64,000 bases of DNA, taken from Thermodesulfovibrionales bacterium (GTDB lineage: Bacteria > Nitrospirota > Thermodesulfovibrionia > Thermodesulfovibrionales > UBA6898). This document shows positions 1 to 64,000 of this stretch, one piece after another; position 1 is the first letter of the stretch, and each line of letters opens with the position of its first letter. The notes under the pieces are model-generated. The model saw nothing but the letters and a program-made list of their open reading frames with translations. It was not told where the DNA came from and did not search any database. A program made the position numbers and the translations under genes. The stretch is from assembly GCA_049799315.1 (NCBI GenBank), contig JBARHQ010000020.1:21085-85084 (forward strand). Reading direction: 5' to 3'.

Positions 1-1982
1 TCGTGGAAACCGTCTTCCAGATCAATCACCCACCACTGAAACGGTACGTCTCCGTAAAGCTGTTTGGCCGACTTTTCATCGAACCCATATCTCGAGCTGA
101 AGGAGAACATCTCGGTCACTGCTTTTTCATGGCAGAAGCGGGTAAGGTCATGATATGTTTCACATGAGGACGGCCTGAAATACGGCGACGCGGGATTTAT
201 GAGGTTCAGCGGTGTCACGAGTTTGAGCACCTCTTCAAGCAGTCTGTATACCGGACTGCCTGCCATTAAATTGGTAGGAGGAGGAGCGTCTTCAAGCAGG
301 TCGTCCCTGCAGCCTTTATATACGCGGCGGCTTACTGCGTCAACAGTGATAATATCTCCGTTGCCGAGTTTTTTTGTGGCGTCTGCAATTCCGAAAATTG
401 CAGGGAGGCCGAATTCACGGGAAACAGTAGCCAGATGGGCTGTCACATGGCCGGTTTCACTCACAACGGCAACTGTCCGGGCCAGGAGGGTCGCCCATTC
501 GGGCAACGGGTGTTCAACGACAAGTACGGCATCCTTTGGAAACTGCAAAAGATCTATGTTCGAACGTACTATATGCACCGGACCACAAGCAACTCCGGCA
601 CTGGCAGTGACTCCCCCGGAAAGCAGGGAAGGCTGAGTTTCTTCCGGGTCTGTATGTTCTGTGCCGCTGCCGGGGGGCAAAGCTGTTTGGGCCAGCGGAC
701 GGCTCTGGAGGATAACAATCCTGCCGTTGCCCTCAATGGACCATTCAATATCCTGGGGAGAGCCGAAATGCTCTTCGAGTCTGACTGCGATAAGTGCCAG
801 TTCTTTTGCCTGACCGTCGGTAAGGGTAGTCGATTCTGGGATATCAGTGGAAGTTGAAGAAGCATTTATCCTGAGTTCTTTTGCAAGGACGGCATTTGGA
901 CTTTTTCGGGAAACCCTGAACAGGTCTGTTACGGCGCTGCCGTCGACCACCTGGCCTGCGAGTCCGGGTGCGGCATTGATAATGACCCAGTCACTGCGGG
1001 GGTCCCGCCGGGAGCGGGAGTACATGACCCCGCTTACCGCGCCCTCGACCATAGCCAGGCACCCGACGCACATTATCACGTCCTGATGTCTGAACCCGCG
1101 CTGCGTGCGGTACACAATGGCCTGGCTTTTATACTTGCTGGCGACGATCTCCTTGTAGGTCTGTCCAAGGAACTCATCGCTGACATTAAGCTGAGTGCGG
1201 TATTGCCCGGCAAATGAGACACTGCCGCTGTCTTCGCCCAGTGCGCTGGAACGCATCGAGACAGCTATCCGCCCCTTGTTCCGGGCGGCCAGCTCTTCAT
1301 AATGCTTTTTTATGAGTTCTTCAAGATCTTCAGGCAGAGGGGCATTGGCGATCATCTGCTGGATCGCGGCGCTTGTAGTGTACAGTTCCTCAAGGTTGTT
1401 ATGGTCCAGGAGTTTCAGCCTGCGGTTGATCTCATCGTGAAGGTTATTGGAATCCATAAAATATTTTGTGGCCGCGGCAGTGATCACAAAGCCGTCAGGG
1501 ACATCAAGGCCGACATGGTTACGGACCTCACCGAGGTTGGCCATTTTCCCTCCAACCTGCTCTGTTGAATGAATATCGACCTCAGACATCGAAAGAATGA
1601 ATTTCCCTTCGACAACTTTCGGCTGACGGGAAAGTATCTCTTCCATGCGGCCTGAAATAGAGTCAAAGGCCTGGGAGAGGCCGCTGTATTTGCCGTTAGA
1701 AAGCTCCTGGAGATGCTGGATCATTTTAAAAATGTTAACGGTCAGCGCAGTACAGTGGCCCCGGACAAAAGCCATACTGAAGGGCTGGCCGTTTTTCAAT
1801 GTCTGCTCCATCCCGGCCATGAGCTCAAGCGCATTATTATTGGCGGTCAGGAGCGATCTGAAGCTTTTGTAATGGTCCTGGAATGCGGTGCGTAAAGACT
1901 GTATGTCCGCGTCGGGCATTTGCGGATGCAGTCCCGGGATCCATCTGAATATTTCCCGGAGTTTTTGCGTGAAGCTATCCAT
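1..1982 (-). CDS. PEP-utilising enzyme (PEP synthase / pyruvate,phosphate dikinase-like); C-terminal part lies outside the window
   Basis: Absent from the ORF track because it has no stop in the window. Own translation of the minus strand from the ATG at 1982-1980 gives MDSFTQKLREIF... and stays open to position 1. It contains ATP-grasp/PPDK_N-type motifs (EQVGGKMANLGE, MRSSALGEDS..SFAGQY, QDIEWSIE). It also has a phosphohistidine swivel-domain-like segment (SETGHVTAHLATVSREFGLPAIFG). Confidence 0.8.
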   Translation of the reverse strand, partial: MDSFTQKLREIFRWIPGLHPQMPDADIQSLRTAFQDHYKSFRSLLTANNNALELMAGMEQTLKNGQPFSMAFVRGHCTALTVNIFKMIQHLQELSNGKYSGLSQAFDSISGRMEEILSRQPKVVEGKFILSMSEVDIHSTEQVGGKMANLGEVRNHVGLDVPDGFVITAAATKYFMDSNNLHDEINRRLKLLDHNNLEELYTTSAAIQQMIANAPLPEDLEELIKKHYEELAARNKGRIAVSMRSSALGEDSGSVSFAGQYRTQLNVSDEFLGQTYKEIVASKYKSQAIVYRTQRGFRHQDVIMCVGCLAMVEGAVSGVMYSRSRRDPRSDWVIINAAPGLAGQVVDGSAVTDLFRVSRKSPNAVLAKELRINASSTSTDIPESTTLTDGQAKELALIAVRLEEHFGSPQDIEWSIEGNGRIVILQSRPLAQTALPPGSGTEHTDPEETQPSLLSGGVTASAGVACGPVHIVRSNIDLLQFPKDAVLVVEHPLPEWATLLARTVAVVSETGHVTAHLATVSREFGLPAIFGIADATKKLGNGDIITVDAVSRRVYKGCRDDLLEDAPPPTNLMAGSPVYRLLEEVLKLVTPLNLINPASPYFRPSSCETYHDLTRFCHEKAVTEMFSFSSRYGFDEKSAKQLYGDVPFQWWVIDLEDGFH

Positions 1983-2107
1983 TTCTTTTATTGCAGAATA
2001 ACCTTCCGGAATGATTGCCGATAAATGTCATGGTAAATTTTAGAATGAATCACAGGGGTTAATCAATTACGGATTCCAACCGGTGTGAGAGCAATGGGGA
2101 GATCTAA

Positions 2108-2142
2108 ATGGCAAGGCCGGTCTTTTTTCCCGGCCTTGCCAT
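2108..2142. terminator. 13-bp-stem hairpin between the membrane-protein gene and the PEP-synthase-like gene
   Basis: atggcaaggccgg (2108-2120) pairs perfectly with ccggccttgccat (2130-2142); the loop is T-rich (tcttttttc). It lies 50 nt downstream of the stop of the 2193-2879 gene. The T-tract on the minus-strand side is weak. Confidence 0.4.
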
Positions 2143-2192
2143 TTTATTAAATCTCTGCTCATTACAAATTGCACATATGCGAAGTGTTTTGT

Positions 2193-2879
2193 TTAATGCT
2201 CAAGCCTCATGCCCCATCCTTCGAACATGAAGAGAATGGCAAACCCGTACCACATAGTATAGATAACATAGCCTGCAAGGGAAATAATTACCATCCAGAT
2301 TTTTTCCTTTATGTCCGTGGCAGGTATGCCGTAGTAGTTATACGCGGGCTCTATGGCCTTTGTCATCACCCTGTTGAACGTAGTGGATTCCTTGAACTTT
2401 TCCTGCTTGGCCATACTGGCTTCAGCCGCTTTCATCGCGTTCCACCAGTCATACAGGACCTGCTTCTCTTCATAGCCGTATTTGCTTTTGATGGCCGGGC
2501 CATCATTTTTAAACATGGCATCAGCGTCTGCAAGGACATTGGCAAAGATCATTCCGATATCACCGCCTACCTTGACATTCTTGTCTTCAACGGTCACTGT
2601 TGCCTGACTCGCCTGAAAGAGCTTTGACATCCTGCCTGCCTGGTCTGCATCTTTTGCCTTTACGACAAATTCGATCTGTTGTCCCCTGAAGGCATCCGCC
2701 TTTTTCTTTACGTCCGGGATGTAGTAGGAAGATTTTTTTGAGATCGTGTTATAGAGATTGTCCATGTAGTCCAGTAAATTCTTCCCCTTGAAGACAGGGG
2801 AAAGCATGACAGCAAAGACCACCCAGAATGCGATGAAAAGCGCAAACCCGAGTCCGAATTCCTTTTTATTTGCGATCAT
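2193..2879 (-). CDS. hypothetical membrane protein (N- and C-terminal TM segments, soluble middle part)
   Basis: 228-aa ORF. ATGA start/stop overlap with the upstream TauE gene. GGAGGTG Shine-Dalgarno 7 nt upstream of the ATG. Hydrophobic segments FGLGFALFIAFWVVFAVML and IWMVIISLAGYVIYTMWYGFAILFMF. No family recognised. Confidence 0.7.
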   Translation of the reverse strand: MIANKKEFGLGFALFIAFWVVFAVMLSPVFKGKNLLDYMDNLYNTISKKSSYYIPDVKKKADAFRGQQIEFVVKAKDADQAGRMSKLFQASQATVTVEDKNVKVGGDIGMIFANVLADADAMFKNDGPAIKSKYGYEEKQVLYDWWNAMKAAEASMAKQEKFKESTTFNRVMTKAIEPAYNYYGIPATDIKEKIWMVIISLAGYVIYTMWYGFAILFMFEGWGMRLEH

Positions 2880-4204
2880 GAATGCACCTCCTCACCCTTC
2901 AGATGTTTTATATAATGCACCTCCTCACCCTTCAGATGTTTTATATTTCTGAAGAACGTTCCGAATACCCAAATCGCGAAGATACTGATTACAACGAAGA
3001 AAACATAAATGCCCAGATTCTCGATCAACTTTCCTGTATCAGGAGATAAACTGATGTATCCCATCTTCCCGAGCTTGATAGGCAGAGCGGCAGCTCTGTT
3101 GACAAAGCCTGCCATAACCGCAACTGCATAAAAGCCGCGGATAGTTGAGCCGGAAACTACCTTGGTCACAAGTGAACCTACCTGGATGCCTATGAGTGAG
3201 CCCAGCAGCATGCCCATTGCAAGGGTATAGAAAATGAACCCATAGATCGCATACTGACCAAGACCGGCATACCCCGCGGTAAAAACGATCTGGAATATGT
3301 CAGTGCCGACTGTAGTTGCTGAAGAAACGCCAAGCATATACACGAAGATAGGGAAGGTAAGAAAGCCGCCGCCTACGCCCATAATTGCAGCTGCCAAGCC
3401 AACTAGGGCACCGCTCAGAACAAGAAAAATTGCCGATATCTTTCTGCCGCCCGGGACAACTCCCTGGTCAAAGTGGAGCATCGGAGCAAGATTAATGGAC
3501 TGAAGCTTCTGGGCCAGGCCTGTCATGGACTCATCGCTGGCCTTTGAAGTGCGGGTTTCCGAGGTGCTTTCCGGAACTGTCGGTTTTCTTGATTTAAAAA
3601 AGTCTGCAAGTGAGTAGAAGCTGAGAAACCCGAGCATCAGGACATATATGGTCGTGATAAACGCGTCGCTTAATACAGGGTTAAACTCATAAAGAGTCCT
3701 GTTGATGTAGCCTCCGAGGGTTGCACCGCCTATGGAACCTATCAGAAATGTTATTGCCAGAGATACAGAGATGTTACCCAGTTTCCTGTGTAATACGCTG
3801 CCCATGATTGCCTTTGCAAAAATATGAAACAGGTCAGTACCCACTGCAAGGATGCCTTTTACCCCTGCGCTCATCAGCGCCGGCGCTATTATGAATCCGC
3901 CTCCTGCGCCGATACAGCCGGTGATCAGCCCCGCGCATACGCCTACACCTATTGATGCCAGAAAGATAAGATTTGTGTAGTATGACGGACAATAAGTGTT
4001 CTTGCCGCCAAGGACTGATGGAAGCGCCCCTGCGATGTCATCGGCAAAGGCTATGCCTCCTAGTATTATGGGAAGCAGCAGCAGTCCAAAGACCGCAAGC
4101 CGCTTCGGTTCGCGCAGAATACGGTTTGATACGTCGAGTTCCCATTTTGCATGGGCCCGAGCACCCATAACCATGAAATGTCCAAATTCCTTAAAAAAGC
4201 TCAT
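2876..4204 (-). CDS. TauE/SafE (TSUP) family anion exporter, two-domain form
   Basis: ORF 2876-4246. The start at 4204 is preferred (MSFFKEFGHF...) because AAGGAGG lies 8 nt upstream. Two 4-TM halves each carry GxGGG-type motifs (GCIGAGGGFIIAP, IMGVGGGFLTFP), joined by a polar linker. The C-terminus carries a tandem 11-aa duplication. Confidence 0.8.
   Translation of the reverse strand: MSFFKEFGHFMVMGARAHAKWELDVSNRILREPKRLAVFGLLLLPIILGGIAFADDIAGALPSVLGGKNTYCPSYYTNLIFLASIGVGVCAGLITGCIGAGGGFIIAPALMSAGVKGILAVGTDLFHIFAKAIMGSVLHRKLGNISVSLAITFLIGSIGGATLGGYINRTLYEFNPVLSDAFITTIYVLMLGFLSFYSLADFFKSRKPTVPESTSETRTSKASDESMTGLAQKLQSINLAPMLHFDQGVVPGGRKISAIFLVLSGALVGLAAAIMGVGGGFLTFPIFVYMLGVSSATTVGTDIFQIVFTAGYAGLGQYAIYGFIFYTLAMGMLLGSLIGIQVGSLVTKVVSGSTIRGFYAVAVMAGFVNRAAALPIKLGKMGYISLSPDTGKLIENLGIYVFFVVISIFAIWVFGTFFRNIKHLKGEEVHYIKHLKGEEVHS
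2882..2947. repeat. 33-bp tandem duplication (32/33 identical) at the 3' end of the TauE gene
   Basis: atgcacctcctcacccttcagatgttttatata occurs at 2882-2914 and again at 2915-2947. It is in frame and gives ...IKHLKGEEVHY IKHLKGEEVHS*. Each unit carries the GGAGGTG used as SD by the downstream gene. Confidence 0.9.
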
Positions 4205-4253
4205 TACTCTGTTTCCTCCTTGATATATTTGATTTATGCTCTGCAACTAGTAA

Positions 4254-4433
4254 TTAACGCGGCGGTGCTGATGCCCGAAGTACTTTGCCAGACCTTTTTG
4301 ATGGCTTGAGACGATCGGTTTTATCCTCGCGATCATCATTTCTGATAATTTCTCTTGCTGTTTCATGTTCTCCCGCCTCCGCAAAGGTGATCGCCATCAT
4401 CATATTCTCGAATTTCCGGGCTAACCGTTTCAT
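4254..4433 (-). CDS. small protein (59 aa) with N-terminal FAEAG module
   Basis: Below the ORF-track cut-off, so translated by hand: MKRLARKFENMMMAITFAEAGEHETAREIIRNDDREDKTDRLKPSKRSGKVLRASAPPR*. AGGAGGA lies 6-7 nt upstream of the ATG. It is paralogous over about 25 aa to the N-termini of the two upstream ORFs. Confidence 0.5.
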   Translation of the reverse strand: MKRLARKFENMMMAITFAEAGEHETAREIIRNDDREDKTDRLKPSKRSGKVLRASAPPR

Positions 4434-4464
4434 TGTGTCCTCCTGATATATAGTTGATTTCTCT

Positions 4465-4938
4465 TTATGCCAAGGTGGGCATATCTGATTTTGTGACGAC
4501 TACCAGCGGACACTGGAGCCGTTTCCATGCGTCGGAAAGCGATTTTTCGCCTGTCTTGCACTCTATCTCGAGTTCTGGTGTTGAACCGACAACAACAAAC
4601 ATTATCTCCCTCCTTTTTTCTGTATATTCCAGGATCGCCTTTTTCATGCAGCCCTCTTTCTTGAAAAGCCTGCAGCCAATTTCTTCCTTTAGGGCAGTCT
4701 TCATGAATTCTTCGAGCTCGCTGAGGTGTGCCTCTACCCTGGTGAGGTAGAGAATATCGATGTTCGCCGTTATCCGTTTGCTCAGGTTCAGCGCATATTT
4801 CAGAACGTCGACTTCGAAGAACATGTCTGATATGGCGAGCAGGATCGAACTCCGCCCCTTCATGAACTCCCGTGCCCGGTCAAAATCTCCCGCTTCGGCA
4901 AAGGAGATGGCAGACATGATGTCATCAAACTTCCTCAT
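4465..4938 (-). CDS. USP-like (universal-stress-protein fold) protein with N-terminal FAEAG module
   Basis: Internal start of track ORF 4465-5139: MRKFDDIMSAISFAEAGDFDRAREFMKGR... The ATG overlaps (ATGA) the stop of the upstream 42-aa ORF. The remainder resembles a USP domain (ILLAISD...ILYLT...FVVVGS...CPLVVV). The 67 codons upstream in the track ORF overlap the 42-aa gene in another frame. Confidence 0.65.
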   Translation of the reverse strand: MRKFDDIMSAISFAEAGDFDRAREFMKGRSSILLAISDMFFEVDVLKYALNLSKRITANIDILYLTRVEAHLSELEEFMKTALKEEIGCRLFKKEGCMKKAILEYTEKRREIMFVVVGSTPELEIECKTGEKSLSDAWKRLQCPLVVVTKSDMPTLA

Positions 4939-5063
4939 CGCGGGGCTGCTCCCTGCGCAAAGGACCCGTGCCCGGCGAGCAGTTCGAGCGCCTTTGCATA
5001 TTCGCCGGCATCGGTAAAGGCGAGCGCACTTAAGATGTCTTCCAGAACGTTTAAAGTCTTCAT
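4935..5063 (-). CDS. small protein (42 aa) with FAEAG-like module
   Basis: Hand translation: MKTLNVLEDILSALAFTDAGEYAKALELLAGHGSFAQGAAPR*. GGAGGTG lies 8 nt upstream of the ATG (5063-5061). The stop overlaps the next start (ATGA). Confidence 0.45.
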   Translation of the reverse strand: MKTLNVLEDILSALAFTDAGEYAKALELLAGHGSFAQGAAPR

Positions 5064-5128
5064 CAAAGTCGCACCTCCTCAAAGTGATGGATTGAATGTC
5101 CGACCGCACTTTCCATGCCCTTCTATAT

Positions 5129-5143
5129 CCAAGGTTCATGCCA
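5129..5143 (-). promoter_or_regulatory. weak sigma54-type -24/-12 candidate upstream of the small-ORF/TauE operon
   Basis: The minus strand reads TGGCATgaaccTTGG with correct -24/-12 spacing. However, -12 is GG instead of GC. It lies about 65 nt upstream of the ATG at 5063 and next to a sigma54-dependent activator gene. Confidence 0.25.
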
Positions 5144-5303
5144 GGTGTGATTTGCCTTTAAACCCCTTGAAATAAAAGAATAACATTGAATTGACTGATG
5201 TTGCATCGAAAGTCAGAAGTGTTGCGTTATGCAATGCAGTTTCGGCAAATGGCGTCTATAAGTCCGAAGATTCAGCGTTTGAGAGAGTTGTTGCAGATGC
5301 TAC

Positions 5304-5330
5304 TGGTCTATTGCAAATTGCAATAGACCA
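5304..5330. promoter_or_regulatory. perfect 13-1-13 palindrome, probable regulator binding site
   Basis: TGGTCTATTGCAA-A-TTGCAATAGACCA abuts the kinase ORF start and lies about 170 nt upstream of the divergent operon's candidate promoter. The 1-nt centre rules out an RNA hairpin. Further (G)TTGCA motifs occur at about 5200, 5222, 5231 and 5291. Confidence 0.5.
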
Positions 5331-5345
5331 GTGGTAAAATCACCA

Positions 5346-6788
5346 ATGTTCAGATTTCAATCGAGTATCCAGAACAAGGTCAGGTACGGATACTATCTCT
5401 GTCTTGGGCTTATCATCATCGTCTCGCTCCTGAACTACTTCAACCTCCGTACCGTCAGGAAAAAAATAGACTTCAGTATCATCATCTCCCAATTTTTTGA
5501 TGCAACGCTCGAGATGCGCCGGTATGAAAAAAACTTTATCATCTATAAGGAAAAGAACGAATATCTTGAAAATATGCGGTTCACGGAGATGGCTGAGGGC
5601 ATTCTGATAAAGAACAAGGCAGAGATTGCCCAGCTCTCTCCCGGGACGGATGTTTCAGCCCTGGAAAAGACGATCCGGGTGTACAAGGCGCTCATGGAGC
5701 GGTACTATAACCTCGACCGTCTGAGAGAACCGCATAAGGCGGTTTATATGGAGGGCCAGATCCGTGACCAGGGCAAGAAACTGCTGGCGGTGACCGAGGG
5801 GATTGCCAATGCCGAACGGGACTATATTCGATCACTGATTTTTTCCTCAAAGCGGTTTCTTCTCTATTCCGTCGTCCTTCTGGTTATTGTGGGCTGGGGC
5901 ATCGGCCGTTATCTGTCCCGTATGGTAGTAAGACCGCTGAAGCAGGTTGAAGAGAGCATGCAGAAGATCATCGACGGCAACTTCGAGAAATTTTCCCTGT
6001 CCTCCTCCGACCGTGAGATCCAGTCGCTGAGCGACGCATACAGCCGCCTTCTCAAGGAGCTCGAATCGCGGCAGATGCGGGTCATACTCCAGTCCGAGAA
6101 GCTTGCGTGCATCGGCACGATGGTCTCGGGTGTGGCGCATCAGCTGAACAATCCTCTGGCAAATATATCGAGTTCCTGCCAGATACTGCAGGAGGAGATT
6201 GAAGAGAGCGACGTGGCATATAAACGGGAGCTGCTGCTGCAGGTGGAGAGGGAAGTCGACCGAGCAAAGGCGATGGTCCTTTCTCTGCTTGAGTTTTCGA
6301 GGAAAAAGGAGTTTAAGAGCAAACCGCTGCCCTTGAGGGAATTGGTGACCGAGACGATCAGACTGATCCAGGGCGATATCCCGACCAAGGTAGACCTGCA
6401 GGTTGATATCCCTGAGTATTGCTGGATCGTTGCTGATAAACAGCGCATAGAACAGGCGATTCTCAATATCATAAAGAACAGTATCGATGCCATGCCTGAC
6501 GAAGGCAGTATCATCATCTCTGCAGGTGAAGGCCAGGATTCCGGCACGATCGAACTGAGGATCCGCGATACCGGATTCGGCATCGAGCCCGATGTCATTA
6601 AGAGGATCTTCGAGCCGTTTTTTACCACCAAGGACGAGGGCAAAGGGTCAGGCCTTGGTCTTTTTGTTGCGCGGGAGATTGTCGAAGAACACGAGGGGAT
6701 CATTGAAGTTGAGAGCATACCAGGCACCGGTACGATCTTTACTATCCGGTTGCCGATGAAGGAGGCCTTGTGCGACGGAGGACAGTGA
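5346..6788 (+). CDS. sensor histidine kinase (2 TM, HAMP, HisKA, HATPase_c)
   Basis: Track ORF 5331-6788; start is GTG 5331 or ATG 5346. H-box VSGVAHQLNNPLANI, N-box ILNIIKNSIDAM, G-boxes IRDTGFGI and GSGLGL. Two hydrophobic segments flank a sensor domain of about 150 aa. Confidence 0.85.
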   Translation: MFRFQSSIQNKVRYGYYLCLGLIIIVSLLNYFNLRTVRKKIDFSIIISQFFDATLEMRRYEKNFIIYKEKNEYLENMRFTEMAEGILIKNKAEIAQLSPGTDVSALEKTIRVYKALMERYYNLDRLREPHKAVYMEGQIRDQGKKLLAVTEGIANAERDYIRSLIFSSKRFLLYSVVLLVIVGWGIGRYLSRMVVRPLKQVEESMQKIIDGNFEKFSLSSSDREIQSLSDAYSRLLKELESRQMRVILQSEKLACIGTMVSGVAHQLNNPLANISSSCQILQEEIEESDVAYKRELLLQVEREVDRAKAMVLSLLEFSRKKEFKSKPLPLRELVTETIRLIQGDIPTKVDLQVDIPEYCWIVADKQRIEQAILNIIKNSIDAMPDEGSIIISAGEGQDSGTIELRIRDTGFGIEPDVIKRIFEPFFTTKDEGKGSGLGLFVAREIVEEHEGIIEVESIPGTGTIFTIRLPMKEALCDGGQ

Positions 6789-6794
6789 CGGAGG

Positions 6795-8162
6795 ATGGCG
6801 ATGGAGGCTAAGCCGCGTCTGCTTATTGTCGACGATGAGCTGATAGCCCTGAGGAACCTTGAGCATGTGCTGGTGAAGGAGGGCTATGCAGTCCAGACGA
6901 CACAGAGCAGCTCTAACGCACTGAAGATACTCGAGGAAAGAGGTTTTGATCTGGTCCTGACAGACCTGAAGATGGAGAAGGTAGACGGGATGCAGATACT
7001 GAAGAAGAGCAAATCGCTTTATCCTGATACTGAAGTGGTCATGATCACCGGCTATGCGACAGTCGAATCGGCGATACATGCGATGAAAAAGGGTGCCTAC
7101 GATTACATAGCAAAGCCGTTCAAGCTTGATGAAGTGCGGAGGGTCGTCAAAGAGGCGGTTGAGAAGGTGCGTCTGAAGAAGGAGAATGTTCTGCTGAGGG
7201 AGCAGCTTGAGAGCTATCACGGCAGGGTGAAGATCATCACGCAGGACTCAGCCGTGCAACAGCTGCTTGATACGTCCCGCCAGATCGCACCGACTGACTG
7301 CAATGTTTTGATCAGCGGCGAAAGCGGCACCGGCAAGGAACTGTTTGCGCGGCACGTGCATTTCAACAGCAAGCGGTCTGATGCGATATTCCTGGCGGTC
7401 AACTGTGGGGCCTTTTCCGAGGAGTTGCTGGCGAATGAACTTTTCGGCCACGAAAAGGGTGCGTTTACTGGTGCCCTCTCCCTGAAAAAGGGCTTGATCG
7501 AGATGGCCTCAGGCGGGACGCTCTTCCTTGATGAGGTCACCGAGATGTCGCCGTCGATGCAGGTGAAACTCCTCAGGGTGTTGCAGGAAAAAGAGTTATT
7601 GCGGCTGGGGTCGACTGAACCGCTGAAGGTCGATGTCCGGGTTATTGCTGCGACGAACAGGAATATCCAGGATGCGATACGGTCGGGTAGTTTCAGGCAG
7701 GACCTTTTCTTCAGGCTGAATGTTGTTTCGATTAACATCCCGCCGCTTTCCGCGCGCAAGGACGATATCCCGCTCCTGAGCTATTATTTCCTCAGGAAGT
7801 TTGCCACGCTGATGAACAAAGACGTTCAGGAGATCTCAGCGGATGTTCTCGCGATACTCGGCAATTATGATTTTCCGGGCAATGTCAGGGAGCTTGAGAA
7901 CATTATGGAGCGCGGCGTTGCGCTTTCGAACAGCGGTGTGATCGAAGTGGCGCATCTCCCTGAAGACCTGCGGGAACTCAGCATCAGGACCTTCAGAAAG
8001 AAAGAAGGCAAGATCCCCTCGCTTGAAGACCAGGAGATGTCCTATATTACCTGGGTGTTGGGTGAGGCGGGCGGCAATAAAACGCTCGCGGCCCAGATCC
8101 TTGGCATCGACAGAGTATCTCTCTGGAGGAAATTGAAAAAATACGGCATTGAGGCAGATTAG
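6795..8162 (+). CDS. sigma54-dependent response regulator (NtrC family: REC + AAA+ + Fis-type HTH)
   Basis: LLIVDDE / DLVLTDLKMEKVDG receiver motifs, Walker A GESGTGKE, GAFTGA loop (EKGAFTGA), C-terminal HTH NKTLAAQILGIDRVSLWRKLKKYGI. Confidence 0.9.
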   Translation: MAMEAKPRLLIVDDELIALRNLEHVLVKEGYAVQTTQSSSNALKILEERGFDLVLTDLKMEKVDGMQILKKSKSLYPDTEVVMITGYATVESAIHAMKKGAYDYIAKPFKLDEVRRVVKEAVEKVRLKKENVLLREQLESYHGRVKIITQDSAVQQLLDTSRQIAPTDCNVLISGESGTGKELFARHVHFNSKRSDAIFLAVNCGAFSEELLANELFGHEKGAFTGALSLKKGLIEMASGGTLFLDEVTEMSPSMQVKLLRVLQEKELLRLGSTEPLKVDVRVIAATNRNIQDAIRSGSFRQDLFFRLNVVSINIPPLSARKDDIPLLSYYFLRKFATLMNKDVQEISADVLAILGNYDFPGNVRELENIMERGVALSNSGVIEVAHLPEDLRELSIRTFRKKEGKIPSLEDQEMSYITWVLGEAGGNKTLAAQILGIDRVSLWRKLKKYGIEAD

Positions 8163-8269
8163 GAAACAGGAAGCCGGGATCTACCTTTAAATTTATCCTG
8201 CACAGTGAGACAGCTCAGCAAGTTACTGCGCCCGGTAGGATTATCCTTACATCATTATTCGCACGATCA

Positions 8270-8278
8270 TGATATAAT
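8270..8278 (+). promoter_or_regulatory. extended -10 candidate (TGaTATAAT) ahead of the TCA/respiratory array
   Basis: tgatataat lies 45 nt upstream of the ATG at 8323. No good -35 was seen. Confidence 0.3.
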
Positions 8279-8322
8279 TTTTTTCAGTATTCGACACGGG
8301 ATGACCATAGAGGGAGGCGCGC

Positions 8323-9687
8323 ATGAAGATACGGTCCGTTAATCCATACACTGAAGAGTTGATAGATGAATTCGAACTGATGACGCGCGATGCCATCGAC
8401 AGTGAGGTCGGGAAGTCGAGACTAGCCTTTCGGGTATGGAGCGCGATGCCGGTCGCCACGAGGGTTGCCCATATCAGGAAACTGGGCGAGCATCTCAGGG
8501 CTGAAAAGAGTACCTATGCTGCGCTCATGACCAGAGAAATGGGCAAGCCGATCAGAGAGGCGGCTGCGGAAGTCGAAAAGTGTGCATGGCTCTGCGATTA
8601 CCACGCGGAGAATGGCGGGGCGCTCCTCATGCCTGAGGAAGTCGCCACCGAGTCAAAGAAGAGCTATGTGCTCTTTCAACCCCTGGGCATAGTTTTAGGC
8701 ATTATGCCGTGGAATTTTCCCTTCTGGCAGGCGTTCCGTTTCGGGATACCTGCGATCACCGCCGGCAATGTGGTGATGTTGAAGCATGCCTCCAATGTAC
8801 CCCTATGCGCTTTGGCGATCGAAGAGGCCTTTCTCCGGGCAGGGTTTCAAGACAACATCTTCAAAACACTGCTCATCGATTCGCAAAGCGCCCTGAATCT
8901 TATCGAAGAAGACAAGGTCGATGCGGTCTCTCTTACCGGCAGCAACAGCGCCGGGGAGCAGGTGGGAGCGCTGGCCGGCAAGAGGATCAAAAAGCTCGTG
9001 CTCGAACTCGGCGGCTCTGACCCCTTTATCGTCCTCGACGATGCGGACATAGAAAAGGCCGGCAGGATGGCTGTGAACGCCCGGATGATCAATGCAGGCC
9101 AGAGCTGCGTCGCTGCAAAGCGCTTTATCGTCATGAAGCATGTGGCTGAGGATTTTAGAAGGGTCTTTCTTGCACGTCTCGCGGAGCTGAAAGTGGGTGA
9201 TCCGATGGATGAGTCGACCGATGTGGGGCCGTTGGCCAAACAGGACATTCTCGATTCCCTGCAGGAACAGTTAAGAGATGCCCGGGAAAAGGGGGCTGAG
9301 ATCGTTCAGACAGAGCATACTTTTGGCAAGGGCCTCTTTTTTGCGCCTGCCGTCGTATTCAATCCAACCGGTGAGATGAAGGTCCTGAAGGAGGAGGTCT
9401 TCGGTCCGATAGCGCCGATAATTGCTGTGGACAACGAAGAGGAAGCAATCAGGGAAGCGAATGATACGAAATTCGGTTTGGGCGCCGCGATCTGGGGACG
9501 GGACCTGGAACGGGCCGAACGAATAGCCGCGAAGATCGAGGCGGGCACTGTAGCGATCAATGACATGGTGAAGTCAGATCCGCGGATGCCTTTCGGCGGG
9601 ATGAAAAAATCGGGTGTGGGCAGGGAGCTTTCCCACTATGGTCTCAAGGAATTCGTAAACATCAAATCTGTCGTTGTAAAGGAGTAG
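8323..9687 (+). CDS. NAD(P)-dependent aldehyde dehydrogenase, succinate-semialdehyde dehydrogenase type
   Basis: 454 aa. ALDH motifs ELGGSDP and NAGQSCVAAKR (catalytic Cys); EKCAWLCDYHAE segment typical of the short SSADH group. The SSADH specificity is inferred. Confidence 0.8.
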   Translation: MKIRSVNPYTEELIDEFELMTRDAIDSEVGKSRLAFRVWSAMPVATRVAHIRKLGEHLRAEKSTYAALMTREMGKPIREAAAEVEKCAWLCDYHAENGGALLMPEEVATESKKSYVLFQPLGIVLGIMPWNFPFWQAFRFGIPAITAGNVVMLKHASNVPLCALAIEEAFLRAGFQDNIFKTLLIDSQSALNLIEEDKVDAVSLTGSNSAGEQVGALAGKRIKKLVLELGGSDPFIVLDDADIEKAGRMAVNARMINAGQSCVAAKRFIVMKHVAEDFRRVFLARLAELKVGDPMDESTDVGPLAKQDILDSLQEQLRDAREKGAEIVQTEHTFGKGLFFAPAVVFNPTGEMKVLKEEVFGPIAPIIAVDNEEEAIREANDTKFGLGAAIWGRDLERAERIAAKIEAGTVAINDMVKSDPRMPFGGMKKSGVGRELSHYGLKEFVNIKSVVVKE

Positions 9688-9693
9688 CTCCGA

Positions 9694-11316
9694 ATGAAGG
9701 CGTCCGATCTGCTGGTGAAGTGTCTCGAAAATGAAGGTGTGGAGTTCATCTTCGGTATCCCGGGGGAAGAGACCCTCGATCTCATGGAGTCTCTGCGGAC
9801 CTCCTCTATCCGCTTTATCGTCACCCGGCACGAGCAGGCCGCAGCTTTTATGGCGGATGCATACGGACGTCTCACGGGCAGGCCCGGTGTTTGTCTCGCC
9901 ACCCTGGGCCCCGGTGCGGCCAACCTGCTCACCGGGGTTGCTGACGCGTATCTCGACAAGTCGCCCCTCGTGGCGATCACGGGGCAGGCGGACCTTAAAC
10001 GCATACACAGGGAGTCGCATCAATATATCGATATTGTCGAGATCTTCAGGAACGTGACCAAGTGGAACGCCAGGATTGACTCGCCTGAAGTCATCCCCGA
10101 GCTTGTGCGCAAGGCCTTCAAAGTCGCCACAGCGGAGAAGCCGGGGGCCGTTCACCTGGAACTGCCCGAGAATGTGGCAGCCATGGAGGTGGACGCTATC
10201 TACGAGGCGATGATTCCGCCCATTCGTCCGAGGAGGAGTTCTCCTGACAGGCAGGCGCTGGCAAAGGCGGCAGAGCTGGTTGCACATGCCCGTGTCCCTG
10301 TCATACTTGCAGGGAATGGCGTTGTCCGCAAGTCTGCGGGCGAGAGGCTGCAGCGCTTTGCTGAACTTTTCTGCATCCCGGTCGTGACGACCTTCATGGG
10401 CAAGGGGGGGATATCCGCTGAGAGCGATTGCTGCATAGGGACCCTCGGGCTTGCCAAAGACCGCCAGATCAGGGACGTTTTTCCGCAAGCGGACCTGATT
10501 ATTACTGTGGGCTACGACCTCGTCGAGTATGAGCCTAAGTATTGGAACCCCAGGCTTGAAAAGAAGATCATCCATATCGACTTCACCTCAAGTGAGGTGG
10601 ACCTCCATTACGTGCCTGAAGTCGAGATCATCTCCGACATACGGGAGACGCTCGAAATGCTCGAAGAGGTATTGAGCGCGAAAAAGAAGAGCGAGTGCCA
10701 TATCACGATGCGGGGCGACTTCAGCAGCGGACTCGATATTATGTGCAGGACAGACACATGGCCGCCGCATCCTCCCCGGATCATATGCGGAATACGCAGC
10801 GTGCTCCGTGCCGACGATATCCTGATATCGGATGTGGGCACGTGTAAGCTGTGGGTCGCGAAGTGCTATCCGGTTTACCGGAACAACACGTTTCTGATAT
10901 CTAACGGTCTCGCCTCCATGGGCATATCGCTGCCGGCTGCGATCACCGCAAAGCTCATCTATCCCGACCGCCATGTGGTCGCGGTATGCGGCGACGGTGG
11001 CTTTCTGATGAACCTGCAGGACCTTGAGACGGCATGCAGACTGGGGCTGAACATTGTTATAGTCATTTTTAAAGACAACGGCTACAACCTGATCAAGTGG
11101 AAGGCTGAACGGGAATTCGGCATTGCGCACGGCGTCAGTTTTTCGAACCCCGATTTTGTGAAGCTCGCAGAGAGCTTCGGCGCCATAGGCTACAGGCTCG
11201 AAACATGCAGCGAATTTGACGGCATGCTCAGGGAGGCGTTGACGAAGAACGTGCCGGTCATCATCGATGTACCGATAGACTACAGTGAAAACGACATGAT
11301 CTTCAATCTGCTGTAG
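9694..11316 (+). CDS. ThDP-dependent enzyme of the acetolactate synthase large-subunit family (candidate 2-oxoglutarate decarboxylase)
   Basis: 540 aa. N-terminal GIPGEE...RHEQAAAFMADAYGRLTG. ThDP motif GDGGFLMNLQDLETA...FKDNGYN. Follows the SSADH-type gene after a 6-nt gap. Confidence 0.8.
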   Translation: MKASDLLVKCLENEGVEFIFGIPGEETLDLMESLRTSSIRFIVTRHEQAAAFMADAYGRLTGRPGVCLATLGPGAANLLTGVADAYLDKSPLVAITGQADLKRIHRESHQYIDIVEIFRNVTKWNARIDSPEVIPELVRKAFKVATAEKPGAVHLELPENVAAMEVDAIYEAMIPPIRPRRSSPDRQALAKAAELVAHARVPVILAGNGVVRKSAGERLQRFAELFCIPVVTTFMGKGGISAESDCCIGTLGLAKDRQIRDVFPQADLIITVGYDLVEYEPKYWNPRLEKKIIHIDFTSSEVDLHYVPEVEIISDIRETLEMLEEVLSAKKKSECHITMRGDFSSGLDIMCRTDTWPPHPPRIICGIRSVLRADDILISDVGTCKLWVAKCYPVYRNNTFLISNGLASMGISLPAAITAKLIYPDRHVVAVCGDGGFLMNLQDLETACRLGLNIVIVIFKDNGYNLIKWKAEREFGIAHGVSFSNPDFVKLAESFGAIGYRLETCSEFDGMLREALTKNVPVIIDVPIDYSENDMIFNLL

Positions 11317-11368
11317 GCCTGTACGCAAGTGATCGTGCCGGCTGAACGGAAAGAAAAGGGTGCACGAG

Positions 11369-13318
11369 ATGGCAAGGAACCTTACACATAAGATACTCGG
11401 CGCGCATCTCCTCGAGGGGGAACTCATTCCCAATACTGGGCCCAATACCGGGATTGCGGTGCGGGTAGACCACACCCTGCTTCAGGATGCAACCGGTACG
11501 CTCGTAATGCTCGAATTCGAGTCACTTGGCCTCGATGCAGTGAGGGTGGAGCTCGCGGCCCAGTATATTGATCACAACATTCTCCAGACCGACAACAAAA
11601 ACGCGGACGACCACCGGTATCTGCAGACCTCGTCTGCGAAGTACGGAATTCATTTCAGTATCCCGGGCAACGGGGTCTCGCATCAGGTCCATATGGAACG
11701 CTTCGGGGCACCAGGAAAGATACTCCTCGGCGCCGACAGTCATACACCCGGCGCTGCCGGTGTGTCGATGCTCGGGATCGGAACAGGAGGGCTTGACGTT
11801 GCGCTCGCGATGGCCGGCTACCCGTACTATTTAATGTGCCCTGAGGTGCTGGGCGTGAGGCTGACCGGAAAGCTGCCGGATTGGGTGAGCGCAAAGGATG
11901 TGATTCTTGAGATGCTCCGCAGATACGGGGTGCACGGCTGCATCGGCAAGGTAGTCGAATATTACGGACCCGGGGTTCCCAACCTCTCGGCTACGGACCG
12001 TGAGACAATCGGCAATATGGGCGCTGAGTTGGGGGCGACGAGCTCGGTCTTCCCCTCGGACCGCAGGACGAGGCAGTATCTTGAGGCCCAGGGACGGGGC
12101 GCGGCCTGGGTACCGTTGTCGTCAGACAAAGGGGCGAAATACGATCAGTACGATGAGCTAGACCTCTCCATGCTCGAGCCGCTTATCGCCTGCCCTTCGT
12201 CGCCCGGAAACGTTGTGAAGGTTAGCGAGGTAGCGGGCATAAAAGTGGACCAGGTGATCGTCGGCAGCAGCGTGAACTCCTCTTTCAGGGACCTCATGGT
12301 CGTCGCAAAAATCATGGAGGGAAGACACAGCCATCCGGACACGACGTTCCATATAAACCCGGGTAGCCGCCAGGTGCTCGAAAATGTCGCTTCAAAGGGA
12401 GGGGCGGTCAGCCTGCTGATGGCGGGCTGTCGTATCCACGAGCCGGGGTGCCTCGGTTGCATAGGCATGGGCCAGGCACCTGGAACGGGCCAGGTGAGTC
12501 TCAGGACATTTCCCAGGAATTTCCCGGGACGCTCCGGCACAAAGGACGATAAGATCTACCTCTGTTCTCCCGAGACCGCTGCAGCCGGGACGCTGAAAGG
12601 GGTGATAACAGACCCGCGCAGCCTGGGCGAAGAGATGAAGTACCCGCGGATAAAGGAGCCGCGGCACTACCTTGTGGATGAACGCTCGATCATTTTCCCG
12701 TCTGACGAGTTACGGAAGACCGAACCGGTGCGCGGCCCTAATATACGTCCGCTGCCGTATCTCGCCAGCCTTCCTGAAACGATGCAGGCCGAGGTCGTGC
12801 TACGGGTCGGGGACAATATTTCTACCGATACGATTATGCCGGCCGGCAACAGGGTCCTGCCGCTCCGCTCGAACATCGAGGCGATAAGCGAGTTTGTTTT
12901 TTTACCGATAGCGCCTGACTTTGCAAAGGAGTGCCGGCAGAAGGGAACGGTAATCGTAGTCGGTGGCGACAATTACGGACAGGGATCGAGTCGTGAGCAT
13001 GCTGCCCTTGCGCCCCGTTACCTCGGTGTTTGCGCAAAGATCGTCAAGAGCTTCGCGCGCATCCACAAGTCGAACCTCTGCAATTGGGGCATTCTTCCGC
13101 TCACCTTTGCCGATCCGGGCGACTATGAGCTGCTGAACCAGGGTGCGAGAGTGGTCTTCCCCGACGTGAAGGGACGCATAGAACGCGGCGACAGGGAGAT
13201 ACCGGTCGAGGCGGAAGGCCGGACAGTCATCACCATGCTCGAGGTCTCGGACCGGGAAAGAAAACACCTCCTCGCCGGGGGGACATTAAATTTCGTAAAA
13301 GAGGAGTTACGGCAATGA
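11369..13318 (+). CDS. aconitate hydratase (short, about 650-aa 'Aquifex-type' form)
   Basis: Track ORF 11360-13318; ATG 11369 preferred. Motifs GADSHTPGAAG, GCLGCIGMGQAPG (Fe-S Cys ligands) and GQGSSREHAALAP. Confidence 0.85.
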   Translation: MARNLTHKILGAHLLEGELIPNTGPNTGIAVRVDHTLLQDATGTLVMLEFESLGLDAVRVELAAQYIDHNILQTDNKNADDHRYLQTSSAKYGIHFSIPGNGVSHQVHMERFGAPGKILLGADSHTPGAAGVSMLGIGTGGLDVALAMAGYPYYLMCPEVLGVRLTGKLPDWVSAKDVILEMLRRYGVHGCIGKVVEYYGPGVPNLSATDRETIGNMGAELGATSSVFPSDRRTRQYLEAQGRGAAWVPLSSDKGAKYDQYDELDLSMLEPLIACPSSPGNVVKVSEVAGIKVDQVIVGSSVNSSFRDLMVVAKIMEGRHSHPDTTFHINPGSRQVLENVASKGGAVSLLMAGCRIHEPGCLGCIGMGQAPGTGQVSLRTFPRNFPGRSGTKDDKIYLCSPETAAAGTLKGVITDPRSLGEEMKYPRIKEPRHYLVDERSIIFPSDELRKTEPVRGPNIRPLPYLASLPETMQAEVVLRVGDNISTDTIMPAGNRVLPLRSNIEAISEFVFLPIAPDFAKECRQKGTVIVVGGDNYGQGSSREHAALAPRYLGVCAKIVKSFARIHKSNLCNWGILPLTFADPGDYELLNQGARVVFPDVKGRIERGDREIPVEAEGRTVITMLEVSDRERKHLLAGGTLNFVKEELRQ

Positions 13319-14502
13319 GCGCATCTGCAGAAATCAAGAATACGGGCCTGCGCGGGGTCCCAGTGGCCGACACGAAGATCAGTTATGTCGATGGGACGCA
13401 GGGCGTACTTATTTACCGCGGTTATACGGTGGAAGACCTGGCCGCGAGATCAACATTCATGGAGGTCGCCTGCCTTCTGCTCAATGGTGAGCTGCCCGGT
13501 GCAAATGAACTCAGGCAATTCGAAAATCGTATCAGAGAGGAGAGGGCCCTTCCCGCCTTTATATATGAATGCTTCGGAAGGCTGCCGAAACAGGCGCTCC
13601 CGATGGACGTGCTCCAACTGGCGGTCCCGCTCCTTGCAACCGCAGATCCTGAGCTGCACGACGAGACAAAGGAGGGGAACCTGCGCAAGGCAGTGAGACT
13701 CATCGCGCGGGTGCCGGTGGTGACGGCAGCGTGGCACAGGATCAGGAATGGTATGGAGCCGGTCCCGGCCGACGCATCGCTCGATCATGCTGCCAATTTT
13801 CTATGGCAACTTACCGGTGTGAAGCCGGATCCCGAAATCAGCCGGGACCTCGACATCTGCCTGGTCCTGCATGCGGACCACACCTTTAACGCCTCAACTT
13901 TTGCCTGCCGTGAGGTGGTCTCGACGCGGGCTCATATGTATGCGGGGGTAGCGGCCGGTGTGGGTGCTCTCTCGGGGAGTCTGCATGGCGGTGCGAACGA
14001 GCGTGTCATGGAAATGCTTGTCAGGTTGAAGGATGAGAAAGACATTGCGGGATGGGTGAAGGCACAGCTCGATGCGGGCCAAAAGATCATGGGCATGGGT
14101 CACGCGGTATACAAGACCACGGATCCCCGGGGCAGGGTCCTGAAGGAGATGTCGCGCGGTCTCGGCGAGAAGCTCAAACAATCCCGGTGGTATGAGCTGA
14201 CGGCGCAGGTCGAAGAGGCTGCGCTCGCGGAATTCGCCAAGAGGGGCAAGACAGCGCTCAAGCCGAATGTCGATTTCTTCAGCGCCGCGGTCTACCACAT
14301 GATGGGCATCCCGCGGGACCTCATGACCCCCGTGTTCGCAATCTCCCGGATAGCGGGATGGTGCTCCCATATCATTGAGGAGATATTCGCCGAGGCCCAG
14401 AGTAAGCCGGCCCTCTACAGGCCTGATTCTGACTATATAGGAAACTATTGCGGCCGGACGGGTTGTAACTATCTGCCGATCGAGGCGCGGAAGAGAGGAT
14501 GA
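13315..14502 (+). CDS. gltA: citrate synthase (short dimeric type)
   Basis: 395 aa. ATGA overlap with the aconitase stop. Signature GMGHAVYKTTDPR, plus LVLHADH. Confidence 0.9.
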   Translation: MSASAEIKNTGLRGVPVADTKISYVDGTQGVLIYRGYTVEDLAARSTFMEVACLLLNGELPGANELRQFENRIREERALPAFIYECFGRLPKQALPMDVLQLAVPLLATADPELHDETKEGNLRKAVRLIARVPVVTAAWHRIRNGMEPVPADASLDHAANFLWQLTGVKPDPEISRDLDICLVLHADHTFNASTFACREVVSTRAHMYAGVAAGVGALSGSLHGGANERVMEMLVRLKDEKDIAGWVKAQLDAGQKIMGMGHAVYKTTDPRGRVLKEMSRGLGEKLKQSRWYELTAQVEEAALAEFAKRGKTALKPNVDFFSAAVYHMMGIPRDLMTPVFAISRIAGWCSHIIEEIFAEAQSKPALYRPDSDYIGNYCGRTGCNYLPIEARKRG

Positions 14503-14506
14503 CATA

Positions 14507-15031
14507 ATGCCAGAGCCGAACGAGAGTCCTTCGACTACATCGAGGAGGAGGTTCTTTAAGGTCCTTATCGGTCTTTTCGCCTCAATTAACGCGGCTGCCC
14601 TGGGCATCCCCTTTATCAGGACGCTCCTCAGCTCCCCTTACCGGACTGAGGGGTCTCCGTGGACGCGTCTTGCGGACCTCGCGTCACTGACTGAGAATGA
14701 GCCGTCAGAGATACGGTTCGAGATCACGACCGACGAGGCCTATTTGCACAAGACCGTACTGAACTCTGCCTGGATCATCAGGCATCCGGACTCGACAGTT
14801 ACAGTCTTTTCGCCGGTCTGCACCCATCTCGGTTGCCATTATACCTGGAACTCCGGGACAAGCCATTTCGAATGCCCCTGTCATGCCAGTGTGTTCGGCA
14901 TTGACGGGAAGGTGCTGTCGGGGCCAGCTCCCCGGCCTCTCGACGTTTTGAGTGCGAGAGTTGAAAACGAAGTGGTATTCGTCAAGTGGGAGCAGTTCAG
15001 GGCCGGAAGCCCGGCAAAAATATCTGTATAG
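14507..15031 (+). CDS. Rieske [2Fe-2S] protein with Tat signal
   Basis: SRRRFFKVLIG twin-arginine motif. Cluster boxes CTHLGCHY and CPCHASVF. Confidence 0.85.
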   Translation: MPEPNESPSTTSRRRFFKVLIGLFASINAAALGIPFIRTLLSSPYRTEGSPWTRLADLASLTENEPSEIRFEITTDEAYLHKTVLNSAWIIRHPDSTVTVFSPVCTHLGCHYTWNSGTSHFECPCHASVFGIDGKVLSGPAPRPLDVLSARVENEVVFVKWEQFRAGSPAKISV

Positions 15032-15040
15032 GAGGAACTC

Positions 15041-16774
15041 ATGCTCTCACGTCTGATGCAGTGGCTCGAATACAGATGGCCGGTTTCTTCGGTCACCAGA
15101 CTGATGCTCGATGAAGAGATCCCCGGCGGGGCGAGGTTCGCCTACACCCTGGGAAGCTCGCTGCTGATCGTCTTTATGCTCCAGGCGGTCACCGGTCTGA
15201 TGCAGCTCCTTTTTTATGTATCGTCAACGGAGTATGCCTATGACAGCATCAGCTATCTGCGGACAAAGGTGGCCTTCGGCTGGCTCATTCATGGCATGCA
15301 CTACTGGGGTGCGAACATCATGGTCGTGCTGGTCACCCTGCATATGGCGAGGGTATTTGTTTGGGGTGCGTACAAGCGTCCGCGAGAGCTGACCTGGCTT
15401 GCAGGTGTCCTTCTTCTGATGACGGTCATGGCCTTCAGCTTTACCGGCGCCCCGCTTCACTGGGACCAGCGCGGGTATTGGGCCGGGGAGGTCGGTACCA
15501 GCATCGCCGGAACGACCCCGGTCGTGGGCGGCATGATGAAGCGCTTTATGAGGGGGGGAGAAGAGATGGGACAGCTCACTTTATCGCGCTTCTTCGTCGC
15601 ACATGTCGCTGTCCTGCCCCTGGCCCTCCTGGCAATGTTCACGGTACATATAATAGCGATGAGGCGATTCGGGACTTCGGGACCATGGGCTGCCTCGGGG
15701 CCCGAAGCCGGACCCGAATCCGGAATTATATCGAAGCCTGAATCAAAGCAATTGCCGAAAGGTCCGTTCTGGCCTGATCAGGTCTTTAAAGACGCGGTGA
15801 CCGGGACCGCTGTCTTTATCCTTCTCGTGGGCCTCACTGTTTTTCTGCCGCCCTCATATTCGGGGCAGGCCGATACGCTCGATACCTCGTTTGTACCGAA
15901 GCCGGAGTGGAACTTCCTTTTTCTCTACCAGGCACTGAAATACTTTCAGGGCAGCCTCGAGCCGATCGGTACTGCCGGTGTCCCGACCGTGCTGATCCTG
16001 CTGCTGGTGCTCCTGCCGTTCATCGACAGGAACCCCGAGCGCAATCCCTTCAGACGTCCCGTAGCCATGCTCTGCGCAGCCGGCCTCGCGGGCATAATAA
16101 TATGGCTCAGCATCACCGGTTATCTCAGCACCGGGTTTGCGTTACCAGGGAGTACAGGTGAAACGAAGGCTGCGCAATCGGTCAGGCCCGAAACGCCGCC
16201 GATGAGAGTCAGCCCGATAGCGGCCGAGGCAGTTGCCGCCGAAACGCGACTGTCAGCAAAAACCGAAGTACCACGCGATGCTGGCCACTCTGGGCTTTCG
16301 AAGATTTCGGGACTGCCGGGAAGGGCAGCCTACATCATAGGAAGCTCAGAGACGGGCGCTACGTTGTTCAAAAAGTACTGCATGCCGTGCCACGGACAGG
16401 AGGGGGTTAGCAAACTCCCCAATCCCGGGACTCTGAGAGGCAAGGTGCCTGACCTTAACCCGATCGACAGGGATTTATTGGGCACTGAGGCAGATGCATC
16501 CGCAAAAAATATTGACCGTTTCATCCAGCACGGGGCAGTTCCCGAGGGCAAGGCACCAGCGATAAAGATGCCTTCCTTCGGCGACACCCATACGCTCACG
16601 CAGCAGCAGATAGCCAATATCGAGGCGTATGTCCTGAGATTAAACAGCATCGACCGGGCTGAAATGAGGAACCAGGGCATGCAGCCGCGCAGCTTCTTTC
16701 TGATGCTCGTCTCCGTGTACGCGCTTCTGTTTTTATGGTTCGGCGGGCTCTGGAGAAAGGGGCGGACGTCGTGA
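15041..16774 (+). CDS. cytochrome b (b + subunit-IV-like part) fused to a C-terminal mono-haem cytochrome c domain
   Basis: 577 aa; GGAGGA SD. N-terminal multi-TM cytochrome b-like sequence (WLIHGMHYWGANIMV...). C-terminal soluble part with a single CMPCHG haem motif, followed by one more TM segment. Confidence 0.8.
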   Translation: MLSRLMQWLEYRWPVSSVTRLMLDEEIPGGARFAYTLGSSLLIVFMLQAVTGLMQLLFYVSSTEYAYDSISYLRTKVAFGWLIHGMHYWGANIMVVLVTLHMARVFVWGAYKRPRELTWLAGVLLLMTVMAFSFTGAPLHWDQRGYWAGEVGTSIAGTTPVVGGMMKRFMRGGEEMGQLTLSRFFVAHVAVLPLALLAMFTVHIIAMRRFGTSGPWAASGPEAGPESGIISKPESKQLPKGPFWPDQVFKDAVTGTAVFILLVGLTVFLPPSYSGQADTLDTSFVPKPEWNFLFLYQALKYFQGSLEPIGTAGVPTVLILLLVLLPFIDRNPERNPFRRPVAMLCAAGLAGIIIWLSITGYLSTGFALPGSTGETKAAQSVRPETPPMRVSPIAAEAVAAETRLSAKTEVPRDAGHSGLSKISGLPGRAAYIIGSSETGATLFKKYCMPCHGQEGVSKLPNPGTLRGKVPDLNPIDRDLLGTEADASAKNIDRFIQHGAVPEGKAPAIKMPSFGDTHTLTQQQIANIEAYVLRLNSIDRAEMRNQGMQPRSFFLMLVSVYALLFLWFGGLWRKGRTS

Positions 16775-17169
16775 CGTCTTCTGGACATGCAATCGTCCTT
16801 TGGCCGCTGGTCCTGTATACCGGGGTTGTCCTTCTCCTTGTCTCTACTATGCTGCTATTGTCATACTTTCTCGGACAGCGCCACAGGGAGAGGGCGACCG
16901 ACAGGCCGTATGAGTCAGGAGTGGAGCCGACCGGCTCTGCCCGCATGCGCTTCGACGTCAAGTTTTATATGGTCGCCATGTTCTTTGTGATCTTTGACAT
17001 CGAGGCGGTCTTTGTCTTCTCCTGGGCCATAGTCCTGCGCAGGCTCGGGTGGCAGGGCTATGCAGCGATAACGGTTTTTATCGGCCTGATATCAATAATC
17101 CTTGCCTACCTCTGGCGCATCGGCGCCCTCGACTGGGGACCAGCCGGGGAAAAATCGGATGCGGTCTGA
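16771..17169 (+). CDS. nuoA: NADH-quinone oxidoreductase subunit A
   Basis: Track ORF 16735-17169. GTG 16771 preferred (GTGA overlap with the cytochrome b/c stop, purine-rich tract upstream). Contains PYESG...FDVKFYMVAMFFVIFDIE. Confidence 0.8.
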   Translation: MTSSGHAIVLWPLVLYTGVVLLLVSTMLLLSYFLGQRHRERATDRPYESGVEPTGSARMRFDVKFYMVAMFFVIFDIEAVFVFSWAIVLRRLGWQGYAAITVFIGLISIILAYLWRIGALDWGPAGEKSDAV

Positions 17170-17190
17170 TCGCATGAGGTGTATAACCCT

Positions 17191-17853
17191 ATGAAATGGT
17201 CTCTAAGCCGGGGATCCGGCTTCTCAGGCGGCCCAGCATCCGGCTTACCAGGCGATCAAGTCCTTGCCGGGAATGCAGAGGATGCGGTAAGCAAGAGTCT
17301 TATCTTTACAAGACTGCAGGACCTGATGGCATGGAGCCGCAAGAATTCGGTCTGGCCTTTCAACTTCGGACTCTCATGCTGTTATGTCGAGATGGCGGCA
17401 AGCCTCACGTCGAGGTACGATCTCGCCCGCTTTGGTTCCGAGGTGATACGCGGCACGCCGCGCGAGGCGGACCTGATGATCATCGCCGGCACGGTATTCA
17501 TCAAAATGGCGCCGATCATCAGGCGACTCTATGAACAGATGATGGAGCCGCGCTGGGTCATATCCATGGGCTCCTGCGCAAATTCCGGCGGGATGTACGA
17601 TATATACAGCGTGGTGCAGGGCGTTGATACCTTTCTCCCGGTAGACGTGTATGTCCCGGGCTGTCCGCCCAGACCCGAGGCCTTTATGGAAGGGCTGATG
17701 CTGCTCCAGGAAGCTATCGGAAAGGAGCGGCGTCCGGTTAGCTGGGCCGCAGGACCGCAAGGGGTTGAGATGCCTTCCAGGCCTTCTTTGCGGGACCGGA
17801 AGCGGCCTGCAAGACAGAAGGTAAAAGACCTGGCGCCGCCGGACCGTATATAG
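17191..17853 (+). CDS. nuoB: NADH-quinone oxidoreductase subunit B
   Basis: [17 protein letters not shown] and PGCPP motifs (N2 cluster ligands). Start is ATG 17191 (GAGGTG upstream) or GTG 17179. Confidence 0.9.
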
Positions 17854-19640
17854 TGGCCCTGGATATTACCGGGGTCGGGACAGAGAAGCGGCCCACCATA
17901 CTCGAAGAACTCATTGCCGAGTTTGGGCCAGAGTTCGGTAAAGATGCGTTCGCCGTTCAATCGACCTGTGATACTATCCCGACCCTCTGGATCTCTCCGG
18001 ACAGGGTAACTGAAATACTCCACCACCTCAAATCAGGCCTGCCGCGCCCCTACAGGATGCTCTATGACCTGACCGCTATTGATGAGAGGGTGAGGGAGCA
18101 GCGGTCCGGGCAACCCGCCTGTGATTTTTCGATGGTATACCACCTCATGTCCCATGAAAGGAACGAGGACATTCGACTCAAGGTCCCACTCGCCGGCGAC
18201 CGTCCCTCACTGCGGTCAATCACAGGCATCTGGCCTTCAGCGGCATGGTACGAGCGCGAGGTCTGGGACATGTTCGGCATATCCTTTGAAGGCCACCCGC
18301 ACCTCACGCGGATCCTGATGCCGTCCGAATGGACGGGACATCCCCTCCGCAAGGAGCACCCTGCCCGTGCAACGGAAATGGAGACGTTCCGGCTGACAGA
18401 GGAGATCGAAGACGCCGGTCAGAAGGCCCTCCAGTTCCGGCCGTCGGACTGGGGAATGAAACGCCATCGTGAAGGAACAGAATTCATGTTTCTGAACCTC
18501 GGGCCACAGCATCCCGGTACCCACGGGCTGCTGCGTATCATACTCCAGCTTGACGGTGAGGAGATCGTTGATTCGGTCCTTGATATCGGCTATCACCACC
18601 GCGGCGCTGAAAAAATGGCTGAGCGCCAGACCTGGCATACCTTCATTCCATATACCGACCGCATCGATTATCTCGGAGGCGTGATGAATAACCTGGCCTA
18701 TGTCCTTGGTGTCGAGAGACTTGCCGGCATCGAAGTGCCTGACCGGGCGAAGGTGATCCGCGTAATGATGGCGGAGCTCTTCAGAATAGCGAGCCATCTC
18801 GTCTGGTATGGCACCTTTGCGCAGGATGTCGGCGCGCTTTCGCCTGTTTTCTATACATTCAACGACCGGGAGCGGATATTCGGTATCGTCGAGGCGGTCT
18901 GCGGCGGCCGGATGCATCCTGCCTGGTTCCGCATCGGCGGCGTTGCGCAGGACCTGCCGGAGGGATGGGATTCGCTGATACGCGATTTCGTCGGCTACCT
19001 GCCGAAGAGACTTGCAGAATACGATACGCTGATAATGAGGAACAGCCTGTTCAAGGCACGGACCAGGGGCATCGGACGCTATAGCCGTGACGAGGCGATC
19101 GAGTGGGGCGTGACAGGGCCGGGGCTGAGGGCCTGCGGGTATGAGTGGGACCTGCGCAAGAAGCGGCCTTATTCAGGCTACGACCAGTTCGAGTTCGATA
19201 TCCCGACCGCGCAGCAGGGCGACTGCTACGACCGCGGCGTGGTGCGTGTCGAGGAGATGCGTCAGAGCCTGCGCATTGTCGAGCAATGTCTGAAGAATAT
19301 GCCTGCGGGACCGTACAAATCTGACCACCCATCGGCTGTGCCGCCCCGTAAGGAGCGCACCATGCATGACATAGAAACACTTATCCATCACTTTCTGGGG
19401 GTGAGCTGGGGGCCGGTCATCCCGGCGGGGGAGGCATTTTCTGGCATAGAGGCCTCCAAGGGCGCCAACGGCTATTACCTGATCAGCGACGGTACTGCAA
19501 AGCCATATCGCGCGCGTATCCGGACGCCCTCTTTTGCCCATCTCCAGATGGTCCCTGAGATATGCCGGGGATTGATGGTGGCCGACCTGCTCGCTATCCT
19601 CGGGAGCGTCGACTTTGTCCTTGCGGACGTGGACAGATGA
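17853..19640 (+). CDS. nuoCD: NADH-quinone oxidoreductase fused subunit C/D
   Basis: 595 aa. A NuoC-like N-terminal half (ERE(V)WDMFGI) is joined to a NuoD-like half ([12 protein letters not shown]...DIVLADVDR-type end, [11 protein letters not shown]). Confidence 0.9.
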
Positions 19641-20128
19641 GCCTGACAGACCAGGAACGATCCGAGATCGTCGAAGAAATCCGGGCACATCTCCATATGG
19701 GGGTCCATATGGGGGCCCACAAGCGGGCGGCCTGTGTGGAGGCACTGAAGATCGTCCAGCGCCGCCACGGCTGGATCTCTGACGAGATATGCGATATTGC
19801 GGAGATGCTCGAAATGACCGCTGATGAGGTTGACGGCATCGCTACATTTTACAGCTTCATATTCAGGAGGCCTGTCGGCAAACACCTCATCCTGATCTGT
19901 GACAGTGTATGCTGCTGGACCGTGGGGTATGAGCAGATACGCGAGCATCTTTGCTCACGTCTCGGCATACGCCCGGGTGAGACGAGCGCCGACGGCCAGT
20001 TCACGCTGCTGCCGGTCTCCTGCCTCGGGGCGTGCGATCATGCCCCTGCCATGATTATAGATGAAGACTTGCACGGGGACCTGAACCCGGCGAAAGTCGA
20101 TGAGATCCTGAGGAGATATACGGAATAA
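19637..20128 (+). CDS. nuoE: NADH-quinone oxidoreductase subunit E
   Basis: ATGA overlap with the nuoCD stop. [2Fe-2S] ligands in ICDSVCC...[11 protein letters not shown]. Confidence 0.9.
19692..19715. repeat. perfect 12-nt tandem duplication inside nuoE
   Basis: TCCATATGGGGG x2, in frame; encodes HMGV-HMGA. Confidence 0.9.
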
Positions 20129-21459
20129 TGGCCCGGATAGCCCGAATAGAAACAATAGAAAAGTTCGAAAGACCCCTGACAGGAAGTTTCCGCAAGGATG
20201 GGGCGGCGCTCAGCCTTCGGGAATATGAAAAGGCCGGCGGCTATCGGGCCCTGCGCAAGGCGCTCGGCTCGATGACGCCACTTGAGGTCCGGACATTTGT
20301 TCAGGATTCGAAGCTCCGTGGGCGCGGCGGCGCGGGTTTTCCGACCGGGCAGAAGTGGAGTTTTTTTCCGGTGGGCAGCGACGCGCCCAGGCCCAGGTAC
20401 CTGATAGCGAATGCTGACGAGATGGAGCCCGGCACCTACAAAGACCGCGTACTCATCGAGGGCAATCCGCATCAGCTGATTGAAGGGATCATTGTGAGTG
20501 CCTATGCGCTCGGGGTGGACCATGCCTATATCTTTCTCAGGTTGGAATACAAAGAGGCGGGCCGCCGGCTTATGAGGGCTATAGAAGAGGCGTACCGCAA
20601 CAACTATCTCGGCAAGCGGATACTCAATTCCGGAAACGCCGAATACGCCGAATTCGGCTTGGAACTCAGGCTCCATGTGAGCGCAGGCCGCTACATATGC
20701 GGGGAAGAGACCGCAATGCTGAACGCCCTTGAAGGCCGGAGGCCCGTGCCGCGTGCAAAGCCGCCCCATCCCCAAGTCTGCGGACTCTGGGGAAAGCCGA
20801 CGATCATCAATAACACAGAGACGTTCTGCAACGTACCTCATATCGTCAATAACGGCCCTGAGTGGTTTAAAGGATTAGGCCTCACCGGGGACAGCGGCAC
20901 GAAGATCTATGCGGTGAGCGGCAGGGTGAAGAACCCCGGCGCATTCGAACTTCCGATGGGCACCACGATCCGGGAGCTGCTTGAAGGGAAGGCGGGAGGG
21001 ATGAAGGACGGATACTCGTTCCGGGGCGTAATGCCGGGCGGCGCATCAACGGACTTTCTGATTGCGGACCATCTGGATGTGACGATGGATTTTGACTCTG
21101 TCCAGAAGGCGGGGAGCCGCCTGGGGACCGGCAACATGATCGTTCTCGATGACAGGACCTGCCCTGTCGGCATGGTCAATAACCTGATGCATTTCTTCGC
21201 GCGTGAATCCTGCGGCTGGTGTACCCCCTGCAGGGAGGGGCTGCCGTGGGCGGCTAAGATACTGCAGGGGGTCGAGGACGGCGCCGGGCATCCTGACGAT
21301 ATCGGACTGCTCGAATATCTCACGCGTCTGCTCTCTCCGGGCAATACCTTCTGTGCGCTCGCGCCAGGGGCCGTCGAGCCGCTCCAGAGCGCCTTGAAAT
21401 ATTTCAGGGCTGATTTCGAGCAGCACATAAGTGAAAAGAGATGCCCGTGGAAAAGATGA
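20128..21459 (+). CDS. nuoF: NADH-quinone oxidoreductase subunit F
   Basis: GRGGAGFPTGQKW (FMN/NADH site) and ESCGWCTPCREG (N3 cluster). Confidence 0.95.
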   Translation: MARIARIETIEKFERPLTGSFRKDGAALSLREYEKAGGYRALRKALGSMTPLEVRTFVQDSKLRGRGGAGFPTGQKWSFFPVGSDAPRPRYLIANADEMEPGTYKDRVLIEGNPHQLIEGIIVSAYALGVDHAYIFLRLEYKEAGRRLMRAIEEAYRNNYLGKRILNSGNAEYAEFGLELRLHVSAGRYICGEETAMLNALEGRRPVPRAKPPHPQVCGLWGKPTIINNTETFCNVPHIVNNGPEWFKGLGLTGDSGTKIYAVSGRVKNPGAFELPMGTTIRELLEGKAGGMKDGYSFRGVMPGGASTDFLIADHLDVTMDFDSVQKAGSRLGTGNMIVLDDRTCPVGMVNNLMHFFARESCGWCTPCREGLPWAAKILQGVEDGAGHPDDIGLLEYLTRLLSPGNTFCALAPGAVEPLQSALKYFRADFEQHISEKRCPWKR

Positions 21460-24233
21460 TGGCGACGATCTATGTTGACAATAAGCCATACCAGGTGGAA
21501 GGCGGTCAGAACCTCCTTGCCGCATGCCTCTCTATCGGCTTCGATCTGCCGTACTTCTGCTGGCATCCTGCCCTGCATTCAGCCGGAGCCTGCAGGCAGT
21601 GCGCGGTAAAGCAGTTCAGGGATGAAAAGGACACCAGGGGGAAGATTGTGATGTCCTGCATGACTCCGGTGACGGACGGATTGCGCATATCTGTCGATGA
21701 CCCTGACGCGAAGGCGTTCCGCGCCGGCATCATCGAGCTGCTGATGGCGAACCATCCGCATGACTGTCCGGTCTGTGACGAGGGGGGCGAGTGCCACCTC
21801 CAGGACATGACCGTCATGACCGGCCATGTATCGAGGAGATACCAGTTTAAGAAGAGGACCCACCGCAACCAGGACCTCGGGCCGTTCATAAACCATGAGA
21901 TGAACCGCTGCATCCAGTGTTACCGCTGCGTCCGTTTTTACCGGGACTATGCAGGCGGACGGGACCTTGAGGTCATGGGATCTCACCACCATGTCTATTT
22001 CGGACGGCACGAAGACGGTGCGCTCGAAAGCGAGTTCAGCGGCAACCTGATCGAGGTATGCCCGACCGGGGTTTTCACGGACAAGACACTGAAAAGACAT
22101 TACACCCGGAAATGGGACCTCCAGACAGCGCCCTCGGTCTGCGTGCATTGCAGCCTGGGTTGCAACATCTTCCCGGGTGAAAGATACGGCATGCTCCGCC
22201 GGATACTGAACCGCTACAACAGTGAGGTAAACGGCTACTTCCTCTGCGACAGGGGGCGCTTCGGATATGAGTTCGTCAATGACAGTCGCCGCGTCAGGAC
22301 ACCCCTGCTGAAGAGCGCACTGGTGAAGAACGCCCTGAGTAAGGACGATGAATCGGCCGGCTGGCAGAAGGGGGTGACGGTGAAAGATGTCCTGGGACAT
22401 ATCGGCGGACTGCTCCACTTTGGTGCGGACGTCATCGGCATCGGCTCACCCCGCGCATCGCTCGAGGCGAATTTTCTGCTGCGGGAACTGGTGGGGCCCG
22501 AGCACTTCTATGCAGGAATTTCATCCGTCGATTTCCTGCTGGTGCCAGAGATGCTCTCGATACTCCAGAATGGGCCGACCGCTCCGGCCTCGCTCCGGGA
22601 GGTCCGGGAGGCGGATGTCGTATTCATTCTCGGGGAGGACCTTACGAACACAGCACCGATGCTCGCACTGGCAGTGCGCCAGTCTGTCCGAACCGGACCG
22701 ATGGCTATAGCCGACAGGCTTATGGTCCCGGCATGGCATGATGCAGCAGTCAGGACAGCTGCCCAGAATGAAGTTCCTCTGCTCTTCATTGCGGCTGTTG
22801 AAAGCACGCGTCTCGACGATGCGGCGGGACTGGTCTATCGGGGCGCGCCGGATGATATCGCGAGGCTTGGTTTTGCGGTGGCAGCCGAGCTGAGCAGCAG
22901 CGCCACGGAGGTGACCGGCATGTCCGAAGATATGCGCGTCTATGTAAAGACCATTGCCGATGCCCTGCGGATGGCCTTACGGCCGGTGGTAATCTCGGGC
23001 GGCTGCTGCGGGAGTGTTTCAGTGATAAGGGCCGCGGCCAATGTTTCTGTTGCCCTCTGCGAAAAAGGGCACAGGGCCTCGCTCTGCTTCAGCCTCCCTG
23101 AATGCAACAGTATGGGGTTGGCACTCATGGGACCGAAGAGTCTGGATGAGGCGATTAACGCCTCCGGAAGGGGCGGTCCGGACACGCTCCTTATTCTGGA
23201 GAACGATCTCTTCCGCCGCGCTGACCGCGAAAGAATCAGGGGCTTCTTCGATGCCGCAAAAAATATTCTGGTGCTCGATCACACGCGCACCGCCACAGTG
23301 GAACAGGCGGACATAGTGCTTCCTGCTGCCACGTATGCTGAAGCGACAGGAACGATCGTCAATAACGAGGGACGCTGCCAGAGGTCATATGCGGTTTTTC
23401 CCCCTGCCGGGGAGATTCAGCCCAGCTCGAAATGGCTGCACGAAATTATCGTCGCTTCCGGACGGACAGGGTCTGCTGACACAGGGAATATCGATGGCAT
23501 TATGGCTGCCATGGCGTCTGCTATCCCCGCGCTGAGGGCGATCGGTGATGCGGGCTTCAATACTGGATTCTGGGCCGGAAGCCCGATTAAGGGTATGAAG
23601 ATCCCGCGTCAGCCGCACCGGTACAGTGGCCGCACCGCCATGAACGCTGACAAAAACGTGCATGAGCCGCGACCCCCCGATGACCCTGATTCTGCACTTT
23701 CTTTCTCGATGGAGGGATATGAGGGCAGGACGCCTGATGCCCTGGCCCCGAGGGCCTGGGCTCCGAAATGGAATTCTGTACAGGCTGTCAACATGACGGC
23801 GAAGGACACCAACGATATCAGCGGAGTGGGCTCCGGCGGAAAAGGGATACGACTTGTAGAACCCGGCAGCGGCATGCCGGTCTCTTTTTTCATGGATATT
23901 CCTGAGGCCTTCATCCCCCGAAGCAATGAACTCCTGATCGTCAGGCGAAGTCATATATTCGGGTCGGAAGAATTGAGCGCCCTGTCGCCAGCGGTCGCGG
24001 AACGCCGCCCGATGCTATATCTTGCCCTCAATAACATCGACGCCGAAAAACTCGGCATTGCAGAGGGCGGTCAAGCGGAAGTGCAGTTTGGGCGCTTGAT
24101 CTTCCGGCTTCCTGTCGTGCTGAGCACTGCGTTGCCGATGGGTATCGGGGGATTGCCGCTCGGTCTGCCGGGGCTCGAATGGGCAGCGCTGCCCGAATGG
24201 GCAACGGTGAGAAAGAGCGGAGAAAGGGCATGA
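21456..24233 (+). CDS. nuoG: NADH-quinone oxidoreductase subunit G (long form)
   Basis: ATGA overlap with the nuoF stop. Motifs [22 protein letters not shown] and [10 protein letters not shown]. Molybdopterin-oxidoreductase-like remainder. Confidence 0.9.
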
Positions 24234-25186
24234 GAGGGACGGCAGAACAGGTAATTGTTGTATTCGGGGTCCTTGCTGCAGCAGTCACGACCGCAGCAAT
24301 GCTGATATGGCTTGAACGCAGGCTGCTCGGACTCTGGCAGGATCGCTACGGGCCGAACCGCGTCGGACCGTTCGGGCTTCTGCAAGTGTTTGCCGACATG
24401 ATCAAGGTCCTGACCAAGGAGGACTGGATCCCGCCCTTTGCGGACAGGCCGGTCTTTATTATTGCGCCTGCAGTGCTTATGGTCAGCGTACTCCTATCTT
24501 TTGCGGTCATCCCCTTCAGCCCGGGTATCATGATAGCGGACCTCAATGTCGGCCTCCTCTTCTTCCTCGCCATGTCATCCCTTGGGGTTTATAGCATAGC
24601 GCTTGCGGGCTGGTCCTCCGATAGCAAATACTCGCTCCTCGGCGGACTGAGGGCCGCTGCCCAGATGCTGAGTTACGAGATATTCATGGGCCTTTCACTG
24701 ATGGGGGTGGTCATGCTCGCGGGCTCGTTCAGTCTCCGCGATATCGTGGAGGCGCAGCGGGGGATCTGGTACTGTGTGCCCCAGTTCGCCGGTCTGGTCG
24801 TCTTCATGATCGCCGGGATAGCAGAGACCCACCGGTTGCCTTTTGATCTGCCCGAGGCCGAAAACGAGCTGGTTGCGGGTTATCATTCCGAATATTCCGG
24901 TATGAAGTTCGGCATGTTCTTTGTGGGCGAGTATCTTGGGATAACTCTTATCTCGGCCCTTATCACGACGCTCTTTTTCGGCGGGTGGCTCGGACCATTT
25001 TTGCCGCCTATCGTCTGGTTTCTGCTTAAGACTTTTGTCTTTATCTGCGGCTTTATCCTCCTTCGGGCGTCGCTCCCGAGGCCGCGGTATGACCAACTGA
25101 TGTCGTTCGGCTGGAAGGTTATGCTGCCGCTCACCCTTCTGAATATCCTGATCACCGGGCTGGCTGTGCTGGCGGCCCGAGGATAG
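24230..25186 (+). CDS. nuoH: NADH-quinone oxidoreductase subunit H
   Basis: ATGA overlap with the nuoG stop. Contains [26 protein letters not shown]. Confidence 0.9.
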
Positions 25187-25193
25187 GGAGGGG

Positions 25194-25712
25194 ATGATGC
25201 TGAGCCTGCTCAGGACAATCTGGACAGTCTTCCTTCATATGTTCCGAAGGCGTGAGACGATTCTCTATCCCGAGGAGAGGCCATATCTGCCCCCACGCTG
25301 GCGTGGCAGGATCATCCTCTCGCGGGACCCTGACGGCGGGGAGAGGTGTGTAGCCTGCGGACTCTGTGCCGTCGCCTGCCCGGTGGATTGCATCGCCCTG
25401 CAGGCAACGGAAGATGCGCATGGGCGGCGGTATCCTGAATTCTTCCGCATCAATTTCTCGCGCTGCATTTTCTGCGGTTTTTGCGAGGAGGCATGCCCTA
25501 CATACGCGATCCAGCTCACCCCGGATTTCGAGATGGGAGAATATGACCGCAAAAATCTTGTCTACGAAAAGGAGGACCTGCTCATCAGCGGTCCGGGGAA
25601 GTATCCGGACTACAATTTCTATAAAGTCGCCGGACTCTCTATTGCCGGGAAGGACAAGGGGGAGTCTGAAAATGAGGACCCGCCGGTAGACGTCAGGGGC
25701 CTGATGCCATGA
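25194..25712 (+). CDS. nuoI: NADH-quinone oxidoreductase subunit I
   Basis: Two 4Fe-4S boxes: [12 protein letters not shown] and [12 protein letters not shown]. Confidence 0.9.
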
Positions 25713-26266
25713 ATGTGCCCTTTTTCATAGCAGGGGCCGTCGCGGTGCTCTCGACTCTGATGGTGATCACACGGCGCAACGCGGTGCATGCGCTTCTGTA
25801 TCTCATTGTCTCGCTGCTTTCAGTGGCGGTAGTGCTTTTCGTTATCGGAGCGCCGTTCGTCGCCGCGCTCGAGGTGATCATCTATGCCGGGGCGATCATG
25901 GTACTTTTTGTTTTCGTCATCATGATACTGAACATCGGCCCCCAGGCTGCCAGGCAGGAGCGATTATGGATGGCGCCTGAAACATGGGTCGGCCCGGCGC
26001 TTTTGTCGGCGGTTTTGATGGTTGAGTTTGCATATGTGCTGACAACATCCGGTGGATCTGCCGGTGCGCGGATAATCGATGCGGGAGAGGTTGGCGTGGC
26101 GCTTTATGGTCCTTATTTGCTGGGAGTAGAACTGGCGTCGATACTTCTTCTTGCGGGTGTAGTGGGCGCATATCACCTGGGCAGCCGGGGCCATCGGCCA
26201 GATTCCGGGCCAGATCACCGAATTAAGCCGAAAGACCGTAATGATCGTAAGGGCGGTGAGAAATGA
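25709..26266 (+). CDS. nuoJ: NADH-quinone oxidoreductase subunit J
   Basis: ATGA overlap. Hydrophobic protein of 185 aa in conserved nuo order. Confidence 0.85.
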
Positions 26267-26574
26267 TAGGGCCGGGTATGATGCATCAGGGACTCCTGCT
26301 TGCGGCAATCCTCTTTGTCCTTGGACTCGCCGGAGTCCTGATACGGCGGAATATCCTTTTTATGCTCATGTCGATCGAGATCATGCTGAATGCGGCCGGA
26401 CTCGCCTTTGTCGCAGCGGGTTCCGCTTGGGGACAGCCTGACGGCCAGGTATTCTTCATCTTCATTCTGACCATGGCGGGTGCAGAAGTCGCGGTCGGAC
26501 TCGCCCTTGTCCTCCAGATCTACCGAAGGTTCAGGACCCTGGATGCTGACGAAATCAGCAGGATGAGGGACTGA
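26263..26574 (+). CDS. nuoK: NADH-quinone oxidoreductase subunit K
   Basis: 103 aa, 3 TM, ...[16 protein letters not shown]...; conserved position. Confidence 0.85.
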
Positions 26575-26575
26575 C

Positions 26576-28456
26576 ATGCGAGACCTCCTCTGGCTTGTCC
26601 CATTGCTGCCGTTTGCGGGATTCGTTCTGCTGATTTCAGCCGGGGCGCGGATGCCCCGGCAGCTGGCCGCGTCCGTCGGCACGGGCTCGATCGGCATATC
26701 CGCGCTCCTGTCGATGCTCATCGCCTTTGACTTAATAACCACTGGCACACATGCCTTTTCGCAGACCCTTTGGACTTGGGTGCAGGTGGGCGGATTCGGG
26801 CCACGCATGGCACTGTACCTCGATCCCCTGTCTGTCGTCATGATGTTCGTCATCACCTTTGTCGGGTTTTTAATCCAGATCTACTCAGTCGAATATATGA
26901 AAGACGATGAGGGCTTCAGCCGTTTCTTCGGCTATATGAACCTGTTCATAGGCTTCATGCTCATTCTGGTTCTGGCGGACAACCTGCTCCTTCTGTATCT
27001 GGGCTGGGAGGGTGTCGGTCTCTGCAGCTACCTGCTCATCGGATTCTGGTATGCTGACCCTGCAAACGGGCATGCGGCGCGCAAGGCATTTGTGGTGACG
27101 AGGGTGGGCGATTCGGCAATGGCTGTCGGGGTTTTTCTCGTCTTCACGCATCTCGGTACGCTCCAGATACAGGATATGCTCCTGAAGGCCCAGCAGCAGT
27201 GGCCGGCCGGATCCGCCATCGCCATAACTGCAGCGGCATTGCTTTTGGCGGGGGCGGTAGGAAAGTCGGCGCAGCTTCCGCTCCAGACATGGCTCCCTGA
27301 CGCAATGGCCGGTCCTACACCGGTGAGTGCGCTCATCCATTCTGCAACGATGGTGACGGCCGGCGTCTACCTGATCGCGCGGCTGCATGTCCTGTTTGAG
27401 CTCGCTCCGCCGGTACGGGCTGCGGTGGCGATAATCGGGGCGTTCACTCTGCTCATGGCGGGTCTGAGCGCCCTTGTGCAGAGGGACATAAAACGCATAC
27501 TTGCCTATTCCACGATAAGCCAGATCGGATACATGTTTTTGGCCCTCGGGGCCGGGGCCTGGACAGCCGCTGTCTTTCATCTCATGACCCATGCTTTTTT
27601 TAAGTCCCTCCTCTTTCTCGGGGCCGGGGCAGTTATACTCTCCCTGAACCACGAACAGGACATATCGAGGATGGGGGGGCTCAGGTCCAGGATGCCTTTC
27701 GTCTTTTGGCCCTTTCTGATCGGTTCTGCCTCGCTTTCGGCATTGCCTTTTGTGACAGCCGGATTTTACAGCAAGGAGCTAATACTCCGCTCGGCATGGA
27801 ATGCGGGGACTCTCGGCCCATGGCTCTGGGCAGCGGGCGTGGCGGGAGCCCTGATAACCTCACTCTATTCGTTTCGGCTCGTATTTACCATATTTTATGG
27901 CGTGCCAAAGTCTGCTGTGACGGGAAAGCCGGGCATGACGATGCGGGTGCCCCTTGTCATTTTGGCAGCGCTCTCAGTGACGGGCGGTTTTATACAGTGG
28001 CCCATAGATTCTTCCGGGGCTTTTTCTGTTTTTCTTTCAGGTGTCCTGCCTTCCATCCAGGAACTGCAGCAGAACGGCACCGATCTTCTCCTTCAATTTA
28101 TCGCAGCGCTGGCTTCTGTATCCGGGATACTCATCGCCTATCTCGTCTATATTCGCTCTCCTCATCTGGCTGACGGTCTGCCCGGCAATGCAAGTATTTT
28201 GCAGGCGTTGCAGCGGTTCTGGTTTTCAGGATGGGGGTTTGACACGCTCTATGACACGCTCATCGTCAAGCCATTTCTCAGGTTTGCCGGCTTCATCAAA
28301 AACGATCTGATAGACCTTTTCTTCGAGGGTGTTGCATGGTACAGCGAGATCTCACACGGCCTACTCAGCTCCACCCAGACAGGTCGGTTGAGGTGGTACG
28401 CACTCTGGATCGCGGCCGGAGCTGTTATCATAATCGGGGTGGTGGTCTTCAGATGA
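26576..28456 (+). CDS. nuoL: NADH-quinone oxidoreductase subunit L
   Basis: 626 aa antiporter-like subunit (WEGVGLCSYLLIGFW..., KSAQLPLQTWLPDAMAGPTPVSALIHSATMV). Confidence 0.9.
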   Translation: MRDLLWLVPLLPFAGFVLLISAGARMPRQLAASVGTGSIGISALLSMLIAFDLITTGTHAFSQTLWTWVQVGGFGPRMALYLDPLSVVMMFVITFVGFLIQIYSVEYMKDDEGFSRFFGYMNLFIGFMLILVLADNLLLLYLGWEGVGLCSYLLIGFWYADPANGHAARKAFVVTRVGDSAMAVGVFLVFTHLGTLQIQDMLLKAQQQWPAGSAIAITAAALLLAGAVGKSAQLPLQTWLPDAMAGPTPVSALIHSATMVTAGVYLIARLHVLFELAPPVRAAVAIIGAFTLLMAGLSALVQRDIKRILAYSTISQIGYMFLALGAGAWTAAVFHLMTHAFFKSLLFLGAGAVILSLNHEQDISRMGGLRSRMPFVFWPFLIGSASLSALPFVTAGFYSKELILRSAWNAGTLGPWLWAAGVAGALITSLYSFRLVFTIFYGVPKSAVTGKPGMTMRVPLVILAALSVTGGFIQWPIDSSGAFSVFLSGVLPSIQELQQNGTDLLLQFIAALASVSGILIAYLVYIRSPHLADGLPGNASILQALQRFWFSGWGFDTLYDTLIVKPFLRFAGFIKNDLIDLFFEGVAWYSEISHGLLSSTQTGRLRWYALWIAAGAVIIIGVVVFR

Positions 28457-30168
28457 TTCTGCCCCTCATGATACTGATCCCGTTTGCCGGCGCAATCCTC
28501 GCCGGGGCCGTCGGCAGAAAAAATCCCCTGTGGTCCCGGGTCATCTCTTTGCTGGCGCTTGGTCTCGGACTGGGTGCTGCTTTTTCATTGTGGAGTCGGG
28601 CATTATGGAGTCCGGCCATGAACATGAGCGGCCTAGGAGAGGACTATCTCTGGATAGCGGAGTTCAATCATGAATGGATACCCGAACTCGGGATATCTCT
28701 CCACCTTGCGATAGACGGCCTCAGCCTGCTGCTGGTCCTTCTTACGTTTCTTCTCGGCATCGTGGCGGTAGTCTGTTCATGGACAGAGATACAGAAAGGG
28801 ACCGGATTTTTTCACCTCAACCTTATGCTCACGATCACCGGCGTCCTCGGGGTCTTTCTCAGCCTCGACCTGTTTCTTTTTTATTTTTTCTGGGAACTGA
28901 TGCTCGTGCCGATGTACTTTTTGATTTCCGTATGGGGGCATGAGGGCCGCGGTTACGCCTCCGTCAAATTTTTTATCTTCACGCAGTTGAGCGGACTGCT
29001 CATGCTCCTTGGCATCCTCGGGCTCTACTTCATCCATGGCCGCGCAACGGGGACCTATACATTTGACTATACCAGGTTGATCGGGACGACCCTCGGTCCG
29101 CGCGAGGGCTTCTGGATCATGCTCGGATTTTTTGCCGCCTTTGCGGTCAAGCTTCCTGTTATCCCCTTTCATACGTGGCTGGCCGACGCCCATACAGAGG
29201 CCCCGACAGCGGGCAGCGTTCTCCTTGCCGGGCTCCTGCTGAAGACGGGCGCATACGGCCTGTTCCGTTTTCTGCTCCCGCTGTTCCCCGAGGCGGTTGA
29301 AGGTTTCCGCATTGCGGGCATGGCCCTCGGCGTTGCGGGCATCATTTACGGGGCGTTGCTCGCTTATGCACAGACAGACCTCAAGCGGTTAATCGCCTGC
29401 AGCAGCATAAGCCATATGGGGTTTGTCCTGCTTGGCATATTCTCGATGAACCAGCTCGGCCTGCAGGGTGCCGTCATACAGATGCTCTGTCACGGCTTCA
29501 GCACCGGCGGCCTCTTCATCATTGCGGGTGCGCTTCAGGAACGGCTACATACGCGGGACCTGGCTGCCATGGGCGGGATATGGCCTCTTGCGCCACGCAT
29601 GGCCGGGGCCGGCCTCTTCTTTGCGCTCGCCGCGCTCGCGCTTCCAGGCCTCGGGAATTTCATCGGAGAATTCCTGGTGCTGCTCGGTGCATATCAGGTG
29701 AATGGCTCTCTGACCGCAATAGCTGCGGCAGGGATGGCGCTCTCCGCTGTTTATTCCCTCCGTATTGTCCAGAGCATTTTTCATGGCAGGAGAAGTGAAA
29801 GTCTTCAGGTCACCGACCTTTCCCCGAGGGAGATGACGGTGATGGCCTGCATGGCGGCTGTTATCATATTCCTCGGACTCTTTCCTCAACCGGTGCTCGA
29901 TATTTCGGATCCCGCACTGAAGAGGATCATTCCGTCGATGCGGAACGACAAAACAGTGCAGTCCGTTAACATTGACGGCTTCGTAAAAAGTCGTCATTCC
30001 CGCGAAGGCGGGAATCCAGATGCTCGCAACGTATTGAAAAGAATGGATTCCCGATTAAGGCCTTCGGGAATGACAGCCACGGAAAGGACTTTTTACGATG
30101 GTGTCAAAATTGATATGACTCAGGTTCATATCAACCCGGCAGGGCCGGCACGGGAGAGAACAGAGTGA
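28453..30168 (+). CDS. nuoM: NADH-quinone oxidoreductase subunit M with a C-terminal extension of about 60-70 aa read through a palindromic repeat element
   Basis: ATGA overlap with the nuoL stop (start MILPLMILIPF...). The antiporter-like body ends around ...FLGLFPQPVLD. The ORF then continues through 29981-30098 (..VKSRHSREGGNPDARNVLKRMDSRLRPSGMT..) to a TGA overlapping the nuoN GTG. Confidence 0.85.
   Translation: MILPLMILIPFAGAILAGAVGRKNPLWSRVISLLALGLGLGAAFSLWSRALWSPAMNMSGLGEDYLWIAEFNHEWIPELGISLHLAIDGLSLLLVLLTFLLGIVAVVCSWTEIQKGTGFFHLNLMLTITGVLGVFLSLDLFLFYFFWELMLVPMYFLISVWGHEGRGYASVKFFIFTQLSGLLMLLGILGLYFIHGRATGTYTFDYTRLIGTTLGPREGFWIMLGFFAAFAVKLPVIPFHTWLADAHTEAPTAGSVLLAGLLLKTGAYGLFRFLLPLFPEAVEGFRIAGMALGVAGIIYGALLAYAQTDLKRLIACSSISHMGFVLLGIFSMNQLGLQGAVIQMLCHGFSTGGLFIIAGALQERLHTRDLAAMGGIWPLAPRMAGAGLFFALAALALPGLGNFIGEFLVLLGAYQVNGSLTAIAAAGMALSAVYSLRIVQSIFHGRRSESLQVTDLSPREMTVMACMAAVIIFLGLFPQPVLDISDPALKRIIPSMRNDKTVQSVNIDGFVKSRHSREGGNPDARNVLKRMDSRLRPSGMTATERTFYDGVKIDMTQVHINPAGPARERTE
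29981..30098. repeat. nested palindromic REP/MITE-like element (copy A)
   Basis: Outer arms tcgtaaaaagtc / gactttttacga. Inner arms gtcattcc / ggaatgac. Two internal hairpins: attcccgc-gaag-gcgggaat and attcccga-ttaaggcct-tcgggaat. Shares TCATTCC, GGATTCCCG and TTCGGGAATGACA blocks with copy B at 36086-36161. Confidence 0.75.
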
Positions 30169-31628
30169 GCGCCGGCGATTTCATGGTTCTGTCCCCCCTG
30201 ATCGCTCTTGCGGTCGCATCGGTCGTCATTATGCTCGGCATCTCTGTGCAGCGGGGGCATCGTGTCACCTTCCTGATAACACTGGCCGGACTCGGATCGT
30301 CTTTTGGGATGTTGGTGCGGGTATACCGGATATATGGTCTTGCAGACCGCCAGGTCACCCGGCTGATGCTCGTGGACGACTTTGCTATTTTCTATCTGGG
30401 CTTGATTCTTATCGCCGCATGCATCATCGTTGTCCTCTCTTTCGAATATCTGAAGCAGCGGGCAGGCGATAATGAGGAGTACTATCTGCTGCTGCTCGTC
30501 GCCGTACTCGGCGCGATGACCATAGTCGTCAGCAGCCACTTTGCCTCGTTCTTCCTCGGACTCGAACTCTTGAGCGTCTCCCTCTATACCATGGTGGCAT
30601 ACCTTGATGGGCGGGATGCGGGCATCGAGGCAGGGATCAAGTACCTCGTCCTCGCCTCGGTTTCGGCGGCCTTTCTGCTCTTCGGCATCGCCCTGGTCTA
30701 TGCAGCCACGGGGACAATGCATATCGGCACGCTTGCATCACTCGCGGCAGCGCTCCCCATGCAGGCCGGAGGAGTCAACCCGCTCATTCTGGCAGGCTTC
30801 GGATTGATCATCGCAGGTCTCGGGTTCAAGCTGGCGCTCGTTCCATTTCATCTCTGGACCCCGGATGTCTATGAAGGAGCCCCTGCGCCGGTCACTGCGT
30901 TTATTGCGACGGTCTCGAAGGGGGCTGTACTGGTATTCCTGATCCGGTTTGGCGCGTCAATGAAGATCCAGGAAAATCCCTCGCTCTTTGCTGTATTTTC
31001 GCTGCTCGCGGTTCTCTCCATGTTCACCGGGAACCTGCTTGCCCTGTTCCAGAAAAATATAAAACGGCTGCTCGCCTATTCCTCGATAGCGCATATCGGG
31101 TACCTCCTTGTCCCATTTATGGCCGGCGGAAGAATCGGTCTGAGCGCGACGGCCTATTATCTTGCCGCCTATTTTGTCACGACACTGGGGGCCTTCGGCG
31201 TCGTCACACTCCTGTCAGGGAAGGGGCGTGAGGCAGACCGCATCGATGACTACAGAGGTCTGGCAATACGCCATCCGTGGCTGGCCGGTTCACTTACCGC
31301 GATGCTTTTCTCTCTTGCGGGTATGCCGGTGACCGCCGGGTTTATCGCCAAGTTTTATATCATTGCGGCCGGGGCTGACTCCTCGCTTTGGTGGCTCGTA
31401 ATGGCCCTGGTCATTAACAGTGCGCTCGGCCTGTTTTATTATCTGCGCGTCGTCGCGGCCATATACACTCAGGAGAAAGAGGCGCATGGAGCACAGACTA
31501 AGAAGTATACGCTTTCGCTTTCCGGAGCCGTCATCCTCTCTGTACTGACCGTTCTGCTTATCTGCTTCGGAGTTTATCCGCCGCTTCTCATTGGGGTGAT
31601 AGAAAAGACGGTCCTCAGACTAATCTGA
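30165..31628 (+). CDS. nuoN: NADH-quinone oxidoreductase subunit N
   Basis: 487 aa antiporter-like subunit. GTG 30165 (GTGA overlap, GGGAGAG upstream) or ATG 30183. Confidence 0.9.
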   Translation: MSAGDFMVLSPLIALAVASVVIMLGISVQRGHRVTFLITLAGLGSSFGMLVRVYRIYGLADRQVTRLMLVDDFAIFYLGLILIAACIIVVLSFEYLKQRAGDNEEYYLLLLVAVLGAMTIVVSSHFASFFLGLELLSVSLYTMVAYLDGRDAGIEAGIKYLVLASVSAAFLLFGIALVYAATGTMHIGTLASLAAALPMQAGGVNPLILAGFGLIIAGLGFKLALVPFHLWTPDVYEGAPAPVTAFIATVSKGAVLVFLIRFGASMKIQENPSLFAVFSLLAVLSMFTGNLLALFQKNIKRLLAYSSIAHIGYLLVPFMAGGRIGLSATAYYLAAYFVTTLGAFGVVTLLSGKGREADRIDDYRGLAIRHPWLAGSLTAMLFSLAGMPVTAGFIAKFYIIAAGADSSLWWLVMALVINSALGLFYYLRVVAAIYTQEKEAHGAQTKKYTLSLSGAVILSVLTVLLICFGVYPPLLIGVIEKTVLRLI

Positions 31629-31654
31629 CAGGATAAATATTATGGCGGATCAGA

Positions 31655-31692
31655 GGCCACATCCTCTTCAGGGGATGTGGCCCCTGTTTTTC
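31655..31692 (+). terminator. rho-independent terminator of the nuo array
   Basis: ggccacatcc (31655-31664) pairs with ggatgtggcc (31673-31682); 8-nt loop, followed by cctgttttt. Confidence 0.7.
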
Positions 31693-31706
31693 AGCAAAAC
31701 AAAAAA

Positions 31707-32180
31707 TCAGGCCGGAACAACCAGCACCTTGCAAGGAGCATGGCCGATGACTTTCTGGGTGACGCTTCCCATCAGGAGTCTGGTGAGTCCTGAACGACCG
31801 TGCGTTCCCATGACGATCATGTCGACATTCCTGGCCTTTGCTTCGTCGATGATGAATCTCCAGGCCTCTTCACCTTCATGGGTTATCACCTCAACGTCTA
31901 TCCCTTCCTTTTGCACGCACGCCTTGACCGCATCGATCAGTTCCCCGGTATCTTTTTCGAGTTTTTCGACTACGTTGGGGGCCATGGTTGCGTATTCCGG
32001 ATTTACCTCAATTACTGACACAACATACAGTTTTGTCCCGCAGGTCTTTGCGAGATTGACCGCCTCTCTCAGGGCCTTTTCGCTGTAGGTTGATCCGTCT
32101 GTTGCCAGCAGGATCGCCTTCAGCCCGGTGATCGGACAGGCCGCTGCCCCGCTTATGGCATTCGTCATAGTATCGCCCAT
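31707..32180 (-). CDS. universal stress protein (UspA family)
   Basis: Internal start MGDTMTNAIS... with AGAGGAGGAGGA upstream. Contains ILLATDGSTYSEKALREAV...MIVMGTHGRSGLTRLLMGSVTQKVIGHAPCKVLVV. Confidence 0.85.
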   Translation of the reverse strand: MGDTMTNAISGAAACPITGLKAILLATDGSTYSEKALREAVNLAKTCGTKLYVVSVIEVNPEYATMAPNVVEKLEKDTGELIDAVKACVQKEGIDVEVITHEGEEAWRFIIDEAKARNVDMIVMGTHGRSGLTRLLMGSVTQKVIGHAPCKVLVVPA

Positions 32181-32181
32181 A

Positions 32182-32598
32182 TCAGTGTCCTCCTCCTCTG
32201 AGTATACCAGATGCTGCAAGCGTGAGCACCACCACCTCGATGACGGCAAGAACTCCGTAGACCGTGTCTTTTTTCCTGAAGAGTATCGGTATGATCCTCA
32301 GATAGCAGAGGATCGTGACACCCGAGAGAAATGCGATGCCGAGGAAGTTCACGAAATCACCTTTGCCGAGCATATGGAGCCACGCCCACCCGGGATGAAT
32401 GCCGGTTGCAACAAGATAGTCCTTCACCGGCATGCCCCAGTATTTGGGAAGGTCATTTACCGGTATATGCGGGGTGAAGATTCCGAAGACATAGATGGCG
32501 AAGGTTACGATCAGGGAAAGCATGCCGAGCTTCATGCCGATGTCAAGCAGCCTTGCGTATGCGAGCTGTTCTTCTGTTGCCTTTAATTTATCGTTCAT
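32182..32598 (-). CDS. small integral membrane protein (138 aa), TauE partner
   Basis: Internal start MNDKLKATEEQ... of track ORF 32182-32724. Three or four hydrophobic segments. Lies between the TauE and USP genes with gaps of 25 nt or less. Confidence 0.6.
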   Translation of the reverse strand: MNDKLKATEEQLAYARLLDIGMKLGMLSLIVTFAIYVFGIFTPHIPVNDLPKYWGMPVKDYLVATGIHPGWAWLHMLGKGDFVNFLGIAFLSGVTILCYLRIIPILFRKKDTVYGVLAVIEVVVLTLAASGILRGGGH

Positions 32599-32623
32599 AG
32601 TATCATCCTTTTGTTTTTTTTTG

Positions 32624-33601
32624 TTAATTCCATATATGGAGGCCCTTGAGTAGTGCCCTGAGGCCTGCGAAGAGCAGCAGGCCGATAACCATATACCGGA
32701 TAGCCGTCGGCTTCGCCTTTGCAAGGATTCTGACGCCGACGATTGAGCCGAGCATGATGCCGATGATCGACGGTACGACCATCATCGGAAGGACGGCGCC
32801 GTTATTTACATAGATCCAGGCAGCAGAGGTGTCGGTGATCGAGAGCAGGAATTTGCTGGTCGCAACCGAGACCTTCAGAGGTGCGCCCATCATAAGGTTA
32901 AGGACGGGTACGTTGGCCCAGCCGGCGCCGAGTCCGAACATGCCTGCCATAACGCCGATGATGATAAAGGTCGCAAGTCCCTGCGGTGTACGGTGGATTT
33001 TCCAGTTGATGTCCTGGCCGGTAGAGGCCTCGTGGTAGATGCCGCTTATCCTGAGCGCTGTCGAGAGGTTATCTGCCTGCGGGACTTCGGGATATTCGGA
33101 TTTTTTCGCCATCAGCATAATGGCGACGATACCGAGAATGGTCGCGCCGAGGGCTGTCTGTATGACGTTTGTCGGAAGCGCGAGACCTATCATTGCCCCG
33201 ACAATCGCACATGAAGAGGCGATCAGCGCAACGGGGAGGGCAAGCCTGAGGTCGGCCATGCCTTTCTTTAACAGTCCGGGACCTGCGGCAAGGGCACCCG
33301 CCAGTGCGACCAGTAGACCGGCTCCTCTTACAAAATCAAGGTGGAACGGGAAAAAACCGCCGATGATCGGGACGAAAAGTACGCCGCCGCCGACACCTCC
33401 GAGAACAGCGGCAATTCCAAGAAAAAAGGTGACGACAAAGAGTATCAGCGGCCATCCCCACCAGGGCATAGTTGATGCGGCTGCTGTTGCCGGTGCTGCT
33501 GTGGCCAAAGGTTCGCCGGATGCGAACGCAAGGCCAGCCGCCATCAGAACCGCAAGGGCGATTACTGCCAACGACAAGAGTAAAACGTTTTTCTTTACCA
33601 T
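32624..33601 (-). CDS. TauE/SafE (TSUP) family anion exporter
   Basis: 325 aa. GGVGGGVLFVPIIGG motif. Eight or so TM segments after a signal-like N-terminus. Confidence 0.85.
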   Translation of the reverse strand: MVKKNVLLLSLAVIALAVLMAAGLAFASGEPLATAAPATAAASTMPWWGWPLILFVVTFFLGIAAVLGGVGGGVLFVPIIGGFFPFHLDFVRGAGLLVALAGALAAGPGLLKKGMADLRLALPVALIASSCAIVGAMIGLALPTNVIQTALGATILGIVAIMLMAKKSEYPEVPQADNLSTALRISGIYHEASTGQDINWKIHRTPQGLATFIIIGVMAGMFGLGAGWANVPVLNLMMGAPLKVSVATSKFLLSITDTSAAWIYVNNGAVLPMMVVPSIIGIMLGSIVGVRILAKAKPTAIRYMVIGLLLFAGLRALLKGLHIWN

Positions 33602-33629
33602 AACGATAATCCTTCCTCCTTAAAGTTTA

Positions 33630-34391
33630 TTAACGAATCCGTTCGAAATCTGTCTGAAATTTGTATCGGTCGCTCCTACCGAGAAACCTTGTATACCCGA
33701 CGGGTATGTTGTCGGAACTGAGAAGCAAGCGGTGGACTGCAAGCACCGGGACCCCTTCGGCAAGATCAAGGTGTCTGGCCTGGTCAGGGCCGGCAAACTG
33801 CACCTCGATCGTCTGTATGACCCTGAATATCTTCTTGATCCCCCGCTCCTGAAGCACTGCATAGAGCGACATGGAGGCTATATCCAGGTCTTCAATGCCG
33901 GGGAGCATGCGATAGGGAATGAATGATTCATCAAGATATGCCGGTTCTCTGTTGACTAGCCTTCTGCAGAGGATCTGATAGGTTTGATCGTCGGTTGCGA
34001 GGTAGCCCCTCACATCGGCAGGAGGTTCCTTGATGCCTTTGTAGATAATCTCTCTTTCTGCCTTCACCTCCTTGCCGAACATTTCTTCTGTAAATCTAGT
34101 CTTCATTGCTACGCCGACCACAGGGGCAACCTCTATAACAAATGTTCCCTTGCCTTGGATCTTCATAAGGTAGCCGTCAGAGACGAGGTTGTTGATCGCC
34201 TGTCGTACGGTCACCTTGCTTACGTTATACAGTTTGCAGAGCTCCTCTTCCGACGGAATACGATCGTTGAGTTTCCAGCGGTTGGAGTGGATCTCATCAA
34301 GAAAGATCCGGGTGAGCTGTATATATAGTTTCTCCTGATTGAACCGGTCAACTGTGTTTATTTGCAACGCATGTGTTTCAGAATGCATCAT
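33630..34391 (-). CDS. GntR family transcriptional regulator, HutC/FarR subfamily (wHTH + UTRA)
   Basis: LNDRIPSEEELCKLYNVSKVTVRQAINNLVSDGYLMKIQGKGTFV, followed by a UTRA-like effector domain. Confidence 0.85.
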   Translation of the reverse strand: MMHSETHALQINTVDRFNQEKLYIQLTRIFLDEIHSNRWKLNDRIPSEEELCKLYNVSKVTVRQAINNLVSDGYLMKIQGKGTFVIEVAPVVGVAMKTRFTEEMFGKEVKAEREIIYKGIKEPPADVRGYLATDDQTYQILCRRLVNREPAYLDESFIPYRMLPGIEDLDIASMSLYAVLQERGIKKIFRVIQTIEVQFAGPDQARHLDLAEGVPVLAVHRLLLSSDNIPVGYTRFLGRSDRYKFQTDFERIR

Positions 34392-34475
34392 AACAGTATA
34401 ATATTATAATGACCTGATGATGTCAAGAGGAAAAATGAGGGATAAATCAAATTTATTTTTATGAAAACAAAGGAC

Positions 34476-34499
34476 GATTCCGGACAAGCCGAAATGACA
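34476..34499. repeat. solo hairpin module of the REP-like element (copy C, inverted)
   Basis: gattccggacaagccgaaatga matches the reverse complement of copy B's left hairpin (tcattccggcttgtccagaatc) at 20 of 22 positions. Confidence 0.5.
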
Positions 34500-34716
34500 C
34501 ATAAACGGTAATTATATCGATTTTGTGGCTAAACTCCATTAAACAGACGCAGAAATGTTGAAACAATTATGTAAGTATAACAAATATGTATGATTACCTG
34601 TAACTATCTAAAAAATAATATTTATTCGAGTTTTTTAATTGTAAAACATACAATTATGTAGCTTTTTGCATTAGATTGTATTATGTAACACAATGTAATT
34701 AAAATAAATTGCTGTC

Positions 34717-34732
34717 TGGCATGGTAATGGCA
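34717..34732 (+). promoter_or_regulatory. sigma54-type promoter upstream of amt
   Basis: TGGCATggtaaTGGCA has GG and GC at canonical -24/-12 spacing. It ends 34 nt upstream of the amt ATG, and GGAGGA SD follows at 34753-34758. Confidence 0.5.
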
Positions 34733-34765
34733 CATGTTTACACACTACTATATGGAGGAGTCTGA

Positions 34766-36073
34766 ATGAGAAAAATTGTAACAATTATGCTTTTTGTTTT
34801 AATCGGTGTCATTGCTTTGCCATTGACTGGTTATTCAGAAACTGCGGCAAAGATCGACACCGGTGACACGGCATTTGTCCTTGTTTCGACTGCCCTGGTC
34901 ATGTTGATGACCCCCGGACTGGCCATGTTCTATGGTGGCATGGTCCGAAGGAAAAACGTTCTCGGGACCTATATGCAGAGCTTTGTTGCCATTGCGGTTG
35001 TGACGATTCAGTGGATCCTCTGCGGGTACAGTCTGTCCTTTGGCCCGGATTTCCACGGCATCATCGGCGGGCTCGACTGGATCGGTCTTCGCGGCGTGGG
35101 GCTCGAGCCGAACCCTGACTATGCCCCGACCGTCCCCCACCTGGCATTCATGATCTATCAGGCGATGTTTGCTGTTATCACCCCGGCTCTTATCTCCGGT
35201 GCCATTGCCGAACGCATGAAATTTTCCTCCTTTCTGATTTTTACCGTTCTCTGGACAACCGTTGTCTATGACCCGGTTGCCCACTGGGTATGGGGGACAG
35301 GGGGCTGGATGAAGAACATGGGAGTCCTCGATTTTGCAGGGGGTATCGTGGTCCACGTGACCTCGGGAATCTCGGCGCTTGCTGCCGCTCTGGTGATCGG
35401 GAAGCGGAAGGGATACCTGCATGAAGCGATGACACCGCATAACCTCCCGATGACCGTCATAGGCGCCGGCATATTATGGTTCGGCTGGTTCGGCTTTAAT
35501 GCGGGCAGCGCGCTGTCAGCAGGGCCGCTGAGCGTTATGACCTTTGTAGCAACCCACAGTTCTGCTGTGGCCGCAACGCTCGCCTGGGTGGTGATCGAGT
35601 GGGTCCACCGTGGGAAGCCGACGATGTTCGGTGCCGCTACCGGCGCTATTGCGGGACTGGCAACGATCACCCCGGCGTCAGGTTTTGTCGGACCCATATC
35701 GGCCCTTGCGATCGGCATGATGGCAGGCGCTGTCTGTTATATAGCGCTGAATATGAAAAACCGTCTCGGGTATGATGACTCGCTCGATGCCTTCGGCGTT
35801 CATGGGATCGGAGGCATTCTGGGAACGCTGGCAACCGGGTTTCTGGCCCAGAAGATGATAAACCCTGCCGGTTCTGACGGTCTCATATTTGGCGGTTCGG
35901 GGCTGCTTATGAACCAGGTCACCGGCATTGCCGTAACGGTTGTATACTCATTTGCGGTAACCGTGGTTATTCTCAAGCTGTTAGACTGGACTATCGGGCT
36001 GAGACTGAGCGCGGAAGACGAGTTTGAAGGCCTCGATCTCAGTCAGCACGGCGAAAGCGGCTATACGCTCTAA
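34766..36073 (+). CDS. amt: ammonium transporter
   Basis: 435 aa with signal peptide. Amt signature DFAGGIVVHVTSG, plus GAILWFGWFGFNAGS. Confidence 0.95.
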   Translation: MRKIVTIMLFVLIGVIALPLTGYSETAAKIDTGDTAFVLVSTALVMLMTPGLAMFYGGMVRRKNVLGTYMQSFVAIAVVTIQWILCGYSLSFGPDFHGIIGGLDWIGLRGVGLEPNPDYAPTVPHLAFMIYQAMFAVITPALISGAIAERMKFSSFLIFTVLWTTVVYDPVAHWVWGTGGWMKNMGVLDFAGGIVVHVTSGISALAAALVIGKRKGYLHEAMTPHNLPMTVIGAGILWFGWFGFNAGSALSAGPLSVMTFVATHSSAVAATLAWVVIEWVHRGKPTMFGAATGAIAGLATITPASGFVGPISALAIGMMAGAVCYIALNMKNRLGYDDSLDAFGVHGIGGILGTLATGFLAQKMINPAGSDGLIFGGSGLLMNQVTGIAVTVVYSFAVTVVILKLLDWTIGLRLSAEDEFEGLDLSQHGESGYTL

Positions 36074-36085
36074 TTCAGAGTGCTT

Positions 36086-36161
36086 TCATTCCGGCTTGTC
36101 CAGAATCTTTCATAAGGGTTTAAAGAAGGATTCCCGGCGCATTTCACTTTCGGGAATGACA
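36086..36161. repeat. REP/MITE-like palindromic element (copy B)
   Basis: tcattccggcttgtccagaatc ... ggattcccggcgcatttcactttcgggaatgaca lies 13 nt downstream of the amt stop. It shares conserved blocks with copy A. Confidence 0.65.
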
Positions 36162-36316
36162 CTAAAACAATTAGTTAAATAATTGGCACCCTGCGGCAGA
36201 GACCGCAGGGTGCTCATCGAATCATCTCATTTCTCCTGTAAAATCCCATCCTTACCTCACTGTTCAGGTTATAATATAACGGTTTCCTTTGATGGTGTTT
36301 TGAAGCTGTGGCCCGT

Positions 36317-36350
36317 TGCTATGGCTCAATGCTATAGCCCGGTGCTATAA
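36317..36350. repeat. three direct TGCTATRR repeats with 13-bp period
   Basis: tgctatgg-ctcaa-tgctatag-cccgg-tgctataa, located about 160 nt upstream of glnD. Confidence 0.4.
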
Positions 36351-36508
36351 ATCCGGGCAGCCGGTCTTAATTATGGATAAACAGGAAAAGAAAAAATATT
36401 ACTCAAGTATCGGGATTTCCTTGCTTCTCAATAGGGCGTTTTCGGCCTTTATCTGCCGCGAACCTGTGTTGAGAAGCGCGGGAGTCGGTCCTGTTACTGT
36501 TCTGCTCT

Positions 36509-39088
36509 ATGAATGACGCGATGCTTGAAGAACTCAACTCCTGGCTCGACAGCGGTCAGGGCGGCGTCGCCCTGACAAAGCAGTATACCTTGCGTATCGA
36601 CAGTATGGTCCAGGACCTGTTCCATGGAAGGGCCTCCGCTGGACAGGGCAGGGCCATGAACGGGCGTAGCACGGGACGAATTGCCGGACAGAGCCCCGGA
36701 GAATATACCGGAAATGTGGGCCGGATGAAGACAAAACCCCACAGTCTGACACTTCTCGCCACCGGGGGCTATGGCCGCATGGAGATGGCGCCTTATTCGG
36801 ATGTTGATATCCTTTTCATTGCTGCTGACAGGACCGAGACAGAGGCGGCCGAGCAGGTCCTTTACCGGCTCTGGGACTCCGGCCTCGATATCAGTCATGC
36901 CTTCAGGACACCTGATGAATGTATCGAGGAGGCGTTCACGGACATCAGGACTCGGACGTCCCTGCTTGAGGCCCGTTATATCGCCGGAGATCCAGGGCTG
37001 TATGATCTGTTCCGGAGAAAGGTCCTGCCCGAGATCACTTCCAGACGGCAGAGGGATTTTGTGCGCGAAAAGCTGCTTGAGAAGGGGAAACGCCACCTGA
37101 GTGCCGGGAACTCGGTCTTTCTGCTCGAGCCTCATGTCAAAGATGGAGAGGGTGGGCTGAGGGATGTCCATACCGCATTCTGGCTTTCCAAGGTGGCCCT
37201 GAAGACCAGGGACTACGCCGGGTTTTTTGAAGAGATCATGCCTGCCTTTCGGAGGCGGTTCCTGAGTGCGTATGATTTCCTCCTGCGCGCGCGGTTCTGC
37301 CTCCATCTTGAGAGCAGACGGAAGAACGATCTGCTCTCGTTCGAGTTCCAGAGATCGGTTGCCTCCCGGCTCAGGTTCCGTGATTCAAAGAAATTCAGCG
37401 GCGTCGAGCGGATGCTCCGCTATTATTACCTCAAAAGCAGGGCGGTTCAGGAAACTACCGACGAGATTGCAGCGCAGTGCAGCCGGCTGTATGTCACGGT
37501 CCCGAAGGACTTCAGCATCAGGAAGATCACGGAAGATTTTTCTGTCTCAGGCGGAAAGCTTATTGCAACGGGTCCAAAGGGTGCGTCGCTCAGCGCCAGG
37601 AAGATCATGGAGGCCTTCTCCCTGACGGCCAGGACCGGAAAACGCTTCAGCCCCGGGCTCCGGCGCTCTGTCCGTACCGACCTCCTGCGGATTAACCGAA
37701 AGGCAAGGATCCAGGCCAGGTCTGTCCATTTCTTCCTGGAGATCCTGAAAGGCGGGAGAGTCTACGAGACGCTCAGGGAGATGCATGACAGCGGTGTTCT
37801 CGGCAGGTTCCTGCCTGAATTCGGGGCACTGCGAATGCTGGTCATTCACGAGCCGTATCACCTGTATACCGTGGACGAACATACGCTTATAGCCATCCGT
37901 AACCTTGAGCTGCTGAGAACGACCAGCTACAAGAGCCTGGAGGACCTCCATCATATTATCAACAGCACCGGGCAGATCGACGTCCTGTTTCTGGCATTGC
38001 TGCTCCATGATATCGGCAAGGCTGCGGGCAGAAACCATGAGGAGGAAGGTTATAAACGGCTGAAGGACATCATGGAGCGGTTCAACCTTGCCGCTGACAA
38101 GAGGATGAGGATCGGCTTTCTGGTCAGAAACCATATACTGATGTCGGAGATCGCCCTGAAGCGTGAGGCGCATGATCCCGAGGTGGTCACACGGTTTGCG
38201 GATGCGGTCGGTGATCCTGAAAACCTTAATGCCCTGTATCTGATCACCTATGCTGATATGTCTGCAGTCAACCCCGGATTCTGGAATTCATGGAAGGCCT
38301 ATCTGCTGAAGGAATTGTATCTTCATACCATGGACTACCTCAACGGGATCACCCGGGACCGGGCAGTGTATATCCGCGATCTGCTCAGCACGGCCAGTGG
38401 AATAGAGCCGGCGCTGCTTACAGCGTTTATCGAGGAGATGCCGGAGAGATACCTGCTTTCGACACCCAGGGGAAAGATCGTTGATGACTATCGGCTGGTC
38501 AGTCAGGCCGGGGAAGGCGGCTTTGCCGTGCGAATCGATAAGAGAACAGACAGTCTCGTCGAGATCTCGGTCTCGACGGCAGATTCTCACGGACTCTTCT
38601 CGAAGCTGGTCGGGTTTCTTTCCTCAAAGGGATTGAATATCGTCAACGGACGGATATTTACCTGCAGGAACGGGCTTGTTATTGATAAAATAGCAGTTTC
38701 GAACTGGGATGATGTCTGGTGGGACGGGCTTGCGATGGACCTGACCGAGGGCCTGAAGGCAGTGATTGCCGACGGCAGGCCTTTTCACGTTGTCAGACGG
38801 ACGGAGACGAATGTCTCGCCATATGATATATTTATAGAATTGGATAATGAGGTATCGGATGAATTCAGTATTATCGAGGTCTTTTCCCCTGACCGGCTCG
38901 GGCTGCTCTATGATATCTCGCACGTCCTGGCCAGCCAGGGCATCAGCATTTCGGCGGCGAGAATCAATACAGAGTCGGGACTGGCACAGGACATCTTCTC
39001 TGTCCAGACGGGGAACCGGAAGATCGGCGCTGTCGAGTCAGAAAGGCTGCTGTCTGCTTTATGGATGACGCTCAGAGACGTTCAATAA
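36509..39088 (+). CDS. glnD: [protein-PII] uridylyltransferase / uridylyl-removing enzyme
   Basis: 859 aa. Nucleotidyltransferase motif GGYGRMEMAPYSDVDILF, HD domain LLLHDIGK, two C-terminal ACT-like domains. Confidence 0.9.
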   Translation: MNDAMLEELNSWLDSGQGGVALTKQYTLRIDSMVQDLFHGRASAGQGRAMNGRSTGRIAGQSPGEYTGNVGRMKTKPHSLTLLATGGYGRMEMAPYSDVDILFIAADRTETEAAEQVLYRLWDSGLDISHAFRTPDECIEEAFTDIRTRTSLLEARYIAGDPGLYDLFRRKVLPEITSRRQRDFVREKLLEKGKRHLSAGNSVFLLEPHVKDGEGGLRDVHTAFWLSKVALKTRDYAGFFEEIMPAFRRRFLSAYDFLLRARFCLHLESRRKNDLLSFEFQRSVASRLRFRDSKKFSGVERMLRYYYLKSRAVQETTDEIAAQCSRLYVTVPKDFSIRKITEDFSVSGGKLIATGPKGASLSARKIMEAFSLTARTGKRFSPGLRRSVRTDLLRINRKARIQARSVHFFLEILKGGRVYETLREMHDSGVLGRFLPEFGALRMLVIHEPYHLYTVDEHTLIAIRNLELLRTTSYKSLEDLHHIINSTGQIDVLFLALLLHDIGKAAGRNHEEEGYKRLKDIMERFNLAADKRMRIGFLVRNHILMSEIALKREAHDPEVVTRFADAVGDPENLNALYLITYADMSAVNPGFWNSWKAYLLKELYLHTMDYLNGITRDRAVYIRDLLSTASGIEPALLTAFIEEMPERYLLSTPRGKIVDDYRLVSQAGEGGFAVRIDKRTDSLVEISVSTADSHGLFSKLVGFLSSKGLNIVNGRIFTCRNGLVIDKIAVSNWDDVWWDGLAMDLTEGLKAVIADGRPFHVVRRTETNVSPYDIFIELDNEVSDEFSIIEVFSPDRLGLLYDISHVLASQGISISAARINTESGLAQDIFSVQTGNRKIGAVESERLLSALWMTLRDVQ

Positions 39089-42000
39089 TAAAGGCAACCG
39101 CAATCCTCGCACCGGTGCTGGTTATCGGCATCGTGCTTCTTGTCCTGCGCGGCCCGAATATCTCGAACGCCCTCAAGCAGGCGATACTCCCGGAGATCGG
39201 GATGATGCTCGGCAGGAAGGTGATAGCCCAGAATATCTATCTGAATATCTTTCCGCTTTTTATCGAGGCAAAAGGACTGAAGGTCTTTGATGATGGAGGG
39301 GAAAGACTCCTGATCGCGCCGCAGGTAAAAGCCTACCTCGATCTCTCCGCCCTCTTTTCAAAGAGGCTGACGATACGGAGGCTGGTCATCAAAGAGCCTG
39401 AGGTCAGCCTCAGCAGAAAGCAGGCAGAGGAGATTGCCGGAAATGTCAAACGCTATCTTGCCACAACGCGGGAGAATGCCCTGAAAGTCAAGGTGCTGTC
39501 GGTTGAACTGCAGAATGGCAGCGCCGGGTTACTTGATGACCGGAGCGGACTATCCATAGCCATTAAGGGCTTCGGCGGTGAGGCGATTCTCGGCAGCAGC
39601 GGCCGGGTTATTGCCACCGCAGAGAATATTGTCCTGAAGAAAGAGGGCATGCCCGATATTTCGGCTGGCGTGTCGGCAGCCCTTCTGGTCAGTGACAACG
39701 TGGTCGAGATCAAGAAACTGACGGTTGATTCCTTTGGATCGAGGATGACCGGTACCGGAGACTATGGTAGCGGGCAGGGGAAGATCAAGGCTGATCTTTC
39801 GCTGATGCTGGCCACACTCAAAAAGCTGTTCAAACTTGAAAAAAGCGGCGAGGGGTCGGTCTCTGTGCAGGGATCGGTAAGTCTTGTCAAGGAGGCCGTA
39901 ACCCTTGATCTTGATGTTCAGGGAAGTCTTTATATCCAGACGCTTATGGAACTGCTGAAGGTTCAGGAGAAGATCGAGGGGTATGTGACGCTGAAGGGGC
40001 AGGTGAAGGGACCGCTGAATAAACTGGTCGCCAGGGGGACTGGGGAGCTCAGTTCAGGGAACCTCTTTAATGTTGATATCGACCACATGAAATGCGGGAT
40101 ATCCTATGCCGACGGCACGATGCGGTTCACTGACGGCATCGGCAGACTCTATAAGGGTTCTGCAACCCTGTCTGCATCGATTGCGTTGCCTGTTGTCAAT
40201 TATTATACGCTCAAGGTTGATTTCACTCAGGTCGACAGCGGCCCGGTCTTCAAGCTTATAGGCTGGGATCCGGGGGTCATGCCCGGCAGGGTCAGCGGGA
40301 CGCTTGTCAACAGCGGTTCGTCGTTTGATCCCGCGGGCGTCTTTGAATATCGGAACAGGGAGACAGGGAAGAACGCCCTCGGAAGGGTCAGGGAAGTGAC
40401 CGGCAGGTATGGCATGAAAGGCGACCTGGTGACGATCACAGGGCTGAAGCTGCATACCGGAAGTTCTGATGCCGAGATGAGCGGCACTGCGGATTTAGAG
40501 AAAAAAATGCTCGATTTTGAGGGGGTGCTGCATACGCGGGACCTCTCGGATATGACCGCCCCTTATTTTACGACGGTCCATGGTGCAGGGGAGTTCAGGG
40601 GAAAGATAGCCGGCCTGTTTGCTGATCCGGTCATATCGGGCAGCGTTAAAATCGGCAAACCTGCGGTAGGCACTTTTGGGGCCGATGTGCTGACGGCCGA
40701 TATCAGATACAAAAAAGACCTCCTGACGGTTAACTCGCTTTCTGCGAACGGCACTGAAGATGCCTACACCATGGATGGGGCTATCAGGTTCAGGAATGCG
40801 GCTGACCTGTTTGACTTCAGGAACCCTGAGTATGCTCTCAGCGCGTCGATCAGCAATGCAGATCTTAAGAAATTTATAGAGATATTTTATCCTGATTTCC
40901 AGGGCAGCGGCAGATTTCGGACAGAACTGAAGATTACGGGCAGAGGAGAGCAGCCGGTGATGGCCGGCGAGGCCGTGGTCAGGAGCGGAACACTCTACGG
41001 AGTTTCTTATGATTCAGCAACGTTGGGATGGAAATACCAGGGTTCAGGGGTCCAGCTCTCCCCGGTGAAGATCCAGAAGGGAAAATCGTTCATAACGTGC
41101 AGTCTCTCGATCGATCCTGAGGGAAGATTTGTCCTGTCCGCTGCCTCTGATAAACTTTTTTTGAGCGACCTTGTGAACCGGCCGGTCAGGGGAGATGCCG
41201 TCTTTGCCCTCAAGGCCGAAGGGAGCGGAACGACCGGCAAGCATCATATCAGCATTACTGCCGACATGGTCGAAGGCAGGCTCAGGGACAGACCGGTCGG
41301 CACCGGTACGGTCACTGCGGAGGTTAGGGACCGGGAGCTTGTATTCAGAGCTTCTCTGCTGAACAATAAAGTAATAATAACGGGCAAGGGGAGGGTTGAA
41401 AAGGAATTTCCCTGGGAGGCGAAGGTCGATATCCAGGCCGGCCGCTATGATACGGTTATCAGCGCCTTTCTCAAGGAGGTGCCTGAAGACCTTATCCTGA
41501 GCATGAACGGGAGCATGTCTCTTCGCGGGGACAGAAACCAGGTGTCGGCAACCTCGGCCATCAGGCAGCTGAATCTCTCGATGTACGGGTACAGCTTTAC
41601 GAACGACAATGAAATAAGACTTGAGCTGCGCAACCGGCACCTTGCCTTTGACCATGTAACGCTAAGGGGCGGCAATGCCCTGGTCAAAATGAACGGCAGC
41701 CTTGATATCGGCAGGAGCTATAACCTTGCCGTCGAGGGCAGTTCAGCCCTATCTCCCTTCAAGAGCCTCTCGACAAAGATCGGGGTGATAAAAGGCGATG
41801 CTGAATTTGCTCTGGAGATCACCGGAGACTGGGAGAAGCCCTCGATTAACGGCGGTATCAATGTGACGAACGGTGCCCTCAGCCTCAAGGATTATTCCTA
41901 CCGGATCAGTGCCTTAAACGGCTACCTCTACCTGGATAATGATCGGGTGGTTCTTGAGAAACTCACGGGGAAACTCGGCGGCGGCGACATTGACCTCACC

Positions 42001-42993
42001 GGGAGCCTGTATCTGAAGAAATTCACTGTCAACCGTTTTTTTGTCGAGGCTGCGATGAATAATATATCCGCTTCGGTTTCGAGCGATTTCTCGATCAACT
42101 TCAACGGCAATATCCTCTACAAAGGGACCCCGGAGGAGCAGATAATATCGGGTGATGTCATTATAAACAGGGCTCGCTACCGGGAACGGATAGAATGGAA
42201 AAGCTGGCTGCTCAGGACAAAGCAGATCGATAAGGTCCGGTCGGAGATCTCGAATCTTGAGAAGGCGCAACTGAACGTGCGCGTTGTGGGCCGCGACAAT
42301 ATCCAGGTGGACAACAACATCGCCCGTGCCGATGTCACGGCGGACATGCTCCTGCGCGGGACCGTCTACCGGCCGGCACTCTTCGGCCGCCTCGAGTCAA
42401 AGGAAGGCACGGTCTATTTCAGAAACAATGAGTTCAGGATACTGCATGCAAGCGCTGATTTTGCGGATCCGAACCGCTTGAACGCGGTGATCGCCATAGC
42501 GGCAGAAACGATTGTCAAAGGGTATAAAATCAAGATGAACCTTGAGGGCCGGATGAACCAGTTTGCCATGTCGCTTTCCTCTGATCCTGTCCTCAAGGAG
42601 ATGGATATCCTTGCCCTGCTGACCGTCGGGCAGACCGGAGGACAGTTGAAAGGGCTTGAAGGCGGCGTAGGGGCCGGTGAGGCCACGTCGTTTGTGACCG
42701 GCAAGCTTCAGGACGTGGTTGAGGAAAGACTCAGGAGCATCACCGGTCTGGACCGGTTTCAGGTCGACCCTCATGTCTCGAGGATCACCGGAACTGTCGA
42801 GCCCCGGGTGACTGTCTCGAAAAGGCTGCTGGGGGATAAAATGTTTATCACCTATACGTCTTCGGCAGGTTCTTCAGAGGAGCAGATCATCAAGCTGGAG
42901 TATTTCCTGAATAGGAGCACATCCCTTGTCGGGATCAGAGATGAGCGCGGCATTATCGGCGGTGATGTCAAATTCAGGTTCGAATTCAAATGA
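39061..42993 (+). CDS. tamB: translocation and assembly module protein TamB (AsmA-like, DUF490 C-terminus)
   Basis: 1310 aa. N-terminal membrane anchor and a long beta-rich body. C-terminal ...FITYTSSAGSSEEQIIKLEYFLNRSTSLVGIRDERGIIGGDVKFRFEF typical of TamB. Confidence 0.8.
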   Translation: MDDAQRRSIIKATAILAPVLVIGIVLLVLRGPNISNALKQAILPEIGMMLGRKVIAQNIYLNIFPLFIEAKGLKVFDDGGERLLIAPQVKAYLDLSALFSKRLTIRRLVIKEPEVSLSRKQAEEIAGNVKRYLATTRENALKVKVLSVELQNGSAGLLDDRSGLSIAIKGFGGEAILGSSGRVIATAENIVLKKEGMPDISAGVSAALLVSDNVVEIKKLTVDSFGSRMTGTGDYGSGQGKIKADLSLMLATLKKLFKLEKSGEGSVSVQGSVSLVKEAVTLDLDVQGSLYIQTLMELLKVQEKIEGYVTLKGQVKGPLNKLVARGTGELSSGNLFNVDIDHMKCGISYADGTMRFTDGIGRLYKGSATLSASIALPVVNYYTLKVDFTQVDSGPVFKLIGWDPGVMPGRVSGTLVNSGSSFDPAGVFEYRNRETGKNALGRVREVTGRYGMKGDLVTITGLKLHTGSSDAEMSGTADLEKKMLDFEGVLHTRDLSDMTAPYFTTVHGAGEFRGKIAGLFADPVISGSVKIGKPAVGTFGADVLTADIRYKKDLLTVNSLSANGTEDAYTMDGAIRFRNAADLFDFRNPEYALSASISNADLKKFIEIFYPDFQGSGRFRTELKITGRGEQPVMAGEAVVRSGTLYGVSYDSATLGWKYQGSGVQLSPVKIQKGKSFITCSLSIDPEGRFVLSAASDKLFLSDLVNRPVRGDAVFALKAEGSGTTGKHHISITADMVEGRLRDRPVGTGTVTAEVRDRELVFRASLLNNKVIITGKGRVEKEFPWEAKVDIQAGRYDTVISAFLKEVPEDLILSMNGSMSLRGDRNQVSATSAIRQLNLSMYGYSFTNDNEIRLELRNRHLAFDHVTLRGGNALVKMNGSLDIGRSYNLAVEGSSALSPFKSLSTKIGVIKGDAEFALEITGDWEKPSINGGINVTNGALSLKDYSYRISALNGYLYLDNDRVVLEKLTGKLGGGDIDLTGSLYLKKFTVNRFFVEAAMNNISASVSSDFSINFNGNILYKGTPEEQIISGDVIINRARYRERIEWKSWLLRTKQIDKVRSEISNLEKAQLNVRVVGRDNIQVDNNIARADVTADMLLRGTVYRPALFGRLESKEGTVYFRNNEFRILHASADFADPNRLNAVIAIAAETIVKGYKIKMNLEGRMNQFAMSLSSDPVLKEMDILALLTVGQTGGQLKGLEGGVGAGEATSFVTGKLQDVVEERLRSITGLDRFQVDPHVSRITGTVEPRVTVSKRLLGDKMFITYTSSAGSSEEQIIKLEYFLNRSTSLVGIRDERGIIGGDVKFRFEFK

Positions 42994-45776
42994 GGAACAC
43001 CGGAATGTTTTTTCTCGGGCTTCTCCTTCTCTTCATGGCTGCTGCTCTGCCGGCCGGCCCGGTTGATGCGGCAGATTCGGCTATTGAGCCGGCTGCTGCC
43101 GCGCAGGTCCGTCTTATCGTGACGGGACTTCAGTCGATCGGTGAGGGTGAGTTCCGTGAGATGCTGGGTCTTAGTGATGGCAGAACGGTTGATGCGGCGG
43201 CGGTCCGCCGGGCTATCAGGACGGCTTTTTTGAAAGGCATCTTTGAGGACATCGCTATTACGGTGCATGAGGGAGATCCGGCGACGATAGAGATCGTTGT
43301 CCGGGAGCGTGACTATATTAGAAAGATAGAGGTCACCGGTGAGCATCGGCTTTCGGACAAGCAGATACGGGGACTCTTCCTGCTTAAGGAAGATGAGCAG
43401 ATGCGCCATGATCTCATCGAACAGGCGATCGAAGACCTGAAGACCGCACTTGAGAAACAGGGCTTTCCCTCAGCCGGGGTCTCGGTTACGACAAAGCCTT
43501 CTGAGAGGCCCTTCCTGGTGGATATACATCTTCAAGTATTCACAGGCCCGCCGCAAGTTATCAGGAGCATCTCCTTTACGGTGAAGGACTCATTTAACAT
43601 GAAGGACCCGGTCATGAAGGGCTCAGGGGAAAGCCCGGGTGAGACCGGAAGAGCGGGGGAGTCCTTTATCAGCTTCAAGGACCTGTTGAAGGTTTCGATC
43701 GGGGATATTTATAACCAGGACAGGGTAGGGCAGGAAATCAGGGCCGCGAGAGACGAACTGAAAAAACAGGGGTATATAAAGCCTGTTATCGGGCCTTTTA
43801 GTTTTGCTGATGGAGATCTCGATATACAGATCAACCTCGGGAAAAAACTCGGGCTGGTATTTGAGGGAAATGCGGCCCTGTCAGCAAAGGTTCTCATACG
43901 GGAGTCTCTGCTGCAGGAGAGCGAGGATTTTAATGATGACGTCATTGGAGAGGCTACTGACAGGATGCTCGTACGTTATCACAGCGAGGGATATCCGCAA
44001 GTCCAGATCGCCCCGGTTATGCGATCCGGTGAAAGGGAGATCAGCCTGTCTTTTTTCATTTATGAAGGAGCAAGAGTCAAAGTCTCGTCAATCGGTTTCA
44101 CCGGAACGCGGTTGCCTCAAGACAGCCTTAAGCAGGTCATGACCTTGAAGGAAAACAGCTATTACAACCCTGACCTGATAGGGAAGGACCAGGACCTGTT
44201 GAGGGAATTCTTCGGGGCGCTCGGATACCTTGAGGCTGTTGTCAGAAATATCGAGGTGAAGACGTCAGAAAATAAGACGGCTGTCGACCTGCTCGTCGTT
44301 ATTGAAGAGGGCGAAAAAACCGGGATCTCTTCAATAAATGTTACCGGTGTCGATATTGAGACTGCAGAGCAGCTGAAGAAGGTCGCCGGAATAAAGCCGG
44401 GTGATCCCTATAATGAGGTTGATATTTCCGATGCGCGCTTCAGGATACTGGAATATTATACCGGACGCGGCTTTGCCTCGGTCGACGTCGGGGTCCAGAG
44501 ACAGATAGAGGGCCATCGGGCCTCGGTTATATTTACGGTCAGCGAGGGGAAAAAACTCTTTCTCGGTCGAACGGTCATTACCGGGAACAGGCAGACACGA
44601 TACCCGATCATCCGCCGCGAGCTGCTACATAAGGAGGGTCAGGAATTTAATCTCGGCCTCTTTGCCGAGGAACGGCAGCGGCTTTACAAGCTCGGTCTTT
44701 TCAATGATGTTCAGATCGAGCCGGTGGAGCCAGAGGGTGACCGGAGTGATGTCCTGGTCAGGGTGCAGGAGGGCAAGGCAGGATCTGTGGAGTTCGGGGC
44801 GGGCTATGCAGAGTATGAAAAATTCAGAGGTTTTTTTGAGGTGAGCTACAGGAACCTGTGGGGCATGAACCGCGAAGGCCTGTTGCGCGCAGAGGTAAGT
44901 TCTCTGGAGAAGCGGTATCTGCTTCAGTACAACGAACCCTGGGTCTTCGGCACCCGGCTTCCCCTGAGGGTCTCTTTTCAGTATAACGACAAAAGAGAGA
45001 TCAATGTGTCGGCTAAGGAAACGCTCTACCATTTGACCCGTTATACCTTTACCGCCGGGATCGAGAGAAAACTGAGTTCGGTCGTGAAGTCGGAACTCTA
45101 CTATGAGTTTTCGCTTGTTAAGACGGCTGATGTCGCGCCGGATGTTGTGCTGACGAAGGAAGATGTCGGGACGCTGGCGATTGGCAGTGTGAAGCCCGTG
45201 ATTATCTATGACACCCGCGACAACCCCTTCGAACCTGAAAGGGGGGTCCTTGCCGGGGCGTCCCTCAAGTTCGCTTCGCTTGTGTTTCTGTCTGAAACGA
45301 ACTTTGCGAAGCTTGAGGTCTACGGGTCACGTTTTCACAAACTTGCCAAAGACATTGTCCTTGCCCTCTCGGCGCGGGGCGGTATTGCGTATCACCTGGG
45401 TGCTACGCAGGAGCTTCCGCTGGTGGAGCGATTTTTTCTCGGTGGGAGGTCTACGGTCAGGGGTTTTGACCAGGACACGCTTGGGCCTAAAGGTGTCGAT
45501 GGAAACCCCACCGGAGGGAATGTTTTTCTCATGGGAAATGTCGAGCTCCGGACATCTGTCGGCAAGGGGTTCGGCATTGTTCCCTTTATCGATGTGGGCA
45601 ATGTGTGGGTGAATGTGAAAAAAGCCATCGTGTCGGATATGCGCTACACTGCAGGACTTGGCCTCAGGTATAAGACGCCGGTGGGCCCGTTGAGGGTCGA
45701 CTATGGCATGAAGCTGAACCGGGAACCCGGGGAGAGTAAAGGGGCGCTGCACTTCAGCGTAGGACATGCGTTTTGA
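42990..45776 (+). CDS. bamA: outer membrane protein assembly factor BamA (Omp85 family, POTRA repeats + beta-barrel)
   Basis: 928 aa. ATGA overlap with tamB. Signal peptide and repeated POTRA-like units. Barrel ending ...GLGLRYKTPVGPLRVDYG...HFSVGHAF. Confidence 0.85.
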   Translation: MRNTGMFFLGLLLLFMAAALPAGPVDAADSAIEPAAAAQVRLIVTGLQSIGEGEFREMLGLSDGRTVDAAAVRRAIRTAFLKGIFEDIAITVHEGDPATIEIVVRERDYIRKIEVTGEHRLSDKQIRGLFLLKEDEQMRHDLIEQAIEDLKTALEKQGFPSAGVSVTTKPSERPFLVDIHLQVFTGPPQVIRSISFTVKDSFNMKDPVMKGSGESPGETGRAGESFISFKDLLKVSIGDIYNQDRVGQEIRAARDELKKQGYIKPVIGPFSFADGDLDIQINLGKKLGLVFEGNAALSAKVLIRESLLQESEDFNDDVIGEATDRMLVRYHSEGYPQVQIAPVMRSGEREISLSFFIYEGARVKVSSIGFTGTRLPQDSLKQVMTLKENSYYNPDLIGKDQDLLREFFGALGYLEAVVRNIEVKTSENKTAVDLLVVIEEGEKTGISSINVTGVDIETAEQLKKVAGIKPGDPYNEVDISDARFRILEYYTGRGFASVDVGVQRQIEGHRASVIFTVSEGKKLFLGRTVITGNRQTRYPIIRRELLHKEGQEFNLGLFAEERQRLYKLGLFNDVQIEPVEPEGDRSDVLVRVQEGKAGSVEFGAGYAEYEKFRGFFEVSYRNLWGMNREGLLRAEVSSLEKRYLLQYNEPWVFGTRLPLRVSFQYNDKREINVSAKETLYHLTRYTFTAGIERKLSSVVKSELYYEFSLVKTADVAPDVVLTKEDVGTLAIGSVKPVIIYDTRDNPFEPERGVLAGASLKFASLVFLSETNFAKLEVYGSRFHKLAKDIVLALSARGGIAYHLGATQELPLVERFFLGGRSTVRGFDQDTLGPKGVDGNPTGGNVFLMGNVELRTSVGKGFGIVPFIDVGNVWVNVKKAIVSDMRYTAGLGLRYKTPVGPLRVDYGMKLNREPGESKGALHFSVGHAF

Positions 45777-45799
45777 AAAACGTGAAACGTGAATGGTGA

Positions 45800-46300
45800 A
45801 TGGTGAATAAGAAAAAAAGCATACCAGTGTTTCTCGTTGTCATGTGGCTGTTGCTGTATGTCCCGCTAACTCATGCAGACATTCATGACCGGGTGGTGGC
45901 ATTTGTCGATAACCAGGCGATAACGCTGAGCGAGTTTGAAGAGCAGTATACCAGTACTCTGAAGCTGTCGCCGCAGATTTCAAAGGAAGAAGTCCTCAAC
46001 ACCATGATCAACCGGATCCTGCTTCTGAAAGAGGCACGGAAATACAGGATCGAGGCCCCGACAAGAGAAGAGGTCCTGAACGAATATATTAATCTTAAGG
46101 TGAGGGCCTTTATCAGGGTGAGTGATGCCGCTGCAGAGGCCTTTTACAAGGAGAATACAGCTCAGTTTGCTGGACGCGAGTACGAAACAGTGCGCGGCGA
46201 GATAGAGAATTATCTGACCGAGAAGATGCTCAACGACCGGCTGAAGGAGATACTCAGAGACCTCAGGAAAACCTCCTATATAAGGATCCAGCTGAAATAA
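45800..46300 (+). CDS. periplasmic chaperone-like protein, SurA N-terminal-domain type (no PPIase domain)
   Basis: 166 aa. Signal peptide. DRVVAFVDNQAITLSEFEEQ...MINRILLLKEARK resembles the SurA_N domain. Confidence 0.55.
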   Translation: MVNKKKSIPVFLVVMWLLLYVPLTHADIHDRVVAFVDNQAITLSEFEEQYTSTLKLSPQISKEEVLNTMINRILLLKEARKYRIEAPTREEVLNEYINLKVRAFIRVSDAAAEAFYKENTAQFAGREYETVRGEIENYLTEKMLNDRLKEILRDLRKTSYIRIQLK

Positions 46301-46343
46301 GAAGCTTCCCGGGATTTCCTGGAAACAGGCGAGGATTATCATC

Positions 46344-46362
46344 CCCTCTTTGGCAAAGAGGG
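46344..46362 (+). terminator. 8-bp-stem hairpin downstream of the SurA-like gene
   Basis: ccctcttt-ggc-aaagaggg. The T-tract follows only after about 10 nt (gattttctg), so it may instead be a repeat-element hairpin. Confidence 0.3.
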
Positions 46363-46885
46363 TGAGGGGAGATTTTCTGAATAATATGCGCAACGGTGAG
46401 ACTGTTAATATCTCCGGTGTGGCAAGCACCGGAAAAGCACCCGAGTTTGTTCAGCATAATACCGGACGAAACTTATCGGGTAGTTCTATTGACCAGGACG
46501 ATTCTCAGTCCTCGCGATGTCTTCCTGAAAGCCCACACTATAGCGTTTCTGCTACAGACGCAACGTTTCTTTCCGAAACAAACGTCCACCAGACTGCAAC
46601 TCGGTGAGATGTACGCCTCCAAGTCCGCAAAATAAATATCGCCTCTGCTGCCTCGCCTTCTCCCTAAAATCTGCTGGAACTGCCTGAGCTGTATCGATGA
46701 AACTTTCATCCGGAATTGTTGTGACTGCCCGTACAACCCGTACATGAAATCATCACCCTTTAACGATCTGTCATGTCTGTCTATTGAATTTGACTGACAA
46801 TGTCTTCTCGGACATGACTACATTGTGGCCGATATTTCTGTTGTTGTGTAAAATATATTATTCCAGACCGAGCGGAGGAGCAGAT

Positions 46886-48115
46886 TTGTTTAATATCATA
46901 GCAATATTGATTACCTTGTCAGCGCTCTTCGGCTATATAAATCACCGTTATATTAAACTGCCCACAACAATAGGACTAATGCTTATATCCATTCTTATGT
47001 CCCTTGGTATGGTTATCCTGGGACATTTGGGAAACATAGGCTTCGGAATCGAAAAGAAATGGATTGAAATTGTTCTTACGATCGATTTTAATAAGGCCCT
47101 CATGGTCGGCATGCTCAGTTTTCTTCTGTTTGCGGGTGCGCTGCATGTCGACCTCAACGAATTGAGAAACCAGAAGTGGGAAGTGTTTGCATTTGCAACT
47201 TTGGGCGTCATTTTTTCAACCGTTCTCGTAGCCGGCATGACTTATCTTCTTTCCGGATATTTGGGGCTGGGCCTGAAATTCATTTATTGTCTTCTTTTCG
47301 GTGCGCTCATCTCTCCGACTGATCCCATCTCTGTGCTCTGGATGCTGAAAAAAACCGGGGCACCCAAGAGCTTGGAAGCTCTAATCGCAGGCGAGTCCCT
47401 CTTCAATGACGGAATAGGAGTTGTCGTATTCATTACCATATGGGAAGTAGCCTTTGGGATGCGTGATATTTCTTTCGGCAGCATCTCTCTGCTTTTTGCC
47501 GAACAGGTGGTAGGAGGGGTCCTCATAGGACTGGTAGCAGGGTGGGTCGCCTATGAACTCCTTAAGAGCATCGACAACTATCAGGTGGAGATACTGATCA
47601 CCCTCTCATTGGTAATGGGGGCATATTCGCTTGCCTCTGAAGTAGGATCTTCGGGGCCTATTGCCATTGTCGTTGCCGGTCTCTTAATTGGAAATCATGG
47701 TCGGCAATTTGCCATGTCCGCAAAAACCCGACAAAACCTCGATATGTTTTGGGAACTAATAGATGAGATCCTCAACTCTCTTCTGTTTGTGCTGATCGGC
47801 ATGGAACTCCTGATCGTCCAGCTTTCTGCAAAGTATATTCTTGCCGGGATGGTTGCCATTCTAATAGTCCTGCTCGCAAGGATTATTTCTATCGGAGTGC
47901 CCCAACTGATTTTTTCGATCCGGAAGAAATTCGACTATGCATCTCTGAAGATAATGACCTGGGGCGGATTGCGCGGCGGCATCGCCGTAGCACTCGCCCT
48001 TTCTCTGCCTGCAGGGGCGGAGAAGGACATCATCATGACGATGACTTATATTGCAGTGGTCTTTTCCATACTGGTCCAAGGATTAACAGTAAAGTATCTT
48101 GTCAGGGCACTATGA
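46886..48115 (+). CDS. cation:proton antiporter (CPA1 / NhaP type)
   Basis: Track ORF 46784-48115. TTG 46886 preferred (GGAGGA 5 nt upstream; LFNIIAILITLSALFGYINHRYIKLPTTIGLM...). Contains ISPTDPISV and ESLFNDGIGVV motifs. Confidence 0.8.
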   Translation: MFNIIAILITLSALFGYINHRYIKLPTTIGLMLISILMSLGMVILGHLGNIGFGIEKKWIEIVLTIDFNKALMVGMLSFLLFAGALHVDLNELRNQKWEVFAFATLGVIFSTVLVAGMTYLLSGYLGLGLKFIYCLLFGALISPTDPISVLWMLKKTGAPKSLEALIAGESLFNDGIGVVVFITIWEVAFGMRDISFGSISLLFAEQVVGGVLIGLVAGWVAYELLKSIDNYQVEILITLSLVMGAYSLASEVGSSGPIAIVVAGLLIGNHGRQFAMSAKTRQNLDMFWELIDEILNSLLFVLIGMELLIVQLSAKYILAGMVAILIVLLARIISIGVPQLIFSIRKKFDYASLKIMTWGGLRGGIAVALALSLPAGAEKDIIMTMTYIAVVFSILVQGLTVKYLVRAL

Positions 48116-48179
48116 CGGAGACAGGATGTCGTTGCAGGAAGACAAAATGTAATTCATAGGTATAATACATATATACACT

Positions 48180-49016
48180 ATGAGACTACTTAGACCGGCG
48201 AATTATCTAAACTTATTGTTACTTGCAATCTTTTGTGTGTGTGCCACATTCCAACCAGCAAGTGCCGAAACTCTTACAGCAAGCGGATGCTCGATAAGCA
48301 TGAAGGGTTATCTGACTGACCTTGCCAAAGAATATGAGCGGAGAACCGGCGTAAAAGTATTGCTTCATAGCAGCGGCACGCTTGGCGGCGTCGAGGATTT
48401 GAGAGCCGGTAAAGTCGACTTCGCCGCGTCGTGCAGATCCAGAACGGCAGGTGACCCTGAAAACATTGAGTTTATCCAGGTTGCCTGGGGTGCACTGGTA
48501 TTTATCACGCACAAGAGTAATAAAGTCAGCAATGTTTCTCTTGACCAAGTCAGAGCGATCTATGCGGGACAAATCACAAATTGGAAACAGCTCAACGGTG
48601 ACGATGCTCCGATCGAGATATTTATTGCAAAGGGTAAAATAGGCCTCAGCGGCGTTGAGAGTTCACTGAGAGAAATGGTTTTGAAGGGCAAAGAGCCTGT
48701 CCAGACCACTCATACGACGTCCTTGTCCTCATCTGGTTTCGTAGAGCAAACTGTTGAAAAAACTCCTGAGGGATTTGCCACAACCGGGTTCCCAAGTGCC
48801 GTAAAAAGAGCAGTCAAAATTTTAGGGGTCGATGGTGTTTATCCGTCAATCAAGACTATCAGGAATAACAGATATCCTTTGAAAAGACCTTTATTTCTCA
48901 TGGTTCCTCTGAAGCCAAAACCAGAGGTAAGAAAGTTCGTGGATTTTGTCTTGAGCAAGGAGGGTCAGATGTTTATCAGCTCAAGAGGAGTCATCTCACT
49001 CCTTGACCTGAAATAA
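48180..49016 (+). CDS. PstS-family phosphate-binding periplasmic protein (orphan, no pstCAB)
   Basis: 278 aa with signal peptide. PBP-like_2 features (SGTLGG..., YPLKRPLFLMV). Confidence 0.7.
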   Translation: MRLLRPANYLNLLLLAIFCVCATFQPASAETLTASGCSISMKGYLTDLAKEYERRTGVKVLLHSSGTLGGVEDLRAGKVDFAASCRSRTAGDPENIEFIQVAWGALVFITHKSNKVSNVSLDQVRAIYAGQITNWKQLNGDDAPIEIFIAKGKIGLSGVESSLREMVLKGKEPVQTTHTTSLSSSGFVEQTVEKTPEGFATTGFPSAVKRAVKILGVDGVYPSIKTIRNNRYPLKRPLFLMVPLKPKPEVRKFVDFVLSKEGQMFISSRGVISLLDLK

Positions 49017-49049
49017 GCCTAGTGGTTACAAAGCTGTGAATTATTGCTT

Positions 49050-50387
49050 TCAGTGTTTCTTGCCAATGATCTTCCCCACAATGCCTAAAAAGCTTTTTTC
49101 CCGTTTTTCATAAATAATGTCCGTCACATCCCCCATTTCCTGCCCGTGCTTTACAGTCAGTGATGATGATTTTGACATCGACAGGACCTGGCTCGGATAT
49201 ACACTCCTGTGGCCGGTCATAAGGAAACTGATAACACACGCAACGGCTGCATAAGGTGCGACAGCGGGTCCGAAAAGTTCAACTGCCATAATGCTTGCAG
49301 AGATAGGGGTATTAGCAGCCCCTGCCAGAAGGCTGACCATGCCGATAGCCGAGAATACCGCAATATCGAAGCCGGGCAAATGACCAATGAGATTCCCGGC
49401 CGTGGCGCCGACAAAAAAGATAGGAGTAATAATCCCCCCACTGCCGCCAAACCCGAGCGTTATGGATGTAAATAGCATCTTGAGAAATGATGAATACCAT
49501 GGGAGGGAATTGCCTTCAACAGAGGCTTTGATTGTCTCAAGACCTAAGCCGAGATATGAAGTAGAGAAGAAAAAAGTAAGAGCAATCATGACAAGACCTG
49601 CTACAATAGCCTTCCAATGTTCTTTTATGGGAATTTTGTTATTAAGTTTCTCAAGAAATTTTAGCATTTCAATGAATATCAACGAACAAACGCCAAAGAA
49701 AATCCCTGCAACACAGACTTTGAGGAAAAAAAGACTGCTAAAAGCAGCATTGAAGCTGAGAGACTGATGAAAATAGCTGATTCCAAGAGCAGACGACACT
49801 TGATATCCGATAACACCGGCAACAAAAGAGGGAAGAAGAACATCATAAAGTAATCCGCCGACAAAGAGGACCTCAACCCCGAAAATTGCTCCAGCAATGG
49901 GGGTACCAAAGACAGTTGCAAACCCGGCGCTGATACCACAGATAACCAGTTTCCTGCGGTCTCTCTTGCCGAATCTAAACAGATCAGCAAATCCTGAGCA
50001 GAGAGCTGCCCCGATCTGAGCCGCTGGCCCCTCTTTTCCTGCTGATCCACCACAGGATATGGTTACCACTGTAGCAAGGAGTTTGACCGGCACAACAGAG
50101 AGTTTGATCTTCCCGGAATTCCTGTGAACGGCTTCAATGATTTTTTCGGTGCCATGGCCACGAGCATCAGGAGCGAAATATTTTACCAATAAAGTGCTGG
50201 CCAGAAGACCAATCGGGACTAACAAATAATAGTAATGGAAAGCTGATACAAGCGCAATGCTTTTATGAAGCACAAGCAGAAAAACGGTAGTGGAGACCCC
50301 CACAATGCTCCCGACGCATACGGCAAGAAGAAGCCACTTTAGAATACTGATAAAAAGAACTGACTCCTCAACGATACGGCGTTTCAT
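49050..50387 (-). CDS. voltage-gated chloride channel family protein (ClC, no CBS domains)
   Basis: GGSAGKEGP, GTPIAGAIFGVEV and GGIITPIFFVGA selectivity-filter-type motifs. Confidence 0.9.
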   Translation of the reverse strand: MKRRIVEESVLFISILKWLLLAVCVGSIVGVSTTVFLLVLHKSIALVSAFHYYYLLVPIGLLASTLLVKYFAPDARGHGTEKIIEAVHRNSGKIKLSVVPVKLLATVVTISCGGSAGKEGPAAQIGAALCSGFADLFRFGKRDRRKLVICGISAGFATVFGTPIAGAIFGVEVLFVGGLLYDVLLPSFVAGVIGYQVSSALGISYFHQSLSFNAAFSSLFFLKVCVAGIFFGVCSLIFIEMLKFLEKLNNKIPIKEHWKAIVAGLVMIALTFFFSTSYLGLGLETIKASVEGNSLPWYSSFLKMLFTSITLGFGGSGGIITPIFFVGATAGNLIGHLPGFDIAVFSAIGMVSLLAGAANTPISASIMAVELFGPAVAPYAAVACVISFLMTGHRSVYPSQVLSMSKSSSLTVKHGQEMGDVTDIIYEKREKSFLGIVGKIIGKKH

Positions 50388-50468
50388 CAGTCGCTACCTA
50401 ACATTGTTTTGTTACGAAGTGATTATTATGAACATCTGATGGTGTGATCCGTTGTCCGCCACTGGGTA

Positions 50469-50894
50469 TCATTGTAGAAACAAGACCTTTAAGCCTTCGA
50501 TTCCTGCAGCGCGGCAGAGGTTAACATCAGTTGAAGAGAAGGCAATTGTGACCTCAAGTCCAGAAGTCTTAATGGCCAGCGCAGCAGATAAGTGCATTGC
50601 TGCCAGCCTGTTTAATCCATATTTTTTTATAAGCTGTCCCGAGTCGAGATCATTGAAGTCTACTACGGCAATGTTGGCCCAGTCGGTGGTAAAGGTTTCG
50701 TAGATTCTTTTATATGCTGCGGAAGACAAATCGCCCTTTTTGTGACGCTTGTCAAGTGCTGCTATCACCTCGCTATATGCAACCCTGCAGGTTGCAATCA
50801 CCTCGGCATTAGCTGCCCATTGGCGTACTACCGGAGTCTGTTCGTCTTCGACATATAACTTGATGAGGCTTGTTGTCCCCAGATAAAGGATCAC
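50469..50894 (-). CDS. vapC: PIN-domain protein, VapC-like toxin (acidic residues partly substituted)
   Basis: 141 aa. GTGA overlap with the antitoxin stop. (V)ILYLGTTSLIKLYVEDE... matches the LYLDTSALVKLY-type VapC family, but has G at the first Asp position. Confidence 0.75.
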   Translation of the reverse strand: MILYLGTTSLIKLYVEDEQTPVVRQWAANAEVIATCRVAYSEVIAALDKRHKKGDLSSAAYKRIYETFTTDWANIAVVDFNDLDSGQLIKKYGLNRLAAMHLSAALAIKTSGLEVTIAFSSTDVNLCRAAGIEGLKVLFLQ

Positions 50895-51151
50895 TGTCTC
50901 TCCTCTAATATAGTCCCGGATAAGGATTTACCCTTAATCCTTATACCTTCGCACCCTTTGGGTTTTCCTCCAGACCACTGCGCTCGTCCAGCTTTTACCA
51001 AGGATAATATGACGCGTCGCTCAAGAGATATCGGGATAATTACAGCTGCCTCTATGCCGTGATCTGTTACGATTATGCTTTCGCCCTCACGTACCTTGCC
51101 AATGTAACTGCTAAGCTTATTTTTCAGTTCACGTATGCCGACATGTTCCAT
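50891..51151 (-). CDS. Phd/YefM (prevent-host-death) family antitoxin
   Basis: MEHVGIRELKNKLSSYIGKVREGESIIVTDHGIEAAVIIPI... is a typical Phd/YefM N-terminus. Confidence 0.85.
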   Translation of the reverse strand: MEHVGIRELKNKLSSYIGKVREGESIIVTDHGIEAAVIIPISLERRVILSLVKAGRAQWSGGKPKGCEGIRIKGKSLSGTILEERQ

Positions 51152-51174
51152 TGAGACCTCTCCGCAATTTTATT

Positions 51175-51184
51175 GTAGCTACAT
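51175..51184. promoter_or_regulatory. 10-bp perfect palindrome TGTAGCTACA upstream of the TA pair (candidate operator)
   Basis: Lies 24 nt upstream of the antitoxin ATG. TA operons are usually autoregulated at such palindromes. Confidence 0.35.
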
Positions 51185-51381
51185 TATAATTTAATATGTT
51201 GCCTTATAGCAAATATATTATGGTATCATTTAAATTATGGTTAATGAGAACAGCTGCTGCAAATACGTTGCAGGGTAAAATTGGATGAAGAGCCACTATG
51301 CGAATCCGCCGTGATCTAGTATTTACTGAGCACGAACAAATAAGGGCGAATTTTAAATCTTAATCACATCAGGAGGAAAAT

Positions 51382-51954
51382 ATGAAGAGAGTCTTAGTTC
51401 TTATCGGAATTGCATTTGTCATGATTGCAGGATGTAGTCACAAAACAAGCAAGCCGGATATACAGGATAATATTGCGAGTAAGCAGGAACAGAAGCGCGA
51501 TACAGGTGACCAGAAAAAAACGGAAAAGATACCTACTGTGCCGGTTGACTCTATAGATTCCAAAAATAATGCTTCTGCAACGATGAGCGTCCAGGACAAC
51601 ATGTTCACTGACATTTTATTTGATTTCGACAAGTACGATATTAAGGAGCAATTCAAACCCACGCTACGCAAGGTGTCGGATTACTTGTCGAAACAGCCTG
51701 AAGCCAGGATATCCATTGAAGGCCATTGTGACGAACGTGGGACCAATGAATATAACCTTGCCCTTGGTGAGCGACGGGCAAAGGCAGTGAAGGAATACCT
51801 GGTAGCGATGGGTGTTGCCTCCAAGCGGACTGATACCATAAGTTATGGTGAGGAGCGGCCTCTTTGTAAAGAAAGTAATGAAGAATGTTGGGCAAAAAAT
51901 AGACGGGCACATTTTGTTGTTTTAGGTGCAGCGGGTGTGCAGCATAAAAAATGA
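51382..51954 (+). CDS. pal: peptidoglycan-associated lipoprotein (OmpA-C family)
   Basis: Lipobox MIAGCS. OmpA_C motifs ILFDFDKYDI...IEGHCDERGTNEYNLALGERRA...ISYGEERP. Confidence 0.85.
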   Translation: MKRVLVLIGIAFVMIAGCSHKTSKPDIQDNIASKQEQKRDTGDQKKTEKIPTVPVDSIDSKNNASATMSVQDNMFTDILFDFDKYDIKEQFKPTLRKVSDYLSKQPEARISIEGHCDERGTNEYNLALGERRAKAVKEYLVAMGVASKRTDTISYGEERPLCKESNEECWAKNRRAHFVVLGAAGVQHKK

Positions 51955-52304
51955 GTGGGACAAAGTATATACTGGTAATTGATCGGGATAAACTGGTCTG
52001 TAGAATCATTAAATTATTTCTGGAGAACACCGGAAAATATCGAGTCACATACTCCACAGATATTGCTAAAGGAATTAAGTCGAGAATGAGTAAAAGAGTT
52101 GAGCTGATTCTATTCGATGATCAGGTCCCACAGTTGGACGGATTAGACTTATCGGATCATGTGCGCAGCAATATGAGAAGACCGGTACCACTGTTACCTA
52201 CTGGAGCCGTGATCGACAGATCAAGACTGAAAATGCCGCATATAGAGCTTAATACGATCATTAATGGGACCATATTGAAAAGAATCGACCAATTGGTTCA
52301 GTAG
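51951..52304 (+). CDS. single-domain response-regulator receiver-like protein
   Basis: 117 aa. ATGA overlap with the pal stop. ILVIDRD... and ELILFDDQVPQLDG resemble REC acidic pocket / phospho-acceptor motifs. It is divergent. Confidence 0.5.
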   Translation: MSGTKYILVIDRDKLVCRIIKLFLENTGKYRVTYSTDIAKGIKSRMSKRVELILFDDQVPQLDGLDLSDHVRSNMRRPVPLLPTGAVIDRSRLKMPHIELNTIINGTILKRIDQLVQ

Positions 52305-52395
52305 TTACGCTATTGAAATAAAGAGACATTATGCCGTTCATGGACTTAACCATAGCTCAATAATGAAACAATTTGTCTTGAAAGGAGGTGATTGT

Positions 52396-52713
52396 ATGAG
52401 GATGATAACATCAATAGTTGCAGTCATGGTTCTAATCATGTTTGTCGGCGGTGCTTTTGCCGTCGGGCCCGGAAAGACTTTGGAATTTGAAGCCAAAGGC
52501 GCAGCAAAAGTCATATTTGATGGCAAGATCCATGCGGATAAAGGAAATAAGTGCAACGCATGCCACACGAAGATATTCCAGATGAAAAAAGGGACTGCAA
52601 AAATAACGATGGCGGATATTAACGCCGGGAAGTTCTGTGGAGAATGTCACAACGGTAAAACTGCATTCAAGGCAAGTGAGGCAGCAAACTGCGCTAAGTG
52701 TCACAAGAAATAA
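52396..52713 (+). CDS. tri-haem c-type cytochrome (c7 / c3 family)
   Basis: Start MRMITSIVAV... with AAAGGAGGTG upstream. Signal peptide. Three CxxCH motifs (CNACH, CGECH, CAKCH) in a mature protein of about 85 aa. Confidence 0.8.
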   Translation: MRMITSIVAVMVLIMFVGGAFAVGPGKTLEFEAKGAAKVIFDGKIHADKGNKCNACHTKIFQMKKGTAKITMADINAGKFCGECHNGKTAFKASEAANCAKCHKK

Positions 52714-52731
52714 TTGTCAGCTACTAACCTT

Positions 52732-52755
52732 GAGGCGGCCTGAAGAGGCCGCCTC
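52732..52755 (+). terminator. GC-rich hairpin terminator after the cytochrome gene
   Basis: gaggcggcc-tgaaga-ggccgcctc lies 19 nt after the stop. It is followed by an A/T-rich sequence but not a clean T-run. Confidence 0.55.
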
Positions 52756-52870
52756 ACATATATTCATTCAGAAAGAAGATGGATTTATTACTCCGGCCTA
52801 TAAAAACAAACTTGATGAATATCCAACTAATCATTATCTACTCATGAGGGTTTAGGCACTACTTACAGGT

Positions 52871-55120
52871 ATGGATACAGAGAGTCGGCATCGAAGAAAA
52901 ATCATAGGAAGTACTGTCAGCGTAGCCATTGGTACGATTTTGTTAACTGCTTCTCTCCTTCCAGAAATGTATGTCGGCAGATCTATACCTCTCAGAATAC
53001 TTATTGCCGCAATGGTAGCGTCGACCGTTTCTGGAATTGCTCTGGGGCTTGCTCTAATCATTCGCTCATTGCCGTTCGTTTTGGGATCAATACTTTTCGG
53101 CTCTGCCGCTGTAATTACTTTTTTTATCGCAAATAGTATCTCAGCCTTTGCCATAATGCCTCTCAGCTCTAATTGGCTACTGACTTTAGGGGCGAGCTTT
53201 ATCCTCAGCCTTGTAATTTTGTGTATTTTTGCTGGTCTTGGTGCTTTGGCTGGTTCTCGAAACAAAATAGTTATTTTTGCTGCTGTAATCTTTATGATTT
53301 TGTTGTTGGGATACGGTATAAGTCTCTTATTGCCAGATTACGGAAGACAAAAGGCCAATGTTGAGGACTTAGTTACGCCTAAAGACAAAGTTACGTTAAA
53401 AGCCCCATTCCCTGCTTCACCAGGGGCATACACTGTCAAGACTCTCTTCTACGGAAACGGCAAGGACAAGCACAGACCTGAGTATGGGGCGCAGACAAAC
53501 ATAATTACCAAACCGGTGAATGCATCACCATTTCTGCCGGAAGGATGGTCAGTAGCGCGCACAGCCTACTGGGGATTCGACCAGACCAGACTGCCCATTA
53601 ATGGCCGAGTATGGGTGCCCGAAGGGAAAGGACCTTTTCCACTGGTGCTGATAGTTCACGGCGCATACAAAATGACTGCACGTTCTGATACAGGTTTTGC
53701 CTATCTTGGTGAACTACTCGCGAGCCGCGGATACATTGTTGCATCAATCGATGAGAACTTTCTTAATTACGGATGGCACAGATATGGCGATTTTGAAGAC
53801 TCTGACATCGACGCACGTGGCTGGCTAGTTCTTCAGCATCTGCGCACATGGCAAAAGTGGAATGATATTGAAACAAACGTATTTTTTAAAAAGGTTGATA
53901 TGCACGATATTGCCTTAATTGGTCATTCACGAGGGGGTGAGGCGATAACTGCGGCAGCATCGTTTAACAGAATGGGGCGTTACCCGAGAAACGGCAGCAT
54001 AGCTTTGGGATTCAATTTCAATATACGGACACTGATAGTTTTCGCACCCAGTGATATATATCAATCTCCCTATGAACGGACCACTCCGGTATCAATGAAG
54101 GATATCAATTACCTACTTTTACTTGGCACTCAAGACAGACAAGTCCCGAGCATTCTTGGCAGCAGGGTTTATCAAAGAATAAAGTTTGCTGACAATGATG
54201 TGTCCTCCAGCAAGCAGTCAAAAGAGAAAAAAAATAGCTACGGCAATTTCATTAAAGCTGCGTTGTATATCCACCGTGCCAATCACAGTCAGTTCAATAC
54301 TTCCTGGGGAATTTACGACTTCCCCTGGCCTTATCGCTTTTTTTCTAATATTGCAGAGCAGCTCAGCGGTTACGATCAGCGTCGGGTTACAGAAATATAT
54401 GTCTCGTCATTCCTGGATGCAACTTTAAAAGGCGATAAAAGATATGTGCCGATCTTCCGCGATTACAGAGTCATTAAGGGCTGGCTTCCCAGAACGGCTT
54501 ATATCAGTCGATTTGAGGATTCATCCTTTCATCTAATCAGCAATTTCGATGAGGACATTGATCCGCAAACAACTACGGTATCCGGGGGGAAAATAATAGG
54601 CCGCAATCTTTCCCACTGGCATGAACAGGACATTGACTATCATTACTACCAGCCTTATGGTTCCCGCAGTAACAGGTTGGTTTCAGTGAGCTGGGAAGCA
54701 CAGACAGGAACTCAGCCCGTTCTTGAATTTGATCTTCCGGCATCACAGGTAACATCTTGGAATATTAAGCCTGAAGATAATCTCGTTTTTTCTATCGCTA
54801 CGCCTGATAGTCAGGCATCTTTTGATATAACTGTATCACTGACTGATACAGCAGGCAGAAGCTCTCAGCTCCCCCTGAGCAAATTTTATGATATCCATGC
54901 TCCGCTTCTTTCCAAGCTTACGAGAATGACACTATTTGAGAAACCCACGCCGGTGCAAATTTTGCAAACCCTCTCTATTCCTTTCACTCGGTTTCTGGAA
55001 ATGAATTCTGCAATTAAACTTAACAAATTAAGCAGGGTCAGCTTTATTTTTGATAAAAATCATTCAGGCACACTCTTGCTCGATGATATCGGCATTGATC
55101 AATCAGTTCCCGAATTGTAA
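52871..55120 (+). CDS. membrane-anchored alpha/beta-hydrolase-fold protein
   Basis: 749 aa. About 5 N-terminal TM segments (to about aa 165), then a soluble region with nucleophile elbow LIGHSRGGEA (GxSxG). No closer family recognised. Confidence 0.65.
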   Translation: MDTESRHRRKIIGSTVSVAIGTILLTASLLPEMYVGRSIPLRILIAAMVASTVSGIALGLALIIRSLPFVLGSILFGSAAVITFFIANSISAFAIMPLSSNWLLTLGASFILSLVILCIFAGLGALAGSRNKIVIFAAVIFMILLLGYGISLLLPDYGRQKANVEDLVTPKDKVTLKAPFPASPGAYTVKTLFYGNGKDKHRPEYGAQTNIITKPVNASPFLPEGWSVARTAYWGFDQTRLPINGRVWVPEGKGPFPLVLIVHGAYKMTARSDTGFAYLGELLASRGYIVASIDENFLNYGWHRYGDFEDSDIDARGWLVLQHLRTWQKWNDIETNVFFKKVDMHDIALIGHSRGGEAITAAASFNRMGRYPRNGSIALGFNFNIRTLIVFAPSDIYQSPYERTTPVSMKDINYLLLLGTQDRQVPSILGSRVYQRIKFADNDVSSSKQSKEKKNSYGNFIKAALYIHRANHSQFNTSWGIYDFPWPYRFFSNIAEQLSGYDQRRVTEIYVSSFLDATLKGDKRYVPIFRDYRVIKGWLPRTAYISRFEDSSFHLISNFDEDIDPQTTTVSGGKIIGRNLSHWHEQDIDYHYYQPYGSRSNRLVSVSWEAQTGTQPVLEFDLPASQVTSWNIKPEDNLVFSIATPDSQASFDITVSLTDTAGRSSQLPLSKFYDIHAPLLSKLTRMTLFEKPTPVQILQTLSIPFTRFLEMNSAIKLNKLSRVSFIFDKNHSGTLLLDDIGIDQSVPEL

Positions 55121-55174
55121 TACTTTATGAAAAAAGCCCCGCTTTATTATTTATACGAACACTTTTGTGCTGCC

Positions 55175-55564
55175 TCAATTGGCGTCGATGCTAAACTTCA
55201 TGGTGGCAGTCTTCCCGCCACGCACCGTCTTTATGGCTATGGTCCAAGATCCGGCCATAGAAATGTTCACCTTGGCCTGATAACTACCCCCCTTCAATGC
55301 CGCATCGGTCTTGTAGTCCTATGCCGGCATCCCCGACATTGCGGGCATTGAGTATTCAACTTTCACTCTGGCGTCGGTAACGGCTTTGCCGGTTGCGTCC
55401 TTGATTTCGATTGTGATATTATTGTCGCCCACAACGGGTGGGTTCTTGTCAATCGTAGCGACAATAGTATACTCACCGGCCTTTTTTGTTACCTCATAAT
55501 TCTTCGCGTACGCAATGCCTGCTATAAAAAGTAGCATCATTGTGACTACCATGGTCTTTTTCAT
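55175..55564 (-). pseudogene. FixH/YtkA-like secreted protein interrupted by an in-frame TAG
   Basis: MKKTMVVTMMLLFIAGIAYA signal (AGGAGAAG SD). ...VKVEYSMPAMSGMPA-TAG(55321-55319)-DYKTDAALKGGSYQAKVNISMAGSWTIAIKTVRGGKTATMKFSIDAN*. Both halves are in one frame and together look like one domain. Confidence 0.6.
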
Positions 55565-56009
55565 TCTTCTTCTCCTACATTTTTTGATCAAGCACACCCT
55601 GGCGCTTGTCTACATCTGGGACATTTGTTTCCTACAGTTTTAATTTATCATTTAACTTTGAACAAAATATGAATTAGATAATTCGGTATGTTGACATGGT
55701 AGGCGTCATCGTGGTGCTGAGGGCAAAAAGCACAACTGGCGAATAACGCGGTGAAGTTCACAGTCTCCAAGTCAATAGAGAGTGAATCATTCCTCCAGCA
55801 AAAGCCATGTTTGACAGCTGAATATTTATATGATAAGACTAAAGAATTAGTCGAGTAACTTGAACGGAGCAAGGAGGTGATGAGAAGCGGCCTTAAAGAT
55901 ATGAGTCATGTTAAATTATGAGCAGATAGTTATGTTTTACCGAAAGTAGTGCTGCGAGACTTAAGAACTGACTTTATAAATCCATCAAACAAAACAGGGA
56001 GGATGTACC

Positions 56010-56453
56010 ATGAAGACGATATTTGTAATAGCCGCTGTAGTTATCTCTACCTTAATTCTGATGCTTTCCGTAGGAACCAATTTCTCGATGGCAGCTGATA
56101 AGATGATGGACAAAGATATGATGATGAAAGATGGCAACGCGATGATGATGGACAAGGGCCAGATGATGATGGATAAGGGCAAAATGATGAAAGAAGGCAT
56201 GATGGATAAGGACGCCATGATGAAGGAAGGCGAGATGATGATGAAGGAAGGCCAGATGATGATGGATAAAGGCTCCGGAATGAAAGACAAGATGATGATG
56301 AAGGCCGGAAAGATGATGATGAAGAATGGTGAGATGATGAAAACCGGTGAAATGGATAAGAAAATGATGAAGAAAGAGGGCCATAAGATGATGAAAGAGG
56401 GCAAAATGATGATGGATAAGGGCAAGAAGATGAAGGAAGAGCCAATGAAATAA
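56010..56453 (+). CDS. secreted methionine-rich repeat protein (about 35 % Met in the mature part)
   Basis: GGGAGGA SD. 28-aa signal peptide (..GTNFSMA/AD). By my count 42 of 119 mature residues are Met, in units such as MMMDKGQ / MMMKEGQ. The three long ORFs on the other strand are repeat artefacts. Confidence 0.75.
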   Translation: MKTIFVIAAVVISTLILMLSVGTNFSMAADKMMDKDMMMKDGNAMMMDKGQMMMDKGKMMKEGMMDKDAMMKEGEMMMKEGQMMMDKGSGMKDKMMMKAGKMMMKNGEMMKTGEMDKKMMKKEGHKMMKEGKMMMDKGKKMKEEPMK

Positions 56454-56710
56454 GATAAGAGGCCCTCAGATAAAGCTTTAAAGCGTCATATTCAGCCTTC
56501 AGAAAGTAGAATATCAGATTCGGATTTATTCGAGATTGTCGTGAGACCCGCTCATGCAACGCTATCGAAATGCCATGGGATTTGAAATTCTCCTGATAAT
56601 CAGAGCCGATGGGACAACCCCTTCCACAACTTGTCCCATCGGCATATTAAGCAACTATTGTTTGTTACAGTGCCGTACTTTTTACGGACGGATTACCCGC
56701 AAATGCAATC

Positions 56711-57073
56711 TTATTGACTCAGCCAACTCTTTGCCTCGGAAAGTTTATCATTGGCAAAAATTCTTACCGGATAGGGGATGATAAACCCGAATATTTTGAC
56801 TGCTTCCACGATCCAGCCGACATCGGAAACAACTGCAATTTTGTCGAATGCAGTGAGATGTTTAAACCCGACTTTGGCATCATCCCACATTGCCGCCGCT
56901 GTAAATTTATCGAAAGCCTGACCTAAGTGGTACAACAAACGAATCTTGGCATGTCTTTTCAGCTTTTCTTCCACCGCCGGAATCAGTATCTTTTCATAGT
57001 CATCGGCGGTTACTGTTCCCTTTGCGCTTACTGCAACGATATCGTCTGGCAGGTCCGGAATAAATTCTATCAT
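56711..57073 (-). CDS. STAS/SpoIIAA-like protein (DUF3478 type)
   Basis: 120 aa: MIEFIPDLPDDIVAVSAKGTVTADDYEKILIPAVEEKLKRHAKIRLLYHLG...KIAVVSD. Confidence 0.7.
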   Translation of the reverse strand: MIEFIPDLPDDIVAVSAKGTVTADDYEKILIPAVEEKLKRHAKIRLLYHLGQAFDKFTAAAMWDDAKVGFKHLTAFDKIAVVSDVGWIVEAVKIFGFIIPYPVRIFANDKLSEAKSWLSQ

Positions 57074-57699
57074 TTGATCCTCCTATGTAAGGTATTGAGG
57101 CAGTCCTGATTATTTTTAGTCTACCGGATAAATCCTATGGTTACAAGTATTATCAATATAGAGCGCTAACATTAGAGATCGAGATGAGGAATCGTAAGCC
57201 TAGGAGACATCCTTGTGTCGGAGAAAACCTTCGGCAGCAGCATTTGAAGGCTTGAGGGTTTTGCCATATCCGAGCCAGGTCTTGTCGATTCAAAATCATC
57301 TTCTATTTCGGTAGAAAAAGGGCATGAGATGTCTGCCATTTTATTTGCTTCATCTCCTAGGACTCAAAAGGAAACACAATAATAGTGGCTATACATAAGT
57401 TTTCTTAAGTGAACTGGTCAACGAAGATTACGACCCGAAGAACGTAAGCCAGTTGTGACATGTTATTTTGGAAATCAACACTGTCGCTGAGAAGGCCGCA
57501 GCGTTGGTTTGTCGGTGAAACCATCTCTGCCTGACAAGACAGCTATGGGGCCAGATAACATCTCAGCGGTCAAAAAACCGAGATTGGGATTATGTGTATG
57601 AAAGGTAAGTCCTGCAGGAGGAGACTGACCTGCCCATGTGATCTGGAACACTATCTAAAGTTACAGTGATAATATTGCGCTATTACTACAAATAAATAT

Positions 57700-57727
57700 T
57701 TGACTATGCAAAAACTCGGGGTATCAT
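57700..57727 (+). promoter_or_regulatory. sigma70-type promoter candidate for the YHS-msrB-msrA operon
   Basis: TTGACT (57700-57705), 16-nt spacer, TATCAT (57722-57727); about 70 nt upstream of the GTG at 57800. Confidence 0.45.
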
Positions 57728-57799
57728 TTAATTATTAATAGCGACCCGATATTTATCGGAGAGAACTATACGGACACATGTGCTTGCGAGGATATTACA

Positions 57800-58282
57800 G
57801 TGGATTTAGGCGTCCTTAAAAAAGGTTTCTTCATAGCTATTATTTCCTCGTCTGCGATCTTCTCATGTTCACATAGCCCCTTCATACCGGCAATTAATGC
57901 CACGTCGGAGGGAGTAGCGATAAAGGGGTATGATCCGGTTGCATATTTCACAGACGGACGGCCGATCAAGGGGAAGCCTGAATTCAAATACGCATGGAAC
58001 ACTGCGGAGTGGAGGTTTTCCAGCTCCGGTCATCTTGAGATGTTTATGCAAGATCCTGAAAAATATGCGCCCAGATACGGGGGCTACTGTGCCTATGCCG
58101 TGGGCCAGGGAAAAACCGCCGATATCGACCCCGACGCATGGACAATTTCTGAAGGAAAGTTATATCTCAATCTGGACATGGATGTGCAGAGATTATGGGG
58201 GAAGGACATGCAGATGTATATCCGAAAGGCCGACGAGAACTGGCCGCGAATGCTTAGCAAAAATAAAGGAGGTATCAAATGA
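57800..58282 (+). CDS. YHS-domain protein (family that also has selenoprotein members), with N-terminal export/anchor segment
   Basis: GTG start with GAGGAT upstream. Hydrophobic N-terminus. AIKGYDPVAYFTDGRPIKG...WRFSS..HLEMFMQDPEKYAPRYGGYCAYAV. Confidence 0.7.
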   Translation: MDLGVLKKGFFIAIISSSAIFSCSHSPFIPAINATSEGVAIKGYDPVAYFTDGRPIKGKPEFKYAWNTAEWRFSSSGHLEMFMQDPEKYAPRYGGYCAYAVGQGKTADIDPDAWTISEGKLYLNLDMDVQRLWGKDMQMYIRKADENWPRMLSKNKGGIK

Positions 58283-58836
58283 AATACTTGACCATATTCT
58301 TGGGGGTCCTGCTGACTGGATTCGTTGCAATCAGCATAGTTTTTTACGGCGGAATGGGAAAACAGGCCGGGGCGACAAGCGTAGCGTCGCCGTCGCCGAT
58401 AAAGGTGTATTCAGCTGAAAAAGGAGGCTACATCATGAGCGAAACAGTTGTTAAAACCGAAGAAGAGTGGAAAAAACTTCTGACGCCGGAACAGTTCCAT
58501 ATCCTGCGGAAAAAAGGGACTGAGCGGGCATTCTCCGGAATATACGACAAGAATTATGAGCACGGCATATACCGTTGTGCGGGCTGCGGCCTCGATCTTT
58601 ACAGGTCTGAAGACAAATTCGATTCCGGCACCGGCTGGCCGAGTTTCACGATGCCGATCGCTCCTGAGAACATCATCACCAGACCGGACAACAGCTTCTT
58701 CACTCATCGCACCGAGGTGGTCTGTCGCCGCTGCAACGGTCATATCGGTCATGTCTTTGACGATGGCCCGAAGCCGACCGGGCTGCGCTACTGCATGAAT
58801 TCAGCTGCCCTGCAATTCGTGGCGACCAAAAAATAA
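58279..58836 (+). CDS. msrB: peptide-methionine (R)-S-oxide reductase MsrB with N-terminal TM anchor (long form)
   Basis: ATGA overlap with the YHS gene stop and AAAGGAGG upstream. TM segment YLTIFLGVLLTGFVAISIVFYGG. MsrB motifs CAGCG, CRRCNGHIGHVFDDGP and RYCMNSAAL. A second SD+ATG lies in frame at 58435. Confidence 0.85.
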   Translation: MKYLTIFLGVLLTGFVAISIVFYGGMGKQAGATSVASPSPIKVYSAEKGGYIMSETVVKTEEEWKKLLTPEQFHILRKKGTERAFSGIYDKNYEHGIYRCAGCGLDLYRSEDKFDSGTGWPSFTMPIAPENIITRPDNSFFTHRTEVVCRRCNGHIGHVFDDGPKPTGLRYCMNSAALQFVATKK

Positions 58837-58862
58837 GCGGGTACCAACAGGGAGGAGACACA

Positions 58863-59471
58863 ATGAAAATGCTCATTATCACGATCATGGGATTGTCGTT
58901 GATACTCATCGCAATTACCCCAGTTATTGCTGCAACTAATCTTGAGAAAGCGACTTTTGCAGGTGGATGTTTCTGGTGCATGGAGCACCCGTTCGACGAG
59001 ATTCCAGGTGTTGTTTCGGTCACCTCTGGCTACACTGGCGGACAGAAAAAGAATCCCACTTATAAAGAAGTCTCGGCCGGAGGAACTGGGCATGCTGAGT
59101 CAGTTCAGGTCGTCTATGATCCGTCAAAGGTGACCTACGAGAAGCTCTTGAACGTTTTTTGGCACAACATCGACCCGACTGCCGAAGATCGACAGTTCTG
59201 TGATTCAGGGCATCAGTATAGAAGCGCTATTTTCTATCATACTGAAGAACAGCACCCGGTGGCGGTCCAGTCGAAGTCTCTATTGGAGAAGAACAAACCC
59301 TTCAAGGGACGGGTTGTGACTGAGATTGTGCAGGCCACCGAGTTTTACCCAGCCGAGGATTATCACCAGCACTATTACAAGAAAAACCCGATCCGTTACA
59401 AATTCTACCGGACTAACTGCGGTCGTGACCGTCGGCTTAAGGAGTTGTGGGGTAGCGACGCGGGCCATTGA
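58863..59471 (+). CDS. msrA: peptide-methionine (S)-S-oxide reductase MsrA with signal peptide
   Basis: Signal MKMLIITIMGLSLILIAITPVIAA. Catalytic GGCFWCMEH. Remainder is typical MsrA (GHAESVQVVYDP...). Confidence 0.9.
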   Translation: MKMLIITIMGLSLILIAITPVIAATNLEKATFAGGCFWCMEHPFDEIPGVVSVTSGYTGGQKKNPTYKEVSAGGTGHAESVQVVYDPSKVTYEKLLNVFWHNIDPTAEDRQFCDSGHQYRSAIFYHTEEQHPVAVQSKSLLEKNKPFKGRVVTEIVQATEFYPAEDYHQHYYKKNPIRYKFYRTNCGRDRRLKELWGSDAGH

Positions 59472-59618
59472 GAAAGGATAATTAGGCATGCCAAGGGATA
59501 TTCCGATAGGGAATGGCCGGTTGAAGAGGCCCCACGAAGTTAAACAACTTCCTTTACGCAAACAGTACGCCAAAAGACGTCATATTTCACCGAGGATCGA
59601 TGATTAGTTGGTGAAGAG

Positions 59619-60533
59619 TTATTCAACTCGGATCATATAGCTTGTGGTGATTATCTCGCTCCCGTATCCCACCTGCCCAAATATTTGATATAAGCCTGCA
59701 GCAGGGAAAATAGCATGAACTTCAATTTTAGGACCGAATTTATCGGGAACTGTCATCTTCATCTGCATGTGATGTTCATGATGCCCCATAGCTGGCATCC
59801 CAGGCAGTTCGCCATGAGCGTGAATGAAATGTGTGAGATCCCCCGATATTATCGCAAGATGCATTGGTGCCGAGAGCCAAGGTTCCAGTTTGGTGACAGG
59901 TTCTCCATTCTTTGTGAACGTATAACTGAGTGTAACTTCTTTCCCTGAAGTTATGCGCTCAGGAGTGGTCGCAAACGTAACATCAAGACCCCCAAATCTC
60001 TTTTTCCTGGAATAATCCTGTTTTGTAGGTCCCATCCTAGGTTCACCAGCAACATCAACCACGAAATGTTTCGAAAGCGGTGAATCATTGACGGCAAAGT
60101 CGATTCCGACGATATAACGACCAGCTTTTGGAAAGGTAAATCGTACAGGGTAGAGAGCGGTTTTTTTCATCTCGGGTGTTATCGGTCCGAAATCCTGAGG
60201 ATGAATGTGGGCAAAGACATCGAAATCCTGACTCGCAATTATGACGTGTATAAGTCTATCATGGTGTATAGTTAGGCCCTCTACAGGTTTCCCTTTGCTA
60301 TCCTTGAACGAAAACATGATAGCTGTGGGCGTCCCCACTGTAATATGCTCCGGTTCCGTTTTAATGCCTGCAATAATGTTATTTCCACCTTCGCCCTGTA
60401 TTTTTTGCATGTCCTTGTGCTGATGACCCTGCATTCCGCTCATCTCTGCAAAAACTTGGGTTGCGCCTAAGATAAGGAGTCCGCCAAAGAACATTGTGCC
60501 TGTCATTGCCAAAATCTTTTTTATTTTATTCAT
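59619..60533 (-). CDS. secreted two-domain His/Met-rich protein (probable metal-binding)
   Basis: 304 aa with signal peptide. EMSGMQGHQHKDMQ near the N-terminus. Repeated domains each end in an HxH-type motif (FAHIHPQDFGP; FIHAHGELPGMPAMGHHEHHMQMKM). No family name recognised. Confidence 0.6.
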   Translation of the reverse strand: MNKIKKILAMTGTMFFGGLLILGATQVFAEMSGMQGHQHKDMQKIQGEGGNNIIAGIKTEPEHITVGTPTAIMFSFKDSKGKPVEGLTIHHDRLIHVIIASQDFDVFAHIHPQDFGPITPEMKKTALYPVRFTFPKAGRYIVGIDFAVNDSPLSKHFVVDVAGEPRMGPTKQDYSRKKRFGGLDVTFATTPERITSGKEVTLSYTFTKNGEPVTKLEPWLSAPMHLAIISGDLTHFIHAHGELPGMPAMGHHEHHMQMKMTVPDKFGPKIEVHAIFPAAGLYQIFGQVGYGSEIITTSYMIRVE

Positions 60534-60626
60534 TTAAATTATCTCCTTTAACTTCGTGATGCTAATGACCTGCTGTGCGATAGCAAGTGTAGCCAAATGT
60601 GGGGTCAAATACGTGATTCAGTCGTC

Positions 60627-60635
60627 ATTCCACAA
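60627..60635. repeat. left 9-bp target-site duplication ATTCCACAA
   Basis: Identical 9-mer directly flanks both IS ends (60627-60635 and 61961-61969). Confidence 0.8.
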
Positions 60636-61960
60636 CAGTGCTGTCCGGTTAAAAAACCGCTGAACACTTAAAACTATATGACAGATAAGAATATTTGCAA
60701 TATTTTTAGTGGTGTCGACTTGAATACACGTCGACGAATGGGCAATCCTTTCGGAACTGAGATTTCCGGAGGTCCCAATGTACACTGGCAAAACCCTATT
60801 TGCGCAAATCATGGATTTTCTTCCTTGGAGCACATTTCATCGTATCGTTACTCGCTATGGAGGCGACCATCGTATTCGTACCTTTCGCTGCACGGAGCAG
60901 TTTCGGATTCTGGCGTTCGCCCAATTGACCTATCGGGAGAGTCTGCGCGACATAGAGGCGTGCCTGATGGCTCAGACATCGAAGCTCTATCATATGGGTA
61001 TCAGTGGAGCGATTTCTCGATCGACTCTGGCCGACGCAAACGAATCCCGCGACTGGCGCATCTACGCCGATTTTGCACAGAGACTGATCGCTCAAGCAAG
61101 ACGGCTCTATGCAGGCGAGGATTTGGGACTCGACCTTTCCAACACGGTTTATGCTCTGGACTCCACGACCATCGATCTTTGTCTTTCGGTGTTTCCATGG
61201 GCTCCATTCCGCGATACAAAAGCAGCGGTCAAAGTCCATACTCTCTTGGATCTCAAGGGTGCAATCCCGAGTTTCATCCATATCACCGACGGCAAGTGGC
61301 ACGACATCAACATGCTCGACCTGCTTGTTCCGGACCCCGGAGCGTTCTACATTATGGATCGAGCATACATGGACTTTGCTCGCCTCTATGCGTTGCACCG
61401 GGCAGGAAGTTTTTTCGTGACCCGCACGAAGTCGAACCTCAATGCGAGGCGCGTATACTCTGCGTCCGTCGACCGGTCCTCTGGCATTATCTGCGACCAG
61501 AGCATTATGTTGAACGGCTACTACAGTCATTGTCATTACCCCGAACATTTGCGTCGTATTCGCTTCAAAGATACCGAGAGAGACAAAACGCTGATCTTTC
61601 TTACCAACAACACGACCCTGCCGGCACTCACTATTGCTGCCCTCTACAAAAGCCGTTGGCAGATCGAACTGTTCTTCAAATGGATCAAACAGCATCTTCG
61701 CATCAAACGGTTTTATGGCACATCGGAAAACGCAGTGAAGACCCAAATCTGGATCGCCGTTTCCATGTATGTCCTCATCGCCATCATAAAGAAAAAGCTC
61801 AATCTCGATACGTCCCTTTATACATTGTTACAGATTCTCTCGATTACCCTTTTCGAGAAAATGCCTTTACAACAAGCATTTCAGACCACCGGAGAACGCT
61901 CAGCTATGCTCGAAAACCAAAACCAGTTGAATTTATTCACTTCTTAACCGGACACTAGTG
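60636..61960 (+). mobile_element. IS4-family insertion sequence (1325 bp), apparently intact
   Basis: Terminal inverted repeats CAGTGCTGTCCGGTTAA (60636-60652) and TTAACCGGACACTAGTG (61944-61960), 14/17 complementary. Single DDE transposase ORF. 9-bp direct repeats flank the element. Confidence 0.85.
60778..61947 (+). CDS. IS4-family DDE transposase (DUF4372-type N-terminus)
   Basis: 389 aa. MYTGKTLFAQIMDFLPWSTFHRIV...ALDSTTIDL...YIMDRAY...YKSRWQIELFFKWIKQHLRIK (Y-R-E-K signature). Confidence 0.9.
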   Translation: MYTGKTLFAQIMDFLPWSTFHRIVTRYGGDHRIRTFRCTEQFRILAFAQLTYRESLRDIEACLMAQTSKLYHMGISGAISRSTLADANESRDWRIYADFAQRLIAQARRLYAGEDLGLDLSNTVYALDSTTIDLCLSVFPWAPFRDTKAAVKVHTLLDLKGAIPSFIHITDGKWHDINMLDLLVPDPGAFYIMDRAYMDFARLYALHRAGSFFVTRTKSNLNARRVYSASVDRSSGIICDQSIMLNGYYSHCHYPEHLRRIRFKDTERDKTLIFLTNNTTLPALTIAALYKSRWQIELFFKWIKQHLRIKRFYGTSENAVKTQIWIAVSMYVLIAIIKKKLNLDTSLYTLLQILSITLFEKMPLQQAFQTTGERSAMLENQNQLNLFTS

Positions 61961-61969
61961 ATTCCACAA
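61961..61969. repeat. right 9-bp target-site duplication ATTCCACAA
   Basis: See the left copy. Confidence 0.8.
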
Positions 61970-62002
61970 GTCTCTTTACTCAAAAATGTTTTTTTAAAGC
62001 CA

Positions 62003-62467
62003 TCATATTTCTTCTGTCACAAGCTGGTCTTTGATTGCGATGCAGCCGATCACGCTCTGGGCCGCTGGGCAGAGGTGCAGATATGATGAGAATGCCTCCC
62101 GGGCTGCTCCGATCTGTTCTTTCGAGACTTTCAGGTGATAGGTGACTCGTATCGCGGTCATTTTTAGCACTCCATTGACGTTTTCGATATCGCCCTCTCC
62201 CTCAGCCCTATACCGGTCTTCTCTAGTAAAGATTTTCTTTCCGGCCAACACTGTGGCCAGTGTACCCATCATTCAGGCGGCAGTGGCAGCAATAATATGG
62301 TCGAGCGTTGCTGCATGCTCCTCTTCAGGCTCGACCTTGTAAAACCTCTTGATTCCCCCGTGGACACCATAATAGACAGGCTCGTTGAATCCCTCGATCA
62401 TCGCCCTTCTGGTCGGGCCTTTCTCTCTAACGATCGTCACGCGTGACGTATGAACAATCTCTCCCAT
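62003..62467 (-). CDS. OsmC-family peroxiredoxin-like protein with in-frame TGA at the catalytic Cys position (candidate selenoprotein, or pseudogene)
   Basis: Track ORFs 62273-62467 and 62003-62272 are contiguous in one frame: ...TLDHIIAATAA-TGA(62275-62273)-MMGTLATVLAGKK...SSYLHLCPAAQSV... OsmC proteins have ..A(L/A)A(G/A)C.. at this position and a second C-P motif near the C-terminus. A hairpin lies 13-35 nt after the TGA. Confidence 0.65.
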
Positions 62468-62934
62468 GAACTCCTCCTTTATTCCTGATTATATGGCAAA
62501 TTACGCCTTTTGCATAGAAGACTCGAAGAGGACATGGATTTTCTCAGAACCATTTCATTCATCTGGAAATCGTGAATCATTAGGCTACACCTGGGGTGAA
62601 ACTTAGTGGCTGCAAGTGAGATTTGGGACTCGGACCCGTTGGTGTTTCTTGCAGGATGTACATCGCAAAGCAAGCCTAAATTCAGTTGTGAATGTTTGAA
62701 TCGGAAGTCCTGTGTCAGCTAAAAACCAGCCGGCGAGGGTTAGCCGGAAGCAAAGATCTCAGCCTTGCTTAAGCGCTGGTCACAGAGCCGTGCATACTTT
62801 GGTGTGATACTAACCTTTCCGTGCTGTCGCGCGGCATTCATAAATTATAGAGAGAAACAAACACCGACCAATCTCTTGTCGCAAGAGAGTGCGAAAAAGG
62901 TGGAACTGTCCCACTCCCCAAAAAGCCCTGCTTC

Positions 62935-63132
62935 TTACGAAATCTTGCTCTTCAGTTTCTTTGCGTAGTCCGAGGCATACTCAGAGGCATCTTCAGCCAT
63001 ATCCCTGATCTGGGCCCTGGTCTTTCTGCCTGACTGCGGGGCGAGGAGCAGTGCCAGTCCGGCCCCGACGATCCCCCCGATCAGAAAAGATGCCAGAATC
63101 TCAACGCTGTGATTGTCGTCTCTGTTTAACAT
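62935..63132 (-). CDS. YtxH-domain protein
   Basis: 65 aa. ILASFLIGGIVGAGLALLLAPQSGRKTRAQIRD is the YtxH signature. Confidence 0.8.
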   Translation of the reverse strand: MLNRDDNHSVEILASFLIGGIVGAGLALLLAPQSGRKTRAQIRDMAEDASEYASDYAKKLKSKIS

Positions 63133-63280
63133 TGCTGTCTCCTTTCAGTCCTTTTCTTCCATCCTAGCATGATCTGTGCCGACGGTCAACCCGAATGCAA
63201 CACCCGAATCCAGCACCGGGTTGCCTTTTAAATTACAAGGTTAATCTGTTATATTGACCGTATGGAAAAAGGGAAAATGT

Positions 63281-64000
63281 ATGGGAATTCTTGACTGCAT
63301 AGGGAACACGCCTCTCGTCCGGCTGGATGCGGTGAACCCGTATCCCCAGGTAGCCGTATTCGCGAAGCTCGAGGGCAACAACCCCGGCGGGTCTGTCAAG
63401 GACCGCATCGCCTATTACATGATCAAGGATGCTGAAGAGGCAGGGCTTATCAGCCCGGGGGACACAATCCTTGAGGCGACCTCGGGCAATACCGGGATCG
63501 GGCTGGCGATGGTCGGAGCCGCCAAGGGGTATCGGGTGAAACTCGTTATGCCCGAATGCGTCAGCATGGAACGAAGAAAGGTCCTGGAGGCGTTTGGCGC
63601 CGAGCTCGTCCTGAGTCCCGGCAACGAAGGCACTGACGGCGCTATCAGACTTGCCCACAAGATCATGAGGGAGTCTCCTGACCGGTATTACATGCCAAAC
63701 CAGTTCGACAACCCGTCGAATATAAAGGCGCACTATGAGACGACCGGCAAAGAGATCATCGAACAGACAAAAGGATCGATAGACTGTTTTGTTGCGGGAA
63801 TTGGGACGACCGGGACAATTATGGGTGCGGGAAGACGGCTCAAGGAATTCAATCCTGAGATCAGGGTCATCGGGATCGAGCCGCTTCTTGGGCACAAGGT
63901 CCAGGGTCTCAAGAATATGAGCGAATCTATAGTGCCGAAGATCTATCGGCCTGAGGCACTCGATGAGAAGATCAATGTGCAGGACGATGACGCCTTTGAT
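63281..64000 (+). CDS. cysK: cysteine synthase (O-acetylserine sulfhydrylase, CysK/CysM family); 3' end outside the window
   Basis: Not in the ORF track (no stop in the window). Own translation: [16 protein letters not shown]...[15 protein letters not shown]...[13 protein letters not shown]... (PLP-Lys SVKDR, SGNTG loop). The frame is open to position 64000. Confidence 0.9.

Follow-up and report, generated by a model that had tools for sequence, protein, structure and literature searches.

A 64,000-nt stretch of Thermodesulfovibrionales bacterium (Nitrospirota, UBA6898; GCA_049799315.1, contig JBARHQ010000020.1, 21,085-85,084), hereafter the window, raises the question of how a bacterium without the usual enzymes for this step could convert 2-oxoglutarate to succinate. 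Side by side it carries genes for an SsaD/Sad-type aldehyde dehydrogenase (ALDH) and an NF006187 ThDP-dependent enzyme, the same two families that make up the cyanobacterial OgdA/SsaD bypass, whose members are A2770/A2771 of Synechococcus sp. PCC 7002 (Zhang and Bryant 2011, as reviewed in PMC5160925 and PMC12214013) together with Synechocystis sll1981 and with MaKGD of Microcystis (PMC10418658). The reading we favour, with a probability of roughly two in three, is that the pair would provide a CoA-independent and lipoate-independent route from 2-oxoglutarate to succinate and thereby close the oxidative TCA cycle. The pathway is already known from cyanobacteria; its host, a Nitrospirota lacking the usual enzymes for the step, is new.

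Organization of the locus

The four open reading frames of the original prediction were found at their predicted positions and lengths, and their families were confirmed by Pfam and NCBIfam (Table 1). ALDH, ThDP, aconitase and citrate synthase genes form one compact same-strand array that continues into the genes of a bc-type complex and complex I. The ALDH and ThDP genes are separated by 6 nt, with an AAGGAG Shine-Dalgarno sequence for the ThDP gene overlapping the ALDH stop codon, and as read from the sequence the two are translationally coupled. Further along, the aconitase gene ends 4 nt into the citrate synthase gene, the Rieske/cytochrome b/c genes begin 4 nt past the citrate synthase gene, and a sequence scan detected no intrinsic terminator above chance inside the array. 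The pair is probably co-transcribed with aconitase, citrate synthase, the bc-type complex and complex I. The predicted placing of aconitase and citrate synthase directly 3' of the pair was borne out, the citrate synthase, one of three paralogues in the genome, falling marginally under the NCBIfam cut-offs (TIGR01800, 411.2 bits, just below 421.3). The neighbourhood is also free of an ALS small subunit and of ilv genes, as had been claimed, the real ilvB-ilvN(H) operon being located on contig C133.

Table 1. Features of the array and its upstream context (window positions)
Feature	Position	Strand	Evidence
AtoS/AtoC-like histidine kinase and sigma-54-dependent response regulator (upstream context)	5331..8162	+	profiles
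Candidate extended -10 promoter element (TGaTATAAT)	8269..8277	+	read from the sequence itself
SSADH (SsaD/Sad-type ALDH), 454 aa	8323..9687	+	PF00171 458 bits; residues; PDB matches
NF006187 ThDP-dependent enzyme, probable 2-oxoglutarate decarboxylase ('type B'), 540 aa	9694..11316	+	profile, identity, residues, trees
Aconitate hydratase (PRK07229 type), 652 aa	11360..13318	+	NF005558 906 bits (cut-off 612)
Citrate synthase (type II family), 395 aa	13315..14502	+	PF00285 421 bits
Rieske protein and cytochrome b/c fusion (bc-type complex)	14507..16774	+	profile searches
NADH:quinone oxidoreductase (nuo) genes, same-strand array continued	17179..31628	+	nuoB, nuoCD by profile

The ALDH resembles cyanobacterial succinic semialdehyde dehydrogenase

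A resemblance of the ALDH to cyanobacterial succinic semialdehyde dehydrogenase (SSADH), in length as well as in SSADH-like features, was part of the original prediction, and both aspects proved correct. Among PDB entries the Synechococcus 7002 SSADH itself (4it9/3vz1) matches best, aligning end to end with 417 bits, and E. coli Sad comes next with 396 bits; the top NCBIfam models are SSADH equivalogs, yet they score under their cut-off (515 versus 730). In the alignment all nine SSADH residues that have experimental support (W130, N131, W135, R139, K154, S157, E228, C262 and S419) are conserved, and these comprise the catalytic Cys262, Glu228 and Asn131 as well as Trp135, Arg139 and Ser419, which bind the carboxylate of succinic semialdehyde (PMC7510979). 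Since Lys154 and Ser157, which select for NADP, are both present, the cofactor is probably NADP+. A profile search of the contigs returned this protein as the only ALDH match in the genome.

TCA cycle genes in the genome

The genome is 98% complete and assembled as a draft of 294 contigs, so that gene absences are not absolute. Profile searches of these contigs recovered citrate synthase, aconitase, isocitrate dehydrogenase (ICDH), succinate dehydrogenase (SdhA and SdhB), FumC and Mdh, the ICDH being a type II enzyme on contig C14 and SdhA being split between contigs C2 and C255, at the end of each. Several look-alikes were set aside: an E. coli-type Icd match is LeuB, an 'SdhA-like' gene on C291 is NadB, and no monomeric ICDH was found.

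For the step from 2-oxoglutarate to succinate, neither sucA, sucB nor an E2 core of 2-oxoglutarate dehydrogenase (OGDH) was detected in the contigs, and no Ligase_CoA domain was found in them, from which it follows that the genome has no sucCD and no ACL. Glutamate decarboxylase (GadB) and a dedicated GabT were likewise not found in the genome, the GabT-like matches being ArgD and BioA, so we rejected a GABA shunt and with it a GABA-shunt source of succinic semialdehyde. AtoDA-type and family III CoA-transferases were sought without success, and the single Cat1-type CoA-transferase match is a fusion to a GNAT domain that stays under every specific cut-off.

The idea that the pair stands in for OGDH had to be judged against two 2-oxoacid:ferredoxin oxidoreductases (OFORs) present in the genome: sucA, sucB and sucCD are absent and ilvBN lies elsewhere, but two OFORs, on C60 and C50, are there, even if no complete OGOR route can be named. 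One could suppose that the KorAB-like C60 enzyme or the C50 enzyme mainly oxidises 2-oxoglutarate and that succinyl-CoA is cleaved by a CoA-transferase or an ADP-forming acyl-CoA synthetase, leaving the ALDH/ThDP pair an auxiliary role as an oxygen-tolerant alternative or in succinic semialdehyde detoxification. The genome does hold parts for such a route, namely a C60 alpha subunit that passes TIGR03710, alpha, beta and gamma OFOR subunits as well as a Cat1-family CoA-transferase domain on C50, and on C196 an ADP-forming acyl-CoA synthetase, and OGOR together with succinyl-CoA:acetate CoA-transferase is known from the anaerobes Desulfurella and Desulfobacter, which likewise convert 2-oxoglutarate to succinate without SucCD but by a CoA- and ferredoxin-dependent route (PMC9768450). 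In favour of this route, too, the C60 alpha subunit matches the Magnetococcus OGOR (6n2n, 278.5 bits) no less closely than it does the Sulfolobus OFOR of broad specificity; its gene neighbours were uninformative. None of the candidates, however, reaches the cut-off of an equivalog specific to 2-oxoglutarate or succinyl-CoA (KorA NF007206, 193-245 versus 579; ScpC NF053853, 90 versus 500), the GNAT domain fused to the CoA-transferase is Pat-like and suggests a regulatory protein, and SucCD is absent. Moreover, none of the candidate genes has TCA genes nearby, whereas the ALDH/ThDP pair sits among them. We regard an OFOR as the main 2-oxoglutarate oxidising enzyme as unlikely; it would in any case be compatible with a functional bypass.

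The ThDP enzyme shares most active-site residues with a cyanobacterial 2-oxoglutarate decarboxylase

The ThDP enzyme passes NF006187 with 726.4 bits against a cut-off of 509. This model is also the top match of the cyanobacterial SSADH-linked enzymes (859-882 bits), while B. subtilis AlsS fails it at 506.7. Identity amounts to 49-53% with the cyanobacterial SSADH-linked 2-oxoglutarate decarboxylases (2-OGDCs), 34% with AlsS and about 31% with IlvB/IlvI (AHAS). Fourteen of 17 active-site residues of MaKGD are retained, K386 and K471 among them, the differences being Q254A, A384T and H385C. The cofactor and catalytic residues of MaKGD that are backed by mutagenesis, E50, M410, D435, D462, Y465 and L467 (PMC10418658), are identical in all six cases (E47, M409, D434, D461, Y464 and L466). 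A second set of MaKGD residues, Q254, K386, K471, V382 and A408, is modelled to bind 2-oxoglutarate by docking only, and the assignment of K386 and K471 to the distal carboxylate comes from docking with an AlphaFold model and not from mutagenesis (PMC10418658). The window enzyme retains this set except for Q254, one of three residues modelled in polar contact with 2-oxoglutarate (PMC10418658), which is replaced by alanine. In the tree the enzyme belongs to a deep lineage, which we call type B and which does not branch as the sister group of the cyanobacterial enzymes. That its substrate is 2-oxoglutarate, and that flux passes through the route, we infer from these features.

Distribution and gene context of the pair

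Among 80 loci fetched by the SSADH sequence, about 35 have SSADH followed by the ThDP gene in the same order and on the same strand as in the window, and all but two of these records are titled cyanobacteria. The pair is found in several Nitrospirota lineages, and the ALDH-type B combination recurs on three further contigs (P0004, P0007 and P0010) in differing surroundings. An NF006187 member occurs in 31 of 121 sampled Nitrospirota genomes, and in 17 of the 22 Nitrospirota genomes that carry a close ALDH; in one family the close ALDH stands alone.

A related cluster in another Nitrospirota family (G005, G042, G057, G095; L126-L129) has the same four functions on one strand, and its aconitase, citrate synthase and ALDH are 62-75% identical to those of the window (aconitase 72-75%, citrate synthase 62-68%). 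In contrast to the window, the gene order is different, the ThDP position is held by another NF006187 paralogue, type A (44-48% identity), whose active site diverges further, and the genomes possess Ligase_CoA genes (SucCD and/or ACL). Altogether three separate NF006187 lineages are linked to the same SSADH type, two of them also to aconitase and citrate synthase.

These data bear on whether the pair might be a decarboxylase and dehydrogenase for another 2-oxoacid, such as 2-oxoadipate or oxaloacetate yielding glutarate or malonate semialdehyde, with only a loose relation to its TCA neighbours. Such a role would fit a deep-branching lineage known from sequence alone, whose genes are often solitary, several close homologues without an ALDH among them, or lie beside different aldehyde-oxidising enzymes, for example AOR in Chloroflexota, and it would fit the substitutions in the window enzyme at positions 254, 384 and 385 of the cyanobacterial enzyme; the joint occurrence of type A and type B in genomes of family f13 also hints at different roles. 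It is at odds, however, with the exact succinic semialdehyde carboxylate set W135, R139 and S419 in the ALDH, with the presence of both modelled carboxylate-binding lysines in the ThDP enzyme and with the threefold association of the family with one SSADH type; in addition, the clustered citrate synthase and aconitase together with the ICDH of the genome would be expected to yield 2-oxoglutarate. We consider another 2-oxoacid improbable as the substrate.

Comparison with acetolactate synthases

The closest solved structures to the ThDP enzyme are AlsS of B. subtilis (4rjj) and K. pneumoniae (1ozf), at 343-349 bits; they share with it the ThDP fold and domain order as well as the GDG motif, Asp462 and the active-site Glu. 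On the AlsS model NF006378 the enzyme scores 511.9 bits, marginally over the cut-off of 510, but the cyanobacterial 2-OGDC orthologues are equally marginal (510-521 bits). In AlsS, positions 408 and 471 are Gln and position 386 is Tyr, Gln, Glu or Ala and not Lys, and AHAS has Gln at 386 and Trp at 471; the window enzyme shows none of the AlsS-type residues at 386, 408 and 471.

A phylogeny had been proposed as a check, and its outcome was mixed. The enzyme falls outside the AlsS and AHAS clades (each 100/100) and within a clade holding the cyanobacterial SSADH-linked 2-OGDCs, but the backbone is weak (90/78) and the AU test did not reject type B and AlsS as one clade or as sisters (p = 0.4), so that phylogeny alone does not settle function. 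Because the true ilvB-ilvN operon lies elsewhere, the enzyme is not the acetolactate synthase of the cell. A catabolic or anabolic acetolactate synthase next to an unrelated ALDH, as the source annotation 'acetolactate synthase large subunit', the nearest structures, the NF006378 score and the AU result would allow, is thus highly improbable in view of the clade positions, the orthologues' equal scores, the residues, the separate ilvBN operon, the lack of an acetolactate decarboxylase, the acetoin-pathway partner, among the genes of this genome, and the SSADH pairing conserved across loci.

The proposed bypass and its implications

In the bypass that we favour, the ThDP enzyme would decarboxylate 2-oxoglutarate non-oxidatively to succinic semialdehyde and CO2, and the ALDH would then oxidise the semialdehyde to succinate, probably with NADP+. 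Genes for ICDH, SDH/FRD, fumarase and Mdh lie elsewhere in the genome, and together with their products the pair would give a closed oxidative TCA cycle. The original proposal of a bypass rather than branched-chain synthesis thus finds support in family, residues, synteny, gene inventory and the separate ilvBN, and none of the computable results spoke for its refutation.

Compared with the cyanobacterial OgdA/SsaD system, SSADH-then-ThDP order and strand are alike, the SSADH residues and most KGD residues are kept, and 2-oxoglutarate dehydrogenase is missing in both. The window differs in its host, a non-photosynthetic member of the Thermodesulfovibrionales, in its separate type B enzyme (about 50% identity, with the three substitutions) and in the joining of the pair to the aconitase, citrate synthase, bc complex and complex I array; furthermore, SucCD is present in Synechococcus 7002 (PMC5160925) and absent here. 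As Zhang and Bryant had already pointed out close homologues in anaerobes and methanogens, according to PMC12214013, a pair outside cyanobacteria is unsurprising. Our literature search found no paper connecting Nitrospirota with a 2-oxoglutarate decarboxylase/SSADH bypass, and Nitrospirota lineages without SucCD have been reconstructed with a non-cyclic 'horseshoe' TCA pathway (PMC11033732). If the pair works as we propose, the organism could oxidise acetyl-CoA completely, its cycle would run without lipoate, without CoA at the 2-oxoglutarate step and without oxygen-sensitive ferredoxin enzymes, and the TCA cycle would be genetically tied to the respiratory chain.

The locus also illustrates an annotation trap, since NF006187 goes by the name 'acetolactate synthase large subunit' although the 2-oxoglutarate decarboxylase characterised in cyanobacteria belongs to it. 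Tentatively, and with more doubt than confidence, we suggest that aconitase, citrate synthase, SSADH and KGD may make up a cycle-closing unit, mobile or modular, in Nitrospirota and that NF006187 largely comprises 2-oxoglutarate decarboxylases. The decarboxylase slot of such a unit may be taken by the two paralogues, type A and type B; in the lineage of the window the unit may have been joined in one array to the bc complex and complex I, and it may turn an order-wide horseshoe TCA pathway (without OGDH, SucCD and ACL) into an oxidative cycle that is complete, respiratory and CoA-free. By extension, much of the NF006187 'acetolactate synthase' of Nitrospirota, Chloroflexota and Methanoperedens may be 2-oxoglutarate decarboxylase, and if this is true, the 'incomplete TCA' reconstructions in print for these lineages would have to be revised.

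Upstream region of the array

Although a sigma-54-dependent response regulator is encoded upstream, we rejected a sigma-54 promoter driving the ALDH gene, as no -24/-12 site occurs in the 160-nt gap upstream of it (8163-8322) and window-wide matches are below chance. A sigma-70 consensus scan reported no + strand site in the same gap; a candidate extended -10 element, read from the sequence itself, lies about 45 nt 5' of the ALDH start.

Gene order in the window

In the genome assembly (3.38 Mb, 294 contigs, 98.2% complete) the window lies on contig C20, and the ORFs for the aldehyde dehydrogenase (ALDH), the ThDP enzyme, aconitase and citrate synthase (CS) are positioned exactly as in the original prediction. 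Between the ALDH and ThDP genes there are 6 nt, and an AAGGAG motif overlaps the stop codon of the ALDH gene; the aconitase and CS genes overlap by 4 nt, and after a further 4 nt the array runs on through genes for a Rieske protein and a cytochrome b/c fusion into nuo genes. Placed after the Rieske protein, with TCA genes on one side and nuo genes on the other, the fusion joins N- and C-terminal cytochrome b domains to a C-terminal c-type cytochrome domain. In the 160-nt gap 5' of the ALDH gene lie TGaTATAAT (8269-8277) and a Shine-Dalgarno sequence, GGAGG; a sigma-54 site is absent. Judged by what its nearest protein homologues are called, the organism is a member of Nitrospirota close to Thermodesulfovibrionales and 'Candidatus Sulfobium'.

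Coordinates and TCA gene content of the window and its genome
Feature	Contig	Position	Length (aa)	Assignment
ALDH	window (C20)	8323-9687	454	ORF, PF00171
ThDP enzyme	window (C20)	9694-11316	540	ORF, NF006187
Aconitase	window (C20)	11360-13318	652	ORF
Citrate synthase	window (C20)	13315-14502	395	ORF
Cytochrome b/c fusion	window (C20)	15041-16774	577	
Cat1-type/GNAT fusion	C50	12070-13989 (minus strand)	639	PF02550 + PF13336, Pat-like GNAT
Three-subunit OFOR, split genes	C50	~8370-9688 and 20149-21240		
PEP mutase/methylisocitrate lyase-family gene	C25	264-1133		
Third ThDP paralogue (locus L003)	C25	1144-2856		oxalyl-CoA decarboxylase/2-hydroxyacyl-CoA lyase type
Three CS paralogues, two aconitases				present in genome
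Type II NADP-ICDH				present in genome
SdhB; SdhA split across two contig ends				present in genome
FumC and Mdh				present in genome

The ALDH as a probable succinic semialdehyde dehydrogenase

The top NCBIfam models for the ALDH were succinic semialdehyde dehydrogenases (SSADHs), yet it scored under their equivalog cut-offs. Its best solved-structure match, aligned end to end, was the SSADH of Synechococcus sp. PCC 7002 (4it9/3vz1; 417 bits), followed by E. coli Sad (396 bits). In cyanobacterial SSADHs Cys262, Glu228 and Asn131 are catalytic, Trp135, Arg139 and Ser419 bind the carboxylate of succinic semialdehyde, and Lys154 and Ser157 are the NADP determinants (PMC7510979); all of these residues are kept in the window ALDH, as they are in every cluster-linked ALDH examined. 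By tblastn it is the sole ALDH-superfamily gene in the genome.

Family and phylogeny of the ThDP enzyme

The window ThDP enzyme reached 726 bits on NCBIfam NF006187/PRK08322, against a cut-off of 509. Among 80 loci retrieved with the PCC 7002 SSADH sequence, about 35, all but two with record titles naming cyanobacteria, had an SSADH gene followed by a same-strand ThDP gene. The ThDP proteins of these loci share the window enzyme's secondary-hit pattern and are 49-53% identical to that enzyme over the full length, compared with 34% for the catabolic acetolactate synthase AlsS and ~31% for IlvB/IlvI. Because these SSADH-linked enzymes score 859-882 bits on NF006187 while B. subtilis AlsS, with 943 bits on its own model, scores 506.7, just under the cut-off, the model's name 'acetolactate synthase large subunit' is misleading. 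The point applies to the window gene and to loci L035-L089; wherever a source gives a name to the close homologues, it is acetolactate synthase.

Using an Oscillatoria orthologue numbered as the Microcystis 2-oxoglutarate decarboxylase (MaKGD), we found that, of the 17 residues that PMC10418658 considers in MaKGD, the window enzyme keeps 14, the departures being Q254A, A384T and H385C. All six residues tested by mutagenesis (E50, M410, D435, D462, Y465 and L467) are retained. So are K386 and K471, both of which docking puts on the distal carboxylate of 2-oxoglutarate (PMC10418658); at these two positions AlsS has Y/Q/E/A and Q, and the AHAS enzymes (IlvB/IlvI) have Q and W.

A quick tree of 111 sequences and a careful tree of 66 agreed, with AHAS (100/100) and AlsS (100/100) as distinct clades. 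The window enzyme fell with other Nitrospirota and Chloroflexota sequences into a deep lineage, type B (100/100), within a larger clade shared with the cyanobacterial enzymes, a homologue from Methanoperedens and another lineage of Nitrospirota, type A. Support for the larger clade was 96 SH-aLRT in the quick tree and 90/78 in the careful tree, its internal backbone was without resolution, and in the AU test a tree joining type B to AlsS was not rejected (p = 0.4). By phylogeny the enzyme therefore lies outside AlsS and AHAS proper, while orthology to the cyanobacterial decarboxylases is not proved by the tree alone. That it is the cell's acetolactate synthase was rejected: contig C133 encodes IlvB (TIGR00118, 866 bits) and, directly after it, a homologue of IlvN/IlvH, and acetolactate decarboxylase was not found in the genome.

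Linkage of the two genes outside cyanobacteria

Another Nitrospirota family carries a conserved same-strand cluster of aconitase, CS, ALDH and a type A ThDP gene (loci L126-L129). Its aconitase, CS and ALDH are 72-75%, 62-68% and 64-70% identical to those of the window; the type A member shares only 44-48% identity with the window enzyme, and its active site has diverged further. In four sampled genomes of this family a type B gene (L114-L117; 69-72% identity to that of the window) stands on its own. The window lineage presents a paralogue swap, having type B within the module and no type A. Among metagenomic close type B homologues, one contig has the window's order ALDH-ThDP-aconitase-(CS), two have the ALDH-ThDP pair alone in different surroundings, and two are solitary, one near an aldehyde:ferredoxin oxidoreductase.

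NF006187 members occur in 31 of the 121 Nitrospirota genomes sampled and a close ALDH (at least 64% identical) in 22, of which 17 have both (18 if a gene cut off by the end of its contig is included); in four genomes, all from a single family, the close ALDH is a solitary gene without an NF006187 member. The association, though strong, is clustered phylogenetically and represents a few independent lineages, not 17.

The solitary type B homologue near an aldehyde:ferredoxin oxidoreductase is on a Chloroflexota contig (locus L132, with protein P0117) and is 67% identical to the window's; it has no ALDH neighbour and lies two genes from the 719-aa oxidoreductase, with an 87-aa ORF in between; the oxidoreductase could be an alternative aldehyde-oxidising partner.

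TCA gene inventory and routes from 2-oxoglutarate

The prediction that a decarboxylase and an SSADH stand in for 2-oxoglutarate dehydrogenase is supported by family profile, residues and synteny, and by the lack of SucA and SucB in a tblastn search of the genome, which also has no 2-oxoacid dehydrogenase E2 core. No Ligase_CoA domain was found in it, so neither SucCD nor ACL is encoded, and glutamate decarboxylase and a dedicated GABA transaminase are likewise missing from it. Since nearly all sampled genomes of the order are without Ligase_CoA (SucCD, ACL), a horseshoe-type TCA is the order-wide background, a reading also given for the SucCD-lacking Nitrospirota class 9FT-COMBO-42-15 (PMC11033732). 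Most of these same-order genomes are also without the ALDH/ThDP pair; the window lineage therefore stands out in a group that would otherwise be taken to have a horseshoe TCA.

The genome encodes PorAB, IorAB, a two-subunit 2-oxoacid:ferredoxin oxidoreductase (OFOR) on C60 and a three-subunit OFOR on C50, and the alpha subunit encoded on C60 resembles the Magnetococcus 2-oxoglutarate enzyme and the broad-specificity Sulfolobus OFOR to the same degree; none of these enzymes reached a 2-oxoglutarate-specific cut-off. An ADP-forming acyl-CoA synthetase is encoded as well; the sole Cat1-type candidate, an acetyl-CoA hydrolase/transferase, is fused to a C-terminal Pat-like GNAT acetyltransferase domain and scores far under specific models. 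With these genes, a ferredoxin-dependent route for 2-oxoglutarate is therefore a possibility, yet one without positive support, its genes not being clustered with TCA genes. In the C50 OFOR the beta and gamma genes lie together, and the VorB-like alpha gene is 10.5 kb away, with a LuxR-type response regulator after it.

On the evidence of family profile, residues and synteny the window pair belongs with the cyanobacterial OgdA/SsaD bypass, and it would work in the same way. The pair differs in its Nitrospirota host, in the deep type B lineage of its probable decarboxylase, in being fused with aconitase, CS, the bc complex and complex I into one array, and in the absence of SucCD from its genome. 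The discoverers of the bypass had already remarked that anaerobes and methanogens have close homologues (PMC12214013); the literature searched held no paper tying it to Nitrospirota.

The window CS falls just under NCBIfam cut-offs. Further CS paralogues lie on C188 (PrpC-like) and C216 (PRK14032 type), and the 6-kb contig C292 encodes another aconitase of the PRK07229 type; the CS and aconitase of the module may therefore not be the sole or the housekeeping copies. On C25 a third ThDP paralogue is directly preceded by the PEP mutase/methylisocitrate lyase-family gene.

Follow-up and report, generated by a model that had tools for sequence, protein, structure and literature searches.

The window analysed here, a 64,000-nt stretch of DNA, comes from a Thermodesulfovibrionales (Nitrospirota) MAG. 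In a first-pass annotation, its region 55175-60533 had been described as a neighbourhood of mostly exported, methionine-centred proteins; ORF calls and Pfam and NCBIfam profiles place all of these proteins and their motifs as reported there. The features of the region and its border are (evidence in brackets):

55175-55597, minus strand: YtkA/FixH-like ORF, within it an interrupted CrdA-type copper-resistance gene at 55175-55564 (PF13115)
55871-55941, plus strand: partly conserved block upstream of the Met-rich gene, AAGGAGGTGAT ... TTATGAGCAGATAGTTATGTTTT (alignment)
56010-56453, plus strand: Met-rich secreted repeat protein, core part (ORF and composition)
56711-57073, minus strand: cytoplasmic STAS/SpoIIAA-like protein, outside the module (PF11964, 96.9 bits)
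57700-57727, plus strand: sigma-70-like promoter candidate for yhs-msrB-msrA, TTGACT, 16 nt, TATCAT (consensus match only)
57800-58282, plus strand: Cys-form member of the YHS-domain (seleno)protein family, opening the operon (NF041384, PF04945)
58279-58836, plus strand: R-specific MsrB, predicted to be membrane-anchored or exported, core part (PF01641, TIGR00357)
58863-59471, plus strand: S-specific MsrA with a predicted cleavable Sec signal peptide, core part (PF01625, TIGR00401)
59619-60533, minus strand: secreted 304-aa His/Met protein, outside the conserved module (weak PF13115 match)
60642-61954, plus strand: IS4-family insertion sequence at the region border (transposase NF033592, 283 bits)

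Between 55175 and 60533 the coding strand switches back and forth; the genes form no fewer than five transcription units, with yhs-msrB-msrA (57800-59471) as the only possible operon among them. The Met-rich gene of the window is a transcription unit apart from the msr operon, the unrelated STAS gene standing in between, and no convincing upstream motif shared by the two was found. GC content falls from 0.53-0.59 to 0.43-0.49 at the region, and the IS4-family element at its border, bounded by 14-nt terminal inverted repeats (60642-60655 and 61941-61954), marks the locus as rearranged. The five units, low-GC stretch and IS4 element could all be taken to mean that there is no functional link here: the region would be a mosaic of unrelated envelope genes joined by rearrangement, with a coincidental methionine theme. 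We consider this quite improbable, for reasons that come from other genomes (below).

The Met-rich gene is made of 21-nt tandem repeats and has an SD sequence, AGGGAGGA, 6 nt ahead of its ATG. Its product is 147 aa long and 30% Met in full length; removal of the signal peptide (...NFSMA/AD) would leave a mature protein of 119 aa, built of 7-residue repeats, with 42 Met (35.3%), 42.9% charged residues, and 11.8% Gly. There is one His, and there are zero Cys. The protein has no match in Pfam or NCBIfam, and its AF2 model is all helix, at low confidence. All its homologues are secreted MMMDKGKMM proteins; they are uncommon, forming 44 clusters in a set of 1.84 billion representatives. It is a candidate MrpX-like sacrificial methionine sink, with export by Sec predicted. 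When the upstream regions of Met-rich genes from 12 loci were aligned, a conserved block of about 60 nt was found 75-140 nt ahead of the ATG. This block has no match in Rfam and showed neither a consensus fold nor covariation; it is possibly a promoter/operator or a 5′ leader.

The promoter candidate for the operon matches the consensus at 10 of 12 positions and lies some 70 nt ahead of the yhs start. The YHS protein scores 163.7 bits against NF041384 (cut-off 70), and its hydrophobic N-terminal segment with a lipobox-like IFSC makes it a probable lipoprotein; its Cys97 (GGYCAY) aligns with an in-frame TGA in seven homologous loci. The msrB start overlaps the yhs stop (ATGA) and follows a strong SD sequence (AAGGAGGT, 6 nt ahead of the ATG). 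MsrB (PF01641, 169.5 bits; TIGR00357, 186.6 bits) is of the Zn type, with two CxxC pairs and its catalytic Cys in RYCMNS, and lacks the canonical resolving Cys (GTGWPSF). MsrA (PF01625, 223 bits; TIGR00401, 208.7 bits) has the catalytic motif GCFWC, a signal peptide ending ...TPVIA/AT, and an SD sequence, GGGAGGAG, 7 nt ahead of its ATG.

Export was judged by hydropathy, by the pattern at the cleavage site, and by what orthologues conserve (including MsrB Tat motifs and lipoboxes). The N-terminal anchor that the first-pass annotation had given MsrB is borne out, as a prediction, by hydrophobic residues 1-27, by the strong SD sequence at the long start (as in msrA), and by an N-terminal extension in orthologues from related loci (numbered with the prefix L): L015 and L112 have a lipobox, L093 and L114 a Tat motif with a lipobox, and L030 a Sec signal. 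Both the Tat motif and the lipobox Cys of these orthologues are missing from the window MsrB, so its predicted topology rests on a plain hydrophobic segment. Export of MsrA, proposed from its ..PVIAA site, appears likely on similar grounds: the signal peptide is recognizable at a long start with its own SD sequence, and is kept in L015 (88% identity), L093, and L114. The operon's gene content, export-type N-termini, and intact catalytic motifs can be read off directly.

Evidence for a functional link also comes from elsewhere. Met-rich relatives are carried by 46 metagenome contigs, which fall into 33 groups at 90% identity. In 14 of the 33 groups, and in 10 of the 19 groups with at least 1.5 kb of flank, the Met-rich gene has within 3 kb of it either a canonical Msr gene or one for a Mo enzyme of the sulfite-oxidase family, whether or not cytochrome b561 is present. 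In seven groups this neighbour is a canonical MsrA/MsrB or an exported MsrAB fusion, and in seven it is the Mo enzyme only, with or without cytochrome b561; the other 19 of 33 groups have neither, many of them being on very short contigs. No msr gene was near the Met-rich homologue in L002, L004/5, or L007, three of the first contexts examined. Two named MAGs are also linked, within 3 kb: L015 has YHS-MetRich-MsrB-MsrA collinear on one strand (57, 73, 76, and 88% identical to the window proteins), and L027 has MetRich-YHS-cytochrome b561-MsrP-like Mo enzyme. L114 carries both enzyme types (MetRich-MsrB-MsrA-cyt b561-Mo), while fused MsrA-MsrB is found in only some related contigs (L096, L125, L134). 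The YHS gene, a core or accessory part of the module, adjoins the Met-rich gene in L014, L015, L027, L092/102/103, L100, and L112. The linkage is conserved, the partner of the Met-rich family being either canonical MsrA/MsrB or an MsrP-like or SorA-like Mo enzyme of the sulfite-oxidase family. The association seen in the first-pass annotation is found again in other genomes and on metagenome contigs, often with YHS alongside.

The two enzyme classes seem to be exchanged at one position: the Mo enzyme of L092 follows the Met-rich gene where L093 has MsrB, and its Tat signal (TRRDFFRRIGVGTLGLGFGVSVFDGI) matches that of the L093 MsrB (SRRDFFKRAGAGAIRLGFGVSLFDGI), the two enclosing a 32-nt, 84% DNA match. 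The 357-aa Mo enzyme of the seven groups is of uncertain activity, since its score as MsrP (49.5 bits) is below that as a SorA-type sulfite dehydrogenase (175 bits). In L093 the module adjoins the gene of a di-haem cytochrome c peroxidase, and in the window an OsmC-like selenoprotein gene lies 1.5 kb from it.

This recurrence with interchangeable enzyme classes is what a periplasmic methionine sink/repair module, as first suggested from the window alone, predicts, and it matches MrpX-YedY(MsrP) (PMC4436054). The functional unit would then be the Met-rich secreted protein plus the yhs-msrB-msrA operon. As we infer it, Sec would export the Met-rich protein as a flexible polypeptide of about 119 residues with 42 thioether side chains, and in the periplasm these methionines would take the oxidation that would otherwise strike essential envelope proteins. 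The oxidants could be H2O2, HOCl-type species, or metal-catalysed ROS arising when a host of anaerobe lineage meets oxygen. Chemical oxidation of Met would yield both sulfoxide epimers, the S form to be reduced by exported MsrA and the R form by anchored MsrB; since the two enzymes cover both epimers, the Met-rich protein could act as a rechargeable oxidant sink. We favour this reading, a thiol-Msr variant of the MrpX-MsrP system, with a little better than even confidence.

Alternatively, the Met-rich protein could be a reusable periplasmic electron acceptor or carrier for respiratory or redox balancing, not oxidant defence, with quinol- or thiol-linked reductases disposing of electrons by reducing its oxidized methionines. 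A quinol-linked Mo-type sulfoxide reductase and cytochrome b subunit do adjoin it in L027, L101, L114, and L134, and S-oxide reductases double as respiratory enzymes (reviewed in PMC13488963). However, oxidant damage is the only process known to regenerate protein-bound sulfoxide, the MsrA/MsrB versions lack a quinol link, and the idea itself is purely inferential; we find it hardly credible.

The module is smaller than the six-gene neighbourhood first proposed: the 304-aa, STAS, and YtkA-like genes fall outside its core. The STAS protein has no hydrophobic N-terminus. None of the STAS or 304-aa homologues in 130 related loci is near Met-rich, YHS, or Msr genes; elsewhere they neighbour each other (as in L138, where they adjoin) or Na+/H+ exchanger and transposase genes. 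The 304-aa protein (signal peptide ...TQVFA/E; motifs HIHPQD and GMPAMGHHEHHMQMKM) is 100% identical to WA610_01885 of a Thermodesulfovibrionales MAG and has 214 homologues, mostly in Nitrospirota, with Msr genes absent from their contexts. Its AF2 model (pLDDT 79) has two beta-sandwich domains, for which a fold search gave only generic Ig-like matches, and its N-terminal domain aligns with the CrdA profile at 39% hhalign probability; it is probably a periplasmic metal-binding protein, a tandem beta-sandwich with His/Met loops.

The YtkA-like gene and its MPAMSGMPA motif are present as first described, but an in-frame TAG (55319-55321), directly after ...YSMPAMSGMPA, had been missed. Reading through it raises the PF13115 score from 40 to 71 bits and covers profile positions 2-84 of 85. 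The TAG is also in an independent assembly of run SRR28041855, and falls at a nearly invariant Met (Met82) of a family with more than 1000 homologues, nearly all of 129 aa, whose profile matches PDB 9ll2 'Copper resistance protein' (E 8e-15). The window gene is a nonsense-interrupted remnant of the CrdA type, and possibly a relic of a metal-linked flank of the module. Its broken state, the other partners of the 304-aa and STAS genes, and a gene order unlike that of L015 (with YHS at 57% and MsrA at 88% identity) again fit a mosaic. This holds for the periphery and fails for the core: a family of 44 clusters lies beside a canonical Msr or a sulfite-oxidase-family Mo enzyme in two MAGs and no fewer than 14 independent groups, where chance, judged by gene density with a few such genes to a genome, would put the figure well under about 2%.

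Another possibility is copper/silver buffering: the main role of the Met-rich protein would be to soak up periplasmic Cu(I)/Ag(I) at sites made of Met alone, in the manner of CusF, the Mets motifs of Ctr1, and SilE/PcoE-type proteins. Its thioether ligands would be held reduced by MsrA and MsrB during copper-driven oxidation, with the YHS, CrdA-like, and 304-aa His/Met proteins as further metal handlers. YHS domains are found in copper ATPases, and the neighbouring YtkA-like gene is of the CrdA copper-resistance family, whose Dissulfurispira member stands behind a two-component system and ahead of efflux genes (RR-HK-...-CrdA-OEP-CusB-CusA), its usual context. Relatives of the module have an OmpR-type two-component system, where the window has none; the histidine kinase of that system aligns full-length to the heavy-metal sensor TIGR01386, at 156-171 bits, below the cut-off of 292.55. 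In L093 and L114, the gene for a metallothionein-like, Cys-rich YtkA-domain protein is divergent, upstream of RR-HK-MetRich-MsrB-MsrA. Finally, in E. coli MsrP repairs the Met ligands of CusF under copper stress (PMC9302797), for which Vergnes et al. (2022) had been correctly cited. Against this, what constantly accompanies the Met-rich family is not a copper exporter but a canonical Msr or sulfite-oxidase-family Mo enzyme: in the 54 Met-rich loci examined, none of the genes has CusCBA, CopA, or a multicopper oxidase beside it, and the Dissulfurispira CrdA operon has no Met-rich gene. SilE/PcoE-type sponges use His plus Met, while this protein has a single His and lacks Cys; the kinase's periplasmic loop lacks a His/Cys cluster; and of the other proposed metal handlers, the CrdA-like gene is interrupted in the window and the 304-aa protein has no link to the module elsewhere. 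Copper involvement at this locus is circumstantial, and a metal sponge as the primary role rather unlikely.

Among known systems, CrdA/CrdRS is a copper-resistance determinant with Cus/Czc-type efflux in H. pylori. The YtkA-like gene resembles CrdA as a member of the 129-aa family with an MPAMxGMPAM loop (Dissulfurispira thermophila annotation), but is stopped at Met82 and has no OEP-CusB-CusA partners or adjacent two-component system. With E. coli MsrP-CusF (PMC9302797) the module shares an idea, the dependence of Met-based metal sites in the periplasm on a sulfoxide reductase; it has no CusF/CusCBA, and its enzyme type and Met-rich partner differ.

The exported MsrAB systems (Neisseria PilB, S. 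pneumoniae MsrAB2-Etrx-CcdA, H. influenzae, F. nucleatum MsrAB; PMC3914529, PMC13488963) likewise use a signal peptide, lipoprotein signal or membrane anchor to place thiol-type MsrA/MsrB outside the cytoplasm (predicted here), often with a two-component or ECF regulator in charge. In the window, however, MsrA and MsrB are separate proteins, with a dedicated Met-rich partner not described for those systems (PMC3914529, PMC13488963). Every characterized exported MsrAB depends on a Trx/CcdA/DsbD-type donor (PMC13488963), while in the window and Nitrospirota modules a thioredoxin-fold protein is neither fused nor adjacent and CcdA/DsbD is absent. The first-pass observation that the window lacks such a donor holds in Pfam scans of most ORFs and in a regex scan of all ORFs of at least 80 aa for thioredoxin-type and CcdA-type (SPCxxP) Cys motifs; Trx, CcdA, and DsbD genes are likewise absent from the related Nitrospirota loci examined.

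The closest known system is MrpX-YedY1Z1 (MsrPQ), which scavenges hypochlorite in Azospira suillum PS (Melnyk et al. 2015, PMC4436054). None of the matches to the Met-rich protein is named as MrpX; the likeness is one of published description and composition, both being small signal-peptide proteins made almost entirely of Met and charged residues (20% Met and 44% charged in MrpX; PMC4436054). Both genes adjoin that of a periplasmic (predicted here) methionine sulfoxide reductase, yedY itself being linked to msrA/msrB in some genomes (PMC4436054), and for both sacrificial oxidation followed by enzymatic regeneration is proposed. The module differs in its Nitrospirota host (vs Proteobacteria), in lacking SigF/NrsF, in its accompanying YHS Cys/Sec-family lipoprotein, and in a Met-rich protein with 35% Met (vs 20%) in a regular 7-residue repeat. 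Where Azospira uses the molybdoenzyme MsrP with MsrQ, the same logic would here be run by separate exported thiol enzymes, MsrA and MsrB.

All of the genes that the first-pass annotation had grouped as an extracytoplasmic methionine or copper module are present at 55175-60533, with an insertion element at one border:

55175-55597, (-): YtkA/FixH-like (CrdA-like) gene (PF13115), its frame broken by a TAG
56010-56453, (+): Met-rich protein, 147 aa, 30% Met
56711-57073, (-): STAS/SpoIIAA-like protein, cytoplasmic (PF11964)
57800-58282, (+): YHS protein (NF041384, 163.7 bits)
58279-58836, (+): MsrB (PF01641, TIGR00357)
58863-59471, (+): MsrA (PF01625, TIGR00401)
59619-60533, (-): 304-aa protein with the motifs HIHPQD and GMPAMGHHEHHMQMKM
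60642-61954: IS4 element, bordering the region after the 304-aa gene

As had also been proposed, all products except STAS appear to have export-type N-termini, with hydrophobic, signal-like segments. Co-transcription, which the first-pass annotation named as a check, is possible for yhs-msrB-msrA only: the strands alternate, so that there must be at least five transcription units. The yhs stop and msrB start overlap (ATGA); upstream of msrB is AAGGAGGT, and upstream of msrA, which lies 26 nt after msrB, is GGGAGGAG; and a TTGACT-16-TATCAT site lies ~70 nt upstream of yhs. The overlap, the SD sequences, and the upstream site together favor the long, anchored form of MsrB over one starting at the internal Met53. 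The exact MsrB sequence has no record in the assembly index. Between the convergent Met-rich and STAS genes is a perfect 13-nt inverted repeat (56605-56643; GCCGATGGGACAA, 13 nt, TTGTCCCATCGGC), probably serving as a terminator hairpin in both directions, though it has no T-run.

The Met-rich protein has a signal peptide and 21-nt (7-residue) repeats of the MMMDKGx type. Its mature form, of 119 aa, is 35.3% Met, 42.9% charged (K/D/E/R), and 11.8% Gly, with one His and no Cys. It has no Pfam or NCBIfam match, and its AF2 model, all-helical and of low confidence, shows no tertiary structure (pLDDT 61, pTM 0.25). The opposite-strand ORFs over the gene are by-products of its ATG/CAT repeats; Rfam snoRNA matches inside it, well below threshold, were discarded as repeat artefacts.

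Conservation of the association was examined from two anchors. One genome per species was scanned with the YHS protein, giving 80 loci whose ORFs were searched with all window proteins, and a metagenome scan with the Met-rich alignment gave 46 contigs, or 33 groups at 90% identity. Three of the YHS-anchored loci were informative. In L015, an uncultured Nitrospiraceae MAG, the order is RR-HK-DUF7482-YHS-MetRich-MsrB-MsrA-DedA-FAD disulfide reductase (RR, response regulator; HK, histidine kinase; MetRich, Met-rich protein), on one strand throughout, with 73% (MetRich), 76% (MsrB), and 88% (MsrA) identity to the window proteins. L014 has YHS-MetRich, at a contig end. L027, a second Nitrospirota MAG, has RR-HK-MetRich-YHS-cytochrome b561-Oxidored_molyb enzyme; within NCBIfam this Mo enzyme fits MsrP best, with a score (97 bits) that falls short of the cut-off.

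The metagenome loci give a similar picture. A canonical Msr or a sulfite-oxidase-family Mo enzyme, with or without cytochrome b561, is found within 3 kb of the Met-rich gene in 14 of the 33 groups, and the same neighbors occur in 10 of the 19 groups having at least 1.5 kb of flank. Seven groups (L093, L096, L106, L112, L114, L125, and L134) have canonical MsrA/MsrB or exported MsrAB fusions. In seven, the only such enzyme is a sulfite-oxidase-family Mo enzyme with putative sulfoxide-reductase activity, either a 257-aa MsrP-like protein with cytochrome b561 or a 357-aa protein scoring higher as SorA-like (SorA, sulfite dehydrogenase). L114 has a complete set: RR-HK-lactonase-like-MetRich-MsrB-MsrA-cytochrome b561-Mo enzyme. 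The Met-rich family has few members (44 representative clusters at E <=1e-3, among 1.84 billion), and no Met-rich ORFs were found beside YHS genes of other phyla. Since a genome has a handful of such enzyme genes among thousands, chance adjacency should be well under ~2%. The comparison of Met-rich neighborhoods called for in the first-pass annotation thus shows a recurring linkage to Msr or Mo enzymes.

Two related loci suggest how these enzymes stand to each other. In L092 the gene after the Met-rich one encodes a 357-aa Mo enzyme with the Tat signal MKRGLTRRDFFRRIGVGTLGLGFGVSVFDGI (5639-5735); in L093 an 83%-identical Met-rich protein is followed by MsrB, with the N-terminus MKNSLSRRDFFKRAGAGAIRLGFGVSLFDGI and then a lipobox (8651-8750). 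The signal-coding part holds a 32-nt DNA match (84%). A Tat signal shared in the same position, with homology in protein as well as DNA, indicates that the enzyme type was replaced in situ with the export signal retained, which argues both for functional equivalence of the enzymes as partners of the Met-rich protein and for export of MsrB; travel of a folded Zn-MsrB by Tat is plausible.

The best explanation, held with moderate confidence, is that the Met-rich protein, MsrB, and MsrA, with the YHS protein as companion, make up a periplasmic methionine sink and repair unit. This much of the methionine module first proposed is retained, since the linkage recurs; the six-gene neighborhood is not, with the 304-aa, STAS, and CrdA-like genes falling outside. 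A single conserved cluster of six was rejected because phmmer found no 304-aa or STAS homologues in the 80 YHS-anchored and 54 Met-rich-anchored loci.

In sequence, the 304-aa protein matches WA610_01885 of a Thermodesulfovibrionales MAG at 100% identity, which places the window in Nitrospirota. It is modeled as a tandem beta-sandwich (AF2 pLDDT 79). It has no PDB sequence match; a specific fold match was sought and dismissed, with generic tandem Ig-like hits at TM ~0.2, and the similarity of its first domain to CrdA is weak (hhalign probability 39%). Homologues were found in two other contexts, neither with Msr genes. In L138 the gene directly follows a STAS gene, co-oriented (7585-8930), next to a Na+/H+ exchanger fragment. 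In L136 transposases flank it, and genes for a Na+/H+ exchanger, ClC, and VapBC are close by; these three are kept there, with transposases where the window has Msr genes. STAS and the 304-aa protein therefore associate with one another or with genes for ion transport rather than with the Msr module. In the window the two genes share a strand but have the yhs-msrBA operon between them, possibly through its insertion there. GC content within 46000-62000 drops from 0.53-0.59 (complex I, TCA, and BamA/TamB region) to 0.43-0.49 across the genes considered here, and the lower-GC stretch also carries a VapBC pair (50469-51151) and the IS4 element. In this IS-bearing stretch the genes for the 304-aa protein and STAS, like the broken CrdA-like gene, count as bystanders or relics.

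Two further genes were noted nearby. A 749-aa protein (52871-55120, +) carries six transmembrane segments in its N-terminal part and weakly matches alpha/beta-hydrolases of the chlorophyllase/PETase-like kind; L069, another YHS-anchored locus, encodes a homologue of 35% identity (204-2621), at 1.8 kb from a YHS gene. An OsmC-like gene of the peroxiredoxin family (62003-62467, -; PF02566 with TGA read as Cys) has an in-frame TGA (62273-62275) at the first active-site Cys (AATAA-U-MMGTLA), with a 7-bp GC-rich hairpin 16 nt downstream (z -3.3). It is a probable selenoprotein with a SECIS, which would mean that the organism decodes Sec.

The main rival to a methionine sink is a copper buffer whose ligands are maintained by Msr; it is compatible with the sink reading, and we consider it rather unlikely. 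The CrdA-like gene belongs to a family with >1000 matches, 129-aa proteins 66-94% identical to its product, some annotated as copper resistance determinant CrdA; the family profile matches PDB 9ll2, "Copper resistance protein" (E 7.9e-15), and the context in Dissulfurispira thermophila is RR-HK-...-CrdA-OEP-CusB-CusA. In the window this gene stands outside the conserved unit and its frame is broken: a TAG (55319-55321) directly after MPAMSGMPA replaces the nearly invariant Met82, two adjacent base changes from ATG (AT to TA). The downstream 47 codons still fit (PF13115, 71 bits read through vs. 40 truncated), and the TAG is also in the second (Logan) assembly of run SRR28041855. Given the near-invariant Met, and an ATG at this position in the closest homologue (94% identical), this looks like a nonsense allele of recent origin, or else an error, rather than a site of recoding; the TAG may be a fixed mutation, a polymorphism, or a systematic error. 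Pyrrolysine or programmed read-through was rejected: the >1000 homologues are full-length with Met there, and none is truncated there.

In L093 and L114 a Cys-rich YtkA-domain protein is divergent upstream of RR-HK-MetRich-MsrBA, and the divergent YtkA/Met-rich pair of the window may be the same layout minus the two-component genes. No remnants of RR, HK, lactonase-like, or peroxidase genes were found in window intergenic regions at E <0.2, and the rest of the window has no orthologues of the module two-component system, cytochrome b561, Mo enzyme, DedA, or disulfide reductase. Separately, two Thermodesulfovibrionia genomes have a gene for a small secreted Cys-rich protein just upstream of CrdA (L139, 7569-7970; L140, 7588-7989), with an in-frame stop in ...CYVDNHA(A/S)(M/S)*DICLGEA; it is possibly another selenoprotein of a copper-resistance operon.

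Upstream of the Met-rich gene, a block of ~60 nt is conserved in 12 loci, 75-140 nt before the start codon:

55871-55941 in the window: upstream block, AAAGGAGGTGATA..AATCTTCAGAGGTCAGAGTTGAAGAATGGTGAGCGGGT..TTTTTT; also in related loci L015, L091-L093, L096, L098, L100, L101, L114, L120, and L134

The block opens with a perfect extended anti-16S sequence, with no start codon at the right spacing, and could be a regulator site or a leader. A riboswitch or leader RNA was considered and set aside: Rfam gives nothing for the block, its consensus fold reaches only -1.7 kcal/mol, and compensatory changes are absent. An operator common to the Met-rich gene and yhs was likewise dismissed, with only short two-copy matches, as expected by chance.

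Both window Msr proteins belong to their families. MsrA matches both of its models over the full domain length, with 223.3 bits for PF01625 (cut-off 23.7) and 208.7 for TIGR00401 (cut-off 108.1; residues 28-179), and its catalytic Cys motif, of the GCFWC/GCFWG type (AGGCFWCMEHPF, residues 33-44), is kept in all aligned orthologues. MsrB scores 169.5 bits (PF01641) and 186.6 bits (TIGR00357), with the catalytic Cys in GLRYCMNSAAL; two CxxC pairs (CAGC, CRRC) make it Zn-type. The canonical resolving Cys (GCGWPSF, 2-Cys type) is absent from it and all orthologues, which have SGTGWPSF, so that it counts as a 1-Cys-type enzyme, still inside the family. Hydropathy and cleavage-site patterns fit export of both proteins, and the SD sequences back the long starts. 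All MsrA orthologues keep the predicted signal MKMLI...A|xTN. Window MsrB has a plain hydrophobic N-terminal segment, with neither an RR motif nor a lipobox Cys; its orthologues have Tat plus lipobox (L093, L114), a lipobox alone (L015, L112), or a Sec signal (L030).

Additional MsrA genes lie near three modules (L027, 3525-4034, -; L114, 1448-2023, -; L134, 13111-13674, +). These have a "selenoprotein MsrA helical domain," matched by PF20939 in L027 and assigned by sequence resemblance in the other two, and N-termini that look truncated. They are probably cytoplasmic Sec enzymes, with TGA ending the mechanical ORF.

The YHS protein scores 163.7 bits with NF041384, against a cut-off of 70, and has no PDB sequence match. 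At the position of its Cys97 (GGYCAY), seven homologous loci have an in-frame TGA, which marks a Cys/Sec site. Over the 80 YHS-anchored loci its neighbors include a downstream DedA/VTT membrane protein (14), DoxX (12), an FAD pyridine-nucleotide disulfide reductase (8), an MsrP-like Mo enzyme (5), and MsrA/MsrB within 3 kb (3: L015, L028, L030). DedA/VTT and/or a MerA/Lpd-type reductase follows YHS in Verrucomicrobiota, Desulfobacterota, Nitrospirota, and others (loci L009-L088), for example:

L042, 411-1985: YHS with DedA/VTT and/or reductase
L032, 8434-9975: YHS with DedA/VTT and/or reductase
L015, 10479-12674: YHS with DedA/VTT and/or reductase

Such an arrangement, with a binder in the periplasm, a membrane protein, and a reductase in the cytoplasm, resembles MerP-MerT-MerA. 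About half of the MsrAB-type modules and about half of the Mo-type ones include YHS, which therefore goes with the module and not with one enzyme type; it might be a redox partner or a metal handler.

All characterized exported MsrAB systems have a thioredoxin-fold partner fed by CcdA or DsbD (PMC13488963, PMC3914529). The first-pass annotation saw no electron donor in the window, and two scans agree: Pfam scans of nearly all sizeable ORFs found no DsbD, CcdA, or thioredoxin, and a WCxxC scan of window ORFs found NuoF only. Such partners are also absent from the Nitrospirota modules L015, L027, L093, and L114; among the loci examined, a WCPPC protein occurs only in that of a Desulfuromonadales (L030), at 3 kb from MsrB. 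A donor gene may lie in another part of the genome; a less probable alternative is a new relay formed by the YHS protein, alone or together with DedA and the disulfide reductase. In its fullest form the latter proposal is a long shot: exported MsrA and 1-Cys MsrB of anaerobic Nitrospirota would be recharged without thioredoxin-CcdA/DsbD, with a single-Cys/Sec YHS lipoprotein as periplasmic partner, fed in related loci by DedA and a cytoplasmic FAD disulfide reductase. If true, this would be a previously unrecognized route for reducing power across the inner membrane, and would give a function to a widespread selenoprotein family.

The idea of a rechargeable periplasmic methionine sponge so far rests mainly on one proteobacterial MsrP (molybdoenzyme) system, to which the Nitrospirota Met-rich family is apparently unrelated, or very distantly related. 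Three interchangeable enzyme solutions accompany this family: MsrA and MsrB exported as separate proteins, MsrAB fusions that are likewise exported, and Mo enzymes paired with cytochrome b. Methionine redox cycling would then become a more general envelope defense, with a natural comparison of enzyme types on one candidate substrate; the question of what reduces an exported thiol-type Msr without co-encoded thioredoxin or CcdA is sharpened, and the widespread Cys/Sec YHS protein gains a concrete, testable context.

Among known systems, the PilB and MsrAB2 types encode a Trx-fold partner and CcdA or DsbD with the reductase, whereas the window has none, and no Met-rich partner for exported MsrA/MsrB is described in the literature searched. 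The nearest precedent is MrpX of Azospira suillum, a signal-peptide protein of 20% Met and 44% charged residues from yedYZ-mrpX, which is oxidized by hypochlorite and proposed to be regenerated by a periplasmic reductase; linkage of yedY to msrA/msrB was already noted for some genomes (PMC4436054). MrpX (Dsui_0158) was not named among the matches of two protein searches, low-complexity composition weakening any homology test. The window unit differs from MrpX-MsrP in reductase chemistry, in phylum, in the added Cys/Sec protein, and in having no visible electron donor. Regulation differs as well: Azospira MrpX is under SigF/NrsF, whereas no ECF sigma/anti-sigma pair is near the window or related-locus genes, the related loci having an OmpR-type RR and a HAMP histidine kinase and the window neither. 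Judged against the published description of MrpX, the likeness is that of a small, exported protein rich in Met and charged residues and linked to a known or putative reductase, a linkage of the MrpX type seen here in the window, L015, L027, and 14 of 33 metagenome groups (within 3 kb).

Follow-up and report, generated by a model that had tools for sequence, protein, structure and literature searches.

A putatively exported protein that is one-third methionine, encoded near methionine sulfoxide reductases in Nitrospirota and Thermodesulfobacteriota, is a likely rechargeable oxidant sink

All positions refer to the stretch of DNA analysed here, 64,000 nucleotides in length, which we call the window. 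The Met-rich gene (56010..56453, + strand) comprises 147 codons and a stop, begins with ATG and specifies 45 Met according to the ORF list and its composition. The sequence GGGAGGA, read 6 nt 5' of the ATG (55997..56003, + strand), provides a Shine–Dalgarno (SD) element, in line with the original prediction of a 147-aa ORF with a good SD. Residues 1–28 (MKTIFVIAAVVISTLILMLSVGTNFSMA; 56010..56093, + strand) are predicted to form a signal peptide of n/h/c architecture, in which MK- is followed by a 21-residue hydrophobic run and then by S-M-A|A (..NFSMA|AD), with small residues at positions −3 and −1 and cleavage expected at SMA|AD. The n/h/c layout and an AQA|AE-type cleavage site are kept in nearly all homologues, so the 28-aa signal peptide proposed earlier is retained as a prediction, and judging by these features the protein carries an export signal.

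The mature Met-rich repeat region (56094..56450, + strand) is 119 aa long. Assuming cleavage after residue 28, it contains 42 Met (35.3%), 29 Lys, 14 Gly, 12 Asp, 10 Glu and one His, with no Cys, Trp, Phe or Tyr; K, D and E together make up 43%, the predicted pI is 9.4 and the net charge +7. Our recount reproduced both the 42 Met in 119 residues reported earlier by hand and the description of the remainder as nearly all K, D, E and G with one His and neither Cys nor aromatic residues. Among the window's reading frames of ≥80 aa, the runner-up has 8% Met and the mean is 2.2%, indicating that a composition of 35% Met is not due to chance. The density had also been called extreme; at 30.6% of the whole ORF it is high, but published Met-rich proteins have 21–33% Met of the whole ORF (PMC3514235), and the mature part of one family member (P0015) reaches 39%.

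The region can be divided into 19 units of the form [non-M]n-M(1–3), of which 8 end in MMM, 7 in MM and 4 in a single M. The dominant repeat period is 21 nt (TRF), and Met and Gly each autocorrelate at lag 7, implying a repeat built mainly of heptads, G-x-M-M-M-(D/K)-(K/E). The imperfect repeat units noted earlier are therefore present, but we count 19 rather than about 18, and they are mostly 7 aa (21 nt) long rather than spread over 15–24 nt. Antisense ORFs of 146–170 aa are open across the Met repeat; we rejected them as genes, regarding them as by-products of the ATG repeat. Nucleotide similarity to the orthologous loci starts 12–22 nt before the ATG and thus spans the SD and nothing further upstream. 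Because an Rfam scan of the whole window gave no match, there is no riboswitch upstream of the gene, and a scan of the window for sigma-70 promoters and terminators returned nothing informative.

Downstream, an opposite-strand SpoIIAA-like gene and a distance of 1.35 kb separate the Met-rich gene from a cluster on its own strand. The first gene of the cluster encodes a member of the YHS-domain (seleno)protein family (57800..58282, + strand; NCBIfam NF041384, 164 bits against a cutoff of 70, and Pfam YHS), predicted to be exported and carrying the Cys form of a GGYCAYA motif. It overlaps by 4 nt with msrB, the gene of a methionine-R-sulfoxide reductase (58279..58836, + strand; Pfam SelR E 3e-50, TIGR00357 187 bits) that has an N-terminal hydrophobic export or anchor segment. 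This is followed by msrA, for a methionine-S-sulfoxide reductase (58863..59471, + strand; Pfam PMSR E 2e-66, TIGR00401 209 bits) with a putative signal peptide (..TPVIA|AT) and a GCFWC active site. The msr neighbours assumed in the original prediction are thus indeed there, each with a predicted N-terminal export signal, 1.8–2.4 kb downstream of the Met-rich gene, which here lies outside the msr operon. Further away, an OsmC-like peroxidase gene (62003..62467, − strand) has, in translation, an in-frame TGA at the catalytic Cys position and probably encodes a selenoprotein; it possibly belongs to the same envelope or oxidative-stress neighbourhood, and OsmC genes are also found near the Met-rich gene in two related loci (L012, Pfam OsmC; L016, 76% identical). 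YtkA-like proteins, one of them with His/Met-rich motifs, flank the window cluster, and no sil or pco genes occur in this neighbourhood.

A first search retrieved 25 homologues among 5.8e9 proteins, and an exhaustive profile search of 1.84e9 yielded 141 cluster representatives, 29 of them at E < 1e-10. Seven other full-length orthologues, from Nitrospirota and Thermodesulfobacteriota MAGs, are 145–147 aa long, contain 40–45 Met and are 65–75% identical in an almost gapless alignment; across all eight sequences, the window protein included, there are one or two indels and 25 invariant Met. Signal peptide, overall length and Met blocks are all conserved in this full-length alignment, which marks the sequences as members of one unnamed family. 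Neither Pfam nor NCBIfam gave a meaningful match to the Met-rich protein, to P0015/P0002 or to ten distant relatives, and a sequence profile search of the PDB produced only noise (E ≥ 0.07), so the earlier failure to recognize a named family holds. In the orthologue alignment pN is 0.04–0.15 and pS 0.30–0.85, corresponding to dN/dS of 0.03–0.12 with synonymous sites near saturation. Related genomes retain the reading frame, unlike the non-coding or frame-shifted repeat named earlier as a refuting outcome, and length, start, stop, SD and signal peptide are kept across two phyla. We conclude that this is a genuine gene, held under strong purifying selection.

The substitutions themselves are informative. 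A single-base change of ATG yields an L, I or V codon in six of nine cases, and of the three possible transitions two lead to V or I. Where Met gives way to another residue in the alignment, the replacements are K (26 cells), T (24) and E (7), with L, I or V accounting for only 4 cases, suggesting that Met is kept for its chemistry rather than for hydrophobicity.

To place the gene in context, we scanned genomes for related loci with a profile built from a 7-sequence alignment and counted neighbours in the 26 non-redundant loci with at least 2 kb of downstream sequence. Counting MsrA/MsrB or a sulfite-oxidase-fold Mo enzyme as reductase-type, 15 of the 26 have such a gene within 3.5 kb of the Met-rich gene, although nine of these loci contain SorA-like Mo enzymes, whose classification as Met-sulfoxide reductases is an assumption; the remaining 11 have no reductase nearby. 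In 13 of the 15 the reductase gene is on the same strand and at most 1.5 kb downstream. The partners are MsrB plus MsrA, cytochrome b561 plus a YedY-like Mo enzyme, SorA-like Mo enzymes and membrane-fused Mo enzymes, the last two types (both sulfite-oxidase-fold) directly following the Met-rich gene in at least 12 loci. The gene is thus coupled in the genome to three unrelated classes of Met-sulfoxide-reductase-type enzymes, which are interchangeable and plausibly have Met-sulfoxide reduction as their common property. MsrB orthologues (74–76% identity) are encoded 58–650 nt downstream of the Met-rich gene in L015, L017, L032, L053 and L054, and MsrA orthologues (81–88% identity) follow msrB in all of these except L053, so the msr neighbourhood expected among homologues recurs in many related loci and is tighter there than in the window. 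A homologue of the YHS protein lies within 5.3 kb in 9 of the 26, immediately upstream in several. The distant members (L002, L004, L006, L023–L028) have unrelated neighbours, and no theme recurs in the contexts of P0024/25, P0003, P0006, P0015 and P0017.

Four or five loci also contain a histidine kinase/regulator pair orthologous to OrhK/OrhR of UPEC. In L054 the order is OrhR, OrhK, a small Sec protein, Met-rich, MsrB (+58 nt), MsrA, cytochrome b561 and Mo enzyme, and in L032 and L015 it is OrhR, OrhK, further genes, Met-rich, MsrB and MsrA. The kinase of L015 is 37% identical to OrhK over the full length (E 1e-112), and the Mo enzyme of L010 is 34% identical to UPEC C3567 (E 3e-43); a module of cytochrome b561 and a C3567-like Mo enzyme stands beside the Met-rich gene in L010, L041 and L054. 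The window itself has no OrhK/OrhR orthologue in its 64 kb: the tblastn matches are generic, at about 25% identity, and fall in unrelated genes for sensor kinases and response regulators. The small Cys/Sec protein has no tblastn match there either. A search of 22 regions upstream of Met-rich genes or operon starts for an OrhR-type inverted repeat (TCACA-N15-TGTGA, as in UPEC) gave only scattered, inconsistent matches. Among these scattered matches is TCACA-N18-AGTGA at 55758–55785 of the window. These scans assign neither a promoter nor a regulator to the gene in the window.

We think it likely that the Met-rich protein serves as a sacrificial Met sink for envelope oxidants, recycled by periplasmic MsrA and MsrB, and that it is a non-homologous functional analogue of MrpX. 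Because the gene directly precedes Met-repair enzymes in relatives, a rechargeable oxidant sponge is the most likely reading. The Sec-exported, soluble, basic protein of about 14 kDa would offer some 42 thioethers as a high-capacity periplasmic sink for two-electron oxidants, for which HOCl or chlorite-derived species, peroxides and possibly Cu-catalysed reactive oxygen species are candidates. Each Met would be converted to a mixture of Met-S- and Met-R-sulfoxide, which the co-encoded, putatively exported MsrA (S epimer) and MsrB (R epimer) would reduce back. Protein and reductases would together form a catalytic scavenging cycle, comparable to that of MrpX with YedY/MsrP in Azospira. In related genomes sulfite-oxidase-fold Mo enzymes would take the place of MsrA/B, often under the control of an OrhK/OrhR-type oxidant-sensing pair. 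The electrons for periplasmic MsrA/B may come from the YHS Cys/Sec protein or from the small Cys/Sec periplasmic protein. That the cycle runs in vivo, what induces it and where its electrons come from are inferred. Several observations count against a sink: the host lineage appears to be anaerobic, no OrhKR-like pair lies within the 64 kb, the gene is outside the msr operon, 11 of the 26 loci are without a reductase, the substrate of the SorA-like enzymes is assumed, three loci carry copper genes, and there is no homology to MrpX.

The main competing reading sees the protein as a buffer or metallochaperone for Cu(I)/Ag(I) in the periplasm, in which case the Msr enzymes would only keep the Met ligands reduced. 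Soft metal ions are bound by clustered Met thioethers, for example in the Met motifs of CusF, CopA/PcoA and CueO and in SilE/PcoE. In L019 genes for CusF (CusF HMM PF11604, E 1.6e-24), an outer-membrane efflux protein and a multicopper oxidase come after the Met-rich gene; L013 encodes a CopA-type ATPase, equipped with YHS and HMBD domains, 2–3.5 kb upstream of it, and L012 a cupredoxin just upstream. The YtkA-like flanking proteins of the window, one of them His/Met-rich, and the YHS-domain neighbour point the same way, as do the module kinases, for which the heavy-metal sensor kinase family TIGR01386 is the only one to give a full-length alignment. In E. coli, moreover, copper stress is reported to induce MsrPQ and to oxidize Met ligands of CusF (PMC9302797).

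Against this, recognizable copper genes are found in 3 of the 26 loci, compared with reductase genes in 15; on this ground an MrpX-type oxidant sink fits the context much better than a Cu/Ag binder, the other precedent that had been proposed. The protein has a single His and lacks the HxxM/MxxH motifs typical of SilE/PcoE, none of the Pfam models matches it, those of CusF and copper proteins included, and OrhK, which responds to oxidants, is specifically the closest match of the kinase. MMM triplets with Lys-rich spacers do not correspond to any known Cu(I) site geometry. We therefore regard metal buffering as the principal role as rather unlikely, although it could coexist with a role as oxidant sink.

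A much less probable alternative is an amphipathic helical chaperone or holdase, or else a structural protein of the envelope, whose Met 'bristles' would bind unfolded or hydrophobic clients and be maintained by Msr. Such bristles are known from the SRP54 M domain and the chaperone Spy. The AlphaFold2 model of the Met-rich protein is all-helical, and the protein is probably helical; distant profile matches (P0032, P0037, P0038, P0057) keep a heptad G-x-h-h-h-D/E-K in which many Met give way to L, I or V. Spy, a periplasmic helical chaperone, is reported to have its Met repaired by MsrP (PMC12503329). However, Met almost never changes to L, I or V among the true orthologues, the model has low confidence (pLDDT 66) with no Foldseek match in the PDB, and the distant matches may share repeat composition only, not ancestry. 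The helical hydrophobic moment is 0.25, compared with 0.19 ± 0.03 for shuffled sequence, or about 2 s.d. above it; since this barely exceeds the shuffled value, an amphipathic helix was set aside as the basis of the mechanism. Finally, the idea that there is no functional gene here, merely an ATG-rich simple repeat open in one frame, could draw on the long ORFs of the opposite strand and on frame disruptions in L020 and in copy 1 of L018, but is effectively refuted by the low dN/dS at near-saturated synonymous sites, by the features kept across two phyla and by the conserved gene pairing.

If the oxidant-sink reading is correct, the pairing of a sacrificial Met peptide with a reductase is no peculiarity of Proteobacteria bound up with MsrP; the strategy would have had an independent origin, with another repeat architecture, nearly double the Met density and thiol-type MsrA/B recyclers, and would operate in strictly or largely anaerobic hosts. 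A broader version, which we offer tentatively and consider doubtful, makes the Met-rich protein the hub, a 'redox capacitor' of 42 Met, of an undescribed modular Met-redox defence of the periplasm in anaerobic Nitrospirota and Thermodesulfobacteriota, which would also involve two exported Cys/Sec proteins and interchangeable reductases; the SorA-like and membrane-fused Mo enzymes would in that case constitute new classes of reductase acting on Met-sulfoxide in proteins. The association also gives a handle on uncharacterized partners, namely the YHS-family proteins, the small Cys/Sec periplasmic proteins and the SorA-like Mo enzymes. The protein would offer a natural Cys-free, 35%-Met substrate for Msr enzymology, and its family, for which Pfam and NCBIfam have no model, could be named.

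Several known systems invite comparison. With SilE/PcoE, CueO, CopA/PcoA and CusF the protein shares a periplasmic location (predicted here), richness in Met and a partly disordered or helical nature, and in L019 its gene adjoins cusF. SilE/PcoE differ in having paired His/Met motifs; we rejected membership of that family, given one His in 147 residues, no Pfam match at E ≤ 0.01 and no sil/pco neighbours, and likewise a CusF-like metallochaperone (PF11604), given the lack of a Pfam match. Also comparable are MRP1–MRP6 (Liang et al. 2012), bacterial hypothetical proteins with 21–33% Met, several of which have a signal peptide and lack Cys. They are readily oxidized by HOCl or H2O2, hypochlorite oxidizing Met-rich proteins very efficiently, and are reduced by MsrA plus MsrB in vitro, Met-rich proteins being good substrates of both enzymes (PMC3514235). 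The likeness is drawn from their description; they were picked as laboratory tools, and the paper gives no physiological role or gene context (PMC3514235).

The related loci also resemble the enterobacterial HprSR/CusSR-MsrPQ system of E. coli and OrhKR-C3566-C3568 of UPEC, which combine an envelope sensor kinase with one or more periplasmic Met-sulfoxide reductases, with or without a Met-rich peptide. Here, by contrast, the reductases are MsrA and MsrB, predicted to be exported and dependent on a thiol or selenol donor in the periplasm, and the enterobacterial systems lack the two extra exported Cys/Sec proteins of the module (YHS NF041384 and a small one of about 100 aa).

The nearest functional parallel is MrpX of Azospira suillum PS, an exported protein with 20% Met and 44% charged residues; HOCl oxidizes it, and in vivo it is the Mo enzyme YedY/MsrP, rather than MsrA/B, that restores the reduced form (PMC4436054). 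As a type of oxidant sink the MrpX precedent cited in the original prediction fits the context; homology to it is not detectable. The UPEC homologue C3568 belongs to the oxidant-induced OrhK/OrhR module with C3566/C3567 (PMC8550376) and matches TIGR02953 at E 8.8e-9, whereas neither the window protein nor P0015 matches this NCBIfam model at E ≤ 1; hhalign of the family profile with C3568 paired no more than 11 residues, located at the cleavage site of the signal peptide (probability 52%). With no HMM match and a repeat period of 7, not 5, we rejected membership of the MrpX/pentapeptide MXKDX family (TIGR02953). The Met-rich protein has a heptad with MMM/MM blocks instead of single Met in M-x-K-D-x pentads, 35% Met instead of about 20%, thiol-type MsrA plus MsrB as window partners instead of the Mo enzyme MsrP/YedY, and hosts among Nitrospirota and Thermodesulfobacteriota instead of Proteobacteria. 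Both proteins are nevertheless small, exported (in our case by prediction), Cys-poor and composed nearly entirely of Met and charged residues, and both are encoded beside periplasmic Met-sulfoxide reductases; in L010, L041 and L054 the Met-rich gene sits within a module of a cytochrome b and a YedY-like Mo enzyme, homologues of UPEC C3566/C3567, and an OrhKR-like pair, so that in homologous UPEC-type modules of relatives it occupies the very slot of C3568.

The Met-rich ORF (56010..56453, + strand) encodes 147 residues, 45 of them Met, and is preceded by GGGAGGA 6 nt 5' of its ATG. Its 28-residue N-terminal segment has a predicted cleavage site between MKTIFVIAAVVISTLILMLSVGTNFSMA and AD, with an n/h/c layout and AxA-type site kept family-wide. 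The mature part of 119 residues contains 42 Met (35%), 29 Lys, 14 Gly, 12 Asp, 10 Glu and one His, and is devoid of Cys, Trp, Phe and Tyr; our recount agrees exactly with that of the original prediction. No other window frame of at least 80 aa was found to exceed 8% Met. The Met residues are arranged in eight MMM, seven MM and four single-M blocks; given the dominant 21-nt period of the gene (TRF) and lag-7 autocorrelation for both Met and Gly, the unit is mainly a heptad, G-x-M-M-M-(D/K)-(K/E).

Among 5.8 billion proteins, a word-indexed search returned only 25 relatives, all with the same signal-peptide type followed by MMM-D/E-K/N-G repeats and none with a Pfam domain or informative name, bearing out the earlier view that the protein belongs to no named family. 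Run exhaustively against 1.84 billion cluster representatives, a profile search yielded 141 matches at E <= 1e-3 and 29 at E <= 1e-10. Scanning one genome per species identified 12 loci, all in MAGs assigned to Nitrospirota (Ca. Sulfobium mesophilum among them), Thermodesulfobacteriota or 'delta proteobacterium'. At seven of the 12 the orthologue is full-length (145-147 aa, 40-45 Met) and 65-75% identical to the window protein; the alignment of all eight, window included, requires one or two single-residue indels and has 25 invariant Met columns. For the mature part, pairwise Nei-Gojobori estimates gave pN of 0.04-0.15 against pS of 0.30-0.85, and dN/dS was 0.03-0.12 for pairs with calculable dS. 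Nucleotide similarity to the orthologous loci extends from 12-22 nt 5' of the ATG up to the stop codon. The original prediction had allowed for relatives in which the stretch is a non-coding or frame-shifted repeat; the seven full-length orthologues, the dN/dS values and the gene-bounded similarity led us to reject an open simple repeat. Three long antisense ORFs crossing the repeat (55985..56559, - strand; 110-170 aa, rich in Ile/Ser/Pro/His) were also rejected as genes, being a mechanical outcome of the ATG repeat, which reads CAT on the opposite strand. Frame-shifted or truncated copies occur in some loci carrying family members, L020 (10001..10449), L018 (589..1004) and L017 (3386..3583), and are either pseudogenes or homopolymer/repeat errors of long-read MAG assemblies.

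Downstream of the Met-rich gene and on the same strand lie an exported YHS-family protein gene (57800..58282; NF041384, 164 bits), msrB (58279..58836; hydrophobic N-terminus), which it overlaps by 4 nt, and msrA (58863..59471; predicted signal peptide). The description of MsrA/MsrB as neighbours thus holds, but the Met-rich gene stands 1.35 kb off that operon. Between them is a SpoIIAA-like gene (56711..57073, - strand), and the segment around it (56691..57173) matches L013, a locus from a Nitrospirota MAG, at 95% DNA identity, against 82% for the Met-rich gene and about 66-77% for YHS. Relative to L013 the SpoIIAA-like gene is inverted and gene order differs. Together with the contrast in identity this indicates local rearrangement, and the Met-rich gene may have been parted from the YHS-msrBA operon by a recent transfer or rearrangement. 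The cluster lies between the genes of two YtkA-like exported proteins: one of 92 aa, upstream and divergent (55319..55597, - strand), weakly matching ExtJ of the selenite/tellurite reduction operon, and one of 304 aa further downstream (59619..60533, - strand), whose His/Met-rich stretches (MSGMQGHQHKDMQ; GMPAMGHHEHHMQMKM) look like soft-metal sites. Directly after the msr cluster, an IS element (60678..61958; 389-aa transposase-like ORF 60778..61947 plus overlapping ORFs) may have disrupted the original neighbourhood. The OsmC-like gene beyond it (62003..62467, - strand) reads as two adjoining ORFs, 62273..62467 and 62003..62272, with an in-frame TGA between them exactly at the OsmC/Ohr catalytic Cys position (..HIIAATAA*MMGTLATV..), and the product is therefore probably a selenocysteine-containing OsmC. 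In L016 an OsmC gene with 76% identity is found 3.7 kb away from the Met-rich gene; in L012 the Met-rich gene adjoins an OsmC of the Cys form. A triheme cytochrome c7 gene (52363..52713, + strand) lies 3.3 kb upstream in the window; its 57-58% identical homologue in L011 (10744..11055), 336 nt downstream of the Met-rich gene, is followed by a PCYCGC-motif protein.

To the genome loci we added 47 further metagenome loci of the family and tabulated context by tblastn with 28 neighbour proteins over 55 non-redundant loci, taking counts on the 26 with at least 2 kb downstream. A Met-sulfoxide-reductase-type gene was found within 3.5 kb of the Met-rich gene in 15 of the 26, in 13 of these on the same strand and no more than 1.5 kb downstream. 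YHS protein genes and small exported Cys/Sec protein genes were each present in nine, and OrhK/OrhR-like histidine kinase/response regulator pairs in four. The partner is MsrB-MsrA or an MsrA-MsrB fusion in the window, L009, L015, L017, L018, L032, L045, L053 and L054; cytochrome b561 with a short YedY-like Mo enzyme in L010, L041, L054 and, truncated, L030; a SorA-like Mo enzyme in L016, L031, L040, L042, L043, L044, L050, L059 and L062; and a membrane-fused Mo enzyme of about 540 aa in L012, L018 and L064. In L054 a single strand carries OrhR, OrhK, the small Sec protein, the Met-rich gene, MsrB (+58 nt), MsrA, cytochrome b561 and a Mo enzyme. Since the same accessory genes (for the Met-rich, YHS and small Cys/Sec proteins) occur with MsrBA in some loci and with a Mo enzyme in others, the reductase partners appear functionally interchangeable.

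In many loci, sulfite-oxidase-fold Mo enzymes lie 90-800 nt downstream of the Met-rich gene (L016 10964..12037 and the other SorA-type loci listed above; L012 10528..12153; L018 2122..3741), some SorA-like with a Tat signal and some carrying a membrane domain of about 250 aa fused at the N-terminus. Their scores fall far short of the cutoffs for SorA and MsrP; we regard them as possible new Met-sulfoxide reductases. The small exported protein, of about 100 aa, recurs directly beside Met-rich and YHS genes in L013, L015 (8925..9230), L017, L018 (5968..6327), L021, L031, L032 and L054; it has no Pfam family, only a weak NF041383 match, and no homologue was detected in the window. An in-frame TGA in the L015 protein (..VIFYVK*YDVGK..) aligns to Cys in L018 (..VIFKVKCYDEGK..), by its sequence a Cys/Sec pair as typical for selenoproteins.

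Copper genes occur in just three of the 26 loci, and this rarity, together with the single His and the lack of a match to any Pfam model, copper-protein models included, makes it less likely that the Met-rich protein is a Cu(I)/Ag(I) buffer, a role which could coexist with that of a sink. In its favour are CusF, an outer-membrane efflux protein and a multicopper oxidase beside the gene in L019, a CopA-type ATPase in L013, a cupredoxin in L012, and the YtkA-like, His/Met-rich and YHS-domain neighbours in the window. Where Met varies among orthologues, the alignment has Lys (26 cells), Thr (24) or Glu (7) instead, and Leu/Ile/Val in just four cells, although a single base change turns ATG into a Leu, Ile or Val codon in six of nine cases and a transition yields Val or Ile in two of three. 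The protein has therefore been kept both Met-rich and polar, a pattern that fits a role of the thioether itself rather than hydrophobic packing. Remoter profile matches bear L, I or V at the same heptad positions and may represent a different functional group or mere compositional look-alikes. AlphaFold2 (24-sequence alignment) modelled three long helices with low confidence (pLDDT 66, pTM 0.27), Foldseek of the model found no match in the PDB and a PDB sequence-profile search returned noise only; these predictions are the basis for no mechanistic conclusion. A chaperone-like role, to which the L/I/V-bearing distant heptads, the helical model and a hydrophobic moment about 2 s.d. above shuffles might point, is improbable given the polar replacements.

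In the scavenging role that we propose, with comparative genomics as the basis of every functional statement, the exported protein would present about 42 solvent-accessible thioethers, which two-electron oxidants would turn into Met-S- and Met-R-sulfoxides. MsrA is stereospecific for the S and MsrB for the R epimer, and the exported enzymes would regenerate Met, so that protein and Msr would together scavenge oxidants in a catalytic cycle. Candidate periplasmic electron donors are the two Cys/Sec proteins, YHS and the small one. Anaerobic Met oxidation by species derived from chlorate or chlorite has been reported for E. coli (PMC9805139).

Pairing a sacrificial Met-rich peptide of the periplasm with a reductase is a concept known since 2015. 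MrpX of Azospira suillum is exported, with 20% Met and 44% charged residues; mrpX is co-transcribed with yedYZ and strongly induced by chlorite and hypochlorite, and MrpX is oxidised and then re-reduced in vivo (Melnyk et al., PMC4436054). In UPEC CFT073, the kinase/regulator pair OrhK/OrhR activates c3566-c3568, encoding a cytochrome b, a Mo oxidoreductase and the MrpX homologue C3568 (PMC8550376). Comparison with the retrieved UPEC locus showed that the kinase beside the L015 Met-rich/MsrBA cluster is 37% identical to OrhK across all 490 residues (E 1e-112), relatives' regulators are 48-54% identical to OrhR, and C3567 shares 34% identity with the Mo enzyme of L010 (E 3e-43). C3568 matches TIGR02953 (pentapeptide MXKDX repeat protein; E 9e-9), whereas the window protein matched nothing in NCBIfam, TIGR02953 included, at E <= 1, and its family profile aligns with C3568 only in the signal-peptide cleavage region. 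The modules are therefore homologous to those of UPEC, but the Met-rich component is not. We read this as non-orthologous displacement, in which a different Met-rich protein would occupy the same functional slot as MrpX and C3568. What is new is an unannotated family with a heptad MMM architecture and 35% Met, non-homologous to MrpX, its occurrence in Nitrospirota and Thermodesulfobacteriota and, as judged from gene context, its pairing with thiol-type MsrA/B and several Mo enzymes and its association with Cys/Sec periplasmic proteins.

Follow-up and report, generated by a model that had tools for sequence, protein, structure and literature searches.

The locus and its interrupted reading frame

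Two ORFs, 62273..62467 (64 aa) and 62003..62272 (89 aa), lie in the same minus-strand frame of the analysed DNA (the window, i.e., the whole stretch of 64,000 nucleotides) and are parted by a single TGA (Table 1). A sequence-only reading of this DNA had taken them for one TGA-interrupted frame with a joined length of 154 aa, and on the minus strand both claims were borne out. Translation across the codon gave ...TLDHIIAATAA-TGA(62275-62273)-MMGTLATVLAGKKI... with no frameshift and no other stop, the frame going on unshifted after the internal TGA as ATG ATG GGT..., and the codon count of the joined gene is 64 + 1 + 89 = 154. This confirmed that 62467-62276 and 62272-62003 are one gene, whose single frame is broken by TGA alone. 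When the stop was replaced by Cys, the protein matched the Pfam OsmC family (PF02566) marginally over residues 56-144, at 28.3 bits with a cutoff of 27.5. The second Cys that had been noticed downstream, in HLCPAAQSV, was present as Cys133.

Table 1. Features of the gene and its surroundings, in window positions
Feature	Position	Strand	Basis or remark
OsmC/Ohr-fold gene, 154 codons, with in-frame UGA (predicted Sec65)	62003..62467	-	frame, Pfam OsmC, full-length homologues, fold, catalytic mapping
Shine-Dalgarno-like AAAGGAGGAG	62472..62481	-	5' of ATG 62467; read directly from sequence
Start codon ATG	62467-62465	-	opens the 154-codon frame
Internal TGA, predicted selenocysteine codon, residue 65	62273..62275	-	at peroxidatic-Cys position; recurs in relatives
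Predicted bacterial SECIS hairpin, stem CUGGCCA/UGGCCGG (7 bp), loop CAGUGU (6 nt)	62241..62260	-	folding, family pairing, frozen synonymous sites
Cys133 codon, motif LCPAAQS, predicted resolving cysteine	62069..62071	-	100 % conserved in the 77 TGA genes analysed; Ohr/OsmC alignment
Cys142 codon, third cysteine, motif IGCI	62042-62044	-	100 % conserved in the 77 TGA genes analysed
Stop codon TGA of the gene	62005-62003	-	closes the 154-codon frame
YHS-domain ORF	57800-58282	+	Pfam YHS 30.4 bits
Cluster of YHS-domain ORF, msrB (SelR domain) and msrA	57800-59471	+	uninterrupted frames; ~3 kb from the OsmC/Ohr gene
His-rich secreted 304-aa protein	59619-60533	-	weak YtkA-like match
IS4-type transposase (DUF4372 + DDE_Tnp_1)	60778-61947	+	~55 nt 3' of the OsmC/Ohr gene
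nuo (NADH dehydrogenase)-like ORF run after a cytochrome b-like gene	15041-31628	+	translations read; ordinary housekeeping
Two TauE/SafE-family exporters flanking the nuo-like region	2876-4246 and 32624-33601	-	Pfam

The immediate flanks of the gene are formed by the YtkA-like gene and the IS4-type transposase on one side and by a YtxH-like gene on the other. A second, independent assembly of the same organism (L083; Logan assembly, run SRR28041855) has a contig that stops 42 nt beyond the gene, consistent with the repeat of an IS element breaking the assembly. The nearby YHS protein, pointed out earlier as belonging to a family with Sec-containing members, was found as described but is irrelevant here and plays no part in the finding. 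Taken with the His-rich protein, the YHS-domain ORF may hint at the handling of copper or metals.

Clustering of the neighbours in 80 related loci (see below) did not reveal a conserved operon partner, with at most 9 loci sharing a cluster. Since no neighbour is conserved over these loci, the gene is regarded as a stand-alone unit whose function rests on homology. Where the neighbours are informative, they are oxidative-stress or repair genes, namely msrB and msrA in the window and, around the orthologue in L031, ORFs that were named from their translations as cytochrome c peroxidase-like, MsrA-like and pyridine-nucleotide-disulfide-oxidoreductase-like. In L015, L017, L021, L035, L036, L051 and L078, which are Syntrophobacteraceae-like, the orthologue is followed after ~130-160 nt by a gene for tRNA-Asn(GTT), a lineage-specific synteny.

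The TGA codon in related genes and in public annotation

A GTDB scan with one genome per species yielded at least 551 matching stretches, of which the best 80 loci were kept. The hosts of these 80 loci were Nitrospirota and Thermodesulfobacteriota (Syntrophales, Syntrophobacteraceae, Desulfomonilia and others). At the codon aligned with residue 65, the best 80 of at least 551 stretches had TGA in 77 cases, TGC in two and TGT in one, and neither TAA nor TAG occurred; with the window gene added, TGA was present in 78 of 81. The recurrence of the TGA split in 77 of 80 related loci is far beyond chance, since TGA closes only 16 of the 32 long window ORFs, and an internal codon that is TGA only is therefore unlike the outcome of random nonsense mutations. 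The pairwise nucleotide identity of the TGA genes analysed had a median of 71 % and a minimum of 62 %, and both halves of the related loci were 70-86 % identical to the window gene, so that conservation extends on either side of the TGA. An alignment with Cys-containing OsmC homologues, which had been proposed as a check, placed Cys at the position of the TGA: residue 65 was Cys in 10 full-length database proteins, and TGC or TGT was present at the DNA level in L061, L070, L079, L084 and L085.

It could be argued that the gene is a pseudogene, or that the sequence or its assembly is in error, since a nonsense mutation or a miscalled base in a Cys codon is a single substitution (TGC/TGT to TGA) and an IS element adjoins the gene. 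However, the 465-nt gene was identical, including the TGA, in the second independent assembly (L083), and the same TGA recurs in 77 further genomes at species level, where each half is strongly conserved as protein, and there are neither frameshifts nor other stops. This explanation is effectively refuted already, and we give it next to no weight.

A search of a 5.8-billion-protein collection retrieved 2,322 relatives, of which ~20 were full length (152-164 aa). The rest were fragments, either of ~89-91 aa opening with MMGT... or of ~85-116 aa closing with ...AATAA/G, broken at exactly the residue-65 codon. In the full-length database proteins residue 65 was C or W, and when two of the W proteins were followed back to DNA, both had TGA. 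W at residue 65 is thus an artefact of gene calling with another genetic code, and a Trp variant of the protein was rejected. The NCBI, JGI, ENA and Logan gene predictions examined all give the subfamily as two ORFs, whose public names are "hypothetical protein" or "organic hydroperoxide reductase OsmC/OhrA". In species-representative genomes (at least 551 stretches) and in thousands of entries from metagenomes, the gene is represented by two truncated ORFs or with a spurious Trp. A dedicated Sec-flagged profile, such as exists in NF041052, would mend these annotations and raise the selenoproteome counts for Nitrospirota, Syntrophales and Syntrophobacterales.

The agreement of these gene callers, together with the ATG ATG directly 3' of the TGA, would fit two real small genes (64 aa and 89 aa) that are coupled by UGA-AUG termination-reinitiation and whose products assemble as a split OsmC-like protein. 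However, the two Met residues are equally conserved in single-chain Cys homologues (CMMGT) and for this reason represent part of a helix and not a start signal. Moreover, unlike the start codon of the gene, the internal ATG has no Shine-Dalgarno-like sequence 5' of it (GCCACTGCCGCC-TGA-ATG), the split would delete the catalytic residue itself, and split genes should tolerate TAA or TAG, whereas 77 of 77 stops in the related loci were TGA. Thus, a pair of split genes is highly unlikely.

A further possibility is that the UGA is read through without Sec, either as a reassigned codon (Trp in code 4, Gly in code 25) or by SECIS-independent insertion of near-cognate Trp or Cys. Several database entries do give W at this position, and no Sec machinery was found in the window. 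ARAGORN detected no tRNA at all in the 64 kb, hence no tRNA-Sec, and selA, selB and selD were absent from the 20 window ORFs that were scanned with Pfam. The extra 8 kb of L083 past the window end contained no Sec genes either, and a window scan for TGA-joined ORF pairs returned only adjacent genes and antisense noise and no further selenoprotein gene. Indirect support for Sec decoding comes from the orthologue-bearing Nitrospirota locus L031, in which a tRNA-Sec gene (L031:14273-14370, minus strand) is located 4 kb from the copy of the gene; small ORFs lie on both flanks of this tRNA-Sec and no selB-sized ORF is found beside it. Anaerobic Thermodesulfobacteriota have been described as belonging to the lineages richest in selenoproteins (PMC13188914).

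Read-through without Sec is contradicted by the use of TGA as a terminator: it closes half of the long window ORFs (16 of 32) as well as the present gene, and it is therefore not reassigned. In addition, the hosts, Nitrospirota and Thermodesulfobacteriota, do not belong to the lineages that use code 4 or code 25. Apart from TGA, the residue-65 column contained Cys codons only and never TGG, and a peroxidatic-Cys site occupied by Trp would be inactive. Plain read-through would also leave the conserved hairpin described below unexplained. We therefore consider this explanation very improbable.

The hairpin downstream of the UGA

The sequence-only reading had drawn two alternative hairpins after the UGA and judged them compatible with a bacterial SECIS element. 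Both can indeed be drawn, and the CUGGCC/GGCCGG hairpin proved to be dominant and conserved, whereas ACACUG-GCCA-CAGUGU was not supported by the family (70 % of cells paired, compared with 24-64 % in slid controls) and was rejected. The conserved hairpin occupies 13-32 nt after the UGA (nucleotides 16-35 from the U of UGA), with the loop beginning 19 nt after it. Folded alone, it had a free energy of -14.9 kcal/mol and made up 95 % of the ensemble (z = -4.5), and 0 of 200 shuffled sequences were as stable. Across 75 distinct TGA genes, 98.5 % of the cells in the seven stem pairs were paired, whereas controls with the 3' partner slid gave 1.5-54 %, and unguided RNAalifold predicted the same stem. 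Covariation in the stem was thin, with one double-changed pair (C-G to U-A in 4 sequences, probably one clade); the other changes were G-C to G-U and A-U to G-U. A doubly compensated stem, CUGGCAG/CUGUCAG, was present in L068. The second loop position is a nearly invariant G (>90 % of the family), and the window loop CAGUGU has A there and G at positions 3 and 5.

Since the stem is encoded by codons of the conserved peptide L-A-x-x-L-A-G, we analysed synonymous sites. At conserved positions with four- or six-fold degeneracy, codons 69-76 had an entropy of 0.20-0.92 bits, whereas the median at such positions in the rest of the gene was 1.78 bits (Mann-Whitney p = 2e-4). GCC accounted for 92 % of the Ala71 and Ala75 codons, compared with 40 % of the other Ala codons of the same genes, and CUG for 90 % of the Leu70 and Leu74 codons, compared with 33 % elsewhere in the same genes. 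These frozen synonymous sites show that the nucleotide sequence as such is under selection, in the location and at the spacing expected of a bacterial SECIS, and the proposed SECIS-compatible hairpin was in this respect upheld. They suit a SECIS and not a start region, which again argues against split genes.

The Cys-encoding genes gave a mixed picture. In L061, L070 and L079, the three Cys genes of the 80 loci, the stem was lost (-1.6 to -5.0 kcal/mol, z ~0), whereas the TGC genes at L084:1001-1462 and L085:273-731 still formed a stem of 6 bp on or close to the SECIS site. Because two of the five Cys genes examined keep the stem, TGA genes are not alone in having the hairpin, and its loss in Cys genes is partial evidence, being true of L061, L070 and L079 and false for L084 and L085. 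The stems of the latter two may be relics ("fossil" SECIS elements) after a recent change of TGA to TGC; they are also compatible with the conserved peptide favouring such palindromes.

A gathering scan of the whole 64-kb window matched no Rfam family. An Rfam SECIS model was matched neither in that scan nor in a permissive scan of 62150-62330, which returned one chance lncRNA match (E = 6).

Fold, proposed function and comparison with known systems

The position of the TGA within the fold was assessed with a profile built from Cys-containing homologues and compared with solved Ohr and OsmC structures. Against Ohr 6d9n (E = 0.0022) column 65 of the profile corresponded to the Cys of SAC-F and Cys133 to the Cys of VC-PYS. 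With a weaker E-value, the comparison with Thermus thermophilus OsmC (1ukk) placed column 65 in AGC-FS and Cys133 in GC-PVS. The AlphaFold2 model of P0001, a Cys homologue that is 75 % identical, had a pLDDT of 82 and a pTM of 0.78, with low confidence for residues 29-39. When this model was compared with the PDB by Foldseek, the best 50 matches were all OsmC/Ohr proteins (probability 1.00, E ~1e-5, TM ~0.5); the large rmsd of these matches would be expected of a monomer model set against chains of domain-swapped dimers. As the profile and fold comparisons map residues 65 and 133 onto Ohr/OsmC, the TGA takes the place of the peroxidatic Cys, as had been claimed for the catalytic Cys of the OsmC/Ohr family, and the resolving Cys is kept.

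Outside these positions, R14, R20, E50, D56 and H57 are invariant, and the sequence alignments to Ohr/OsmC begin at residues 56-60. The N-terminal segment EGFxEPxYYGVHGGIKxFY is highly conserved in the subfamily. Cys142, which is replaced by S or A in a few homologues from the databases, may serve as another resolving cysteine or as a relay.

Taken together, we consider it very probable that the gene encodes a 154-aa thiol (here selenol) peroxidase of the OsmC/Ohr fold, in which UGA65 is decoded as selenocysteine by means of the downstream hairpin. The hairpin, located within the coding sequence 13-32 nt 3' of the UGA, would act as the SECIS and recruit SelB with Sec-tRNA(Sec) to the ribosome. 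The selenolate of Sec65 would then attack a hydroperoxide and become a selenenic acid, with which Cys133 would condense into an intramolecular selenenylsulfide, and a dithiol donor would reduce the latter and regenerate the enzyme. These reaction steps of the Sec65/Cys133 pair are carried over from the established Ohr/OsmC mechanism, and we infer Sec insertion, peroxidase activity, the substrate and the reductant alike. In the characterised Ohr enzymes the reductant is dihydrolipoamide on lipoylated proteins.

The protein could also be a selenoprotein in which the Sec65/Cys133 pair has another redox job, for example as a sulfur or selenium carrier or a disulfide reductase, comparable to the uncharacterised YhfA-type OsmC relatives. 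The subfamily has a conserved N-terminal VHGGIKxFY region of its own and a third conserved Cys, Cys142, and it lacks a conserved genomic partner. Its likeness to the characterised Ohr/OsmC enzymes is remote (11-21 % identity, with Pfam barely over its cutoff), the scores for TIGR03563 and NF041052 are far under the cutoffs, and residues 29-39 of the model are of low confidence. Because the likeness is remote and the activating Arg/Glu were not located, a different redox role retains some plausibility. However, the protein keeps the CP motif and the two catalytic Cys positions, and the neighbours, where informative, are oxidative-stress genes, so that we regard another redox job as rather unlikely and favour the peroxidase.

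If the peroxidase reading is true, an Ohr-type enzyme with a peroxidatic Sec joins Sec-Prx and Sec-MsrA in the antioxidant repertoire of strict anaerobes, and the subfamily offers natural Sec/Cys pairs for asking what selenium gives to a peroxidase of the OsmC fold.

From three sequences, the Sargasso Sea study predicted a family of OsmC-like selenoproteins (COG1765, motif UxxT; PMC1088965), which has been carried through later surveys and reviews (PMC2398784, PMC9312934, PMC13188914). The earlier statement that OsmC-like selenoproteins had been predicted by Zhang, Fomenko and Gladyshev in 2005 was thus correct, as their paper lists such a family (PMC1088965). The present gene shares with that family, which is of the COG1765/YhfA type, the OsmC superfamily, a bacterial origin, an in-frame UGA with a SECIS-like hairpin, Cys homologues and a predicted redox function (PMC1088965, PMC2398784, PMC13188914). 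However, it is set apart by its profile score and by the published motif. The NCBIfam profile NF041052 for the "OsmC-related (seleno)protein" gave 15 bits (E = 0.017) with a curated cutoff of 95 bits, and the sequence here is U-M-M-G-T, with Thr at +4, in place of UxxT. The profile of the SACOL1771-family peroxiredoxin (TIGR03563) likewise gave 18.9 bits with a curated cutoff of 166 bits. Moreover, the closest solved relatives of the present protein are the Ohr/OsmC two-Cys peroxidases, with the resolving Cys kept. The hosts also differ, the 2005 family being known from marine plankton and the present genes from anaerobic Nitrospirota and Thermodesulfobacteriota of soil, peat and groundwater. 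Hence the initial identification as an OsmC-like selenoprotein was supported, whereas membership of the described and curated OsmC-like selenoprotein family did not hold, and the score of 15 versus 95 bits on NF041052 implies a separate subfamily.

With the Ohr/OsmC two-Cys peroxidases (PDB 6d9n, 1zb9, 1n2f, 1qwi, 1ukk) the protein has in common the fold, the size of ~140-155 aa, a peroxidatic residue in the long helix at the centre and, ~65 residues further on, a resolving Cys within C-P-x-x. It differs from them by the predicted Sec in place of the peroxidatic Cys, by an identity of 11-21 %, by the EGFxEPxYYGVHGGIKxFY segment and by the extra Cys142. The hairpin resembles the SECIS of the Escherichia coli fdhF type in following the UGA directly within the coding region and in having a small apical loop with G/U. 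Its predicted stem of 7 bp is short, however, and has no counterpart to the bulged U of fdhF, and the element falls under no Rfam model. The spacing from UGA to loop is 16-37 nt in the bSECISearch model, and the present ~19 nt falls inside this range. The Sec-containing Prx (TxxU) and the bacterial GPx-like proteins are, like the protein predicted here, thiol peroxidases of anaerobes with a peroxidatic Sec for Cys (PMC13188914), but they have the thioredoxin fold, which is unrelated to the OsmC fold.

OsmC-like proteins whose catalytic Cys is replaced by Sec via an in-frame SECIS are already known, and as such a replacement has been predicted since 2005, no new principle is involved. A literature search found no description of such an OsmC/Ohr selenoprotein subfamily, and the supplementary tables of selenoproteome surveys may contain one. 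Novelty may lie in the subfamily as such, in how widespread it is and in the systematic way in which it is mis-annotated. With moderate confidence, we regard the gene as the founding example of a second, undescribed and uncurated OsmC/Ohr selenoprotein family, consisting of Ohr-type Sec/Cys peroxidases that would be Sec-dominant (~96 % TGA), very widespread in anaerobic Nitrospirota and Thermodesulfobacteriota (at least 551 stretches and 2,322 database fragments) and accompanied by Cys members with a fossil SECIS.
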